From Ranitomeya imitator (taxonomy: Eukaryota): a stretch of DNA of 64,000 bases. A program made the translations under genes and the position numbers. Every line of letters starts with the position of its first letter. Within the stretch, counting starts at the first letter, position 1. The stretch spans positions 216,752,001-216,816,000 of the forward strand of contig NC_091288.1 of NCBI RefSeq assembly GCF_032444005.1, in the 5' to 3' direction. Below are positions 1 through 64,000 of this stretch, one piece after another. A model generated the notes under the pieces. That model had not been told where the DNA came from, did no database searches, and saw only the letters and a list, made by a program, of their open reading frames with translations.

Positions 1-1045
1 ACAGGGGGCTCCTGGAGGACGAGGCACAGGGGGCTCCTGGAGGACGAGGCACAGGGGGCTCCTGGAGGACGAGGCACAGGGGGCTCCTGGAGGACGAGGC
101 ACAGGGGGCTCCTGGAGGACGAGGCACAGGGGGCTCCTGGAGGACGAGGCACAGGGGGCTCCTGGAGGACGAGGCACAGGGGGCTCCTGGAGGACGAGGC
201 ACACTGTGAGGGGGGCTCCAGAAGGAAGAGGCACACTGTGAGGGGGGCTCCAGAAGGAAGAGGCACACTGTGAGGGGGGCTCCAGAAGGAAGAGGCACAC
301 TGTGAGGGGGGCTCCAGAAGGAAGAGGCACACTGTGAGGGGGGCTCCAGAAGGAAGAGGCACACTGTGAGGGGGGCTCCAGAAGGAAGAGGCACACTGTG
401 AGGGGGGCTCCAGAAGGAAGAGGCACACTGTGAGGGGGGCTCCAGAAGGAAGAGGCACAGGGGTCTCCCGGAGGAAGAGGCACAGGGGTCTCCCGGAGGA
501 AGAGGCACAGGGGTCTCCCGGAGGAAGAGGCACAGGGGTCTCCCAGAGGAAGAGGCACAGGGGTCTCCCAGAGGAAAAGGCACAGGGGTCTCCCAGAGGA
601 AGAGGCACAGGGGTCTCCCGGAGGCAGGGGCACAGGGGGCTCCCGGAGGCGGAGGCACAGGGGTCTCCCGGAGGCACAGGGGGCTCCCGGAGGCGGAGGC
701 TCCCGGAGGCGGAGGCTCCCGGAGGCGGAGGCACAGGGGGCTCCCGGAGGCGGAGGCACAGGGGGCTCCTGGAGGGGGGGGGCACAGGGGGCTCCCGGAG
801 GCGGAGGCACAGGGGTCTCCCGGAGGCGGAGGCACAGGGGGCTCCCGGAGGCGGAGGCACAGGGGGCTCCCGGAGGCGGAGGCACAGGGGGCTCCCGGAG
901 GCGGAGGCACAGGGGGCTCCCGGAGGTGGAGGCACAGGGGGCTCCTGGAGGGGGGGGCACAGGGGGCTCCCGGAGGCGGAGGCACAGGGGGCTCCCGGAG
1001 GCGGAGGCACAGGGGGCTCCTGGAGGCGGAGGCACACTGTGAGGG
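1..1045. repeat. GC-rich compound minisatellite (25-bp unit, then 32-bp unit, then degenerate shorter variants)
   Basis: GAGGCACAGGGGGCTCCTGGAGGAC repeated 1-200; GAGGCACACTGTGAGGGGGGCTCCAGAAGGAA 201-455; related variants to ~1045. ORF 430..1071 is a product of the repeat. Confidence 0.95.
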
Positions 1046-1452
1046 GGGCAGGCAGGCTCCTAAGTGTTTAATCAGTAGTCTGAGGTAAGTGATGGAATTG
1101 GAAGAAGAGGGTCCGGATCGGGGGGGCCTTTTTCATGCCGGGGTCGGAACTGTCACCTTCGTTGTCTGGGGGAGAGCTTAGAGACCCGGACCGACCTTTG
1201 CACAGGACAGCAGGGGGCGGAGTGAGGACAAAAAGCGCAGAGCGCGCAGAACAGCGGCCGGGAAGACGGTGCGCAGCCGGAGAATGTAGGGGCTGCGTCC
1301 TCCGAGCACCGTGACAGCCCAGGACGGCGATACATAGTTCCGGCTGCTCCCTATAAGGACTGTGACTGGAGAACCGTGCTCCGCCCATTGGCCCCCACTG
1401 CTCAAGTAACTGCTTGTCTCAGGCCGCCGTATAACGCGCACGTGCCACGTAA

Positions 1453-1712
1453 GGCTACGTTCACATTAGCGTTTTGCGTGTTTGCGTCGGGCGACGCAGC
1501 GGCGACGCATGCGTCATGCGCCCCTATATTAAACATGGGGGACGCATGGACATGCGTTGTGCGACGCATGCGTTTTTTTTGCCGCAAGCGTCGGGCGCAG
1601 AAAACGCAACAAGTTGCATTTTTCTTGCGTCCAAATTTCGGCAAAAAACTACGCATGCGTCGCAAAACGCAGCGTTTTTGCGTGCGTTTTTATTGGCGTT
1701 GTGAACGTAGCC
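1453..1712. mobile_element. PIF/Harbinger (Tourist-like) palindromic MITE
   Basis: TIR GGCTACGTTCACA...TGTGAACGTAGCC; TAA direct repeat at 1450-1452 and 1713-1715; related copies at 24688, 46317, 63631. Confidence 0.85.
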
Positions 1713-1799
1713 TAAGTAACCATGGCAACAGCGCTGGTAACATTGAAAGATTTTTCACTTCACTACTTTCGTCCACCTGCACATTTTACCTCTCCCCTC

Positions 1800-1985
1800 T
1801 CTGTGGGGGGCGCACTCACTCGAGGCCTGTGGGGGCGCACCGGCGGCCTGTGGGGGGCGCACTCACTCGCGGCCTGTGGGGGCGCACCGGCGGCCTGTGG
1901 GGGGCGCACTCACTCGCGGCCTGTGGGGGCGCACCGGCGGCCTGTGGGGGGCGCACTCACTCGCGGCCTGTGGGGGGCGCCGCTC
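1800..1985. repeat. Short GC-rich tandem repeat (alternating ~26- and ~21-bp units)
   Basis: CTGTGGGGGGCGCACTCACTCGCGGC alternating with CTGTGGGGGCGCACCGGCGGC. Confidence 0.85.
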
Positions 1986-2064
1986 CTCCTCTCCGCACAC
2001 GTGACTGCTCGTCGCCTTCTAATCTGTTTTATATGAAGCGCCAGAAACAAAACTCTGAATTTCA

Positions 2065-2330
2065 GTCAGAGGTGACTCCGCCCCTCCACGACGTCACCAC
2101 TCAGACCCCTCCTCCTGCGCGGGAGAGACCTAGCAGAGAGGCGGGGATTAGTACAATCACGTGCCGTCACTGAAGTCGCTGATTGGATTACAGCTGTCAA
2201 CTATTTCCGGATCGCTGCGGCATCACGTGCTCATAGTGACTCCTCCCCCCGGCTTCTGTAGTGGCGTGTTGACGTCAGACGTAGCCTCGGTCTCAGTCAT
2301 GTGATCGAAATTGTAGTCATATGACTCGTT
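2065..2330 (+). promoter_or_regulatory. spns1: spns1 CpG-island promoter with CLEAR/E-box, CRE, CCAAT, GC-box and ETS motifs
   Basis: TCACGTG at 2157-2163 and 2223-2229; GTCATGTGAT 2296-2305; GTCATATGAC 2316-2325; TGACGTCA 2269-2276; ATTGG 2182-2186; TTCCGG 2205-2210; CCGCCC ~2078; CpG-rich. Confidence 0.7.
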
Positions 2331-2386
2331 AGCCGCACTATGGCGATACATAAAGGATAAGTAACAGGCGGAGGAGGACGGCGCCG
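2290..2386 (+). other. spns1: Probable non-coding first exon of spns1 (5' end approximate)
   Basis: Directly follows the promoter motifs and ends in GCCG|GTGAGT (donor 2387-2392). The first coding exon has pyrimidine-rich acceptors at 7277-7278 and 7286-7287, just before the ATG at 7304. Confidence 0.6.
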
Positions 2387-2464
2387 GTGAGTGCTCCCGT
2401 GTGTAGTGCTGCTCGTCTCCCCGGTCACTGCTATTACACGGGGAGGGGAATAGGACCTACAGGA

Positions 2465-5400
2465 GCGGTATACATGTATATAGGGGGCTGCAGAGGGGGA
2501 TGTACGTTTATATATGGATTGTATGTGTACATAGGGGGCTGTACATGTATATAGGGGCTGTAGAGGGTACATACGTGTATAAAGGGGGTGTACGCGTATT
2601 TAGGGGCTGTAGAGGGGACGTACGTGTATATAGGGGGCTGTAGAGGGGACGTACGTATATATAGGGGGCTGTAGAGGGGACGTACGTATATATAGGGGGC
2701 TGTAGAGAGGATGTACATTTATATAGGGGGCTGTAGAGGGGACGTACGTATATATAGGGGGCTGTAGAGAGGACGTACGTGTATATAGGGGGCTGTGGAG
2801 GGGACATATCTATAGGGGGCTGTGGAGGGGACGTACGTATATATAGGAGCTGTAGAGGGTACGTACGTATATATAGGAGCTGTAGAGGGTACATACGTGT
2901 ATAAAGGGGGTGTACGCGTATTTAGGGGCTGTAGAGGGGACGTACGTGTATATAGGGGGCTGTAGAGGGGACGTACGTGTATATAGGGGGCTGTAGAGGG
3001 GACGTACGTGTATATAGGGGGCTGTAGAGGGGACGTACGTGTATATAGGGGGCTGTAGAGGGGACGTACGTGTATAAAGGGGGCTGTAGAGGGGACGTAC
3101 GTATATATAGGGGCTGTAGAGGGGACATACGTGTATAAAGGGGGTGTACGCTTATATAGGGGGCTGTAGAGGGGACATACGTATATATAGGGGCTGTAGA
3201 GGGGACGTACGTGTATATAGGGGGCTGTAGAGGGGACGTACGTGTATATAGGGGGCTGTAGAGGGGACGTACGTGTATATAGGGGCTGTAGAGGGGACGT
3301 ACGTGTATATAGGGGCTGTAGAGGGGACGTACGTGTATATAGGGGCTGTAGAGGGGACGTACGTGTATATAGGGGCTGTAGAGGGGACGTACGTGTATAT
3401 AGGGGCTGTAGAGGGGACGTACGTGTATATAGGGGGCTGTAGAGGGGACGTACGTATATATAGGGGGCTGTAGAGAGGACGTACGTGTATATAGGGGGCT
3501 GTGGAGGGGACATATCTATAGGGGCTGTGGAGGGGACGTACGTATATATAGGAGCTGTAGAGGGTACGTACGTATATATAGGAGCTGTAGAGGGTACGTA
3601 CGTATATATAGGAGCTGTAGAGGGGACGTACGTATATATAGGGGGCTGTAGAGGGGACGTACGTATATATAGGGGGCTGTAGAGGGGACGTACGTGTATA
3701 TAGGGGGCTGTAGAGGGGACGTACGTGTATATAGGGGGCTGTAGAGGGGACGTACGTGTATATAGGGGGCTGTAGAGGGGACGTACGTATATATAGGGGG
3801 CTGTAGAGGGGACGTACGTGTATATAGGGGGCTGTAGAGGGGACGTACGTGTATATAGGGGGCTGTAGAGGGGACGTACGTGTATAAAGGGGGCTGTAGA
3901 GGGGACGTACGTATATATAGGGGCTGTAGAGGGGACATACGTGTATAAAGGGGGTGTACGCGTATATAGGGGGCTGTAGAGGGGACATACGTATATATAG
4001 GGGCTGTAGAGGGGACGTACGTGTATATAGGGGGCTGTAGAGGGGACGTACGTGTATATAGGGGGCTGTAGAGGGGACGTACGTGTATATAGGGGCTGTA
4101 GAGGGGACGTACGTGTATATAGGGGCTGTAGAGGGGACGTACGTGTATATAGGGGCTGTAGAGGGGACGTACGTGTATATAGGGGCTGTAGAGGGGACGT
4201 ACGTGTATATAGGGGCTGTAGAGGGGACGTACGTGTATATAGGGGCTGTAGAGGGGACGTACGTGTATATAGGGGGCTGTAGAGGGGACGTACGTATATA
4301 TAGGGGGCTGTAGAGGGTACATACGTGTATAAAGGGGGTGTACGCGTATATAGGGGGCTGTAGAGGGGACATACGTATATATAGGGGCTGTAGAGGGGAC
4401 GTACGTGTATATAGGGGCTGTAGTGGGGACGTACGTATATATAGGGGCTGTAGAGGGGACGTACGTATATATAGGGGCTGTAGAGGGGACGTACGTATAT
4501 ATAGGGGGCTGTAGAGGGGACATACGTGTATAAAGGGGGCTGTAGAGGGGACGTACGCGTATATAGGGGCTGTAGAGGGTACATACGTGTATAAAGGGGG
4601 TGTACGTGTATATAGGGGCTGTGGAGGGGACATATCTATAGGGGGCTGCAGAGGGGATGTACGTGTGTGTGTATATGTATATATATATATGGATTGTATG
4701 TGTACATAGGGGCTGTAGAGGGGACATACGTGTATAAAGGGGGCTGTAGAGGGGATGTACGTGTATATAGGGGCTGTAGAGGGGACGTACGTGTATATAG
4801 GGGGCTGTAGAGAGGATGTACATTTATATAGGGGGCTGTAGAGGGGACTTACGTGTATATAGGGGGCTGTAGAGGGGACTTACGTGTATATAGGGGCTGT
4901 AGAGGGGACGTACGTGTATATAGGGGCTGTAGAGGGGACGTACGTGTATATAGGGGGCTGTAGAGAGGATGTACATTTATATAGGGGCTGTAGAGGGGAC
5001 GTACGTGTATATAGGGGCTGTAGAGGGGACGTACGTGTATATAGGGGCTGTAGAGGGGACGTACGTGTATATAGGGGCTGTAGAGGGGACGTACGTGTAT
5101 ATAGGGGCTGTAGAGGGGACGTACGTGTATATAGGGGCTGTAGAGGGGACGTACGTATATATAGGGGCTGTAGAGGGGACGTACGTATATATAGGGGCTG
5201 TAGAGGGGACGTACGTATATATAGGGGGCTGTAGAGGGGACATACGTGTATAAAGGGGGTGTACGCGTATATAGGGGGCTGTAGAGGGGACATACGTATA
5301 TATAGGGGCTGTAGAGGGGACGTACGTATATATAGGGGCTGTAGAGGGGACGTACGTATATATAGGGGGCTGTAGAGGGGACATACGTGTATAAAGGGGG

Positions 5401-6556
5401 CTGTAGAGGGGACGTACGCGTATATAGGGGCTGTAGAGGGTACATACGTGTATAAAGGGGGTGTACGTGTATATAGGGGCTGTAGAGGGGACGTACGTTT
5501 ATATAAGGTGCTGTAGAGGGGACATATCTATAGGGGGCTGCAGAGGGGATGTACGTGTGTGTGTATATGTATATATATATGGATTGTATGTGTACATAGG
5601 GGCTGTAGAGGGGACATACGTGTATAAAGGGGGCTGTAGAGGGGATGTACGTGTATATAGGGGCTGTAGAGGGGACGTACGTGTATATAGGGGCTGTAGA
5701 GGGGACGTACGTGTATATAGGGGGCTGTAGAGAGGATGTACATTTATATAGGGGCTGTAGAGGGGACTTACGTGTATATAGGGGCTGTAGAGGGGACGTA
5801 CGTGTATATAGGGGCTGTAGAGGGGACGTACGTGTATATAGGGGGCTGTAGAGAGGATGTACATTTATATAGGGGGCTGTAGAGGGGACTTACGTGTATA
5901 TAGGGGCTGTAGAGGGGACGTACGTGTATATAGGGGCTGTAGAGGGGACGTACGTGTATATAGGGGGCTGTAGAGGGGACTTGCGTGTATGTAGAGGGGA
6001 CGTATCTATATAGGGGCTGTAGAGGGACGTACGCATATATAGGGGGCTATAGAGGGGACGTACATGTATATAGGGGCTGTAGAGGGAACGTAGGTGTATA
6101 TAGAGGGGGCGTACGTGTATGTAGGGGCTGTAGAGGGGACGTACATGTATATAGGGGTTGTAGAGGGGACTTATGTGTATATAGGGGGCTGTAGAGGGGA
6201 CGTGAGTGTATATAGGGCTGTACAGGTGGCGTAGGTGTATAGGGGGCTGTAGAGGGGGCATAGTTGTATATAGGGGGCTGTTGGGGGGGCGTAGGTGTAT
6301 ATAGGGGGCTGTAGAGGGGGCGTAAGTGTATATAGGGCTGAACAGGGGGCGTAGGTGTATATAGGGCTGTAGAGGGGGCGTTGGTGTATATAGGGGGTGT
6401 AGGTGTATATAGGGGTCTGTAGAGGGGGCGTAGGTTTATATAGGGGGCTGTAGAAGGGGCGTAGGTGTATATAGGGGTCTGTAGAGGGGGCGTAGGTTTA
6501 TATAGGGAGCTGCAGAAGGGGCGTAGGTGTATATAGGGGCTGTAGAGGGGGCGTAC

Positions 6557-6560
<4 letters not shown>
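2465..6560. repeat. ~4.1-kb 30/31-bp minisatellite in spns1 intron 1, ending in (TG)n(TA)n
   Basis: Unit AGAGGGGACGTACGTGTATATAG(G)GGGCTGT; all long ORFs here are repeat translations. Confidence 0.97.
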
Positions 6561-6604
<44 letters not shown>

Positions 6605-6669
6605 ACATCTCCCCCTATATACACGTATAGAGGGGGCTTTAAAGGAAGGCTTGTGATTGCAGGATGATG

Positions 6670-7170
6670 TTGGGGGCGATGTGACTGACTATGGACAATG
6701 ACAGGGGCGATGTGACTGATGATTGATTATATATAATATTGATATATAATATCGATGGTTAGCTCTCGACAGAACAGTATGGGTATATGGTGCTAGTGAG
6801 AAGGGACCATAGGCCCCGTAAATACTTACAACTGATGATTGACAGGGACGATGTGACTGATGATTGACGGGGGCGATGTGACTGACGATTGATGACTGGG
6901 GAGTTGTGACCGACGATGACGGGGGAGATGTGACCGACGATGACTGGGGGAGATGTGACCGACGATGACTGGGGGAGATGTGACTGACGATGACTGGGGG
7001 AGATGTGACCGACGATGATGGGGGAGATGTGACCGACGATGACTGGGGGAGATGTGACTGACGATGACTGGGGGAGATGTGACTGACGATGACTGGGGGA
7101 GATGTGACTGACGATGACTGGGGGAGATGTGACTGACGATTGATGATGACGGGGGCGATGTGACTGACAA
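6670..7170. repeat. 25-bp minisatellite in spns1 intron 1
   Basis: GGGGGAGATGTGACTGACGATGACT with period 25 (e.g. 7045, 7070). Confidence 0.9.
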
Positions 7171-7303
7171 TTTATGCCGGTGATGTGATCCCTCCCCCGG
7201 TTGTAGTTTGGGGGCCTTTTTTAAGCCCGATGTTCGTGTTTTCCTTTCACGATAACGACTTTGTTACTTCGTGTCCAGTGTTTCCAGTCCGGGGGCCGAC
7301 AAG

Positions 7304-7541
7304 ATGATGACCCCTCATGACCACGCTGACACCACCCCGTTCCTGACTCAGGCAGACGACGTGGACGAGGTGAACATCGCAGCGCCCCCTCCACGTGTCC
7401 TGGGTGAGGATGGCGACGACGACCCCGACACCCGCGATGTGCACTCCCTGACGGGGATCTCCTACAGGCGCTCCGTCACCATCGTGGGGATTCTCTTCTA
7501 CATCAACCTGCTGAACTACATGGATCGCTTCACTGTGGCCG
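7304..7541 (+). CDS. spns1: spns1 coding exon 1 (MMTPH...RFTVAG)
   Basis: ATG 7304; donor GTAGGT 7542. Confidence 0.93.
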
Positions 7542-10500
7542 GTAGGTGGGGATGGGGAGACCATTATGGGTCAGGGGTACAAGGATATACAGTTATGTCA
7601 GTCGTTTTTATGGCTCTCTGAAGAAAAGGAGAAACTAAAGCTGAATTTGTCCTCGGTGGGAGGGGGTCGGTGTCGTATCCCCCAGATTACGGCAGATCAC
7701 GGTGGATTCAGCAGGGTTTTCATTGGGTTATAGGGTCTCTGTGTGATGGCGTTTGCTGATCTTTATGCCCCCTGTAGGCGATAGCAGGTATCACGCTGAC
7801 TCTCCGGCCTTGGCTGAGCTGATGATGAGGTTTTTTTTTTCGTTTATTTTTGTCAGGCGTGCTCCCAGACCTAGAGGAAGCCTTCCACATCAAGGACGGC
7901 TCCTCCGGACTGATACAGACTGGTAAGTGGCCGCGTCACATCGCGTTTATTATGAGATCTGTCAGCAGGTAGCCTGCTTGTTGATGGTTTACGGGCAACG
8001 TAAAATTTGTGACAGCAAGAGCAAATAAGGAGCTTATGTTCCAGGAGGTGGAGTGATCCATGAGCGGTAGATATAGTCAGTAGGGGGGTGATAATATAAT
8101 TTACACTCTTGTTACATGGAGTCTGACCCTTCCACTCTCTCCCTTCAGTATTTATCTGCAGCTACATGGTGCTGGCTCCGGTCTTTGGATACCTCGGCGA
8201 TCGATTGAACAGGAAATATATAATTTGCATAGGAATCTCTTTCTGGTCAGTCATCACATTCTGCAGCTCCTTCATACCCAATAAGGTAACGTCCCAGATT
8301 GTTGTTGTTGTCGCCGCTCCCTCCCCGGGTGGTGGAGGTGGTTGTTGTCGCCGCTCTCTCCCCGGGTGGTAGTGGTTGTTGTTGCCGCTCCCTCCCCGGG
8401 TGGTGGAGGTGGTTGTTGTCGCCGCTCTCTCCCCGGGTGGTAGTGGTTGTTGTCGCCGCTCTCTCCCCGGGTGGTGGAGGTGGTTGTTGTTGTCGCCGCT
8501 CTCTCCCCGGGTGGTAGTGGTTGTTGTTGCCGCTCCCTCCCCCGGGTGGTAGTGGTTGTTGTCGCCGCTCTCTCCCCGGGTGGTGGAGGTGGTTGTTGTC
8601 GCCGCTCTCTCCCCGGGTGGTGGAGGTGGTTGTTGTCGCCGCTCTCTCCCCGGGTGGTGGTGGTTGTTGTCGCCGCTCTCTCCCCGGGTGGTGGTGGTTG
8701 TTGTCGCCGCTCCCTCCCCGGGTGGTGGCGGTTGTTGTCGCCGCTCTCTCCCCGGGTGGTGGCGGTTGTTGTCGCCGCTCTCTCCCCGGGTGCTGGTGGT
8801 TGTTGTCGCCGCTCTCTCCCCGGGTGCTGGTGGTTGTTGTCGCCGCTCTCTCCCCGGGTGCTGGTGGTTGTTGTCGCCGCTCTCTCCCCGGGTGCTGGTG
8901 GTTGTTGTCGCCGCTCTCTCCCCGGGTGCTGGTGGTTGTTGTCGCCGCTCTCTCCCCGGGTGGTGGCGGTTGTTGTCGCCGCTCTCTCCCCGGGTGGTGG
9001 CGGTTGTTGTCGCCGCTCTCTCCCCGGGTGGTGGCGGTTGTTGTCGCCGCTCTCTCCCCGGGTGGTGGCGGTTGTTGTCGCCGCTCTCTCCCCGGGTGGT
9101 GGCGGTTGTTGTCGCCGCTCTCTCCCCGGGTGGTGGCGGTTGTTGTCGCCGCTCTCTCCCCGGGTGGTGGCGGTTGTTGTCGCCGCTCTCTCCCCGGGTG
9201 GTGGTGGTTGTTGTCGCCGCTCTCTCCCCGGGTGGTGGCGGTTGTTGTCGCCGCTCCCTCCCCGGGTGGTGGCGGTTGTTGTCGCCGCTCTCTCCCCGGG
9301 TGGTGGCGGTTGTTGTCGCCGCTCTCTCCCCGGGTGGTGGCGGTTGTTGTCGCCGCTCTCTCCCCGGGTGGTGGAGGTGGTTGTTGTCGCCCCTCCCTCC
9401 CCGGGTGGTGGAGGTGGTTGTTGTCGCCCCTCCCTCCCCGGGTGGTGGAGGTGGTTGTTGTCGCCCCTCCCTCCCCGGGTGGTGGAGGTGGTTGTTGTCG
9501 CCCCTCCCTCCCCGGGTGGTGGAGGTGGTTGTTGTCGCCCCTCCCTCCCCGGGTGGTGAAGGTGGTTGTTGTCGCCCCTCCCTCCCCGGGTGGTGGTGGT
9601 GGTTGTTGTTGTTGTTGTTGTTGTTGTCGCCGCTCCCTCCCCGGGTGGTGGTGGTTGTTGTTGTTGTCGCCGCTCCCTCCCCGGGTGATGGTGGTGGTTG
9701 TTGTCGCTGCTCTCTCCCCGGGTGGTGGTGGTGGTGGTGGTTGTCACCGCTCCCTCCCCGGGTGGTGATGGTGGTGGTTGTCGCCGCTCCCTCCCCAGGT
9801 GGTGGTTGTCGCCTCTTTTATTTCCTGCCTCTGAAAGGCAAAATCAGTGGTCCTGAAGTGGTGGATCAGCCCTTATAGGTAATTATGAGAGTCCTGTTCC
9901 AGAGTAGAAAAGCAAGGCTGCTTTCTCCCAGACCCAGAAGCGGCTCCCCTCCTGACCGCAGCTCGTATGCGGTACTGCAGCTCGGCGCCATTAACCTTAA
10001 TCCTTTATGGAGTGAAGTAGTTTTCTGTTTCGATAGATCAGACCGTTATGGACTCTGATCCCAAATGTGTTTTATTTTTTATAATCCCGTCATATTGCAC
10101 CTCTATTATCTGCTATATTTGTTTTCTTGGTCCTTTTATGAATGTAAATCTCACCCTATAATTACCAGCAGACTTTCTTCTTTTCCTGTCTCTTCTCCAG
10201 CACTTTCACCTTTTCCTGCTCACACGAGGACTGGTTGGAGTTGGAGAGGCGAGTTACTCCACCATCGCCCCCACCATCATCGCCGACCTGTTTGTGGCCG
10301 ACCAGCGCACCCGCATGTTGTCCGTCTTCTACTTCGCCATTCCAGTCGGCTGGTGAGTATCCAGAATAAGACTTCATCACTCGTATAGCTGAGGGTTTGG
10401 TACAATGTATTGATGCTTTGCCTATTACAGCGGCCTCGGATACATCGCGGGATCCAAGGTGGCGATCGCCGCCAATAGGAACTGGCACTGGGCTTTACGG

Positions 10501-12660
10501 GTGAGCGAGAGGCTGGCGGGATTCATCACAATGATGGTACTTGGGGGAGGATGAGTGATCCCACAGACTCTGCAATGTCGGCTCCTCTCTGTGACAGGTC
10601 ACCCCGGGGCTGGGCCTCATCGCCGTCCTGCTGCTCGTATTCTTTGTGAAGGAGCCGCCCAGAGGAGCCGTGGAGAGGAAAAGCGACCAACCCCTGAGCG
10701 CGACCCCCTGGTTGGCGGATGTGAAGGCGCTGCTGAAGAAGTAGGTGTTACCCGCGTCACAGAGGTTGTCGCCGGCTCTGCTCTGTCACCCCGTTGTCAC
10801 TTACACCTTGTGTCTTACTCTCTGTAGCCGGAGCTTCATGCTCGTTACTTTAGGCTTCACGACTGTGGCCTTCGTAACTGGGGCTCTCGCCCTCTGGGCT
10901 CCGATGTTCCTGTGGCGTGCACGAAAAGTTCTGTACAAGACGGAGCCACATCAGGATAACAACGAGGACAGGTAAATCCATCCTCACCTGTACCTGCCAT
11001 TACCGTAATGGCTGGGACCTCGATGCAGGAGTCGTTCTCTACTGATGTTCCTTGGTGGTATCTGCTCCGCACTGACGTGATGAGGTGGAAATATCTATGC
11101 TGCACTTATCGGTGTAGACAGGAGCCATTGATCCTCCGGGAGGGTGAGGGACATGTACAGATCCCATCTCTCCAAAGCAAACCTATGTGAGGTTGGGGGC
11201 AGATGTACACGTTGATCCTGCCGGGGGGGGGAGGTGTAGACGTTCGTCACCAAATCTCACTAGTGTCTGTATGAGTGGATTGCAGTCTGGTCCGTCTCCG
11301 TTGGCCCTGCGTCTTCTCTTTTCTCAGAGGGCTTCCTCACTGATCTTTCTGACCTCTCTCCGTGCAGCTTGATCTTCGGTCTGGTCACAGTGGTCACCGG
11401 CATCTTGGGCGTAGGAGCCGGAGTGGAGATCAGTAAACGATACCGTAAAGTGAACCCCCGTGCGGACCCGATTGTGTGCGCTTGTGGCATGCTCTTCTCC
11501 GCACCTTTCCTCTACCTGTCTTTGGTTTTCGCGGACACCAGTCTCGTGGCCACTTACGTAAGTAGCCTGTGGGTCGACTACAGATCATCTTCGGTGACGC
11601 CGGCCACTGCTCAGTGTTTTATCTCTTTCTCCGCAGGTTTTCATTTTCATTGGGGAGACCTTGCTATCCTTAAATTGGGCCATAGTGGCCGACATGGTGC
11701 TGGTGAGTGATCCGTCATCTTCTTTCCATCACCGCTGGAATGATCTTTATCCCAACTTGTCCTCTTCTTTTTTAGTATGTTGTGATCCCCACGAGGCGCT
11801 CCACAGCGGAGGCCTTGCAGATAATGGTGTCCCACCTGCTGGGCGATGCCGGGAGCCCCTACCTCATCGGAGTGGTGAGTCGTAATGATGGATTTTACTG
11901 AAAGGAAGTCTGATTTTGTAAGCCAGGAGCGAGACTGGTGGGGACAGGTCACGGTGCGGCTGTCCCCACCAGTGCGGCCTTGTTCATTCAGTAGGCTGCA
12001 GCGCATCGATGGCACCGCTTACATGTAGAGTATAACTCTCAGCGTGTCGTTACCTATCATCCTCAGATATCCGACCGTATCAGCAAAGAGCAGTCGGAGA
12101 CCTCCCTTCTTAAGCTCCGCAGCCTGGAATACGCCCTCATGATGTGTACGTTCGTGGGCGCCCTGGGAGGAGGTTTCTTCTTGGCGTCTGCCCTCTTCAT
12201 TGAGAAGGATCGGAAACAGGCGGAAATGGTATCAGAAGGTGCGTTGTGTGTATATCCGGGCGAGTGCAGCTCCTCCATGTTGGTCTCCTCTCCTAGTTTA
12301 TACATGGCATGTAGGTCACATCTGTCTTACCGACTACTTTGCATGGACGCAGAGCTCCATCACCCTCCGTCAGTGGGTACTGCCAATCACCGCACTGGGA
12401 GACCCCATAATTCGCTACATCTCCCTCAATGCTGCAGACCTTACTATAGATAGTTACAATTATGAACGCAGCTCTGGGTGTGAGTGGAGTAGTCAGAACT
12501 CAGTTTTTATGTAAATAATGTATTAATAGGCACAGAGTTTTCACTGATACCGTCTTCCCTTCCAGGAATTGTATCTGAGGTAGAGGGGATTGAAGACAGA
12601 ATTGTGGTTCCAAAACGTGGAGGATCCACCAGGGTCCCGGTGTCCAGCGTCCTCGTATGA
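7304..12660 (+). CDS. spns1: Protein spinster homolog 1 (lysosomal MFS transporter), 12 coding exons, 1572 nt, 523 aa
   Basis: All introns GT-AG and frame-compatible. Product starts [19 protein letters not shown], contains [65 protein letters not shown] and [13 protein letters not shown], and ends [21 protein letters not shown]. Both termini match SPNS1 rather than SPNS2/3. Confidence 0.97.
7857..7922 (+). CDS. spns1: spns1 coding exon 2 ([21 protein letters not shown])
   Basis: TCAG acceptor, GTAAGT donor, 66 nt. Confidence 0.95.
8149..8285 (+). CDS. spns1: spns1 coding exon 3 ([18 protein letters not shown]...IPNK)
   Basis: TCAG acceptor, GTAACG donor, 137 nt. Confidence 0.95.
8297..9810. 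repeat. 34-bp minisatellite in the spns1 intron after coding exon 3
   Basis: CCCCGGGTGGTGGCGGTTGTTGTCGCCGCTCTCT; track ORFs repeat every 34 aa, i.e. three units. Confidence 0.97.
10201..10352 (+). CDS. spns1: spns1 coding exon 4 ([18 protein letters not shown]...IPVG)
   Basis: CCAG acceptor, GTGAGT donor, 152 nt. Confidence 0.95.
10431..10500 (+). CDS. spns1: spns1 coding exon 5 (GLGYIAGSK...WHWALR)
   Basis: ACAG acceptor, GTGAGC donor, 70 nt. Confidence 0.95.
10598..10740 (+). CDS. spns1: spns1 coding exon 6 (VTPGLG...KALLK)
   Basis: ACAG acceptor, GTAGGT donor, 143 nt. Confidence 0.95.
10828..10971 (+). CDS. spns1: spns1 coding exon 7 ([10 protein letters not shown]...NNED)
   Basis: GTAG acceptor, GTAAAT donor, 144 nt. 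Confidence 0.95.
11368..11557 (+). CDS. spns1: spns1 coding exon 8 (LIFGLVT...LVATY)
   Basis: GCAG acceptor, GTAAGT donor, 190 nt. Confidence 0.95.
11637..11702 (+). CDS. spns1: spns1 coding exon 9 ([22 protein letters not shown])
   Basis: GCAG acceptor, GTGAGT donor, 66 nt. Confidence 0.95.
11776..11874 (+). CDS. spns1: spns1 coding exon 10 ([10 protein letters not shown]...YLIGV)
   Basis: TTAG acceptor, GTGAGT donor, 99 nt. Confidence 0.95.
12067..12238 (+). CDS. spns1: spns1 coding exon 11 (ISDRISKE...MVSE)
   Basis: TCAG acceptor, GTGCGT donor, 172 nt. Confidence 0.95.
12566..12660 (+). CDS. spns1: spns1 coding exon 12 ([30 protein letters not shown])
   Basis: CCAG acceptor; TGA 12658-12660. 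Confidence 0.95.
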
Positions 12661-13058
12661 ACCTCTGGTGGTCAGCAGTCACAAGGGACAGAGCGTAGAG
12701 ATTCCTGGCTGCACTCAGCCTACCTGGTACCAGAGATGGCGGGGGTCACAATCTCCCCTGGCGGCTACTGGCAGGATATGGAGCCGATATGAGATACTTT
12801 GTCCCATATGTCGCTTCTTGCTGATTATGAAGATCCCCCGATGTGCGGGAGAAGGAAGAGCGGCTGATGTCTTTGCCATCTCTACCTGTAATCCAGTACC
12901 GGATTGGACAGCTGTACAAACTACAGAACCTGCTCCAGATTTTATGGTTATTCCTATTTAATTACGGATTTGCACTCACATTATTATTTTTTGTTTGTTT
13001 GTTTTTAAGAATGTGAAATGTTTTAACTTTTCAATGGGAAATACAGATATTTGTTAAG

Positions 13059-13064
13059 AATAAA
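13059..13064 (+). terminator. spns1: Probable spns1 polyadenylation signal
   Basis: AATAAA ~400 nt after the stop codon, in an AT-rich 3' UTR. Confidence 0.65.
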
Positions 13065-13441
13065 ACGCTGACTGTTGGCCCCAGCCCATAGTAAGAAGAA
13101 CAGGGTCCCCCGGGTTTGGGGGAAAGAAACGGAGGATGAAGCTGCTGGTGGGTAGTGTACACGTGACAGTAGAGTTCGGCTCGTCTGAGCATCCTGAGGA
13201 CTCAGGTTTTCATCTAAAGAAATTTGTGTTCATGGTTTACAATCCTGAGTTTCGGATATTTGCACTTAACAGAGGCCGACACTTGGCCGTTTAGGTTAAT
13301 ATTCGGTAGCCCGTGTCTGGCTCTGGAAGTCATGGCAGCTTTATTTGTCACTCTGTAGAGTTGGTGTGAATTAGTACGACCCTGATCTTCCGCCCAATCT
13401 CTGGAGCCTTGAAAACCTGTTCTTACCTGATGCAATACACC

Positions 13442-13707
13442 AGGAATACGACGGGTCAGAGTCCGCGCTGGCCAAGGTTCAAAGATATGAGAACGCACAA
13501 AGGTGAAGCATGAGTGCGGTTTAACGTCTTCAACTTTTCATCAGGAACAAACCACAATGATAACATTATTGTTGCACCTCGGTCCTGATGAAGGGGTTTG
13601 AAGACCTTGAAACGCGTTGACATAAACCACATTCAGGCTTCTTCACCTTTGTGTGTTCTCGTATCTTTGAACCTTGGGCCACGTGGACTGTGACCCACCG
13701 TATTCCT
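13442..13707. mobile_element. Inverted pair of Penelope-like pseudo-LTR fragments
   Basis: 13442-13545 is a diverged reverse complement of 13585-13707; the right arm carries a hammerhead motif and the left arm a deleted version of it. Confidence 0.65.
13582..13621 (+). ncRNA. Minimal type I hammerhead ribozyme motif (Penelope type)
   Basis: GTC-CTGATGA-AGGGGTTTGAAGACCTT-GAAACGCGT-T-GAC: 3-bp helix I (GTC/GAC), imperfect helix II, palindromic ACGCGT helix III, GUU site. Confidence 0.65.
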
Positions 13708-14431
13708 CATTTATTGCGTCGTATCGCTTCGGTGGTCCGGCAGAAACCCATACATGCTTCTATAAGAGCTGTGACTATCAGCTGAGCGTATATATAATAT
13801 TTTATACCAATAGGTGATCAGGTAAGACGCTATTCGCACTTTTTTAGTCCAGTTTTACCATTTGAGTTACCTCTGGCATCTGAAGCTTTTCTTTTGATAA
13901 GCCGCCTGGCACTATGTCGTCATTACAGCGTGACCCTTATGTGATGTTGTGCCGGGCCGGCTAATCAGAAGAAGAGCCACAGATGTCATCAGATGCAGTT
14001 CTCACAAGTCCTGGCCAGAGATTACGGTCATGGCTGCTGCATCGGAGCGTGAAAATCTATTCACATCAACTTTAAGTCCGTGTTCACATTCCAAGTGAAG
14101 CCTCAAAATCAACCATGTAATTATTATCAGCGTCCTATGTGTGAGTGACTACATTCAGTGCTATCGGGGGCTGCAGTCCTCAGTAATGCCGCCCTGTGCG
14201 TGCGAGAATAGAACTGCTACAATACTCACCCCTGATACTAGGAAAGGCTGGATTCCCCAGTCACAACCCCACATACAGTTTTTCATTCCACTCCCAGTGA
14301 CGCGTGACAATATCGCACGTACGCATTGTGCAGTTATGGCGAGGTCTGATCCCAGATAGAAAAATATTTAGAATTGAGAGTCCTCAGTGGTTGATACCAT
14401 CTTTTCTGTTAGCCGTTAAAAGGTAACAAAT

Positions 14432-14469
14432 TGCAGCTTTCGAGACTACTCAGGTCTCTTCATCAGGCA
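14432..14469 (-). ncRNA. Hammerhead-like motif lacking a canonical cleavage nucleotide
   Basis: Minus strand TGC-CTGATGA-A-GAGAC-CTGAGTA-GTCTC-GAAAGCT-GCA; perfect helix II. Confidence 0.5.
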
Positions 14470-14943
14470 TAGACTAATAGAAATTTGAAGAATCACATAT
14501 TTATACACAACACATCACAGAGGGAAAGAAGGCAATAGATAAGACAGGTGACGTGAAGCAGAATTATCATTATGTGGAGGGATAGCCATAAATATTGGAA
14601 GAGTTCATAGATAAGGAGTGTGAATGTTTTATTGTCCTCTGAATGGGTCTGGTTCTATGTTATGATTCCCCGAAAAGGTCTGAGGAGTAAATTCATTAAT
14701 TGATGTAAAAAGACATAAATCCATGTGACACATTCATTCCTGCACTGAGAGAGTCAAAGGTCGTCATCCGCTTATATTCCCAGACTCTTCTGTCTCTCTG
14801 AGAGTGTTCCAATATTTATGGACATAACTGTTTATCACTTACATAACGGTAGCCCTGCTTCACATCCCCGGTCTTATCTATTGCATTAATCTTGTGCTAT
14901 GTTGTGCATAAATATGTGATTCTTCAGAATCTCTATTAGCCTA

Positions 14944-14981
14944 TGCCTGATGAAGAGACCTGTGTAGTATCGAAAGCTGCA
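14944..14981 (+). ncRNA. Hammerhead-like motif, second arm (one helix II mismatch)
   Basis: TGC-CTGATGA-A-GAGAC-CTGTGTA-GTATC-GAAAGCT-GCA. Confidence 0.45.
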
Positions 14982-15449
14982 ATTTGTTACCATCTTTTCA
15001 GTTCGCCATTAAAAGGTATCAACCAGTGAGGACTCTCAATTCTAGATATTCTTCTATCCACTGGCTAACACGGTACCAAGATATATATCTTTCCTGACCC
15101 CAGATAGTCAGCATCCTCTGTATAAGAAATAGGAGAGGATCATATGGCGTAACAGGGCATGATTCCAATCACTCGACCATGCTGGAGTGTCGACTTCCAA
15201 GTAAAATAAAGAAAATCATATTCGACACCTATCCTTGCTATTTCTGGGCACAGGTAGAGGTAAAGGGGATATCTGGGACTTAAAAAAATGTATCTAAGCA
15301 CTAACAGAAGGTAATTGTAACTTACCTGCCTGTTGTGCACGGCGCTGTTCTCCCCCGGTGCAGCGTAGTCATAGACAGCTGCTACCTGGGATTCCGTTCC
15401 CTCTTCTGACGCAATGGGGTGCGACTTCCGAGGTAATTCTGACTGACAA

Positions 15450-16240
15450 CTGACCAGTTACAGAGCTGCTCTGTGTACTATGTAATGGCCGTGGCCAGAA
15501 CTGACCAGTTACAGAGCTGCTCTGTGTACTATATAATGACCGTGGCTAAAACTGACCAGTTACAGAGCTGCTCTGCCTGCTGTATAATGACCGTGGCTAA
15601 AACTGACCAGTTACAGAGCTGCTCTGCCTGCTGTATAATGGCCGTGGCCAGAACTGACCAGTTACAGAGCTGCTCTGTCTCCTGTATAATGACCGTAGCC
15701 AGAACTGACCAGTAACAGAGCTGCTCTGTCTCCTGTATAATGACCGTAGCCAGAACTGACCAGTTACAGAGCTGCTCTGTCTCCTGTATAATGACCGTAG
15801 CCAGAACTGACCAGTTACAGAGCTGCTCTGTCTATTATATAATGGCGGTGGCCAGAACTGACCAGTTACAGAGCTGCACTGTCTATTATATAATGGCGGT
15901 GGCCAGAACTGACCAGTTACAGAGCTGCACTGTCTATTATATAATGGCGGTGGCCAGAACTGACCAGTTACAGAGCTGTTCTGTCTATTATATAATGGCG
16001 GTGGCCAGAACTGACCAGTTACAGAGCTGTTCTGTCTATTATATAATGGCGGTGGCCAGAACTGACCAGTTACAGAGCTGTTCTGTGTACTATATAATGG
16101 CCGTGGCTAAAACTGACCAGTTACAGAGCTGCTCTGTCTATTATATAATGGCCGGAGCCAGAACTGTCCAGTTACAGAGCTGCTCTGTGTACTATATAAT
16201 GGCGGTGGCCAGAACTGTCCAGTTACAGAGCTGCTGACCA
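15450..16240. repeat. 51-bp VNTR (~15 units)
   Basis: GTGGCCAGAACTGACCAGTTACAGAGCTGCTCTGTCTATTATATAATGGCG; the ORF repeats every 17 aa. Confidence 0.95.
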
Positions 16241-16249
16241 GTCCAACAC

Positions 16250-16560
16250 TCTCCTCTTAAGGGCATTGTCATGCTGAAAAGTTAAATTTCTCATCATCAT
16301 CTTAGTAGAGACCATCAGGTTTTGATGCCATATTGAGTGATAATTGGAACTATTCATAATTCCCTGTTGTGCCAAATTTAAGCCACTTCTTGATGTTCAT
16401 CTTCAGAATCTCTGGTAAATCTAATGGCTTGGTCATTTCTTTGTATACTTCTCCTGAGTAATAACCTTCAACAGCGAGACCCTTTTGCTGTGTTGTCAGC
16501 TGTTTATGAACCATGGCTTTTTCTGTAAAATGCAAAAATGTAACTAGGAAAATATCATTG
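16250..16560 (-). mobile_element. Degenerate Tc1/mariner fragment
   Basis: Minus strand reads like the Tc1 N-terminal helix-turn-helix region (track ORF ...GYYSGEVYKEMTKPLDL...NIKKWLKFGTT). Confidence 0.5.
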
Positions 16561-16849
16561 CAATCCTCCTAGAACAGCAAAACTTTCTATGGGATTAAAC
16601 AGAATCTCTGTAAATTGGGGGCTCAGAGAATGACAAATCCCACTCCCGAGGAACAGCAAGAAGCCACCACCTGGGAGACACCTCAGATCTCCACATTAGG
16701 AGGCCACTGCTGAATCGCCCCTAGTATTTTTTGCTGGATAATGCTCCTACCAGAAATATTTATACTTTTATAGGAGGACGTGGGATACATTTTTTGGGGG
16801 ATGAATGCTGGGACCCCACTTCATACCTTCTGTATCTCTACTTTTCGTG

Positions 16850-18500
16850 TATTTCAATCTATTAATGGAGACACAGGGGCCTGTAGTGCAGCAGTTTCCT
16901 CGCTGTGCAGCGATAAGGCAGTGATCCAGCAAAATTCAAAACAAAAGTCTCTTTAATGTTCAACTCACATAAAGTACAGAGCAGACGATATCCTCCAGAT
17001 CGCAGCTGATCCACACATCAGTCTACCTCCAAGACCGATTGCCATGGGCGACTGCACCGCCGTGTTCTCCAGACCTCTCAGCTTCCCATGCATTTTGGCT
17101 CTGCTTGCCTGTGTTGCCTCACACAGATGGAGCTCTGCAGAGTGGACAGCTCTGCACTCTAGCAAACAACAGATTGACACTGACCCTGAACCTGACACAC
17201 CCAAACCCTATACTGCAGGGTTTTTAACTAGTAACCTGTGGCCTTCAGCCACATGGAAAACCCAGCGAAGAATTAAATGGACAGCAACACTATCATCTTG
17301 TAGTCCGTTTCAAAACCCACAAGCCCAGAGTAGGTTTTCTTCATTGCAACCACACCTATGACTGTTACTGCAATGCCCCATCATGGCCTCGATACATCTC
17401 CGTGCGCATCCTGGGGGAACACACAGCGACCCTCACATGTAGCACCAGTCACTGCCTCACAGGCCATAGAGGCTCTGGTGGGGACGAATATACGGAGAGT
17501 CTCCCACAGATGCAATGTTTGTTACAATCGGACTACAGAGGGGTAAACTCGGCAACAATATTCGATTCCTGATCCCTTAGATTCTTACTCTGGGAGACAA
17601 AAAATAGAAGAAAAGGTTTCATCAGCTCAACAATATTCTATGAGAATTACTGTAGCATAATTCGGGGCTCGGTGCATGGCTAAACTCCATGCCGATCCTG
17701 GGCAATCTTGTGAAGGAGGAATAGAACCAGGTAGTTCAGCATCAGCGGACAGAAATGTAAAAAAAAAGTAATATTTCTTGAAAAATAATTATAGAGGGAA
17801 AAAACAATTACGTTATAGGAGACACCTGGTCTAGGTGTTTCGAGTCCATAAAGGCTCCTTATTATGACACCGTGTTTGAAACAAGGAGGAAGTTTATAGC
17901 GAGATTCCCGGAACTATCAGGTAACGAGAAAGTCACATAATAGGATAAAAAGAAATAGACATTAGAAATGTAACTGCATACAAACAAAAGTGGAAGCAGG
18001 CAGCTTATTTAGAAAAAAAAATCAGTGTTGCCTATTAATATACGAACATAAGACCATTCTTGAAGTTTAATCCTCGGGGAGTACGAGTGCTGAGACAAAG
18101 TTCAAGAAGCAAATTGGATCCTAACGAAAGTATAACCAAGTCTCCATCCCTAACAGGGCGATTGGCGCTTTCTATGCCAAGTACTCAGTGTTAGTCTATC
18201 ATGGGGCTACAGTCGTCACTGACTTTCCAGGAACGCCTGCAACCATTTAAGCAAAGCCATTGAACACGTGTATTGCCTGTGTGTGACAGCCACAAGGTGT
18301 GAGGATTGTCCCAGCCCCACACTTTCTGAGTGTTTGTATACTACTAACAGATTGCAAACAGAACAAACACATAAAGTGAAGATATAGAGGTAACTGTTTT
18401 GAGGGATCTGCAATATGGTGCTGGAGATGCCCGCATTCTCCACCGCCTGTAAGGAACTCAGTACCAGCAGCAAATATTCAGTCTTCACAGGTTATTTAAA
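16850..18500 (-). mobile_element. Degenerate Penelope-like element (GIY-YIG C-terminus plus 3' region); boundaries approximate
   Basis: Minus strand ~18200-18060 reads VLGIESANRPVRDGDL...LSTRTPRGLNFKN (cf. PLE GIE..RGGD..TL.P.GLN); Cys-rich LCVCSVCNLLVVY lies upstream. Confidence 0.5.
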
Positions 18501-18639
18501 TAAAGAAAATAAAGGGATCAATAAAGATGAGAGATAAAAAGATATGTAAATGAAGATCTCTACGAATAAGAACGGCTGCAAAAGTGCGCAGTATTTCAGA
18601 TAGAGGAATGTGGCAGATCAGTAATAATTTAACTATCGT

Positions 18640-19302
18640 ATGCACGCTCACCACGCAAGACTCCATACCTACAGTGAAGTTTGGAGGTGGAAACATCATG
18701 GTGTGAAGATGTTTTTCAGTATATTGCACTGGCAAATTTCATATTGTTGAATGAAGGATGAAGAGACAAATATACCGAGACATTCTTGTTAAAAAATCTG
18801 CTGCCATCTACCAGGATGATGAAGATGAAATGAGGGTGGACATTTCTGCAAGACGATCCCGAACACAGAGCCAAGGAAACTCAAAACTGGCTTCAGAGAG
18901 AGAAAATAAAGCTGCTAGAATGGCCAAGACAATCATCAGACCTGAATCCTATAAAAAATATGTATAGAAGGAAATAAAACTCAAAGTTCATACAAGGAGC
19001 CCATGGAAAGCTCAGGATGTGAAATGAGTTTGTGGGGAAGAATGGGCCAAAATCACACCTGAGCAATGCCTGTGACTAGTTTATCCATACAGAAGGCGTC
19101 TTGAAGCTGCCATCACCATCAAAAGATTTTCCCTGGGTCATTTTGCGCTATTACACATAACTTAATATATGGACATCTATGGTTTGATTTCTTTGCCTGT
19201 GTGGATTGGATGGGTAGTTACTAATATCTGGTGAGAATTTCATGTCAATAGCACCTTTAGAAATAGATTTACTTAGAAAATTGGGGACGCGTTCTATAGT
19301 TG
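18640..19302 (+). mobile_element. Tc1 transposon 3' part (decayed DDE transposase and right TIR)
   Basis: PTVKFGGGNIMV at ~18667, then DPKH-like and TPEQC-like motifs; ends ...ACGCGTTCTATAGTTG followed by TA (19303-19304). Confidence 0.8.
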
Positions 19303-19304
19303 TA

Positions 19305-20345
19305 TTATTATTATTATTTATTGTTATAGCGCCATTTATTCCATGGCGCTTTACATGTGAGGAGGGGTATACATAATAAAAACAAGTACAATAATCTTAA
19401 ACAATACAAGTCATAACTGGTACAGGAGGAGTGAGGACCCTGCCCGCGAGGGCTCACAATCTACAAGGGATGGGTGAGGATAGAGCTGGTCATGCAGCGG
19501 TTTGGTCGATCGGTGGTTACTGCAGGTTGTAGGCTTGTCGGAAGAGGTAGGTCTTCAGGTTCTTTTTGAAGGTTTCGATAGTAGGTGAGAGTCTGATGTG
19601 TTGTGGTAGAGGGTTCCAGAGTATGGGGGAAGCACGGGAGAAATCTTGTATACGATTGTGGGAAGAGGAGATAAGAGGGGAGTAGAGAAGGAGATCTTGT
19701 GAGGATCGGAGGTTGCGGGTAGGTAAGTACCGGGAGACAAGGTCACAGATGTATGGAGGAGACAGGTTGTGGATGGCTTTGTACGTCATGGTTAGGGTTT
19801 TGTAGTGGAGTCTCTGGGCAATGGGGAGCCAGTGAAGGGATTGACAGAGGGGAGAGGCCGGGGAATAGCGGGGGGACAGGTGGATTAGTCGGGCAGCAGA
19901 GTTTAGAATAGATTGGAGGGGTGCGAGAGTGTTAGAAGGGAGGCCACAGAGCAGGAGGTTGCAGTAGTCAAGGCGAGAGATGATGAGGGCATGGACTAGG
20001 GTTTTTGCAGATTCATGGTTGAGGAATGAACGGATTTGTGAAATATTTTTGAGTTGAAGTCGGCAGGAAGTGGAAAGGGCTTGGATATGTGGTTTGAAGG
20101 AGAGATCAGTGTCAAGGATTACCCCGAGGCAGCGAGCTTGTGGGACTGGGGAGAGTGGGCAGCCGTTTACTGTAATGGATAGGTTCGTTGGGGGGGTCGC
20201 GTGAGATGGGGGAAAGATGATGAATTCTGTTTTGTCCATGTTAAGTTTCAGAAATCTAGCGGAGAAGAAGGATGAAATAGTGGACAGACATTGAGGGATT
20301 CTGGTTAGTAGGGAGGTGATATCTGGTCCAGAGATGTATAGTTGT
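19305..20345 (-). mobile_element. 5'-truncated L2-clade LINE
   Basis: ORF 19517.. contains QLYISGPD...LKLNMDKTEFIIF...ISRLDYCN...LHWLPI...FKKNLKTYLF; (ATT)n tail and GCGCCAT..ATGGCGC hairpin at the 3' end. Confidence 0.9.
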
Positions 20346-21232
20346 ATACAAACTAATACACCATTCAACCCCCCGACAGAGGTAAATTGGTGCCTTTCAC
20401 AAGTTTTAGAAACCTTATCCCCATTGTTCAGCAATGAGCCCTTCATTAACCAATCACAACAATCAGCAGCAGTACTCATTACTTTATGATGAGACTGGTG
20501 GGAATAGAGGGGGTTGAGGTTTGGAGATTCCCCTCTCACTCGAAATTATGATTGATTTAGTTTTTATGTCCTGAAGACTCATGGGGCTCTTGTGTACTTT
20601 CCGTTCCCGGTACTAGTGGTGGATCCTCTATGATATGAAGAGGTGGACTCCCAAAACTCAACACCAACATCCTGTAGCGTAGCTACTGGGGGGGCAGAGG
20701 GGGCCGTCGCCCCGGGCCCAGTGTCATGAAGGGGCCCACCCACTCCCATGGCCGCTTCTGTTATCAGGCAGCACTGAGGGAGAGTACGGCACATTGCTTG
20801 CTCCCCTATCTTCCTGGCACAGTGGCGGAGTCCTCAGTGCAGTGTACTGTGTAGCCGGAGTTAGTTCACCTGATAAGTTTCTGACAGGCTCTGCAGTCAG
20901 CTCTTCTCCTGTGTGCCCTGGTTCATGCACGCTGGAGCACCCCTGGGTCCTAGTGCTCTCCCTTGATTTACCTCAGACACTGCCTGGCCATGTCTGACAT
21001 CATCTCTGGCTCTTCGCCTGCAGCACTTGGGCCAGACATTGCAGGTGCCCTCCATGAACTAGCTGCAGGCGAAGAGCAAGAGATGCTGCTCAGGGTTCGT
21101 ACAGCGTCTATCAGCATCGGCTGTAGTGTACCAGACGGACATATTTGCCTCTGTGAGGGTAGGTGCACACGGTCAGTAAATGCTGCGGGTTGGACACTGT
21201 GTACTTGTGCCTTTAATTGAAAAACATACTAA

Positions 21233-21984
21233 GGCTATGTGCACACGTTGCGGTTTTTACCGCGGAACCGCAGCGTTTCTGCAGCTTCGGGTCCGCAGCA
21301 GTTTCCATTGCGTTTACATTAACATGTAAACCTATGGGAAACCACAATCCGCTGTGCACATGATGTGGGAAAAACCGCGTGGGAACGCAGCGATTTTACA
21401 ATCCGCAGCATGTCACTTCTTTTGTGTGGAATCGCGGCGATTCTGCACCCATAGGAATGCATTGATCCGCTTACTTCCCGCATGTGGCTATGTCCACCAT
21501 GCGGGAAGTAAGCGGATAATGTGCGGGTGGTACCCGGGGTGGAGGAGAGGAGACTTTCCTCCAGGCCCTGGGAACCATATTTGTGGTAAAAAAAAAAGAA
21601 TTAAAATAAATAATAATGCTATACTCACCTCTCAGCGCTGCACACGGCCGTCCGGTCTCAGGGTTGCTATGCGAGCAGGACCTGCGGTGACATCGTGGTC
21701 ACATGACCGTGACGTCACGAAGGTCCTTCTCGCACAGCATCTTTGGAACCGGACTGTCGCGTGCAGCGCCGAGGAGATCGGGACGTCAGAGGGTGAGTAT
21801 ATCACCATTTTTTAATTATATTTAACATTACTATTGATGCTGCATACGCAGCATCAATAGTAGGAGTAAACCCGCAGCAGAAACCGCAAGACAAACCGTG
21901 ATAAATCTGCAGGGATAACCGCAGCGGTTTTGCCCTGCAGATTTATCGAACCCGCAGGGACCCTCCCTACATGTGCACATAGCC
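21233..21984. mobile_element. PIF/Harbinger-type non-autonomous element
   Basis: TIR GGCTATGTGCACA...TGTGCACATAGCC; TAA on both sides. Confidence 0.85.
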
Positions 21985-22559
21985 TAATAGCTGCTACCCA
22001 GTGAGCGTCGCAGTGCACTAGTCCTACAGACAGGTCCCAGTAACATTGACTTTGGGGAGCCCACTTTTTCAGATGCATTTCAATATTACATTTCCCTCGT
22101 TCACAAATTTACCTATGCTTCTATATAATAGTAAACTGGGTAGTTTGGTTAATGAGTGATATGCTGTTTTTTTTGTACACAGTAAATCAAGTGAATTATT
22201 CCAAGTACTGCCCATAGAGTGGGTTTGGGGGCCTATATCTACACAGAGGCCCACCGGGGGATTCCCCGGTTCCCCTATGGGACAGTCCAAGCCTGACTGT
22301 ACTGTAATCTCCTATCTGTTCAGCAGTAGCTGTATCTAGCACCATATGGTGGTAATAACAGTGTTTTTTATAGAGATTTATTTTCAGTAATACCATGGTC
22401 ATCAGCAGAGGTTCCCCTATGCTGACAATTAGTTGTAATCAGGGTTACCTGGCTAGGGGCCCACTCAGATGTTTCGCCCCCCTTGAGCTAAACCCCTAGC
22501 TATGCCTCTGCCAACATCTGATCTTGTTAATTATTTTTTACTCGGTATAAATCTGCAAC

Positions 22560-22658
22560 AGTCTTGGAGCTGCAAGGGTTAATAGTTTCTCACAGATTCT
22601 CCTCCCTTCTTATAGGAAGAAACTTTTTAGCTTTCATTTCCTGCTCTTTCCCACCACA
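22560..22658 (+). promoter_or_regulatory. Proximal promoter of TRIM copy 1 with IRF/ISRE-like motif
   Basis: AGCTTTCATTTCC 22629-22641; block homologous to the upstream regions of copies 2-4. Confidence 0.5.
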
Positions 22659-24227
22659 ATGGCGTCTGCTGAGCTGAGGGACAAGCTGAACTGCTCCATC
22701 TGCCTGAGCCTCTATACAGACCCCGTATCCCTGAGATGTGGACACAACTTCTGCCGCTCGTGTATTGTGAGTGCGCTGGATACACAGGAGGCGGCTGGAG
22801 GGTATTCCTGTCCTGACTGCAGAGCAGAATATCCGGAGCGTCCGGCCCTGGAGAAGAACCGGAAGCTGAGGAACATAGTGGAGCGTTTCTCATCTACTCA
22901 GCCTGATATGGAGAAGACCAGAATCTTCTGTACTTACTGTACAAGGTCTCCTGTACCGGCTGTGAAATCCTGTCTGCAGTGTGAGACCTCCATGTGTGAG
23001 AAACATCTCACAGCCCATAACAAGTTGGTGAATCACAATCTAATTGAACCAACACTGTCGTTTAAGGGACAAAAATGCTCCACACACAATGAGATCCTGA
23101 AATATTACTGTCCTATAGACGTCGCCTGTATCTGTGTGTCCTGCTGGGTGGCCGGAGAACACAGGGGACATTACGTGGAGCTACTGGATGAGGCCTCTGA
23201 GAAGAAGAAGGAGAAACTGATGAAATATGTGGATAATCTAAACCCACAAAAAAAAAAATTTTTGACAAAAGTCCAGAATCTGAAGGATCATAAGAGGAAG
23301 ATCCAGGAGAAAGCCTCCGAGAAGAGGAAGAACATCAGTAAGATAATCATGGACATTAAGAAGCAACTGGAAATGGCAGAAATGAAAGCGCTGAGTGAGG
23401 TCTCCAGGCAGGAGGAGAAGATTGTGTCCCAGATATCTCATCTGATCATGAAGCTGGAAATACAGGAGGACGAGCTGTCCAGGAAGATGCGTCACGTGGA
23501 GGAGATGTGTCGTGTCACCGACCCAATAAGACTCTTACAAGAAAGTGACATTACAGTGTGTAGTCATGGAGGTGATGAGGACACAGGAGGAGATGGTGGA
23601 GAGGTCAGTACTGAGGAGGATCTGGATGAGGTTCTGATCTCACTGACCTTACACCGATCTATGAGGGATATTGTCACCAATGTAACATCAGAGCTCGGGG
23701 TCCATGTCCCAGACATATTGCTGGATGTGGGCACTGCTCATAGATGTGTGAAGATATCAGAAGATCTGAAAACGGCAACAGATTTAGAAGAAGAACAGGA
23801 GAAACGAAAATCACGAGGAAGATTTGTGGATTACTCCCAGGTGTTAAGCAGATGTGGCCTCTCCTCAGGACGACATTACTGGGAGGTAGAGTGGGATCAG
23901 ATAGGTGTATGTGCCATCGGATTGTCCTATCGCAGTATGGCTAGGAAAGGAGATAAGTCTGGTATTGGATATAATGATAAATCTTGGAGTTTGGATATGT
24001 ATGATGGAGGATATAAAGCATGGCACAAGTCTGATGAACTAGCCCTCAGTGTAAAGCCAACATGTCCGACACTTGGGGTCTTCTTAGACTATGAGGCCGG
24101 GCGTCTGTCCTTCTATGAGCTGTGTGACCCCATCAGACACTTACACACCTTCACCGCCTCCTTCACTAAACCCCTACATGTTATCTTCTATGTCAATGAT
24201 GGAGCCTCTGTTACAATAAGAAGCTGA
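22659..24227 (+). CDS. Intronless TRIM E3 ligase (RING-Bbox1-Bbox2-CC-PRY/SPRY; TRIM25/finTRIM-like), copy 1, 522 aa
   Basis: C3HC4 RING CSIC..CGHNFCRSC..CPDC; B-box1 CTYC..CLQC..C..H..H; B-box2 CSTH..C..C..C..H..H; PRY/SPRY LLDVGTAH, GRHYWEVEW, LGVFLDYEAGRLSFY; single ORF. Confidence 0.96.
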   Translation: MASAELRDKLNCSICLSLYTDPVSLRCGHNFCRSCIVSALDTQEAAGGYSCPDCRAEYPERPALEKNRKLRNIVERFSSTQPDMEKTRIFCTYCTRSPVPAVKSCLQCETSMCEKHLTAHNKLVNHNLIEPTLSFKGQKCSTHNEILKYYCPIDVACICVSCWVAGEHRGHYVELLDEASEKKKEKLMKYVDNLNPQKKKFLTKVQNLKDHKRKIQEKASEKRKNISKIIMDIKKQLEMAEMKALSEVSRQEEKIVSQISHLIMKLEIQEDELSRKMRHVEEMCRVTDPIRLLQESDITVCSHGGDEDTGGDGGEVSTEEDLDEVLISLTLHRSMRDIVTNVTSELGVHVPDILLDVGTAHRCVKISEDLKTATDLEEEQEKRKSRGRFVDYSQVLSRCGLSSGRHYWEVEWDQIGVCAIGLSYRSMARKGDKSGIGYNDKSWSLDMYDGGYKAWHKSDELALSVKPTCPTLGVFLDYEAGRLSFYELCDPIRHLHTFTASFTKPLHVIFYVNDGASVTIRS

Positions 24228-24687
24228 GGCCGATGTCGTCCTCGTCACATTATAATTCCATTATTCCTTGTCACATGGACACATCTGTATATAGAGAGTT
24301 ATCAGCAGGACCCTCTAATAATACAGTGTATATGGTGGAGTCATGGGGGGATTGTTCCTATTGTTTTTCCTCTTCCCTGTAGATCAGATGTAGAATGTAA
24401 ATATTAATGGGTGAATTGTCCTGAGACTGATAATTGTTATTCAGTAAAGGGTTAATCCCATCTGTAAAGTGCTGGTATATAGCGGGGATATGTCAGCACT
24501 CTCTGACTCCCGGGACCCCCACCGATCCTGAGAATAAAGGGGCTGCAGCATTAGTTCAGCCTCCTGCACATCGGAGCTCTGGGCTCCCCCGATGCAGGAG
24601 CTGCAGTACGGCCGCAGTGGATGGGGGGCACATCGGGGGTCCGGAGCGCCGCTGTGCAGGGTAAACAGGGAGGGGACGCAGCACTAA

Positions 24688-24995
24688 GGCTACGTTCACA
24701 TTGGCGTTCCGCCAATGTGCGTCGCTGTTGCGCCGGCGACGCAGCGGCGACGCGCCCCTATGTTTAACATAGGGGACGCGTGCGTCGTTTTGGTGGCGTT
24801 TTTCGCCACGTGCGTCGTTTCCGACGCTAGCGTCGGACGCAAGAAAACGCTACATGTAGCATTTTCTGTGCGTCCGATTTTCGTCGGAAAACGACGCACG
24901 CGTCGCAAAACGCGCGCGTTTTTGCGTGCGTTTTAGCGTGCGTCGCGCGTTGCGTCGCCGACGCACGGCGGCGCAACGCTAATGTGAACGTAGCC
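24688..24995. mobile_element. PIF/Harbinger palindromic MITE
   Basis: GGCTACGTTCACAT TIRs, TAA/TAA TSD; same subfamily as 46317-46645, opposite orientation. Confidence 0.88.
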
Positions 24996-25002
24996 TAAAT
25001 CA

Positions 25003-25520
25003 GCTCTGTGGCCCCTCCATTCTCAGGGTCTGTGGCCCCTCCATTCTCAGGGTCTGTGGCCCCTTCATTCTCAGGGTCTGTGGCCCCTCCATTCTCAGGG
25101 TCTGTGGCCCCTCCATTCTCAGGGTCTGTGGCCCCTTCACTCTCAGGGTCTGTGGCCCCTCCATTCTCAGGGTCTGTGGCCCCTTCATTCTCAGGGTCTG
25201 TGGCCCCTTCACTCTCAGGGTCTGTGGCCCCTCCATTCTCAGGGTCTGTGGCCCCTCCATTCTCAGGGTCTGTGGCCCCTTCATTCTCAGGGTCTGTGGC
25301 CCCTTCACTCTCAGGGTCTGTGGCCCCTCCATTCTCAGGGTCTGTGGCCCCTCCATTCTCAGGGTCTGTGGCCCCTTCATTCTCAGGGTCTGTGGCCCCT
25401 TCATTCTCAGGGTCTGTGGCCCCTCCATTCTCAGGGTCTGTGGCCCCTCCATTCTCCGGGTCTGTGGCCCCTTCATTCTCAGAGTCTGTGGCCCCTCCAT
25501 TCTCCGGGTCTGTGGGGTCC
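25003..25520. repeat. 24-bp VNTR (~21 units)
   Basis: TCTGTGGCCCCTCCATTCTCAGGG; the ORF repeats every 8 aa. Confidence 0.95.
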
Positions 25521-25700
25521 GCACAGTGATGACATATTTCAGCTATATCCAACCTTGGGAAAGCCCCCTGTAATCTCCCCGATATTTACAGCAGGTTTAG
25601 TGGACTCGGGTGACTGGTGATCAGTATTGTGTAGGATGCTGGGAGTTGTAGTCCCCATTGTGTATTATCTATCAGATCTCGTCATTGTTACGTGAAGTGA

Positions 25701-25706
25701 AATAAA
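25701..25706 (+). terminator. Candidate poly(A) signal for TRIM copy 1
   Basis: First clear AATAAA downstream of the 24227 stop. Confidence 0.4.
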
Positions 25707-26071
25707 GATTGACATTTCTGTAACTGATCTCTCTCCATAAATTTATAGGATGCATGATAAATATTTGGGGTGATGACTGCTGGGCCTTGTTGTTCTAGAT
25801 GTCCACTGCTTTGCTCTCACTGCAAGTAACTCTGATTTTTTACATTTTTTAACTATTTCTCAATAAAATGGAAGTTTTATACTAATAAGACCCCTGAAGG
25901 TGCAGCGGATTCTTCATCGCCGGGTCATACATGGTTTTTCTGGATTTCGTTGTTGCGGCAGCCGAGCTGCGACCCTGTCTGACGGACGGACCCCTGGAGG
26001 GAGACGAGGACGGTGAGCTGACTAAAATATTTATTTTTCTTGTTATAAGCTTCTTGTAGTAATGTCCCCAT

Positions 26072-26379
26072 TAGTGATGAGCGAATATACTCGTTACTTG
26101 AGATTTCCCAGCATGCTCGGGGGTCCTCTGAGTATTTTTAGTGCTCGGAGATTTAGTTTTCATCGCCGCAGCTGAATGATTTACAGCTACTAGACAGCTT
26201 GATTACATGTGGGGATTCCTTAGCAACCAGGCAACCCCCACATGTACTTATGCTGGCTAGTTGCTGTAAATCATTCAGCTGCGGCAAGAAAAACTAAATC
26301 GCTGAGCACTACATAATACTCCGAGGACCCCAGAGCGTGCTGGGAAATCTGGAGTAACGAGTATATTCTCTCATCACTA
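26072..26379. mobile_element. hAT-type MITE
   Basis: TIR TAGTGATGAGCGAATATACTCG; 8-bp TSD GTCCCCAT/GTCGCCAT. Confidence 0.85.
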
Positions 26380-26439
26380 GTCGCCATCCTAGTCACCTTC
26401 ATATAGCAATGTTCCTATACTTGTTATATTCATGTAGTA

Positions 26440-28330
26440 ATGTCCCCATCCTGATCACCTTCTTGTAGCAATGTCCCCATCCTGATCACCTTCTTGTAGC
26501 AATGTCCCCATCCTGGTCACCTTCTTGTAGCACTGTCCCCATCCTGGTCACCTTCTTGTAGCACTGTCCCCATCCTGATCACCTTCTTGTAGCAATGTCC
26601 CCATCCTGGTCACCTTCTTGTAGCACTGTCCCCATCCTGGTCACCTTCTTATAGCACTGTCCCCATCCTGGTCACCTTCTTGTAGCACTGTCCCCATCCT
26701 GGTCACCTTCTTGTAGCAATGTCCTCATCCTGATCACCTTCTTGTAGCAATGTCCCCATCCTGGTCACCTTCTTGTAGCACTGTTCCCATCCTGATCACC
26801 TTCTTGTAGCACTGTCCCCATCCTGCTCACCTTCTTGTAGCAATGTCCCCATCCTGGTCACCTTCTTGTAGCACTGTCCCCATCCTGGTCACCTTCTTGT
26901 AGCACTGTCCCCATCCTGGTCACCTTCTTGTAGCACTGTCCCCATCCTGGTCACCTTCTTGTAGCACTGTCCCCATCCTGGTCACCTTCTTGTAGCACTG
27001 TCCCCATCCTGGTCACCTTCTAGTAGCACTGTCCCCATCCTGGTCACCTTCTTGTAGCACTGTCCCCATCCTGGTCACCTTCTTGTAGCAATGTCCCCAT
27101 CCTGGTCACCTTCTTGTAGCACTGTCCCCATCCTGGTCACCTTCTTGTAGCACTGTCCCCATCCTGGTCACCTTCTTGTAGCACTGTTCCCATCCTGGTC
27201 ACCTTCTTGTAGCAATGTCCCCATCCTGGTCACCTTCTTGTAGCAATGTCCCCATCCTGATCACCTTCTTGTAGCAATGTCCCCATCCTGGTCACCTTCT
27301 TGTAGTAATGTCCCCATCCTGGTCACCTTCTTGTAGCACTGTCCCCATCCTGGTCACCTTCTTGTAGCACTGTCCCCATCCTGGTCACCTTCTTGTAGCA
27401 CTGTCCCCATCCTGGTCACCTTCTTATAGCACTGTCCCCATCCTGGTCACCTTCTTGTAGCACTGTCCCCATCCTGGTCACCTTCTTGTAGCAATGTCCT
27501 CATCCTGATCACCTTCTTGTAGCACTGTCCCCATCCTGGTCACCTTCTTGTAGCACTGTTCCCATCCTGATCACCTTCTTGTAGCACTGTCCCCATCCTG
27601 CTCACCTTCTTGTAGCAATGTCCCCATCCTGGTCACCTTCTTGTAGCACTGTCCCCATCCTGGTCACCTTCTTGTAGCACTGTCCCCATCCTGGTCACCT
27701 TCTTGTAGCACTGTCCCCATCCTGGTCACCTTCTTGTAGCACTGTCCCCATCCTGGTCACCTTCTTGTAGCAATGTCCTCATCCTGATCACCTTCTTGTA
27801 GCAATGTCCCCATCCTGGTCACCTTCTTGTAGCACTGTTCCCATCCTGATCACCTTCTTGTAGCACTGTCCCCATCCTGCTCACCTTCTTGTAGCAATGT
27901 CCCCATCCTGGTCACCTTCTTGTAGCAATGTCCCCATCCTGGTCACCTTCTTGTAGCACTGTCCCCATCCTGGTCACCTTCTGATAGCACTGTCCCCATC
28001 CTGGTCACCTTCTTGTAGCACTGTCCCCATCCTGGTCACCTTCTTATAGCACTGTCCCCATCCTGGTCACCTTCTTGTAGCACTGTCCCCATCCTGGTCA
28101 CCTTCTTGTAGCACTGTCCCCATCCTGCTCACCTTCTTGTAGCACTGTCCTCATCCTGGTCACCTTCTTGTAGCAATGTCCTTTATCCTGGTCACCTTCT
28201 TGTAGCACTGTCCCCATCCTGGTCACCTTCTTGTAGCACTGTCCCCATCCTGGTCACCTTCTTGTAGCACTGTCCCCATCCTGGTCACCTTCTTGTAGCA
28301 CTGTCCCCATCCTGGTCACCTTTTTGTAGC
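26440..28330. repeat. 31-bp minisatellite (~60 units)
   Basis: GTAGCACTGTCCCCATCCTGGTCACCTTCTT. Confidence 0.97.
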
Positions 28331-29354
28331 AAATGCCCCCAATGTTGCCGGTATTCACATACATATAAAAAAATATATAAAAGAGAATTCTTCTCACCTG
28401 ACCCCTCTCCCTCGGCACACAATGTCCTCGTCTCCTCCACAGCAGTGCAGTCATACGCTGCCCGTGCCGGCGTGCCACAGTCAGATGTGGGCCTCTGATT
28501 GGCCGGTGGCTGGTATTGGTATCATGGTGAGAGATGGTCTCTGTGCCACAATACATTTCAGTTAAATCAGACAAAGCGCTTGGGTCGGCGGCCCCTGGAC
28601 CGGGCCACGATCCTCGCGGAGAGCTCTGGTGCTTGCGGGCCACATGATCCATCCTCAGGGGCCGCACGCGTCCCACGTGTTTTAGACCTTTGCACTAAAC
28701 CATCAGTAAACAGATTGCCCAGGGGAAAAATTATCAGAGAAGACCAACGTAAAGGCATGAAGGCGGAATCCACCGCTCCGGACAGGAGAAAGGCGCCTTG
28801 GAGGCAACATGGAGGCCACGATCTGTCCTGGGCTCTTCCCGGAATGACTCATGGTGGATGTAGTAAGCTTTAAGAATTTAGCAAATTTCATAGTTTTGAA
28901 GAAACACTTTGCATTCTTGAAGCTTTGGATTCTCATGGAGAGGACGCTGTTGGTTTGGTTCCCACGTTCTTGCAGTGTGGTGGGTGAGACCTCAGTTTTG
29001 TGTAAACGTAGGATTCTTTAAGGGAATTATGCGGCACACGGACACAATTCCTGGTGACCCTACACACACGATGCCAGCAGGGGCGGATTAAGAGTAGTCA
29101 AGAAGGCGTGGACCCCCAAGGTACCAGATACCCCACATGACATGTCACATGATCCCCTTTGATAGATCATGTGAGTAACACACAGGTGCTCTGCTGCAGA
29201 TGGAACATGACAAATAGCGGCGCGCGTAGCACACTGTGCTATACAGCGCTATACATAATAGAGCAGGGGTGGGAGATTAATTTTCCCAAGGGACCACATG
29301 GCAGACCGTGACTACTCTGGAGTCCAGACCAATAGGCTGAAATTAATTCTGCTC

Positions 29355-29600
29355 AATATTAATAATCTTTATTTTTATATAGCGCTAGCATATTCCCCAG
29401 CGCTTTACAGACATCATCATCACTGTCCCTATCAGTATGTCTTTGGACACAGAATGTGGGAGGAAACCGGAGAACCCGAAGGAAACCCACGCAACACGGG
29501 GAGAACATACCAACTCTTGGCAGATGTTGTTCTTGGTGGGATTTGAACCCAGGACTCCAGCGCTGCAACACTGCTGTGCTAACCACTGAGCCACCGTGCT
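29355..29600 (-). mobile_element. tRNA-derived SINE (V-SINE-like) with L2-like tail
   Basis: Minus strand: box A TGGCTCAGTGG, box B GGTTCAAATCC, GTGGGTTTCC..CTCCGGTTTCCTCCCACA core, TGTAAAGCGCTG...AATAAA tail. Confidence 0.85.
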
Positions 29601-29629
29601 GCCCTACTTTATATTGTGCAGAATGAAGT

Positions 29630-30300
29630 ATGCTGACATCCCCCTATATACAGTATGAGCCCCCACATAGCTCCCTACATACAATATGAGCACCCACACA
29701 GCCCCCTCAACTAAAGTGATCAACCTATGGGGCCCTTATAAATGTAAACTATAATAAAAATATATATAGAGAGAGAAAAGGAGACCATAAGGCGTACTGG
29801 AATGAGGGTAACAGCTCACAGGCCCAAGCAATATGCCCCCACATAGCCCCTACATACAATATGAGCCCCCATACAGCCCCTAAATACAGTATGAGCCCCA
29901 ACATAGCCTCTTATATACAGTATGAGCCCATATACAGCCCCCTACATACAGTATAAAGACTCATAGCCACAATATACAGTATGAGCCCCAACATAGCCTC
30001 TTATATACAGTATGAGCCCATACACAGACCCCTACATGCAGTATAAACACTCTCATAGCCCCAATATACAGTTTGAGCCCCACATAGCCCCTAAGATACA
30101 GTTTGAGCCCACCTATAGCCTCCTATATACAGAATGAGCCCCCACACAGCCCCTAAATACAGTATGAACCCCAAAATAGCCTCCTATATACAGTATGAGC
30201 CCATACACAGCCCCCTCCATACAGTATAAATACTCACATAGCCCCAATATACAGTATCAGCTCCCACATAGCCCCCTATATACAATATGAGCCCACAAAA
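29630..30300. repeat. Degenerate ~30-bp tandem repeat
   Basis: Recurrent ATACAGTATGAGCCC(C)CACATAGCC. Confidence 0.8.
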
Positions 30301-31239
30301 GGGAGGTGAGCATCTAACAGTTGTATAGAAATCAATGGGTTGGAGAGAGGTGACTGGGATGTTAGGAGTTAACTCCTCAGCCTGTAATGTAACTACTACA
30401 CATACTGGGCCAGTCTTTGGTGTTTGGTCTCCTTGTCAACAATCTGTACACTATGTAAGATAAAAGCTCTCACATCAGGTGAACCACAGCAGATAGAACA
30501 GCAAGTCAGTTACACATTTGCTTATAGTCTGGCTAACTAAAGCAATTTAATAACATGAGAATACCCCTTTAACATGATGGACAGTATTAAAGGACTTTCC
30601 ACCATTTTCTTATCATTAACATATAGCCCATGTGTGTTGAGTAACAAAAATAAATGGCATATACTCACCCACAGATCCCGCGTCTCTTCTCCTTTTAACG
30701 AGCCTCATCACTCTTCTAGCCTTTTCTGATCTGGTCAGTCCGTGACGGCTGCAGCCAATCAGTGTAAGGATCTAGTTTATCCAAATCTAGTCCAATGAGA
30801 AGGTTTCTTAGTTCCTCAAACTTGTAAATCATAAGGCAAATCAATAAGTTTACGATTATGATAATTCTGCTGGAGTCGTTCCGAGCTCATATTTCCATCT
30901 GTAGATGGGTCACCAATGTCAGCAGATTTTTGGACTTTTGATACATTCGGCTGATTGAGGACCTCATATTGAGCTGTGGAGTTGGTATAAGACACTGGTT
31001 AGTTGGTGCACGTGTTGCTTTTTGGCCTTTGTTCTTCTCGGGGCGGTCACCAATCTTTGGGAGACCTTCCTTAATAAGCTCATTACACATTACGTAACTT
31101 GCTCTACTGATACTTCTGGTTGTATAACCGAGGTGACTGTGGCGCATTGTTCTTTATGTTATCCGGTGGTTTGCCAATGTTGATATTTACATGGAGTTAC
31201 AAACGTGTCTACTTCTGGAGGAGTTTTAATATCACAATG

Positions 31240-31610
31240 TGGGGACAATACAAATATCTCGCTGAGGATCTGTTTATACCAAGGAAGGTGACGGGCACAA
31301 GGGGGCATTCTTTGCGTCTGGAGGAGAGAAGGTTTTTCCACCAACATAGAAGAGGATTCTTTACTGTTAGGGCAGTGAGAATCTGGAATTGCTTGCCTGA
31401 GGAGGTGGTGATGGCGAACTCAGTCGAGGGGTTCAAGAGAGGCCTGGATGTCTTCCTGGAGCAGAACAATATTGTATCATACAATTATTAGGTTCTGTAG
31501 AAGGACGTAGATCTGGGTATTTATTATGATGGAATATAGGCTGAACTGGATGGACAAATGTCTTTTTTCGGCCTTACTAACTATGTTACTATGTTACTAT
31601 GTTACTATGT
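31240..31610 (+). mobile_element. CR1 LINE 3' end
   Basis: TRGHSLRLEERRF..RRGFFTVRAVRIWNCLP..FKRGLDVFL; 3' UTR followed by a (CTATGTTA)n tail. Confidence 0.9.
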
Positions 31611-32005
31611 CCTCTGGGATATGTTGGCAGCGGAGTAAGTCCACCGTAAGCTCATTATTGTTACCTTGTAGTATGTCTGAGTGTGTTGGAGATGGTGGAC
31701 TATGCGGTTACTTGATCATATGTAAAGACCAATGTTATGTCTTTCGACTGATTCTGCACCGTGTCAGTAGGTGCAGCCTTGAGAGTATTAACTAAGCAAT
31801 CATTTTCGATACTTAGGTTTAGTTAAAAGTCTTATGTTCGTCCTATAGGGTCTGAGACTTCTTTTTCAGCCCATTTTCACATTGCCAGCTTTTTGCATAC
31901 TTAATTTCAACCGGGAGAATTGCATGGCCTATAAGTCTCCTTACACCTGCTTTTTAGTTTCTTCAAGGAGAGACATTACCCCTTAGATCCCTTTTCCTTC
32001 ATTTC

Positions 32006-32150
32006 TTCATAGAATGTTAGAGTTGTAAGGGACCTTCAGGGTCTTCGTGTACAACCTCCCCACTCAATGCAGGATTCACTAAACCATCTCAGACAGACGC
32101 CTGTCTAGCCTCTGTTTGAAGACTTCCATTGAAGGAGAACTCACCATTCA
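32006..32150 (-). mobile_element. CR1 LINE 3' fragment
   Basis: Diverged reverse complement of 61585-61735, including the ATTCTATGA tail. Confidence 0.8.
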
Positions 32151-32330
32151 TTGCATGCAATCTCTGCTTTGAGAGCTGTTTCTTTCATGATTAAAAATGG
32201 CCTTTACTTTGACAGCGTTAGGATGAGGGATGAGAGCTTATCTGTGATGATTTGGAAGACCCTGATCATCCAAACTAGTCGTTATCAAGAAGTAACATAT
32301 TTCTAACAGAGAGTTTGGTTTCCATGATGT

Positions 32331-32666
32331 GGGGCTCTCGTGCGGTTGTGTGACACATGACCCAGGCGCCCAATCAGCGCTGCCATCACTGTCCCCACCT
32401 CCTGTCAAATTGAACATGAGGAAGTTCAGGATTCACCTGATCTCTGGCTTCCTCTTCCTGTTCAAGTTGACCAAAGGCGGTGACAGTGATAGCAGCGCTG
32501 ATTGGGCGCCTGGGTCATGTGTCACACAACCGCACGAGAGCCCCGAGTGCTGACACCACTGGAACAGCGCCAAAACGGGAAGCGAGTATAAACTTTTTAA
32601 TTTTTTTTCGGGGCCAAGCATAGGGTATGAGAAAGGGTTGTCCTAGTAGTGGACAACCTTCTTTAA
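32331..32666. mobile_element. Palindromic MITE remnant with one Kolobok/T2-like end
   Basis: Perfect 52-bp inverted repeat 32331-32382/32493-32544; right end ...GTGGACAACCTTCTTTAA. Confidence 0.55.
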
Positions 32667-32699
32667 TTTCTGTATTAACATAAAATCAGCAATAAACAC

Positions 32700-33246
32700 T
32701 AGAGATGAGCAAGTAATTGGAAATACAAATTTGCCATCTTTGCTGAATTTTCTCATGAATTTTCCCTGGTGACTTGGTGTGAATCTAAGGGCTTAAATCC
32801 TCCAAATGTCCACAAAAAAAATATGTGTGCTACTCTTCTCTTTTCTTCAAACCCTAATCTTATTTATTGCTGAGCTATAAACTAACTGTACACTTTTTTC
32901 ACTGTTTTAATCTTCCTCTACATATCCATGTGGTTAAGCTGTGAGCTCCGAGGTCCTCTCACTATCCAGGTTCACCACAAAATGGCGGCTACAATTCCTG
33001 CTCCAGCTTTTATACAGGCTACGATAGCCCCTCATTATTGGCTGTGCTATACCATATGATGTGATAACTGCAAGGCATTATGGGAAGGCCAAATGCTTCA
33101 GAAGTCATGGGATGTTTGTTTGGCTGATGTAATATTTTGAAAGGTGTAAAAATCGAGAAAACCATTTTAGGAGTTCAATCGGGAACAGTGACTTGCTAAA
33201 AATTGATAACAATTAAATTAGCATCAAATTGATTCCCTCATCTCTA
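32700..33246. mobile_element. hAT-type MITE
   Basis: TAGAGATGAG...CTCATCTCTA; 8-bp TSD ATAAACAC/CTAGACAC (2 mismatches). Confidence 0.75.
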
Positions 33247-33261
33247 CTAGACACATTCTTA

Positions 33262-33458
33262 GGGGGCATACAGACGGTTGTATTTCTCGTGTGAGGATCG
33301 CATTGCAATTCTCGGACTGAGTGTCATCTCTCCTGATCCGAACATGACAGCTGTATAGAAATACATCACGCTGTGAAGCTCAGGTCAGGAGAGGTGCCGG
33401 GCCAGTCCATGTACTGCGATGCCATCCTCGCACGAGAACTACGGCCCTGTCTGCCCCC
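33262..33458. mobile_element. PIF/Harbinger MITE
   Basis: GGGGGCA...TGCCCCC imperfect TIRs; TTA/TTA TSD. Confidence 0.75.
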
Positions 33459-33461
33459 TTA

Positions 33462-33552
33462 GAGCTGAAGTGGTTAATTCTCCTGTAGAAATACTCCACC
33501 CTGCTATGTAAAGAAACAGTTTCGCTTTCGTTTCCTTTTCTTTCCCACCACA
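33462..33552 (+). promoter_or_regulatory. Proximal promoter of TRIM copy 2 with consensus ISRE
   Basis: AGTTTCGCTTTCGTTTCC 33518-33535 matches AGTTTCNNTTTC and ends 17 nt before the ATG. Confidence 0.7.
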
Positions 33553-35116
33553 ATGGCGTCTGCTGAGCTGAGGGACGAGCTGAACTGCTCCATCTGCCTG
33601 AGCCTCTATACAGATCCCGTATCCCTGAGATGTGGACACAACTTCTGCCGCTCGTGTATTGTGAGTGTGCTGGATGCACAGGAGGCGGCTGGAGGGTATT
33701 CCTGTCCTGACTGCAGAGCAGAATATCCGGAGCGTCCGGACCTGGAGAAGAACCAGAAGCTGAGGAACATAGTGGAGCGTTTCTCATCTACTTATCCTGA
33801 TATGGAGGAGACCAGAATCTTCTGTACTTACTGTACAAGGTCTCCTGTACCGGCTGTGAAATCCTGTCTGCAGTGTGAGACCTCTCTATGTGACGACCAC
33901 CTGACAGCCCACAATAAGACAGTGGATCATTTATTAGTGGAACCCACCGGCTTTTTTGGCAACAAAAGATGCTTCCTCCACAAGAAGGTTCTGGAGTATT
34001 ACTGCCCGCAGGACGCGGCTTGTCTGTGTGTGTCTTGCTGTCTCTTTGGCGAACACCGAGGACACCAGGTGGAATATCTGCATAAAGCTTCTGAGAAGAA
34101 GAAGAAGAAACTGAAAAAATATCTGGATGAACTAAACCCACAAAAAGCAGATATTCAGACAAGAGTCCACAATCTGCAGGATCATAAGAGGAAGATCCAA
34201 GAGAAAGCCTCCGATAAGAGGAAGAACATCAGTAAGATAATTATGAACATTAAAACGCAACTGGAAATGGCAGAAAAGAAAGCGCTGAGCGAGGTCTCCA
34301 GGCAGGAGGAGAAGATTGTGTCGCAGATATCTGATCTGATCAAGAAGCTGGAAATACAGGAGGACGAGCTGTCCAGGAAGATGCATCACGTGGAGGAGAT
34401 GTGTCGTGTCACCGACCCAATAAGACTCTTACAAGAAAGTGACATTACAGTGTGTAGTCATGGAGGTGATGAGGACACAGGAGGAGATGGTGGAGAGGTC
34501 AGTTCTGAGGAGGATCTGGATGAGGTTCTGATCTCACTGACCTTACACCGATCTATGAGGGATATTGTCACCAATGTAACATCAGAGCTCGGGGTCCATG
34601 TCCCAGACATATTGCTGGATGTGGACACTGCTCATAGATGTGTGAAGATATCAGAAGATCTGAAAACGGCAACAAGATCAGGAAAGACCAGAATGTCATC
34701 GAAGATTTCTGACTTACTCCCAGGTATTAAGCAGATGTGGCCTCTCCTCAGGACGACATTACTGGGAGGTAAAGTGGGACCAGATAGGAAGATGTATCAT
34801 CGGATTGTCCTATCCCAGTATAGAAAGGGAAGGAGATGAATCTGGAATTTTATTTAATGATAAATCTTGGTGTTTGGATGTGTATGATGCTGTACGTCAA
34901 GTACTTCATAAATCATTCAGCCTAATCCTCAAAGTACAACCGAAGTGCTCAACACTTGGAGTCTTCTTAGACTATGAGGCCGGGCGTCTGTCCTTCTATG
35001 AGCTGTGTGACCCCATCAGACACTTACACACCTTCACCGCCTCCTTCACTGAACCCCTACATGTTATCTTCTATGTGGAGGATGGAGCCTCTGTTAGAAT
35101 ATTAAATGGAGTTTAA
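33553..35116 (+). pseudogene. TRIM copy 2, frameshifted at the start of PRY/SPRY (428-aa truncated ORF; SPRY intact in the shifted frame)
   Basis: ACG GCA ACA A GAT CAG at 34666-34681 versus GCA ACA GAA TCA GAA GAT CAG in copy 3, i.e. an apparent 8-nt deletion. The frame from 34676 is open to the stop at 35116 and encodes GRHYWEV...DYEAGRLSFY. Confidence 0.88.
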
Positions 35117-36299
35117 TGAAGCCCACAGCAATCTGTTATATAACTTACAATATAGCAATCTATCAGCAGGACCTACCACTAATCTGTGGTTGCCCTTTTT
35201 ATTTAATTAAACTACAGATCGGGGATTTTATGAATATCCTGTAACACTCAGAAAGATCCCTAAAGTTCCCGAAAGAGCTATGTAACGAAAGTCTAGCCCA
35301 AACGTCCAGGCTGTGGGATCCAGACACGTAGAGCAGGATCCCACAACCCTTCAGAGCTGCTCTCACGGTAAAAGAGTGAGACCTTTGCACTAGATGAGCG
35401 CTACCTCAATTGTTACTGAACGGAGGGTTGTGGGAAGTTCGGACTTTTTTGAGGCATTTGGAACCTTTCTGAGCGATTTTATAAATATATGATATTTAGA
35501 ACATCACCAATCTGGGGCTGTTCACTATTGAATAAGAAGGGCAGCCCCAGATTTGTGATTTGTAGTTTTTTTAAGCTAAGGCCAGAATTTGTGGCCAAGA
35601 TGTAGTTTTTGACAAATTAATTGGCCATTTTTCATTTTTTCATTTTCGTTTCTTCCTCCCCAGAGTCATGACTTTTTTATTTTTCTGTCAGTATGGCCGT
35701 ATCAGGGCTTGTTTTTTTGCGGGTCAAGTTTTACTTTTGAAAAACAGCATTCATTACACCATATAGTGAAGTGGAAAACAGGCAAATAATTCCAAGCGTG
35801 TTGAAATTGCAATAAAAAGTGCAATTCCACAATTTTTTTGTTATTTGCGTTTATCATGTTCACAATCACCTGACTGCCGATATGATTCTCCGTGTCAGTA
35901 CACGTACGCAAATATTTTTATGTAAGTGTTGAAAAAAATCATAAATGTGTAAAACAAAACAAAATTTGCTTTTGTCACCATTTTTTTAGACATGTAAAAT
36001 TTTCATTTTTCAGGATCCGGAGCTGGGCGAGAACTTATTTTTGCGCCTTTAACTGACGTTTTTACCAATATCATTTTGGGGTAGGTGCGATGTTTTGATC
36101 ACCTCTTATTGCCCCCAAAAATATATTGCTTTGGCATTTTGATTTTTTCTCATTATGCTGTTTACCGAACGGATTAATTTATATTATATTTTGATAGATC
36201 GGACTTTTATGAACACAGTGATACCAAATATCTGTATTTTTAATTAGCACCGATATCTGAGGGGGGAATAGTTCAGATGGCTTTCTTGACCCAACAGAA

Positions 36300-36738
36300 A
36301 CCAACAGATTATTTTCCTTTAGCTTTATACTCTGCTGATGACTTTAGTAGATCAAGATCTCGTTCAAGGTCATTGAACTGCGCTCGAATGAATGTCTGGC
36401 ACTTTCCAACACCAACTCTCGAGGCCACAAAGTCATCGTCATCGGCTTCCTCTGACACATGGAAAAATTCATCCCTATTCGAACTTTCCAATGTATTGAT
36501 GGTTGGCATGGAGACTTCGTTGCATTGAGCCACCGGCGGGTAGATTTGGTTACTCAATTGAATTCCTGGTCTTTGTTGTAAAACCACTGATATTTATCTT
36601 GCCAAAGTAGCAGTTATCAACATGGTTTTGAAGTTCTCGCCAGACCTTCGGAACACCAAAGCCGAGACTTTCTCTCTGACCTTCTGTCCACTGTCTGAGA
36701 TGTTCAACGCAAAACTTGTCCACTATGGGTGGTGCCTA
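36300..36738 (-). mobile_element. Fossil cut-and-paste transposase N-terminal region (Chapaev3-like by recollection; superfamily uncertain)
   Basis: Minus strand: *APPIVDKFCVEHLRQWTEGQRESLGFGVPKVWRELQNHVDNCYFG... and, after a frameshift, QTFIRAQFNDLERDLDLLK; contains in-frame stops. Confidence 0.6.
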
Positions 36739-36921
36739 CAATGGACTAGATTTATAGATATTAACCATGTATATAATATATGCAAATAGTAATAATTATT
36801 TAATGATTGTCAGTTGACCACCTTAAGATCTAAGTACAGTGAAGACCACACAGAAGTGGCCCCATTTTAGAAATCAAATATGGGTCAAACTGTAGTTTGG
36901 GGGCATATTTTGATGGTTTGA

Positions 36922-36958
<37 letters not shown>

Positions 36959-36997
36959 TTAATCTATTGCTATTTTATTGCTTTAGTAACCCTAAAT

Positions 36998-37178
36998 CAG
37001 TGTTTCCCAAACTCCAGTCCTCACGGCCTCCACAGGTCAAGTTTTCAGGATTTCCATAGTGTTGAACAGGTGAGAGAATTCTCGATGCCTTGATGATACT
37101 TCTATCACCAGTGGAATACAAAGGAAATCCTGAGAACATGACGTGGGGGCCGTGAGGACTGGAGTTTGGGAAACACTG
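36998..37178. mobile_element. hAT (Charlie-like) MITE
   Basis: TIR CAGTGTTTCCCAAACTCCAGTCCTCACGGCC; 8-bp TSD CCCTAAAT/CTCTAGAT. Confidence 0.85.
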
Positions 37179-38404
37179 CTCTAGATGAATAATAAAAAAA
37201 CAGCAATTCTGTAATTGTTTTTTTTGTTGCTATATTGAACGACCTCCACCCCACCCACCTTTAAAAAAACAAACAAAAAAAAACCCTACACCACAAAATT
37301 TCTTTATGGCCAGGTTCACACAGCTGTACTAAATCTCAGACCGGTCACCTCCACAAATCGCGGATGTAACTGGCTCCGTGTGCAGCTCCGCGTTCTCAAC
37401 TACGTGGCGGACAATTGCTCCCTGCTATTTACATGCGTCAGTATATCAGACCAAGAGTGTATAATTACTGACCAGCTCCTGATATAGGGATAGGAACACC
37501 AGCATCCACCTTAGACACCCAAAGTGCGTTTCGCCGCAGGCTTTGTCTGAGGGTACAGAGGTGAAGATTGTGAGTAAAGATGGAATATTCCACATACGAA
37601 GCGGCACCATTTTGCAAAAGGATAAAGCTAATAGATGGAGCTGGGCGAGTGCTGTATAACAGGAAAGTAATTGTACACTGTTTAAAGCAAGAGCCACTGA
37701 CTGCAGTGCCCCCTTCCCCAACCCCCGAGGTAGTGTGCGATTCAGAGGCCTCCCTCCCCCTCTGTTAAGGATAAGTGTTTGCCAATTATAGCCAGAGGGG
37801 CTAGTACCTTGCAATGTGACCTTTATAGACAGAGGGACTAGTACCTTTCATTGTGGCCAGTTATAGTCAGAGGAGCTAGTACAGCCCCTTTCTTGTGGTT
37901 TAAAAAGCCCCCTGCGTGCCAGTCATTTCCTGTTCCTTTTTGGGTCCCGGATGTGCTTTCGTCCCACCCTCACTACCTTTTTTGTGCATTTTTTTAATAA
38001 ATATTATTTCATTGTAAAAATTCAAGGTTGTTTCAGTTAAAGAAAGGAAGCACTGGGACGTTTCGATCACGTAGGCCGACTTGCCTGTTGACATGCTGGA
38101 GGGCATTTGGCTGTTAGTCTTGTGTTTTCATTGCCTTCCTCTTATTGTTATACTATATATGTTACAGTAAAGCTGTGACCGACCTTCATCCATCCACTGG
38201 TGCGTGTGCCCTTATTTGTTATACAGGGTATTGGAGGGAGGGGAGGCGCCTGGTGTTATCATATTGGGGTCGCTGCGGTCAGCCATACTGAAGAAATGTA
38301 TGGGAAGATGACACAGTAACAGATAGATGGTTATCCAAGAAGTATTGTTTCTCCTTGCGGAGATGAGGAGACTTAAAGCTGCAATGCTCCTCTGGGTAAT
38401 ATGC

Positions 38405-38692
38405 TAATTATGCAAATTGTCTCTTTGTAGAGGAAGAGACTTGTCACATGACTTAGGGTAATAGCCAAACCAGAATCTCACACAGCCAAACCAGATCTCC
38501 GCTTTGCACTGACGAGGGGCAGTACCCCGAAACACAGTGTCTGCAAATTGAGATTCTGGCTTGGCTATTATCCTAAGTCATGTGACAAGGCTCGTTAAAG
38601 GGTCGACATTGACTTGTAGGATTGCTACCTTCCAATAGGTGGCACTAGAGTTCTAGCTCTCTTCCTTCCTGAAGAGACAATTTGCATAATTA
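38405..38692 (+). mobile_element. ~290-nt rod-like palindromic element with an apical hammerhead (retrozyme/Penelope-derived candidate)
   Basis: Nested inverted repeats: 20 bp perfect (38405-38424/38673-38692), 18 bp perfect (38440-38457/38572-38589) and 23 bp with 2 mismatches (38458-38480/38549-38571). Confidence 0.7.
38503..38547 (+). ncRNA. Type I hammerhead ribozyme, complete catalytic core
   Basis: TTTGCA-CTGACGA-GGGG-CAGTA-CCCC-GAA-ACAC-A-GTGT-C-TGCAAA; GUC triplet 38539-38541; helix I is extendable. Confidence 0.85.
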
Positions 38693-38714
38693 ACAGATAG
38701 ATGACAATGGGTAA

Positions 38715-39454
38715 AGGTACCTTCACACTGAACAACTTAACAACGATATCGCTAACGATCCGTGACGTTGCAGCGTCCTGGCTAGCGATATCGTTGTGTT
38801 TGACACCCAGCAGCGATCTGGATCCTGCTGTGACATCGCTGGTCGGAGCAGAAAGGCCAGAACTTTATTTCGTCGCTGGATCTCCCGCAGACATCGCTGA
38901 ATCGGCGTGTGTGACGCCAATTCAGCGATGTCTTCACTGGTAACCAGGGTAAACATCGGGTTACTAAACGCAGGGCCGCGCTTAGTAACCCGATGTTTAC
39001 CCTGGTTACCAGTATAAATGTAAAAAAAAAAAACACGACATACTTACATTCCGGTGTCTGTCGCGTCCCCCGGCGTTCTGCTTCCCTGCACTGACTGTGA
39101 GCGCCGGCCGGCCGTAAAGCACAGCGGTGACGTCACCGCTCTGCTTTACGGCTGGCGCTTACACAGTGCAGGGAAGCAGAACGCCGGGGGACGCGACAGA
39201 CACCGGAATGTAAGTATGTAGTGTTTTTTTACATTTACACTGGTAACCAGGGTAAACATCGGGTTACTAAGCACGGCCCTGCGCTTAGTAACCCGATGTT
39301 TACCCTGGTTACCCAGGGACTTCGGCATTGTTGGTCGCTGGAGAGCTGTCTGTGTGACAGCTCTCCAGCGACCACACAACGACGAAACAGTGACGCTGCA
39401 GCGATCGGCATCGTTGTCTAGATCGCTGCAGCGTCGCTATATGTGACGGTACCT
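38715..39454. mobile_element. PIF/Harbinger-type palindromic non-autonomous element
   Basis: TIR AGGTACC.TCACA; TAA/TTA flanks; two internal ~35-bp-stem hairpins; relatives at 45139, 57981 and 59453. Confidence 0.8.
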
Positions 39455-39934
39455 TTAGCCCTACAAAGAAAGACTAATAACAACAGAACAATCAACTGGA
39501 CCAAAGGCCAAAAGTGACATTTGTGAAAACCAAGTGACTGCACACATTTAAAGTTCAAGGTGGAGAAGTGTCAGATTTAAGAAAACAAAATAAATTTGGA
39601 AAGAGACGAGTTGGTGAAACACGAAAATAAAAAATACAGATTATATAGAAAAAACAAAATCTGCAAAGTGTTGATGTGGAGGGAGTGTTTTTTTTTTTTC
39701 CTGTCAATAGCATTGTATGAGGGTTCGTTTTATGCAGCTGTAGTTTTCATTGGTGCCATTTACGGTTACATATGTTTTTTTGGGACACTTTTTATTCCTT
39801 CTTTAGAGAGGCATGTAGACTATAAAACGCCGATTCTGCTGTAGTCTTTTTTTTGTGATGATCAGTGGGCAGGAGAAAAATATACTAAATTTATCATTTG
39901 GGTCTTCACGGATGTAGCAAAACGAGGATCACAA

Positions 39935-40108
39935 TCTACATTCCCTATAATTATGTCCTTAAAGTGTGGGTGGAAACTGGAGAACCTGGAGGAAACCCAC
40001 ACAAATATGGGGCGAATATACAAACGTCTGGCAGATGTTTCCTCGGTGAGATTTGAGCCCATGGCCCCAGCACTGCAAAGAAACGGTGCTAACCACTGAG
40101 CCAACATG
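39935..40108 (-). mobile_element. Diverged tRNA-derived SINE
   Basis: TGGCTCAGTGGTTAGCACC head and GTGGGTTTCCTCCAGGTTCTCCAGTTTCCACCCACAC core, like 29355-29600. Confidence 0.75.
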
Positions 40109-40212
40109 ACTCTTCATTGCAGGGAAAAAGGATGGGAAAAAAACCTAGGGTTGGTCTAATGACAAGTTTAGTGGTTTCTACAATTGTGTCTGACCCAAAC
40201 TGAGACTATAAC

Positions 40213-40416
40213 TAACCTGACTGACGATGCATGTAAAGAAGCTGCGGAGACACCATCACGTGTTTCTCGACGCAAGCATCTGCATATTTCCCATAAGGGA
40301 TGGGGGCAGTGTTCTGGAATCACTGCGTTGAGAAACACGTGATGGTGTCTCCGCAGTGTTGGATGTTTTGGTCTCCCCGAGGCCAATCATCTGTGCCTTT
40401 ATAACCTGACTGACGA
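40213..40416. repeat. Palindromic insert flanked by a 15-bp direct repeat
   Basis: TAACCTGACTGACGA at 40213-40227 and 40402-40416; internal 33-bp inverted repeat 40242-40274/40324-40356. Confidence 0.7.
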
Positions 40417-41029
40417 GAGTGGAGAAATGGGGTCACTTGACAAACTAGATGTGGATTTTATACTCATCTATAAATTAAGAAATAGTGACGAAAATATTTT
40501 TCTTGGAGAGCACTAGTTGGAGACATAAAACTTTCCCTGGACTCTAGTTTTCTTGTATAATCAAGCAACAATTAATGACCACTGAGTAGAAAGTTAAAGC
40601 TGAACAGCCATTGAAACGCGTCGATGCCGCGTATCATGTAACTCACACTACTGACATCTTCTTTGAGCACTTATGTGAATAAAGTATTCATGATTCGTTG
40701 AGCTGGATCTTTCTACTTTGTGGTCTTCTTACGCCTTTCTGATCTCCGAACACCCTCAGGGTGCCATCCACGGTGAACCGGATTTTATTGCTCCCACAAC
40801 TATTGACACCAGCAGCGAAAATGATAGAGAGATGACATCAATAGCGCAAAGAAAAAAGTACGGATTGTGTCCGTACAAAACATCACGTAAGACAAAGCTT
40901 TATGTCAGGAGGAGAATGACGCGTCCATGTTCTTCAGGAATGAGCCGATCGTCAGTTCAATAAGCTACAACTGCGTCCGTAATGCGACACCTGATTTGGT
41001 TAATTATTTTCTTCCTCAGCATAAATCAG

Positions 41030-41140
41030 CAATAAACACAAACTCTGATCTGTAGGGTTAAATGATTTCTCTTAGAATTCTCCGCCCTTCTTATGTAAGG
41101 AAAATATTTCGCTTTCGTTTCCTGCTCTCCTCCCACCACA
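41030..41140 (+). promoter_or_regulatory. Proximal promoter of TRIM copy 3 (GC box plus ISRE-like motif)
   Basis: CCGCCC ~41082; TTTCGCTTTCGTTTCC 41107-41122. Confidence 0.65.
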
Positions 41141-42700
41141 ATGGCGTCTGCTGAGCTGAGGGACGAGCTGAACTGCTCCATCTGCCTGAGCCTCTATACA
41201 GATCCCGTATCCCTGAGATGTGGACACAACTTCTGCCGCTCGTGTATTGCGAGTGTACTGGATGCACAGGAGGCGGCTGGAGGGTATTCCTGTCCTGACT
41301 GCAGAGCAGAATATCCGGAGCGTCCGACCCTGGAGAAGAACCGAAAGCTGAGGAACATAGTGGAGCGTTTCTCATCTACTCAGCCTGATATGGAGAAGAC
41401 CAGAATCTTCTGTACTTACTGTACAAAGTCTCCTGTACCGGCTGTAAGGACATGTCTGCAGTGTGAGACCTCCATGTGTGAGGAACATCTCGCAGCCCAT
41501 AACAAGTCGATGAATCACAATCTAATTGAACCTACCCTGACATTTAAGGGTCAAAAATGCTCCACACACAATGAGATCCTGAAATACCACTGCACTATAG
41601 ACGTCGCCTGTATCTGCGAGTCCTGCTGGGTGGCCGGAGATCACAAGGGACATGACGTGGAGCTACTGGACATGGCTTCAGAGAAAACAAAGGAGAAACT
41701 GGAGAAATTTTTGGATGATCTAAACCCACAAAAAACAAAAATTCAAACGAGAGTCTTGAATCTGCAGGAAATTAAGAGGAAGATCCAGGAGAAAGCCTCT
41801 GATAAGAGGAAGAACATCAGTAAGAGATTTATGGATTTTAAGGAGCAATTGGAAATAGCAGAAAAGAAAGCATTGAGCGAGGTCTCCAGGCAGGAGGAGA
41901 AGATTGTGTCCCAGATATCTCATGTGATCAAGAAGCTGGAAATACAGGAGGACGAGCTGTCCAGGAAGACGAGTCACGTGGAGGAGATGTGTCATGTCAC
42001 CGAGCAAATAAGACTAGAAAGTGACATTACAGTGTGTAGCCATGGAGGTGATGAGGACACAGGAGGAGATGGTGGAGAGCTCAGTACTGAGGAGGATCTG
42101 GATGAGGTTCTGATCTCACTGACCTTACACCGATCTATGAGGGATATTGTCACCAATGTAACCTCAGAGCTCGGGGTCCATGTCCCAGACATATTGCTGG
42201 ATGTGGGCACTGCTCATAGAAGGGTGAAGATATCAGAAGATTTGAAAACGGCAACAGAATCAGAAGATCAGGATAAACCAGAATCACCAGGAAGATTTGT
42301 GACATTTTCCCAGGTGTTAAGTAGACCTGGTTTCTCCTCAGGGCGAAATTACTGGGAGGTAGAGTGGGACCAGATAGGAATATGTGGCATCGCATTGTCC
42401 TATTCCAGTATAGAAAGGGATGGAGGACAGTCTGGTATTGTATATAATGATAAATCTTGGTCTTTGTACATGTATGATGGTCAATATGGAGTATATCACA
42501 ACTCCATAGGATTAATGCTCAGTGTAAAGCCAACAAGTCCGACACTTGGATTCTTCTTAGACTATGAGGCCGGGCGTCTGTCCTTCTATGAGCTGTGTGA
42601 CCCCATCAGACACTTACACACCTTCACCGCCTCCTTCACTGAACCCCTACACGTTGTCTTCCATTTGTATGATGGAGCCTCTGTTACAATAAGAAGCTGA
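41141..42700 (+). CDS. Intronless TRIM E3 ligase (RING-Bbox1-Bbox2-CC-PRY/SPRY), copy 3, 519 aa
   Basis: Same domain motifs as copy 1; in-frame small deletions (lacks LQ in IRLLQES; shorter PRY loop). Confidence 0.96.
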   Translation: MASAELRDELNCSICLSLYTDPVSLRCGHNFCRSCIASVLDAQEAAGGYSCPDCRAEYPERPTLEKNRKLRNIVERFSSTQPDMEKTRIFCTYCTKSPVPAVRTCLQCETSMCEEHLAAHNKSMNHNLIEPTLTFKGQKCSTHNEILKYHCTIDVACICESCWVAGDHKGHDVELLDMASEKTKEKLEKFLDDLNPQKTKIQTRVLNLQEIKRKIQEKASDKRKNISKRFMDFKEQLEIAEKKALSEVSRQEEKIVSQISHVIKKLEIQEDELSRKTSHVEEMCHVTEQIRLESDITVCSHGGDEDTGGDGGELSTEEDLDEVLISLTLHRSMRDIVTNVTSELGVHVPDILLDVGTAHRRVKISEDLKTATESEDQDKPESPGRFVTFSQVLSRPGFSSGRNYWEVEWDQIGICGIALSYSSIERDGGQSGIVYNDKSWSLYMYDGQYGVYHNSIGLMLSVKPTSPTLGFFLDYEAGRLSFYELCDPIRHLHTFTASFTEPLHVVFHLYDGASVTIRS

Positions 42701-44141
42701 GGCCGATGTCGTCCTCGTCACATTATAATTACATTATTCCTTGTCACATGGACACATCTGTATATAGTGAGTTATCAGCAGGACCCTCTAATAATACAGT
42801 GTATATGGTGGAGTCATTGGGAGATTTCTCCTATTGTTTTTTCCCTCTTCCCTGTAGATCCGATGCAGAATCAATGATTGAGCAGAATGTAAATATTATT
42901 GGGTGAATTGTCCTGAGACTGATAATTGTTATTCAGTAAAAGGCTAATCCCATCTAATAAAGTGCTGGTATATAGCTGGGATATGTCATGGTGATGGCCC
43001 ATAAACAGTATTATGCCCTACTGTGCCCCCCACATATTATGAGTGGCAGAATAGAAACTAAACTCCTCCTCTCGCCTCGTTCACTTGCTGCGTTGCTCTG
43101 GTCGGTGCCCGGTGTTGACTGAGACTCTGAGCAGCAGGAGATGACGGCACCGGACTCAGCGGCACAGGCTGAATGGTGGAGCAGGAGCCGGCGTCTCGTG
43201 TCCCATCATTTTGTTCTGCTGTATCTGCATTCGGAGCTACAAGTGCAGTGGGGTTGGAGGTTGCACTTGCCGTTTTCCTGCTTCTCTCCCTGGTCACCGT
43301 CGGCCGCCTACCTGTCCATCAGAGACAAGAGGCAGCAGGTGGGGAAAGGGAGAGGCGCAGGAAAGCTGCAAGTGCAACCTCCAACCCCACTGCACTTGCA
43401 GCTTCTTAGCATTCAAATTTCAACTAAGGATTTAGCTAAAACAGAAAAATGGATTTCTACAAGAAAGGTCAAGATTTCATTGAAATGAAAGCACTTTTAC
43501 ATACCTGGCATTAGTTTAGGGTATGAAGTCCTGATGACAGGTTCCCTTTTAAAAATGGATGAAGTCAGACCTCTGAGATGCTTCCTGCAAGAAGGACTAT
43601 GACATTGATAATCTGTGGATTTACATTATTTACTCCTTCAGTGTAATATAAACCTAATAGATCCATTCAGTCCTGCTGTGAGTCTTCTTGGTGTGTTCAC
43701 TCCTGGACTGTGACAAGAACTTCATGACTTCATCAGAGACCCTCTAGAATATAATGTCAACCTTCAGGCTGAATCTCTTCAGGTCCTGGCATAGTTGAGT
43801 GCCACTAGTTCTGCCGGGGAAAAGTCGCTAGAAAAAAAAAAAAACAGCAAATCATCTAAATAAATTGTCAGGATCATTGGCCAGAGCAGTATGGTAGCTG
43901 CTATCATGGCCTGGACTTGTCTTATCTTCAGCAATTCTCTTGGTATCACGTAAACTAGAGGAAACCCGTACGTCAGTTTGAACCTCCAAGGTGGAGAAAC
44001 GCCATGCTCTCCCAAGTGATAATCCCCGAAGAAGGATAAAAAAGTTATGTGACTTGGGAGTGAACAAGTCCTAGGCTAAATGGATCTTTGGCACATCCCA
44101 CATCTTATTGATCTGCTCTAGATCTTTATTTCAGAGACATG

Positions 44142-45074
44142 TGTGGCACCCCAGGACTCCGCTTGCCACAGTGGCATTGCCTCCCTCACAGGGGGTGATG
44201 TCATGCCTGGAAGCAAGGAGGGGTCCCCTCACCAGGTAATACTAGCATCCAACACCTTTCCTGACTCCAGACCAGAAGGGGGAGCTCTAACACGCGGTTT
44301 CAGGGGAGCTTCACTATAAGTTCTGGCCTGGAGGCGGGGTTAGTTAGTCAGTAGTCTGAGAGTGAGAGGAGAGGAGGGAAGTTGAGGAGGACCTGGAGAG
44401 TGGAGCTGTAACCAAGCTCACCCCAGAACAGAGGGCTGACAAAAAGGACGCCAAAGTCCTTGGCTGTGTGGGTGCTGTACACCCCAACAGCCAAATCTGG
44501 AGGGCAGGGAACTGCAAGCTCCTTGGCCACACAGAATACCCAGAGGCACCACAGCAGACCAAGAGCCAGGGGCTGCCAGAGAAATGGCAGTGCTCGTGAA
44601 AGGCTCATGCTGTCTGCCATACAGGTTAGACACGCAGGAGAGGAACTTGAGCAGAGCTTAAAGCAGCAAGGACCTAAGAGAACAGCGCAGTAGGTAGGCC
44701 TCCGAACCCACCTGGCTAGGTGGATCCTAAGTTGCTTCCAGGCTGCTCACACCACATATTAACCTGTTACCCGTGCCCCGGACTGCACCTGCAACTAGCA
44801 AGTAAAGGTAAAGGAAACTGCAGTCCTTGTGTCCTCCACTCATTTCCCGCACCCTCAGTCTTGCACCCCAACGTCTGAACCATCCCAGCTGTGTTCCCTT
44901 AAGGAGCTCATTGCCGAACACCACAGGTGGCACCACGTTAAATCCCCTACAAACTTTTCCTCATCATTTTTTTGGAACGCCCAGGGCCATGGACCTGGTC
45001 ACAGCTGCCGTGACAACCCCCCAAAGAACCATCGGACCCTCCCCGAGTATCCCACGGCCCTAGCAGGCGCTCCA
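44142..45074 (+). mobile_element. Solo LTR (Gypsy-type)
   Basis: TGTGGCACCCC...GGCGCTCCA with 4-bp TSD CATG on both sides (44138-44141, 45075-45078). Confidence 0.75.
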
Positions 45075-45138
45075 CATGATTTTGGACTGCTGAACCTCGG
45101 CTCGATTAGCGATAATATTGAAGGAGCTGTTCTGCTTT

Positions 45139-45869
45139 AGGTACCTTCACACATAACGATATCATTAACGATATCGTTGCTTTTTGTGACGTAGCAACGA
45201 TATCGTTAAGGAAATCGTTATGTGTGACCAACGATCAGGCCCCTGCTGGAAGATCGTTGGTCGCTGAGGAAAGTCCAGAACTTTATTTTGTCGCTGGATC
45301 TCCCGCTGACATCGCTGGATCGGCGTGTGTGACGCCGATCCAGCGATGTCTTCACTGGTAACCAGGGTAAACATCGGGTTACTAAGCGCAGGGCCGCGCT
45401 TAGTAACCCGATGTTTACCCTGGTTACCAGCGTAAACGTTAAAAAAACAAGCACTACATACTTACCTTCAGCTGTCTGTCCCCGGCGCTCTGCTTCTTTG
45501 CACTCCTCCTGCATCCTGTGTCAGCTCCGGCCAGCCGGAAAGCAGAGCGGTGACGTCACCGCTCTGCTTTCCTGCTGACCGGCGCTGACAGTGCAGAGGA
45601 AAGCAGAGCGCCGGAGGACAGACAGCGGAAGGTAAGTATGTAGTGTTTGTTTTTTTAATGTTTACGCTGGTAACCATGGTAAACATCGGGTTACTAAGCG
45701 CGGCCCTGCGCTTAGTAACCCGATGTTTACCCTGGTTACCGGGGACCTCGGGATCGTTGGTCGCTGGAGAGCTGTCTGTGTGACAGCTCTCCAGCGACCA
45801 AACAGCGACGCTGCAGCGATCGACATCGTTGTCGGTATTGCTGCAGCGTCGCTTAGAGTGAAGGTACCT
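45139..45869. mobile_element. PIF/Harbinger-type palindromic element
   Basis: AGGTACCTTCAC...GTGAAGGTACCT; perfect 35-bp-stem hairpin 45355-45430. Confidence 0.8.
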
Positions 45870-46316
45870 TTAGTATTATTTATTGCGGCCTGTACAGACC
45901 ACAAGATCTAGAGACTAAATGGCGCACTCGTCCCTCAAGCGTTTTCCACTTATGAGGGAGTAAAGATTTCACAGTTATAAAGTTCACCTATCGTTCAATC
46001 CTTTCACGATGCAAGTTCATCGGTCCAAGATCTCTCAGTAGGTTTAGCGAGTGCCATAAGGACCTGCAGCTCAGAGGCGTAGCTAGGGTTTTGGTTCAGG
46101 GGGGGCAAAGCTTCTGAGTAGCCCCTAACCAGGTAACCTTGATTACAACTCGGTGACACACCCTAATAGTGGAGGAGAACCTCAGCAGATGACCGCACTG
46201 TTACTGAAGATAATTTCTATATAAAGACCAATATTGATATTAACGCTATACGGTCAGTGGTAGATACCAGTCCTACAAAACATAGAGATCACAGCAAGGT
46301 TACAGATAATGACTTA

Positions 46317-46645
46317 GGCTACGTTCACACTAGCGTTGCGCCGCCCTGCGTCGGTGACGCAACGCGCGACGCACGCAAAAACGCGCGCAAACGCACGCAA
46401 AAACGCGCGCGTTTTGCGACGCGTGCGTCGTTTTTTGACCAAAATCGGACGCACAGAAAATGCAACTTGTTGCATTTTCTTGCGTCCGACGCTAGCGTCG
46501 AAAACGACGCAAGTGTCGAAAAACGCCACCCAAAAAACGCACGCGTCCCCTATGTTAAACATAGAGGCGCGTCGCCGCTGCGTCGCCGCTGCGTCGCCGG
46601 CGCAACAGCGACGCACATTGGCGGAACGCCAATGTGAACGTAGCC
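46317..46645. mobile_element. PIF/Harbinger palindromic MITE
   Basis: GGCTACGTTCACA TIRs; TTA/TTA TSD. Confidence 0.88.
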
Positions 46646-47349
46646 TTACTGCTGACGTTCTTTCTGATGGAACAGTTCACCACATTTCCTGTCTTTTCCA
46701 TCTGGCCCAGACCGACATGACAACTTCTTCCAGCCAGGACTCGTCTGCAGAGAATACAACAAAGACATGTTTCACTTCTCATATTCCAGCCCCATCACCA
46801 TCTATTCCCAACCTGCACAAACTCCTCATCCTGCTGATATCCCAAATACTGAGCCGCTGCAGCCGTATGTGTCCCTATTACTGCACCTGCTGTGTGGTTC
46901 TCTGTGTCCTCTAAATTCTAAAGCACCCCTCTATATTATAGTAATGCCGGGTGCAAGTGCCCTAGAAAACAGTGCCCATATTTTGCCCCCTAGAAAGTAA
47001 TATTGTCCTGTGTACCCCTTTGACAGTCACAGTAACCTGAGTTCCCCTATAACAATAAGTGCCCACTTTACATTTAATAATGTCCAGAGTCTCCCCCCTG
47101 TACAGCTCCCTTATACACAGTATGATGCTCTCTTATACACAGTATAATGCCCCCTCACTATATACTACCACCCACACAATATATGATATGATGGCTCCAA
47201 CACTGGAAGATGACCCCCTCACTCTAATCTCCACACTGTATGATGGCCCCCTAGATAGCCTCCATATAGTATAATGCACCAGATAGTCCTCAATATAGTA
47301 TAACGCACCCCCATAGGACTCCATATAGTACAATGCACTCCCCATAGGC

Positions 47350-47790
47350 CTACTCTATAATGTATAATGCACCCCATAGGCAGACTCTATATTGTAAGGC
47401 AGCACCCCACAGGCAGACCCTGTAGTATAAGGCAGTACCCCATAGGCATACCCTGAAGTATGAGGGAGCACCCCATAGGCAGACCCTGTAGTATAAGACA
47501 GCACCCCATAGGCAGACTCTGTAGTATAAGGCAGCACCCCCCAACAGGCGGACTCTGTAATATAAGGCAGCACCCCCCACAAGCAGACGCTGTGGTATAA
47601 GGCAGCACCCCATAGGCAGACCCTATAGTATAAGGCAGCACCCCCACAGGCAGACCCTGTACTATAAGGCAGCACCCCCCACAGGCAGACCCTGTAGTAT
47701 AAGGCAGCACCCCCCCACAGGCAGACCCTGTAGTATAAGGCAGCACCCCCCCACAGGCAGACTCTGTAGTATAAGGCAGCCCCCATAAAG
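47350..47790. repeat. ~31-35-bp tandem repeat
   Basis: GCAGACCCTGTAGTATAAGGCAGCACCCC(C)ACAG variants. Confidence 0.85.
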
Positions 47791-47879
47791 AAAAACAATA
47801 CTTACCTCTATTCTTCCTGGTTCCTGTGCTGCTCCCTTCTTCCGCTCATCTCCTGACAGAGGGCTTCTGGCAGTGATGT

Positions 47880-50800
47880 TGGAGCGCCCCCCCAGACACA
47901 GGGCCACAGAGCACTCGGTACCAGGTCTCTCCTCTGCGGTTCTGGCGATATCACGGTGGTGACCCTGCTAAGGGGCGTCCAATAAAAGGGTGGTAGTTCA
48001 GTGTGTGGTGCAGGTCGCAGTGAATAACGAGGACACACAGGGTTGCAGTCTCTTTACCTCTTTACTGAAGGCTTCAAGGTCCTCAATCCGGAGCACTGCT
48101 AACAAGGCTGCCTGAGACCGGCCGGTCCGATGGCACATCCAGAGTTCCCTTTGCAGGTGGAAATCTGTGCCTACCAACTAGCGCCTGTGTGTTGTAGTCC
48201 TTTCCTGCTAAGCACCACGGGATAGTCCTCACAACTGTTGTGTCTGTTTCTGATGTTCCCTCACAATTAATTCTGATGTTCTTCTCCGTCCCCCAGATGA
48301 TATGGCTAGGACGCACCCGTATGACGGGTAGGCCTGGAGTTCTTCCGGGACCCTAGAGTCGCCCCTCTCCCACAATTGCCTCCTATGTCTGCTTAGGTGA
48401 TATAGGTGAGACAGCCAACCTAAAGTCAACTGCCCTGCCGCTGTTTGAAGTAATGCTTGGAGCCCAATACTTCCTCGGCGTTCCGGCCACCGGCTACGCG
48501 CCTCAGTAGGATGTTGCCTCGATCTTATGGCACGACTCCTACTGGCTTTATCTCCTTTTTGCTGCAATCTCGTTTCTCACTTCTCCACAATAAACTTCGC
48601 TTCGTGTCCTTTCTAAGATGCCGCCACGAGGACCGCAGGCGCGGCTCTGTAACGTTCTGTCCTGTTCGCCAGGTCACTGCCAGGATCCCACCCCTGGCAG
48701 TGTCCCCACCAAGTCTCTCCCCGCAACACCCTCTGCCACAGGATGTTGCCTGGTCGATCCCCAGTCAGCTTCTCTCTAACCTCCTCCCCGACCCCCAGTT
48801 TTACCAAAGCGTGAGGAGTGGCCTAATCATAGAACCCTTTGCTCCCCCTTGTGGCCGGGTTGTGAAATGTAATGTGTGACTGTGATACCTGGTCAGGTGA
48901 ACTCCTTTGGTGCCATCAGACGTACCACCACTCCCCTTAGCGGCGGAGCGACAGTACTGCAACGACCAGGTCTCTGGGGCGCTGCACTCCCCCCCCCGGT
49001 TAAATCCAGTACTCCCGGACTGGGAAGAAAACAACAATACATGTCAGCAAAAAGACATACAAATTTTGAAATGCAATAAACAAGTAAATATAACAGTGCT
49101 TCCCTTTATGGGAGGTGAGAACTCTTGAACGTTACAAACTCAACATATTTAAATATTTTAAATAACACTCTGACTATAAATAACTTCTATTACCCAGCCG
49201 GGTGTTCTACTAAGTGCAATTTCTGAACAATAATTTAACTTTGCCTCTAAGGACGTATAAGCTGAATCCTCTAAAGGCGTACTATAAAACTAACTTTTTC
49301 TTTAAGGGCGTATAAGCTAAACCCACTAAAGACCTACTCATAAAATATTACAATGCTAATCAACTTTTCTTCATTTTTCCAACTTTACATTCGCAGGACC
49401 GCCTGTCTATCTGCCCCAGGCCTACTGCCTCTCGCTCTTTTGCAGGACCGCCTAGTTCCTCGTCTGGGCCTACTGCCTTTCTCCTTCTATACACAGTATA
49501 GGACTTATCAACCTTCTCTTAGCACAAGATCACTGAGCCATCTCTGTATGGCTCCTAGGAGGACTCACCACCCAACCCCCACGGGTTCACTTCCTGTCCT
49601 CAATCTCTAGCAACATTATCAAACATTTTAAATAACTACATACTATTCTATGTAAACATCATTACTACTTAACTATCTTTAAGGCAACACTATTCTTAAG
49701 TGCAACATGTGAACATTCCCTTTAAGAGAGGTCCAAGTCTTTTCGAGGTAGTGCAACTGCTCAAGTTGCAAGTCTTTATACAGCAGGAACTCCTGCACTG
49801 TTTCCAGAAACAGTTTCTTCGCAAAGTGTCTTTTTCTTGTAAAATCAGTAGAGGGCAACCTTAATAAGGTGCAAACTATTTACAATAAGTTTGTAATCAT
49901 GCATTGTTCATGATCCGGCAGTTCTTTGTGAACTTGTGCAAAAATAGACAAAAGCAAAAACAAAAAGCAATAGGCAACACACAGCAGGACGACCAACAGT
50001 TAACTAACTATATACATTTTCAGATCTTCGAGGTTTATCCTTGTTCAGATCTTCGAGGTTTATTCTCATAATAGATTGCAAGGCATCAGCGGGTAGCGAG
50101 CATCTCCTGACCGGGGAGGCTTCAGCTCCTTGTCTACAGCTGATGTGGCGTCAGTGTCATTGACTCATCTCTCAGGTGCGGTCGGATCACCTGGATTTCG
50201 GAGATGAATGTCAACCTTAGTAGCAAGCTCAGTAGCAGCAGTAATGCTCACAGTGGTTGTGATGGTAGAATCTGTCAAATCAGGGATAGTCGTCTTCGGG
50301 GCAGCAGGTGACACTACTGCAGGCCCGCTCTTCTGCACATTCCGGGCGCACCATCCTTGCACGCTCCGATGGCGAGTGTAGGTCACCTGGTCCCTTTACA
50401 TAGTAGTGGCTTGTCACATCTGTGGCGGAACGGGGCCCTCACTTTGTAGCTAGTAAAGAAGATGTCAGTTGGCAGTCCTAATTCCTGTATAGAGCCCCAA
50501 CCCCGTTTCGGGTGAAAGGCTAGTACTGTCCCTTGCTTCACTAAATTCCTATTACCGCGTACGGTCTTTGGTGTCTGTACTTTCAGTATGTCACATCGTT
50601 CAGTTTCTTGTGGATCTTTCCAGTGTGAAATTAAGCAGTGTTTATATTATTCCCAAGTGAGCGTGGCAAGGCTAAGACCCTCCTGCCGGGTCCCATCCGG
50701 CCCAAGCCCTGGGGTATCCCACTGGAAGATTATCCCCTCAGCGCTCATAACTAGCGGTTTTCCCATGGTTGTCGGTAACGGGGGCACTAACTTCTCCAGA

Positions 50801-51068
50801 GTGCCAGGAGGGATCGGCACCAGTTCAACGGTTAAAGGTCGGTTACTGTCGGGCTGGGGAGCGGTCGCAGGAGCAGGATCGGTCGGGTGAGCAGGGGCGT
50901 TTTCCATACCTGCGCCTGATGTGGTTCCACCAATGGCCGGGTTGTCAAATGTAATGTGTGACTGTGATACCTGGTCAGGTGAACTCCTTTAGTGCCATCA
51001 GACGTACCACCACTCCCCTTAGCGGCGGAGCGACAGTACTGCAACGACCAGGTCTCTAGGGCGCTGCA
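47880..51068 (-). mobile_element. Internally deleted LTR retrotransposon (full 3' LTR 47880-48986, PPT, internal region, ~130-bp remnant of the 5' LTR)
   Basis: LTR TGGAGCGCCCC...GGGGCGCTGCA; polypurine tract on the minus strand (48987-48997) abutting the LTR; 50937-51068 repeats 48858-48986; flanks ATGT/CTGT (3 of 4 match a 4-bp TSD); no gag/pol motifs seen. Confidence 0.8.
50165..50907 (-). pseudogene. Disrupted accessory ORF of the LTR element, containing a cold-shock-domain-like segment (50535-50333)
   Basis: Joining track ORFs 50647..50907 and 50165..50386 through one stop and one 1-bp frameshift gives ...KQGTVLAFHPKRGWGSIQELGLPTDIFFTSYKV...LLCKG/DQVTYTRHRSVQGWCARNVQK. Confidence 0.6.
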
Positions 51069-51429
51069 CTGTCATCGCGCCCCCTGTCAGTGTCGGCGTC
51101 GGTGACGTCAGACGCTGACAGGGTGATGACGGGAGAATGAGCGTAGCGCTCCTTCCCTTTCTCAATGCGGTCAGCTGCATCAGCTAAATGCCAATATAGC
51201 TGACCCTTCGATAATAGGCGGGGGGCAACTGCAGGCACCGTCCCCCCCCCCCCGCATACAAAGCATGTCCCTGCATACCCAATGTTAAAGATAGGCATGC
51301 AGGGAAATGCTGGACGCAGACGGCAGTAGGCGGAGCCTGTGCGGAGGTTCACGGAGGAAGCAAGGAGGAAGTACGATACCATCTGCAGCGCACAGTAACG
51401 CAAGTCTGAAACCAGCCTTAGTGCTAAGA

Positions 51430-52055
51430 GAGGTCGAGTCAGAGGTATGTAGGGTCAGACTACAATGAGGCAAAAGAGGGATGTTTAGTACAATTGTAAT
51501 GTGCCAAAGTACTAGCGTCTGAGCGATTCTAGTGCCCCCTTTTTTGAGATGATGGTTCAAGCACTCCCAGGAGGTGCTACTGAAAAGACATAATGTCTGT
51601 GAAGTAAAAACAAGGTCCTTTACAAGAGGTCCTTTAAAATGTGTCCTATAAAAACACTTGGTGCCCCTTCAGATTGTAAGTTATCCACATAAACCGAGTG
51701 CTACAAGCTCCAGAGTGATCGCTATGTACGTGTGGTAGAGGTACAGGCGTGGGATTGTGTGAAAACTGTCTGTAGACACTTTGCGATAGCGGTGGAGAGG
51801 GATTACTTAGCTTATAAATGTCCTTGTTTGTCGGCTTGCAGGCAGATTCTCCGAGTGCTGTCCCGGCCGGTGACAGACGCTCGCTCATTCTGTGATTCAG
51901 AGATCCTTGCGTGGTATTCGGCAGGACCTTCGTGATGTTCAGGTCATGTGACCAGCAGTCACGTGGTGCCCCTGGAGAGAGTACGAGTCGCAGTGGGAGC
52001 CAGAAAAACTAAAAAACTACGCGTTTCGGAATGTCAGCGGATTCCTTCACCAGGG

Positions 52056-52057
<2 letters not shown>
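51430..52057 (-). mobile_element. Very degenerate Penelope-like fragment with an adjacent mutated hammerhead motif
   Basis: Minus strand 52057-52014: AACC-CTGGTGA-A-GGAAT-CCGCTGAC-ATTCC-GAAACGCGT-A-GTTT; neighbouring sequence only loosely PLE-like. Confidence 0.4.

Positions 52058-52106
<49 letters not shown>
52057..52106. repeat. (TA)n microsatellite
   Basis: About 25 TA units. Confidence 0.95.
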
Positions 52107-52110
<4 letters not shown>

Positions 52111-52699
52111 CTGTATATATAAATGTTCCATCTCAGTAAAAAATATATATATATTTTTTTTTTTTGGGGGGGGGCAATTTGAACATTTGCATGGGCCCCT
52201 ATGATTTCTACGTATATGTCACTGCCAGCAATACCAAGTACATAATTTTCTCTCCTTCAATGTGACTGGTCTTCTTCTTCTTCTTCATTACAGGCAGATT
52301 GTACAGGTCCATAGAGGTACATCTCTATATATCAGTGCATTTCTATGTACTTATTTCAATGTATTCTATGGGTTAAAAAAAAAGTAGGAGATTTTCTTTT
52401 CTTCCTTTAAAACTACTAAAAAATAATGAAGAACATTTAAAATAATTAAATTTTTATTGCACTTTTTAAAAAACAAAACATCACAAATCCACAAATAACA
52501 GACATATTTGGTGTCCTTGTAATTGTAACAATCTGTATAATACAGCGATCAAATTATTTACAGTGGTGCAAAAAATGGTGTCATTGATTTTTTTCTTAAT
52601 TAAACCCAGAAATTTTTAATAATAATAGAAAAAAAGGCCTCATTCACACAGTGTAAATGCTGTATGTTTTCTTCAAGATCCGCACCACACGACGCAATA

Positions 52700-53640
52700 A
52701 CAATTATTATTATTACTAGATGGTGGCCTGAATTACAGATATCACTTACAGTAAACAAACTAACAACTACAGACTGATACACAAGGGCAAGGACCCTGCC
52801 CTTGCGGGCTTACATTCTACAGGATGGTGGGGATGGAGACAATAAGTTGAGGGTTGTAGGAGCTCTGGTGTTGGTGAGGCGGTAGCTTCAGTAGTGGTGA
52901 GGAGGCAGCAAGGTCAGTGCAGGCTGTAGTCTTTCCTGAAGAGGGGGGTTTTCAGGTTCCATCTGAAGGATCCGAATGTGGTTGATAGTCGGATGTGTTG
53001 GGGCAAAGAATTCCAGAGGATGGGGGGATATTCTGGAGAAGTCTTGGAGGCGGTTGGGTGAGAAGCGGATAAGTGTGGAGGAGAGAAGGAGATCTTGGGA
53101 GGACCAGAGATTACATGAAGGAAGATATCGGGAGATTAGGTCAGAGATATATGGAGGAGACAGGTTATGGATGGCTTTGTAGGTCAGTGTTAGTAATGTG
53201 AACTGGATACGCTGAGGGAATGGGAGCCAGTGAAGATTTTTGCAGAGGGGGAAGCAGAGGAGTAGCGAGGAGAGAGATGAATTAGTCGGGCAGCAGAGCT
53301 AAGGATGGACTGGAGAGGTGCAAGGGTGTTAGCAGGGAGGCCGCAGAAAAGGATGTTGCAGTAGTCAAGGTGGGAGATGATGAGGGCATGCACAAGCATT
53401 TTAGTAGATTGACAGTTGAGGAAAGGACGGATTCTTAAGATATCTTTGAGCTGGAGGCGACAGGATGTGGAAAGAGCTTGGATGTGTGGTTTGAAGGACA
53501 GGGCAGAGTCAAGGGTTACTCCAAGGCAGCGGACTTCCGGTACGGGGGAAAGCGTGATGTCGTTAATTGTGATAGGTCAGGTATGGAAGATCTATGAGAT
53601 GGAGGAAAGCTGATGAGTTCAAATTTGTCCACATTGAGTT
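52700..53640 (-). mobile_element. 5'-truncated L2 LINE
   Basis: [21 protein letters not shown]... and (ATT)n 3' tail near 52700. Confidence 0.85.
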
Positions 53641-53644
53641 TGAG

Positions 53645-54075
53645 GAAGCTCTGGTATTGGTGAGGCGGTAGCACCGGTAGTGGTGAGGCGGTAGCTCCGG
53701 TGTTGGTGAGGCGCTAGCTCCGGGGTGTTGGTGAGGCGGTAGCTCTGGTGTTGGTGAGGCGGTAGCTTCGGTGTTGGTGAGGCGGTAGCTCCGGTGTTGG
53801 TGAGGTGGTAGCTCCGGTGTTGGTGAGGCGGTAGCTCCGGTGTTGGTGAGGCGGTAGCTCCGGTGTTAGTGAGGCGGTAGCTCTGGTGTTGGTGAGGCGG
53901 TAGCTCCGGTAGTGGTGAGGCGGTAGCTCCGGTGTTGGTGAGGCGGTAGCTCTGGTGTTGGTGAGGCGGTAGCTCTGGTGTTGGTGAGGCGGTAGCTCCG
54001 GTAGTGGTGAGGCGGTAGCTCCGGGGTGTTGGTGAGGCGGTAGCTCTGGTGTTGGTGAGGCGGTAGCTTCGGTAG
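53645..54075. repeat. 23-bp VNTR derived from L2 3' UTR sequence
   Basis: GTAGCTCCGGTGTTGGTGAGGCG units; the same motif occurs only about twice in the neighbouring L2 3' UTR (52858-52905). Confidence 0.9.
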
Positions 54076-55690
54076 TAATGAGGAGGCAGCGGGGTCAGTG
54101 CAGGCTGTAGGCTTTCCTGAAGAGATGGGTTTTCAGCTTCCGTCTGAAGGATCCGAATGTGGTTGATAGTCGGACGTGTTGGGGCAAAAAATTCCAGAGG
54201 ATGGGGGATATTCGGGAGAAGTCTTGGAGGCGGTTGGATGAGGAGCGAATAAGTGTGGAGGAGAGAAGGAGGTCTTGGGAGGACCGGAGATTACGTGAGG
54301 GAAGATATCGGGAGATTAGTTCAGAGATATATGGAGGAGACAGGTTGTGGATGGCTTTGTATGTCAGTATTAGTAATGTGAACTGGATACGCTGAGGGAA
54401 TGGGAGCCAGTGAAGAGATTTGCAGAGGGGGGAAGCAGAGGAGTAGCGAGGAGAGAGACGAATTAGTCGGGCAGCAGAGTTAAGGATGGACTGGAGAGGT
54501 GCAAGGGTGTTAGCAGGGAGGCCACAGAGGAGGATGTTGCAGTAGTCAAGGCGGGAGATGATGAGGGCATGCACAAGTATTTTAGTAGATTGACGGTTGA
54601 GGAAAGGATGGATTCTGGAGATATTTTTGAGCTGGAGGCGACAGGAGGTGGCAAGAGCTTAGATGTGCGGATGAAGGACAGGGCAGAGTCGAAGGTAACT
54701 CCGAGGCAGCGGACTTCTGGTACGGGGGAAGGCGTGATGTCGTTAATAGTGATAGATAGGTCAGGTAAGGAAGATCTATGAGATGGAGGAAACATGATGA
54801 GCTCAGATTTGTCCACATTGAGTTTGAGGAAGCGAGAGGAGAAGAAAGAGGATATTGCTGATAGACACTCTGGGATTCTGGACAGCAGGGAGGTGACGTC
54901 CGGGCCAGAAAGGTAGACCTGAGTGTCATCGGCATAAATGTTGTACTGGAATCCAAGAGACTTTATGAGTTGTCCCAGGCCAAGTGTATAGATTGAGAAG
55001 AGTAGGGGTCCTAGAACAGAGCCTTGGGGGACTCCAACAGAGAGAGGGTGGGATGAGGAGGTAGTGTGGGAGTGGGAGACGCTGAATGTGCGGTTGGAAA
55101 GGTATGAGGGGATCCAGGATAGGGCGAGGTCTTTGATGCCAAAGGAGGAAAGGATCTGTAGTAGGAGACAGTGGTTAACTGTGTCAAAAGCAGAGGACAG
55201 GTCTAGGAGGAGAAGTACAGAGTATTGTCCGTTAGCTTTGGCTGTAAGTAGGGCGTTAGTGATTTTGGTCAGGGCTGCCTCAGTTGAGTGATGGGGGCGG
55301 AAACCAGATTGTAGATTGTCAAAGAGCAAGTTAGATGAGAGGTGGGAGGAAAGTTCAGCTTAGACATGCTGCTCCAGGAGTTTGGAAGCGAATGGGAGCA
55401 GCGATATTGGGCGATAGCTGGACATAGCAGTTGGATCGAGGGTTGGCTTTTTAAGGGTAGGTGTGATTGTGGCATGTTTGAAAGCAGAAGGGAAGGTGCC
55501 AGAAGTTAGTGATAGGTTGAAGAGGTGGGTTAGGGATGGGATAAGTGCGGTGGTGAGGTTGGGGAGGAGGTGGGATGGGATGGGGTTGAGCGCACAGGTG
55601 GTGAGGTGCGATTTGGAGAGGAGACAATTAAACCCCCCTTCAGTGATCTTGGAGAGGGAGGTTATAGGGTTTATGCATTGTATAATAGGT
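54076..55690 (-). mobile_element. L2 LINE with reverse-transcriptase domain (frameshifted)
   Basis: [41 protein letters not shown]; upstream YRPISLLPF motif. Confidence 0.93.
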
Positions 55691-55694
55691 TCCA

Positions 55695-56065
55695 TGTGAG
55701 ATGCATCAGCCCACCGGCTGCGCCCCTGGGCAGAGGGGACACGATATTCCCCTTTTGTCCTCTCCCCACCTTTGTAATTCCCACAGTAAATATCGGCAGG
55801 CTCCGGCCCCCTGCGCCTATTGTAATGTATGTCTGGCCTGCCCCTTTTCTATTGGCCTGCCCTCTGTATCTGTGTGATATATTCTGTGTCCTGTGAGTAA
55901 AGTGTTGTCAGACTGGAAATACGTGGAGAAGCTTTTATATGCGCCCATGTATCCAAGCAATTCCAGCCAGCGTCCTTCATTCAGACTCAAGCCAAAGCAA
56001 AGTGGACCTCCTGAAACACGGGGTGGTACTGAAAGAGGTACCCCAGCTTGGTAAACCCCGTTACA
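55695..56065 (+). mobile_element. Possible short LTR or LTR fragment
   Basis: TG...TTACA ends with CCAAT-like and AGTAAA motifs; no TSD found. Confidence 0.35.
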
Positions 56066-56069
56066 AGGG

Positions 56070-56830
56070 ATGTGTATACCAGAATGGGGGATGGGGGATG
56101 TGTATACCAGGATGGGGCATGTATATACCAGGATGGGGCATGTATATACCAGGATGGGGCGTGTATATACCAGGATGGGGGATGTATATACCAGGATGGG
56201 GGATGTATATATCAGGACGGGAGATGTGTATACCAGGATGGGGGATGTATATATCAGGACGGGGGATGTATATACCAGGACGGGGCATGTATATATCAGG
56301 ATGGGGGATGTATATACCAGGATGGGGCATGTATATATCAGGATGGGGGATGTATATACCAGGATGGGGGATGTATATACCAGGATGGGGCATGTATATA
56401 TCAGGATGGGGGATGTATATACCAGGATGGGGGATATATATACGATGGGGGACGTATATACCAGGATGGGGGATGTATATACCAGGATGGGGGATGTATA
56501 TACCAGGATGGGGGATGTATATACCAGGATGGGGGATGTATATACCAGGATGGGGCATGTATATATCAGGATGGGGGATGTATATACCAGGATGGGGGAC
56601 GTATATACCAGGATGGGGGACGTATATACCAGGATGGGGGACGTATATACCAGGATGGTGGATGTATATACTAGGATGGGGGACGTATATACCAGGATGG
56701 GGGATGTATATACCAGGATGGGGGACGTATATACCAGGATGGGGGACGTATATACCAGGATGGGGGACGTATATACCAGGATGGGGGATGTATATACCAG
56801 GATGGAAGACAAATATACCAGGATGGGGCA
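56070..56830. repeat. 21-bp VNTR (~36 units)
   Basis: GGATGGGGGATGTATATACCA; ORFs repeat every 7 aa. Confidence 0.96.
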
Positions 56831-57084
56831 TGTATTTTTAGCAATATTTCAACAGTATTTCTGTGAAAAAATCAGGAGCGTCTCCATAACGCAGAACAGG
56901 TGTCAATACTTCAATTACCGTTTTTCTCTGTAAGTTCCACTCCTGGTTTTGGCATAGAAAATACTGATGAAATACTGAACATGTGAACGTGACCTTATAG
57001 ATAGGAGAAGCTTTGCAATTATTTGAGAAAATCACCAATAAGAACTGGCACAGTCCAAGCACTGATGAAAATCGGAACAAAACC

Positions 57085-57715
57085 ACTGATGAACAAGATT
57101 TCTCTCGCGTTTCACCCCTACTCTGGAACTCTCTACCACAACACATCAGACTCTCGCCTACCATCGAAACCTTCAAAAAGAACCTGAAGACCCACCTCTT
57201 CCGACAAGCCTGCAACCTGCAGTAGCCACCGATCGACCAAACCACCACACGACCAGCTCTACCCTCACCTACTGTATCCTCACCTATCCCTTGTAGATTG
57301 TGAGCCCTCGTGGGCAGGGTCCTCTCTCCTCCTGTATCCTCACCCATCCCTTGTAGATTGTGAGCCTTCACGGGCAGGGTCCTCTCTCCTCCTGTATCCT
57401 CACCCATCCCTTGTAGATTGTGAGCCCTCGTGGGCAGGGTCCTCTCTCCTCCTGTATCCTCTCTCCTCCTGTATCCTCACCCATCCCTTGTAGATTGTGA
57501 GCCCTCGCGGGCAGGGTCCTCTCTCCTCCTGTATCCTCACCCATCCCTTGTAGATTGTGAGCCCTCGCGGGCAGGGTCCTCTCTCCTCCTGTACCAGTTA
57601 TGACTTGTATTGTTTAAGATTATTGTACTTGTTTTTATTATGTATACCCCTCCTCACATGTAAAGCGCCATGGAATAAATGGCGCTATAATAATATTAAA
57701 TAATAACAATAATGA
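57085..57715 (+). mobile_element. L2 3' end with a tandemly amplified ~60-bp 3' UTR unit
   Basis: QDFSRVSPLLWNSLP..FKKNLKTHLF, then about five copies of CCCATCCCTTGTAGATTGTGAGCCCTCGCGGGCAGGGTCCTCTCTCCTCCTGTA, the GCGCCAT hairpin and an (AAT)n tail. Confidence 0.88.
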
Positions 57716-57980
57716 ATAACGTTTCGTCTTTTCACTGATGTCTGAATGAGACGTAATAATGAGTCCTTCATCAGCCACATACAGAATTGTCTGCCGGACT
57801 CCGACTGTATATTTCAGCCAGACACTTGCGAGGGTCTCCTCTTTTTATGCACTAGAATTTTCTGCTTACTTGCCTGTCCCCGAACTGGTGGTGGATTCTC
57901 TTGATGACCAGGTGGAGTCATTACAAGTCCTAATCCTACACCAGATCCTTATGGCCGATCAGTAAATGTTTTCTTTCTAA

Positions 57981-58672
57981 GGGTACCGTTACACTATCCG
58001 ATTTACCAACGATCACGACCAGCGATACGACCTGGCCGTGATCGTTGGTAAGTCGTTGTGTGGTCGCTGGAGAGCTGTCACACAGACAGCTCTCCAGCGA
58101 CCAACGATGCCGAGGTCCCCGGTAACCAGGGTAAAAGTAAAAAAAACAAACACTACATACTTACCTACCGCTGTCTGTCCCCGGCGCTCTGCTTCTCTGC
58201 ACTCCTCCTGCACTGGCTGTGAGCGTCGGTCAGCCGGAAAGCAGAGCGATGACGTCACCGCTCTGCTTTCCGGCCGCTGTGCTCACAGCCAGTACAGGAG
58301 GAGTGCAGAGAAGCAGAGCGCCGGGGACAGACAGCGGTAGGTAAGTATGTAGTGTTTGTTTTTTTTACTTTTACGCTGGTAACCAGGGTAAACATCGGGT
58401 TACTAAGCGCGACCCTGCACTTAGTAACCCGATGTTTACCCTGGTTACAAGCGAACGCATCGCTGGATCGGTGTCACACACACCGATCCAGCGATGACAG
58501 CGGGAGATCCAGCGACGAAAGAATGTTCCAAACGATCTGCTACGACGTACGATTCTCAGCAGGGTCCCTGATCGCTGCTGCGTGTCAGACACAGCGATAT
58601 CGTATGGATATCGCTGGAACGTCACGAATCGTACCGTCGTAGCGACAAAAGTGCCACTGTGAGACGGTACCC
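57981..58672. mobile_element. PIF/Harbinger-type element
   Basis: GGGTACCG...CGGTACCC; TAA/TAA TSD. Confidence 0.82.
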
Positions 58673-58675
58673 TAA

Positions 58676-59188
58676 GGCTTCTTTCACCCTTCAGTTGTTA
58701 GACGTCAGTCACTTCCGACATAGTGACGGATCGACGGATCCGTCACAATTGTTGAGAAAACGGTTCTAACGGATCCGTTTTTTTTGACGGATCCGTTACT
58801 TGGGGGTTGTCTGGGAAAAGTATCTACTTTTCGGAGCATGCGCAATTGAAAAAGCGGATTGGGGATCCGCCGAAATGACGGTTGCGACGGATCCGTCGCC
58901 CATAGGCGGTCATTCTATGGAATGGCAGACGCGACAGATCCGTCCCGATCCGCCATTTCGGCGTTGACAAAAAAACGTTATAATGTCCGTCTATGTCTAG
59001 ATGACGTCCGCCAAATTTCTACGGATCCGTCGCATGGCGGATGGAACGGACGACCATCCGTCACAATCCGTCGCTAATGCAAGTCTATGGGAAAATAGCG
59101 GATCCGTCAAGAAAAAATGACGGATCCGTTATTTGAGGAAAATGGCGGTTTTAGACTGACGCCAAACAACTGAAGTGTGAAAGAGGCC
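58676..59188. mobile_element. PIF/Harbinger-type MITE (GACGGATCCGTC-rich family)
   Basis: GGCTTCTTTCAC...GTGAAAGAGGCC; TAA at 58673-58675 and 59189-59191. Confidence 0.8.
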
Positions 59189-59452
59189 TAAGTGTGGATC
59201 AGCAGTGAGCACAACCATGGAACAGAAAGGGTTAATTATCCTGCACCGACTTTCCCGCCCTTTTTATGTAAAGAAACTCTTTCCCTTTCAGTTCCTGCTC
59301 ATTCCATCTAGTGATGGGCAGTCCGGCTCTTTTTGGTGATCTGGCTCTTTTGGCTCGCGAACCGGATCTTTTTCTAAATAAATATGCGTTTTCCACAGTC
59401 CTCGCTTCGGGTCTTTGCCTGTAGAGTGAGGCCTCATTATACACCTGTATAA

Positions 59453-59760
59453 AGGCCCCTTCACATTAAGCGACGCTGCAGCGATACCGACAACGATCCG
59501 GATCGCTGCAGCGTCGCTGTTTGGTCGCTGGAGAGCTGTCACACAGACCGCTCTCCAGCGACCAACGATGCCGGTAACCAGGGTAAACATTGGGTAACTA
59601 AGCGCAGGGCCGCGCTTAGTAACCCAATGTTTACCCTGGTTACCATCCTAAAAGTAAAGAAAAACAAACACTACATACTTACCTACCGCTGTCTGTCCTC
59701 CAGCGCTGTGCTCTGCACTCCTCCTGCACTGGCTGTGAGCACAGCGGCCGGAAAGCAGAG
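59453..59760. mobile_element. Truncated PIF/Harbinger-type element
   Basis: TAA-AGGCCCCTTCACA left end and the same internal hairpin as 45139-45869; right end missing. Confidence 0.7.
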
Positions 59761-59823
59761 CCTTCCTTTTTGTGTTGTTGTATTGACACATGCGCGAACG
59801 ACTGAGCTATTTATGACAAACCC

Positions 59824-59890
59824 TTACACATTCTCTACTACATCATTAAGTCCATTTGGATAAAGGCTTTGTAACCTATATATCCAATAT
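59824..59890 (-). mobile_element. Penelope-like GIY-YIG C-terminal remnant
   Basis: YWIYRLQSLYPNGLN, the typical PLE endonuclease tail WIY.L.TL.P.GLN. Confidence 0.65.
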
Positions 59891-59921
59891 GAAGGGAAAA
59901 AAAAAGGAAAAGGGGAAAGAA

Positions 59922-60083
59922 NNNNNNNNNNNNNNNNNNNNNNNNNNNNNNNNNNNNNNNNNNNNNNNNNNNNNNNNNNNNNNNNNNNNNNNNNNNNNNN
60001 NNNNNNNNNNNNNNNNNNNNNNNNNNNNNNNNNNNNNNNNNNNNNNNNNNNNNNNNNNNNNNNNNNNNNNNNNNNNNNNNNNN
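59922..60083. other. Assembly gap
   Basis: 162 N. Confidence 1.
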
Positions 60084-60424
60084 GAATTGATAGTAATGGT
60101 ATTGATGAGGTATTGGAATGAATCATATTTATGATTGTGTATATACCTATATTTTTAATGTTGTGTTTGTTCGTAACAGTGTAATACCATGTATTTAAAA
60201 GCTCATTTTGGATAGAATAGAAGTACTAAACTGCTCTTTTATATATATAAGATAAATGTGTCTCTTTAGAGGCTACCATGTAGTTAGTCATCAGGAAAGG
60301 AGAACCTGATCCCCGGTCCCGCCCTGCTAATCCCTTCTAGGAACCCTCATAAATAAGAGAACTTGGAGGTTGCAACATCATTTTATAGTGCTTATTGTAT
60401 TGTTTGTTCTTTTTTTTTTTTTAC

Positions 60425-60472
60425 TACCTGATGAAGGCTGCACTGTAAAAATAGCAGCCGAAACGCGTTGTA
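60425..60472 (+). ncRNA. Minimal type I hammerhead ribozyme motif (Penelope type)
   Basis: TAC-CTGATGA-A-GGCTGC-loop-GCAGCC-GAAACGCGT-T-GTA: helix I 3 bp, helix II 6 bp, palindromic helix III. Confidence 0.72.
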
Positions 60473-60914
60473 CTGTTTTTTAAAAAATTTACAAATATAT
60501 TTTATATTTTTTTATTTTGAGAAAATAAATGAATTTTTTAACATTTTTCACTTGAAGTGGATGAATTCAAAAAATCCGTAGGTGCTTAGCGCCACATTTA
60601 CTTGGAGTTTTTTTTTTTCTCTTTGAAATTGCCACCTATGTGGATCTGAAGCAGGATCAACACATAGTTCTCCAAAGTGAGCTGCACACCTTATTGGATT
60701 ATACAACATACAAAGAAGAGTTGCCTAAAGAATTGATTCCTTGAGAATCTCAACGTGCATTTCTTACCGATAGAAGGTGAACATAACTACAAATAAAAGA
60801 AATGTTTTTAACTTGTTGGTAAAAACGTATTACGCTCAGAGGAAGCGCCGCACTTGTCTCTTTTTTTTTTTCCCCCTCTTTCCCTAAACCAGGGTATTTC
60901 TTAACACTAGAGAA

Positions 60915-61735
60915 GACAGAGAAAGTATTCAGAAGGATCTAGATAAGCTTGAACAATGGGCAGCGACTAATAGAATGGTATTAAACAGGGAGAAGTGCAA
61001 GATTCTACATCTGGGCAAGAAAAATGAAAATTACATCTATAGAATGGGAGGAACAGAACTAAGCAACAGCATGTGTGAAAAAGACTTCAGTATACTAATA
61101 GATCACAGACTGCACATGAATCAACAGTGTGATGCAGCAGAACAAAAAGGCAAACAGTTCTATGATGTATTAACAGAAGCATAAAGTCTAGACAACTTGA
61201 AGTAAGTATCCCCTTCAACTCCTCCTTGGTCAGACCTTATTTGGAATACTGTGTCAAGTTCTGGGCACTACATTTAAAAAAAAGACATTGAAAACTTGGA
61301 GCAAGTTCGGAGAAGAGCTACCAGGATGGTGAGCAAACTGCAAAGTATGACCTACAAGGAAAAGGATCTGGGAATATTTAGCTTGCAAGAAAGAAGGCTA
61401 AGAGGATACTTAGTAGCCATCTACAAATATCTGAAGGGCTGTCACAGTGTAGAGGGATCATCATTATTTCATTTGCACATGGAAACACAAGAATCAATGG
61501 ACAGAGAGAAGATACAGATTAGATATTAGAAAAATCTTTTTGACAGTGAGGGAGATCAATGAGGGGAACAGGCGGCCACGAGAGGTGGTAAGTTTTCCTT
61601 CAATGGAAGTCTTCAAACAGAGTCTGGACAGATATCTGTCTGAGATGGTTTAGAAAATCCTGCATTGAGCAGGGGGTTGTACATGATGACCCCGGAGGTC
61701 CCTTCCAACTCTAACATTCTATGATTCTATGAACT
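60915..61735 (+). mobile_element. CR1 LINE, 5'-truncated and decayed
   Basis: DLDKLEQWAATNRMVLNREKCKILHLG; EQVRRRATRMV; (ATTCTATG)n tail ending ~61733. Confidence 0.9.
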
Positions 61736-61769
61736 ACAAGATCCTTTCAATCATTTTCTGCTTCAGCCA

Positions 61770-61871
61770 CAATCTCTGAACTGCAGGGGTTAATAGTTTA
61801 TTATCAGAAACCTCCGCCCTTTATACGTAAGGATACATTTCATCTTTCGTTTCATGCTCTTTTGTACTACA
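61770..61871 (+). promoter_or_regulatory. Proximal promoter of TRIM copy 4 (GC box plus ISRE-like motif)
   Basis: CCGCCC ~61814; TTTCATCTTTCGTTTCA 61838-61854. Confidence 0.6.
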
Positions 61872-63440
61872 ATGGCGTCTGCTGAGCTGAGGGACGAGCT
61901 GAACTGCTCCATCTGCCTGAGCCTCTATACAGATCCCGTATCCCTGAGATGTGGACACAACTTCTGCCGCTCGTGTATTGTGAGTGTGCTGGATGCACAG
62001 GAGGCGGCTGGAGGGTATTCCTGTCCTGACTGCAGAGCAGAATATCCGGAGTGTCCGGCCCTGGAGAAGAACCGAAAGCTGAGGAACATAGTGGAGCGTT
62101 TCTCATCTACTCAGCCTGATATGGAGGAGACCACAATCTTCTGTACTTACTGTACAAAGTCTCCTGTACCGGCTGTAAGGACATGTCTGCAGTGTGAGAC
62201 CTCCATGTGTGAGAAACATCTCACAGCCCATAACAAGTCAGTGAATCACAATCTAACTGAACCAACACTGTCATTTAAGGGACAAAAATGCTCCACACAC
62301 AAAGAGATCCTGAAATATTACTGCCCTAAAGACGCCACCTGTATCTGTGTGTCCTGCTGGGTGGCTGGAGACCACAAGGGACATGACGTGGAGCTACTGG
62401 ATGTGGCTTCTGAGAAGAAGAAAGAGAAACTGAGGAAATATTTTGATGATCTAAAGCCACAAAATATAAAAACTCAGAAAAGAGTCCAGAATCTACAAGA
62501 TCATAAGGTGAAGATCCAGGAGAAAGCTTCTCATAAGAGGAAGAACATCAGTAAGATGTTTATGAACATTAAGAAGAAACTGGAAATGGCAGAAAAGAAG
62601 GTGCTGAGCGAGGTCTCCAGGCAGGAGGAGAAGATTGTGTCCCAGATATCTCATCTGATCAAGAAGCTGGAAATACAGGAGGGCGAGCTGTCCAGGAAGA
62701 TGCGTCACGTGGAGGAGATGTGTCGTGTCACCGACCCAATAAGACTCTTACAAGAACGTGACATTACAGTGTGTAGTTATGGAGGTGATGAGGACACAGG
62801 GGGAGATGGTGGAGAGGTCAGTACTGAGGAGGATCTGGATGAGGTTCTGATCTCACTGACCTTACACCGATCTATGAGGGATATTGTCACCAATATAACA
62901 TCAGAGCTTGGGTTCCATATCCCAGACATATTGCTGGATGTGGACACTGCTAATGATTTTGTGAAGGTATCAGAAGATCTGAAAACAGCAACAGATTTAG
63001 AAGACGAACAGGAGAAAACAGAATCATCAGGAAGATTTGTGGATTACTCCCAGGTGTTAAGCAGATGTGGTCTCACCTCAGGACGACATTACTGGGAGGT
63101 AGAGTGGGACCAGATAGGTGTATGTGGCATCGGATTGTCCTATCCCAGTATAGAAAGGGAAGGTGGACAGTCTGATATTGGAAATAATGATAAATCTTGG
63201 TGTTTGTTTATGTGTGATGGAGGATATAATGTATATCACAACTTTGTTAGATTAACGTTTAGTGTAAAGCCAACATGTCCAACACTTGGAGTCTACTTAG
63301 ACTATGAGGCCGGGCGTCTGTCCTTCTATGAGCTGTGTGACCCCATTAGACACTTACACACCTTCACCGCCTCCTTCACTGAACCCCTACATGTTGTCTT
63401 CTATGTGAATGATGGGGCCTCTGTTACAATAAGAAGCTGA
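61872..63440 (+). CDS. Intronless TRIM E3 ligase (RING-Bbox1-Bbox2-CC-PRY/SPRY), copy 4, 522 aa
   Basis: Homologous ATG (MASAEL) at 61872; all domain motifs intact; an extra in-frame ATG lies at 61854. Confidence 0.96.
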   Translation: MASAELRDELNCSICLSLYTDPVSLRCGHNFCRSCIVSVLDAQEAAGGYSCPDCRAEYPECPALEKNRKLRNIVERFSSTQPDMEETTIFCTYCTKSPVPAVRTCLQCETSMCEKHLTAHNKSVNHNLTEPTLSFKGQKCSTHKEILKYYCPKDATCICVSCWVAGDHKGHDVELLDVASEKKKEKLRKYFDDLKPQNIKTQKRVQNLQDHKVKIQEKASHKRKNISKMFMNIKKKLEMAEKKVLSEVSRQEEKIVSQISHLIKKLEIQEGELSRKMRHVEEMCRVTDPIRLLQERDITVCSYGGDEDTGGDGGEVSTEEDLDEVLISLTLHRSMRDIVTNITSELGFHIPDILLDVDTANDFVKVSEDLKTATDLEDEQEKTESSGRFVDYSQVLSRCGLTSGRHYWEVEWDQIGVCGIGLSYPSIEREGGQSDIGNNDKSWCLFMCDGGYNVYHNFVRLTFSVKPTCPTLGVYLDYEAGRLSFYELCDPIRHLHTFTASFTEPLHVVFYVNDGASVTIRS

Positions 63441-63630
63441 GGCCGATGTCGTCCTCGTCACATTATACCGTAATTACATTATTTCTTGTCACACGGACAC
63501 ATCTGTATATGGTGTATAGGTGGTCTGGCTCCATCAAATGTCGCTGTTTAAGTGTGGAACATAAACTTGCCGGAAATGTACCATAAGTGATTAGAAGGTC
63601 CAAGTAAGCACTAATTATTAAATGCACTAA

Positions 63631-63939
63631 GGCTACGTTCACATTAGCGTTTTGCGAGGCTGCGTCGGGCGCAGCCGCGGCGACGCATGCATCATGCGCC
63701 CCTATATTTAACATGGGGGCGCATGGACATGCGTTGTCGTGCGTTTTGTGACGCATGCGTCTTTTTGGGCGCAAGCGTCATGGCGCACAGGACGCAGCAA
63801 GTTGCATTTTTTTTGCGTCCAAAATCATGCCAAAAAAGGACGCATGCGTCACAAAATGATGCGTTTTGCATGCGTTCTTGTTTGCGTTGTGCGTTGCGTC
63901 GCCAACGCAGCACCGCACAACGCAAATGTGAACGTAGCC
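63631..63939. mobile_element. PIF/Harbinger palindromic MITE
   Basis: GGCTACGTTCACAT TIRs; left TAA, right ATAA; same subfamily as 1453-1712. Confidence 0.82.
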
Positions 63940-64000
63940 ATAAGTTTTCTTTTTCCCCACACTTACTGTTTCAGTATGCTTACATCGGCCCTTACAGTTT

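What the first reader, a model, noticed from the sequence alone, without database searches (positions are those of the whole stretch)
38405..38692. Intact type I hammerhead ribozyme at the apex of a ~290-nt rod-like palindrome (retrozyme/viroid-like candidate)
Seen: 38503-38547 reads TTTGCA-CTGACGA-GGGG(CAGTA)CCCC-GAA-ACAC(A)GTGT-C-TGCAAA. Every conserved core position (CUGANGA, GAAA, GUC) is present, with a 6-bp helix I, a 4-bp helix II and a near-palindromic helix III. Helix I continues past a small internal loop (AGCCAAACCAGATCTC / GAGATTCTGGCTTGGCT), and further nested inverted repeats of 23, 18 and 20 bp close a long rod. Established: metazoan non-LTR retrozymes (e.g. newt satellite 2) and Penelope-like elements carry type I hammerheads; palindromic helix III allows dimeric cleavage; tandem copies can release circular RNAs. 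Inference: this is a copy of a small non-coding self-cleaving mobile RNA family, much better formed than the minimal hammerheads elsewhere in the window. It sits between TRIM copies 2 and 3, where a long dsRNA rod could also matter for innate sensing.
Basis: partly seen in the sequence, partly recalled or inferred. Interest (0 to 1): 0.85.

Follow-up and report, generated by a model that had tools for sequence, protein, structure and literature searches.

The report
Solo fold-back hammerhead retrozyme insertion
This is a real hammerhead self-cleaving RNA motif, but it lies in one dead-end 361-base copy of a very abundant frog mobile repeat of an already described kind, and its long hairpin is mostly a scar of how the copy was pasted in, not a viroid-like RNA shape.

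Summary
The motif is there as described. 38503-38547 (+) matches Rfam Hammerhead_1 over the whole model, at 25.5 bits, which is below the gathering score of 34. It is the only hammerhead-like site in the 64 kb.

It lies in a 361-bp insertion (38330-38690) flanked by an exact 13-bp target duplication. Contigs of two frog species pile up by thousands exactly between those ends, so it is one copy of a very high-copy family. Within the family the ribozyme is the best-kept part. One helix II pair (38519/38525) changes G-C to C-G together in all four runs laid.

The 290-nt "rod" is not the family's RNA shape. In other copies the outer left segment has the opposite orientation and directly precedes 38476. 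The left 150 bp are therefore an inverted, 5'-truncated partial copy joined to a direct copy through a 5-nt microhomology. This is the complex insertion form known for Penelope-like elements.

There is one ribozyme and no tandem partner, so this copy cannot release a unit-length or circular RNA.

The scan has noted this before on other DNA of the same genome: 521 hammerhead notes, 49 of them palindromes. Verdict: an ordinary member of the amphibian non-LTR retrozymes. Its junctions give modest information about how such copies are inserted.

The parts
38317..38329 (.). Left copy of the 13-bp target-site duplication TAACAGATAGATG
   Evidence: Exact direct repeat with 38691-38703. About 0.006 such repeats are expected by chance in 901 nt. 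Family depth starts right after it, and an organism B contig stops at 38329.
38330..38690 (+). The whole insertion: 361 bp, 44% GC, no ORF longer than 57 codons
   Evidence: Contig depth rises from 0-5 to 26,000-163,000 at about 38332. In X2 it falls to 11 after about 38695.
38330..38398 (-). Outer part of the inverted segment (S). In other copies it lies in the opposite orientation, directly upstream of 38476.
   Evidence: Joint 38330->38476 on opposite strands with no letters between: 12 contigs in X1 and 1 in X2. X1 record 1 covers 38476-38590 and has 52 more letters. The 39 letters between in another contig hold the reverse complement of the start of S (table 5c).
38399..38480 (-). Inner part of the inverted segment (L). 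It is the reverse complement of 38549-38590 and 38659-38690, without the 68 nt in between.
   Evidence: In X1 its depth is 2,000-10,000, against 340,000-1,200,000 over the direct arm.
38476..38480 (.). Inversion joint: TCTCA is shared by the end of the inverted arm and the start of the direct segment (5-nt microhomology)
   Evidence: Sequence. Alignments of other copies to the + strand start at 38476 (tables 5 and 8).
38476..38690 (+). Direct segment: pre-ribozyme strand, the hammerhead, and the 3' part of the unit
   Evidence: Contigs of X1, X2 and X15 run collinearly from 38476 or 38502 to 38628-38694 (table 8).
38484..38499 (+). 5' strand of the extended helix I. It pairs with 38549-38566 beyond a CGC/UU internal loop.
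   Evidence: Constrained fold. Other copies keep both strands: consensus AGCCAAATCAGATCTC upstream and GGAGTTTCTGGTTTGGCT downstream (table 7).
38503..38547 (+). Type I hammerhead. Helix I is 38503-08/38542-47. The core CUGACGA is 38509-15. Helix II is 38516-19/38525-28 with loop CAGUA. GAA is 38529-31. Helix III is 38532-34/38538-40. C17 is 38541.
   Evidence: Rfam RF00163, 25.5 bits, full model. Descriptor scans. This copy equals the family majority at every listed position, and 38519/38525 covary.
38541..38542 (+). Predicted self-cleavage site, after C38541
   Evidence: Position of C17 in the Rfam alignment. This is an inference: no read pile-up was seen there in polyA RNA of organism B (table 6).
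38549..38593 (+). R1: 3' strand of the extended helix I plus downstream sequence. It is the partner of the inverted arm 38436-38480.
38591..38658 (+). 68-nt stretch of the direct arm that has no counterpart in the inverted arm
   Evidence: Global alignment. Other copies carry deletions here: joints 38559->38629 and 38555->38595.
38659..38690 (+). R2: end of the direct segment and partner of 38408-38439. The insertion ends here, inside the unit.
   Evidence: The expected continuation TAGCATAT (reverse complement of 38399-38406) resembles the target TAACAGAT at 6 of 8 positions.
38691..38703 (.). Right copy of the 13-bp target-site duplication

Best explanation
38330-38690 is one solo, non-coding copy of a very abundant hammerhead-bearing repeat of poison frogs. 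The family is of the amphibian non-LTR retrozyme / Penelope pLTR kind, and the copy was inserted by target-primed reverse transcription with a 13-bp target duplication. It has two pieces in head-to-head orientation. The first is an inverted, 5'-truncated partial unit (38330-38480). The second is a direct partial unit (38476-38690) that holds the only hammerhead. The pieces are joined through 5 nt of microhomology. Shown: the motif, the duplication, the family's copy number and ends, conservation of the ribozyme, and the opposite orientation of 38330-38398 in other copies. Inferred: both target strands primed cDNA synthesis on one HHR-sense RNA of at least 1.7 units. That would explain why the outer left end (38330) and the start of the direct piece (38476) are neighbours on the template. 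The inverted cDNA then ran to within 7 nt of the 5' end left by ribozyme cleavage of the upstream unit. As a transcript this copy could at most cut itself slowly after C38541. With one ribozyme, a 3-bp helix III and a more stable competing fold, it cannot release a unit-length or circular RNA. It is a dead end.
For: It is the only hit of my descriptor in 64 kb, against 0.02 expected. Insertion: an exact 13-nt duplication at 38317-29 and 38691-703, with about 0.006 expected by chance. The family depth in two species starts and stops at those ends, and the left flank is single-copy. Family constraint: inside 38503-38547 every listed variant is a minority (at most 5.5% in X1 and 19% in X2). In the rest of the insert, at 9 listed positions most copies differ from this one. 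38519 G>C and 38525 C>G occur at equal depth in all four runs. Fold-back made at the DNA level: the joint 38330->38476 on opposite strands is seen in 12 contigs of X1 and 1 of X2. The left arm has low depth. Both strands fold equally well. Known precedent: PLE insertions often carry an inverted 5'-truncated copy next to the direct one (PMC8557442). A purified PLE protein cleaves and extends both target strands and starts reverse transcription inside the template (PMC11167929). Retrozyme traits: 44% GC, no ORF and a TSD longer than 4 bp (PMC7229834). Solo monomers are common in frogs (bioRxiv 10.64898/2026.07.22.740005). Weak monomer: the HHR-constrained fold is 4.6-6.2 kcal/mol above the MFE.
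Against: The Rfam score is below the gathering cut-off. I could not fetch any full sequence of another copy, so family structure rests on contig tables (short contigs, at least 85% alike, 43 variant rows and 87 joints not shown). The covariation is a single event. The two arms differ at about 10% of positions and by a 68-nt gap, so they are not two copies of one identical stretch. The inverted arm ends 7 nt from the cut site, not on it. No tandem array of this family was seen directly. No Penelope ORF lies in the window. PolyA RNA of a related species shows neither ends at the cut site nor circle joints.
Confidence: 0.7

Rival explanations
1. The roughly 290-nt rod is the native secondary structure of a viroid-like or retrozyme RNA unit, with the hammerhead at its apex, and it is kept by selection on the RNA.
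For: Very stable fold, z = -14.8. Retrozyme circles are known to be highly self-paired (PMC7229834). In organism B the depth over the left arm is only about 5 times below the core.
Against: The minus strand folds just as well. The mismatches give one G.U on each strand, so neither strand is favoured. In organism A the left arm has about 100 times less depth than the core. Other copies carry 38330-38398 inverted and directly before 38476.
Confidence: 0.1
2. The copy is a fragment of the pseudo-LTR of an autonomous Penelope-like element, not of a separate non-autonomous retrozyme family.
For: pLTRs carry type I hammerheads with a palindromic helix III. Frog retrozyme families are sister to pLTRs. 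The inverted-plus-direct insertion form is the PLE signature.
Against: No RT or GIY-YIG ORF adjoins it. The only RT fragment is 16 kb away and looks LINE-like (RVT_1, 104 bits). The hammerhead has a full 4-bp helix II with a loop and a long interrupted helix I, unlike the minimal PLE variants described in PMC7229834. The very high depth confined to about 300 bp fits a short repeat.
Confidence: 0.15
3. It is a miniature inverted-repeat DNA transposon (MITE or foldback element) in which a hammerhead-like string arose by chance.
For: 40-nt terminal inverted repeats. A true MITE lies next door at 38712-39495.
Against: The family extends 69 nt beyond the left inverted repeat. The 13-bp duplication flanks 38330/38690, not the inverted repeats. 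The ribozyme is the most conserved part and shows a compensatory pair. The chance expectation of the motif is about 0.02 per window even for a relaxed descriptor.
Confidence: 0.03
4. The inverted arm arose after insertion, or by snap-back of the nascent cDNA on itself, rather than by priming on both target strands.
For: 5-nt microhomology at the joint. The arms share a derived state at 38567/38462 against the family majority.
Against: Snap-back copying would run from the direct arm's end into target DNA. Instead the inverted arm continues into family sequence (38330-38398) that the direct arm lacks. The 13-bp duplication encloses both arms.
Confidence: 0.07

Closest known systems
Amphibian non-LTR retrozymes (axolotl Rtz331/Rtz353, newt satellite 2, Xenopus families)
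   Same: A type I hammerhead with a weak helix III that is expected to work as a dimer. The unit is non-coding, about 300 nt and low in GC. Copy number is very high and TSDs exceed 4 bp. Solo monomers are scattered between genes (PMC7229834; bioRxiv 10.64898/2026.07.22.740005).
   Different: This locus is not a tandem array. It holds one ribozyme and an extra inverted partial unit. No RNA circles or cleavage ends were shown for this family here.
Penelope-like element insertions (pLTR with hammerhead; inverted 5'-truncated copy next to the direct copy)
   Same: Head-to-head inverted and direct pieces inside one TSD. The 3' end lies inside the unit rather than at a fixed terminus. The hammerhead has a palindromic helix III (PMC8557442; PMC11167929).
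   Different: There is no RT / GIY-YIG ORF, the total is only 361 bp, and the hammerhead is canonical rather than minimal.
Twin-priming inversions of human L1
   Same: The 5' part is inverted relative to the 3' part. The joint shows microhomology. The outer end of the inverted part and the start of the direct part are neighbours on the template RNA.
   Different: The enzyme family differs (GIY-YIG PLE, not APE-type L1) and there is no poly(A). The template must be multimeric or circular, because the two pieces overlap in sequence.

Membership tests
Hammerhead ribozyme, type I (Rfam RF00163) | Core C3-A9 CUGANGA, G12-A14 GAA, the A15.1-U16.1 pair and H17, with three helices and helix I open | tested here: met
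   All core positions are present, with helices of 6, 4 and 3 bp.
Hammerhead ribozyme, type I (Rfam RF00163) | Score at or above the curated gathering threshold (34 bits) | tested here: not met
   25.5 bits, E 1e-4 in a 95-nt search. No hit at gathering.
Hammerhead ribozyme, type I (Rfam RF00163) | Site-specific self-cleavage | not testable with these tools
   PolyA RNA of a related species shows no ends at 38541|38542. That is not informative for a non-polyadenylated RNA.
Hammerhead ribozyme, type I (Rfam RF00163) | Conservation and covariation across copies beyond the flanks | tested here: met
   The core is unchanged among the listed variants. 38519/38525 change G-C to C-G at equal depth in 4 runs. 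The flanks hold 9 listed positions where the family majority differs from this copy. Caveats: this is one covariation event, and 43 rows are hidden.
Metazoan non-LTR retrozyme | Tandem repeats of 170-400 bp, each unit with a type I hammerhead | tested here: not met
   At this locus there is no tandem array and only one motif. For the family the result is inconclusive. Joints show unit-to-unit continuity (38330->38476) and a few 'goes back' joints (38686->38483, 38653->38538).
Metazoan non-LTR retrozyme | Non-coding, low GC, TSD longer than 4 bp | tested here: met
   44% GC, longest stop-free stretch 57 codons, 13-bp TSD.
Metazoan non-LTR retrozyme | Expressed as linear and circular unit-length RNAs | tested here: inconclusive
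   Contig sets guessed to be RNA hold 21-31% of the words in 4 organisms. PolyA reads come from embedded fragments, with no circle joints.
Penelope-like element pLTR | Flanks an ORF with a telomerase-like RT and a GIY-YIG endonuclease | tested here: not met
   No such ORF lies within the window. The only RT fragment is at 54463-55329, 16 kb away.
Penelope-like element pLTR | Complex tandem/inverted insertion with an inverted 5'-truncated copy | tested here: met
   Inverted 38330-38480 plus direct 38476-38690 inside one TSD.
MITE / foldback DNA transposon | Family ends at the terminal inverted repeats, with the TSD directly outside them | tested here: not met
   The family and the TSD extend 69 nt beyond the left inverted repeat.

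The most novel reading that the evidence does not exclude
The locus is a natural fossil of a Penelope-type integration in which both target strands primed cDNA synthesis on one partly self-cleaved, multimeric retrozyme RNA. The inverted cDNA ran off near the 5' end made by the hammerhead, and the two cDNA ends joined by microhomology. If the many hammerhead palindromes noted in this genome show the same geometry, they would give in vivo evidence for two things: double-strand priming by PLE enzymes, and ribozyme cleavage of the template before integration.
Probability: 0.4. Interest if true: 0.45.

Novelty: new member of a known kind. Interest (0 to 1): 0.27.

Why it matters
The copy itself is ordinary. 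Hammerhead retrozymes are described in amphibians and abound in this genome, and this one is a solo dead end. Its value is as a clean, TSD-bounded example whose junctions can be read. The insertion mechanism of Penelope-like elements and their retrozyme dependants is still largely unknown. A survey of such fold-back copies could test in vivo the double-strand cleavage and internal initiation that have so far been seen only in vitro. It is also a caution for scans. A long perfect-looking 'rod' around a ribozyme can be an insertion scar rather than an RNA structure, and Rfam's default filters and threshold miss these vertebrate hammerheads.

Tried and rejected
- The Rfam search at gathering threshold on the whole window, and the E-value search on 341 nt, gave no hammerhead. 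Only the 95-nt search did. The weak miRNA and Xist hits reflect the hairpin only.
- Relaxed descriptor scans for further hammerheads in the window found none.
- A search for a second copy or a paralogous empty site in the window found none. The flank to the right is another repeat.
- To fetch family copies I scanned metagenome contigs twice and viral contigs once with conserved patterns, with 0 hits. The findings index searched by sequence was blank. No multiple alignment, covariance model or R-scape-type test could therefore be made.
- The RNA evidence was uninformative. PolyA raw reads of organism B showed no pile-up of ends at the cut site and no circle joint. The reads are 85-95% alike, 93% run on into unlike sequence, and they come from a few transcripts with embedded fragments.
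- Homodimer cofolding did not pick the intermolecular helix III.
- MITE reading: rejected (see rivals).
- Delta-virus-like or viroid-like agent: rejected, because of the very high DNA copy number and the TSD.
- The RT fragment at 54.4-55.3 kb as a Penelope partner is not supported.

Full report
**1. Observation**

- Helix I is UUUGCA/UGCAAA and the core is CUGACGA.
- Helix II is GGGG/CCCC with loop CAGUA, followed by GAA.
- Helix III is ACA/UGU around CAG. Read as a dimer, it is the palindrome ACACAGUGU.
- C17 is at 38541.

Rfam at its gathering threshold reports nothing in the window. A 341-nt search also loses the motif to the filters. When only 95 nt are given, RF00163 Hammerhead_1 aligns to exactly 38503-38547 (+) over the full model, at 25.5 bits and E 1e-4. 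That is below the curated 34 bits. The Rfam consensus has the same loop-less palindromic helix III.

My own descriptor finds this site only, on either strand of the 64 kb. Shuffles give 0.02 hits for the relaxed version and 0 for the strict one.

The inverted repeats are real: 45-nt arms at 93% and 41-nt arms at 83%. The fold is -146 kcal/mol with z = -14.8.

**2. Limits of the element**

An exact 13-nt direct repeat, TAACAGATAGATG, lies at 38317-38329 and 38691-38703. About 0.006 such repeats are expected by chance in the 901 nt searched.

I laid contigs of two frog DNA runs on 38150-38900. X1 matches the unique flank exactly and is probably the source species. X2 is a relative.
- In X1 the summed depth is 0 just left of the repeat and 163,000 from about 38332.
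- In X2 the depth is about 5 on the left and 26,000 from about 38332. It falls from 119,000 to 11 after about 38695.
- One X2 contig that matches the unique left flank stops at 38329.

So 38330-38690 (361 bp) is a target-duplicated insertion of a very high-copy family. It has 44% GC and no ORF over 57 codons. It lies 3.5 kb after TRIM ORF 2 and 2.5 kb before TRIM ORF 3. Notes of this scan name the genome a poison frog and list 521 hammerhead notes in it. I did not check the species myself.

**3. Is the ribozyme under constraint?**

Within 38503-38547 every listed variant is a minority:
- 38536, the centre of helix III, varies in 5.5% of depth in X1 and 19% in X2.
- 38522, in loop 2, varies in 4.5% and 10%.
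- No listed variant touches CUGANGA, GAA or GUC.

Outside the ribozyme, the majority of copies differs from this one at 9 listed positions: 38346, 38380, 38397, 38560, 38567, 38657, 38658, 38667 and 38668.

Depth peaks over 38514-38565. The closing pair of helix II changes on both sides together. 38519 G>C and 38525 C>G have equal depth in X1 (18,876 and 19,536), in X2 (6,397 and 6,677) and in X15 (25.2 and 25.2). In the RNA reads both are 38 of 66 and 9 of 17.

This is one compensatory event, probably one subfamily. 43 variant rows were not shown, and only contigs at least 85% alike were laid.

The strands of the helix I extension are also kept in other copies. The loose-end consensus reads ...AGCCAAATCAGATCTCACA before the motif and TGCAAATGGAGTTTCTGGTTTGGCT after it. 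That gives a 6-bp helix I, an internal loop and a longer stem, the usual build of natural type I hammerheads (my own knowledge).

**4. The rod is mostly an insertion scar**

Four observations argue against an RNA-level rod.
- Both strands fold equally well: -146.1 and -149.4 kcal/mol.
- The three mismatches of the 45-nt arms give one G.U on each strand and one true mismatch, so neither strand is favoured.
- In X1 the left arm (38410-38461) has 2,000-10,000 depth, against 340,000-1,200,000 over the direct arm.
- The best-supported joint in other copies runs 38330 -> 38476 on opposite strands with nothing between: 12 contigs in X1 and 1 in X2. X1 record 1 covers 38476-38590 and has 52 further letters.

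A contig reported as a same-strand skip carries 39 letters between that contain the reverse complement of the start of 38330-38398. It therefore has the same inverted arrangement (table 5c).

In ordinary copies the order is thus 38476...38690, then roughly the reverse complement of 38408...38330, then 38476 again.

Read that way, the left 150 bp of this insert are an inverted partial unit. It comprises:
- the reverse complement of the unit's tail (38330-38398);
- the reverse complement of R2, about 38659-38690;
- the reverse complement of R1, about 38549-38590.

It lacks the 68 nt 38591-38658. It stops at the equivalent of 38549 and joins the direct piece at 38476 through the shared TCTCA.

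**5. Mechanism**

This section is inference. The geometry is the one described for Penelope-like elements. Insertions often have an inverted 5'-truncated copy immediately next to the direct one (PMC8557442). A purified Penelope-like protein of Anolis cleaves and extends both target strands and starts reverse transcription inside the template (PMC11167929).

Here the outer left end (38330) and the start of the direct piece (38476) are neighbours on the template. That is what twin priming predicts: one strand primes inside the RNA, and the other cDNA stops where the first began. Twin priming is known from L1, which I cite from my own knowledge.

The template must then have been an HHR-sense RNA of at least about 1.7 units, either multimeric or a circle.

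The inverted cDNA ends 7 nt from the predicted 5' end of a self-cleaved upstream unit. This is suggestive, but it is not on the cut site.

At the right end, the expected continuation of the unit (TAGCATAT) resembles the target (TAACAGAT) at 6 of 8 positions. This fits priming helped by microhomology.

Three points weigh against a single identical template. The arms differ at about 10% of positions. The 68-nt gap is unexplained. The family structure rests on tables of short contigs, not on full sequences.

**6. What this copy can do**

It has one hammerhead and no tandem partner.
- As a monomer, helix III has 3 bp.
- A competing pairing, GCACUG/CAGUGU, hides C3-G5.
- The ribozyme fold lies 4.6 kcal/mol above the MFE in an 83-nt context and 6.2 kcal/mol above it in the whole insert.

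Amphibian hammerheads of this build cleave poorly alone and well as dimers (PMC7229834). A read-through transcript might therefore be cut slowly after C38541. No unit-length or circular RNA can come from this locus.

PolyA RNA reads of the related species map only to 38540-38650. They are 85-95% alike and continue into unlike sequence in 93% of cases. They show no ends at the cut site and do not cover the left arm. There is thus no evidence for a dsRNA hairpin transcript or for any link to the neighbouring TRIM genes.

**7. Comparison and novelty**

The closest known kind is the amphibian non-LTR retrozymes: axolotl, newt satellite 2 and the Xenopus families. These are themselves close kin of Penelope pLTRs.

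This locus meets the motif, size, GC, TSD and copy-number features. It does not meet the tandem-array feature. Whether the family is a free retrozyme or the pLTR of an autonomous element cannot be told here, because no Penelope ORF is in the window.

Dendrobatids are not named in the main text of the vertebrate survey, so I file it as a new member of a known kind.

The scan has already noted many hammerhead arrays, solo copies and 49 hammerhead palindromes on other DNA of this genome. Those notes gave me the fold-back lead. I tested it here only for this locus.

**8. Left out**

Noticed in passing
window 38712-39495; copies at 45139-45873 (+), 58030-58660 (-), 59430-59790 (-): A MITE-like repeat of about 780 bp with terminal inverted repeats TAAAGGTACCTTCAC and large internal palindromes. 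It starts about 9 nt after the right TSD copy. Its depth is enormous in X1 (millions) and zero in X2, which points to a lineage-specific burst.
   Followed up: partly
window 38154-38329 (X2 contig record 17): A 611-nt contig of the related species matches the unique left flank at about 86% and stops exactly at the end of the left TSD copy. A further 362 nt run on unlike the window. This may be an empty site or a paralogue.
   Followed up: no
window 22659-24227, 33553-34839, 41141-42700, 61854-63440 (+): Four intronless TRIM ORFs with RING, B-box, coiled coil and PRY/SPRY. The second (428 aa) ends inside PRY and has no SPRY.
   Followed up: partly
window 54463-55329 (-): A reverse transcriptase fragment (RVT_1, 104 bits) with no GIY-YIG nearby. 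It looks like a LINE remnant rather than a Penelope element.
   Followed up: partly
window 55817-56812 (-): An ORF that hits 'HV_Gp350_C-term' lies on a tandem repeat of 21 nt x 36 (56089-56835). I read the hit as a low-complexity artefact, not a viral gene.
   Followed up: partly
window 38505-38537 (joints in other copies): Two X1 contigs of other family copies fold back on the opposite strand inside the ribozyme itself. Many other deletion and inversion joints exist in the family; 87 joints were not shown.
   Followed up: no
window 38518-38525 (RNA reads of X23): More than half of the polyA reads of the related species carry 38518A/38519C/38525G. 38518A would leave an A.C mismatch in helix II unless 38526 also changes. 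The reads seem to come from a few transcripts with embedded fragments, one of which starts near 38545.
   Followed up: no
window 2583-6560, 8304-9806, 26375-28331: Long minisatellite arrays: 30 nt x 132, 34 nt x 43 and 31 nt x 63. They produce spurious long ORFs on both strands.
   Followed up: no
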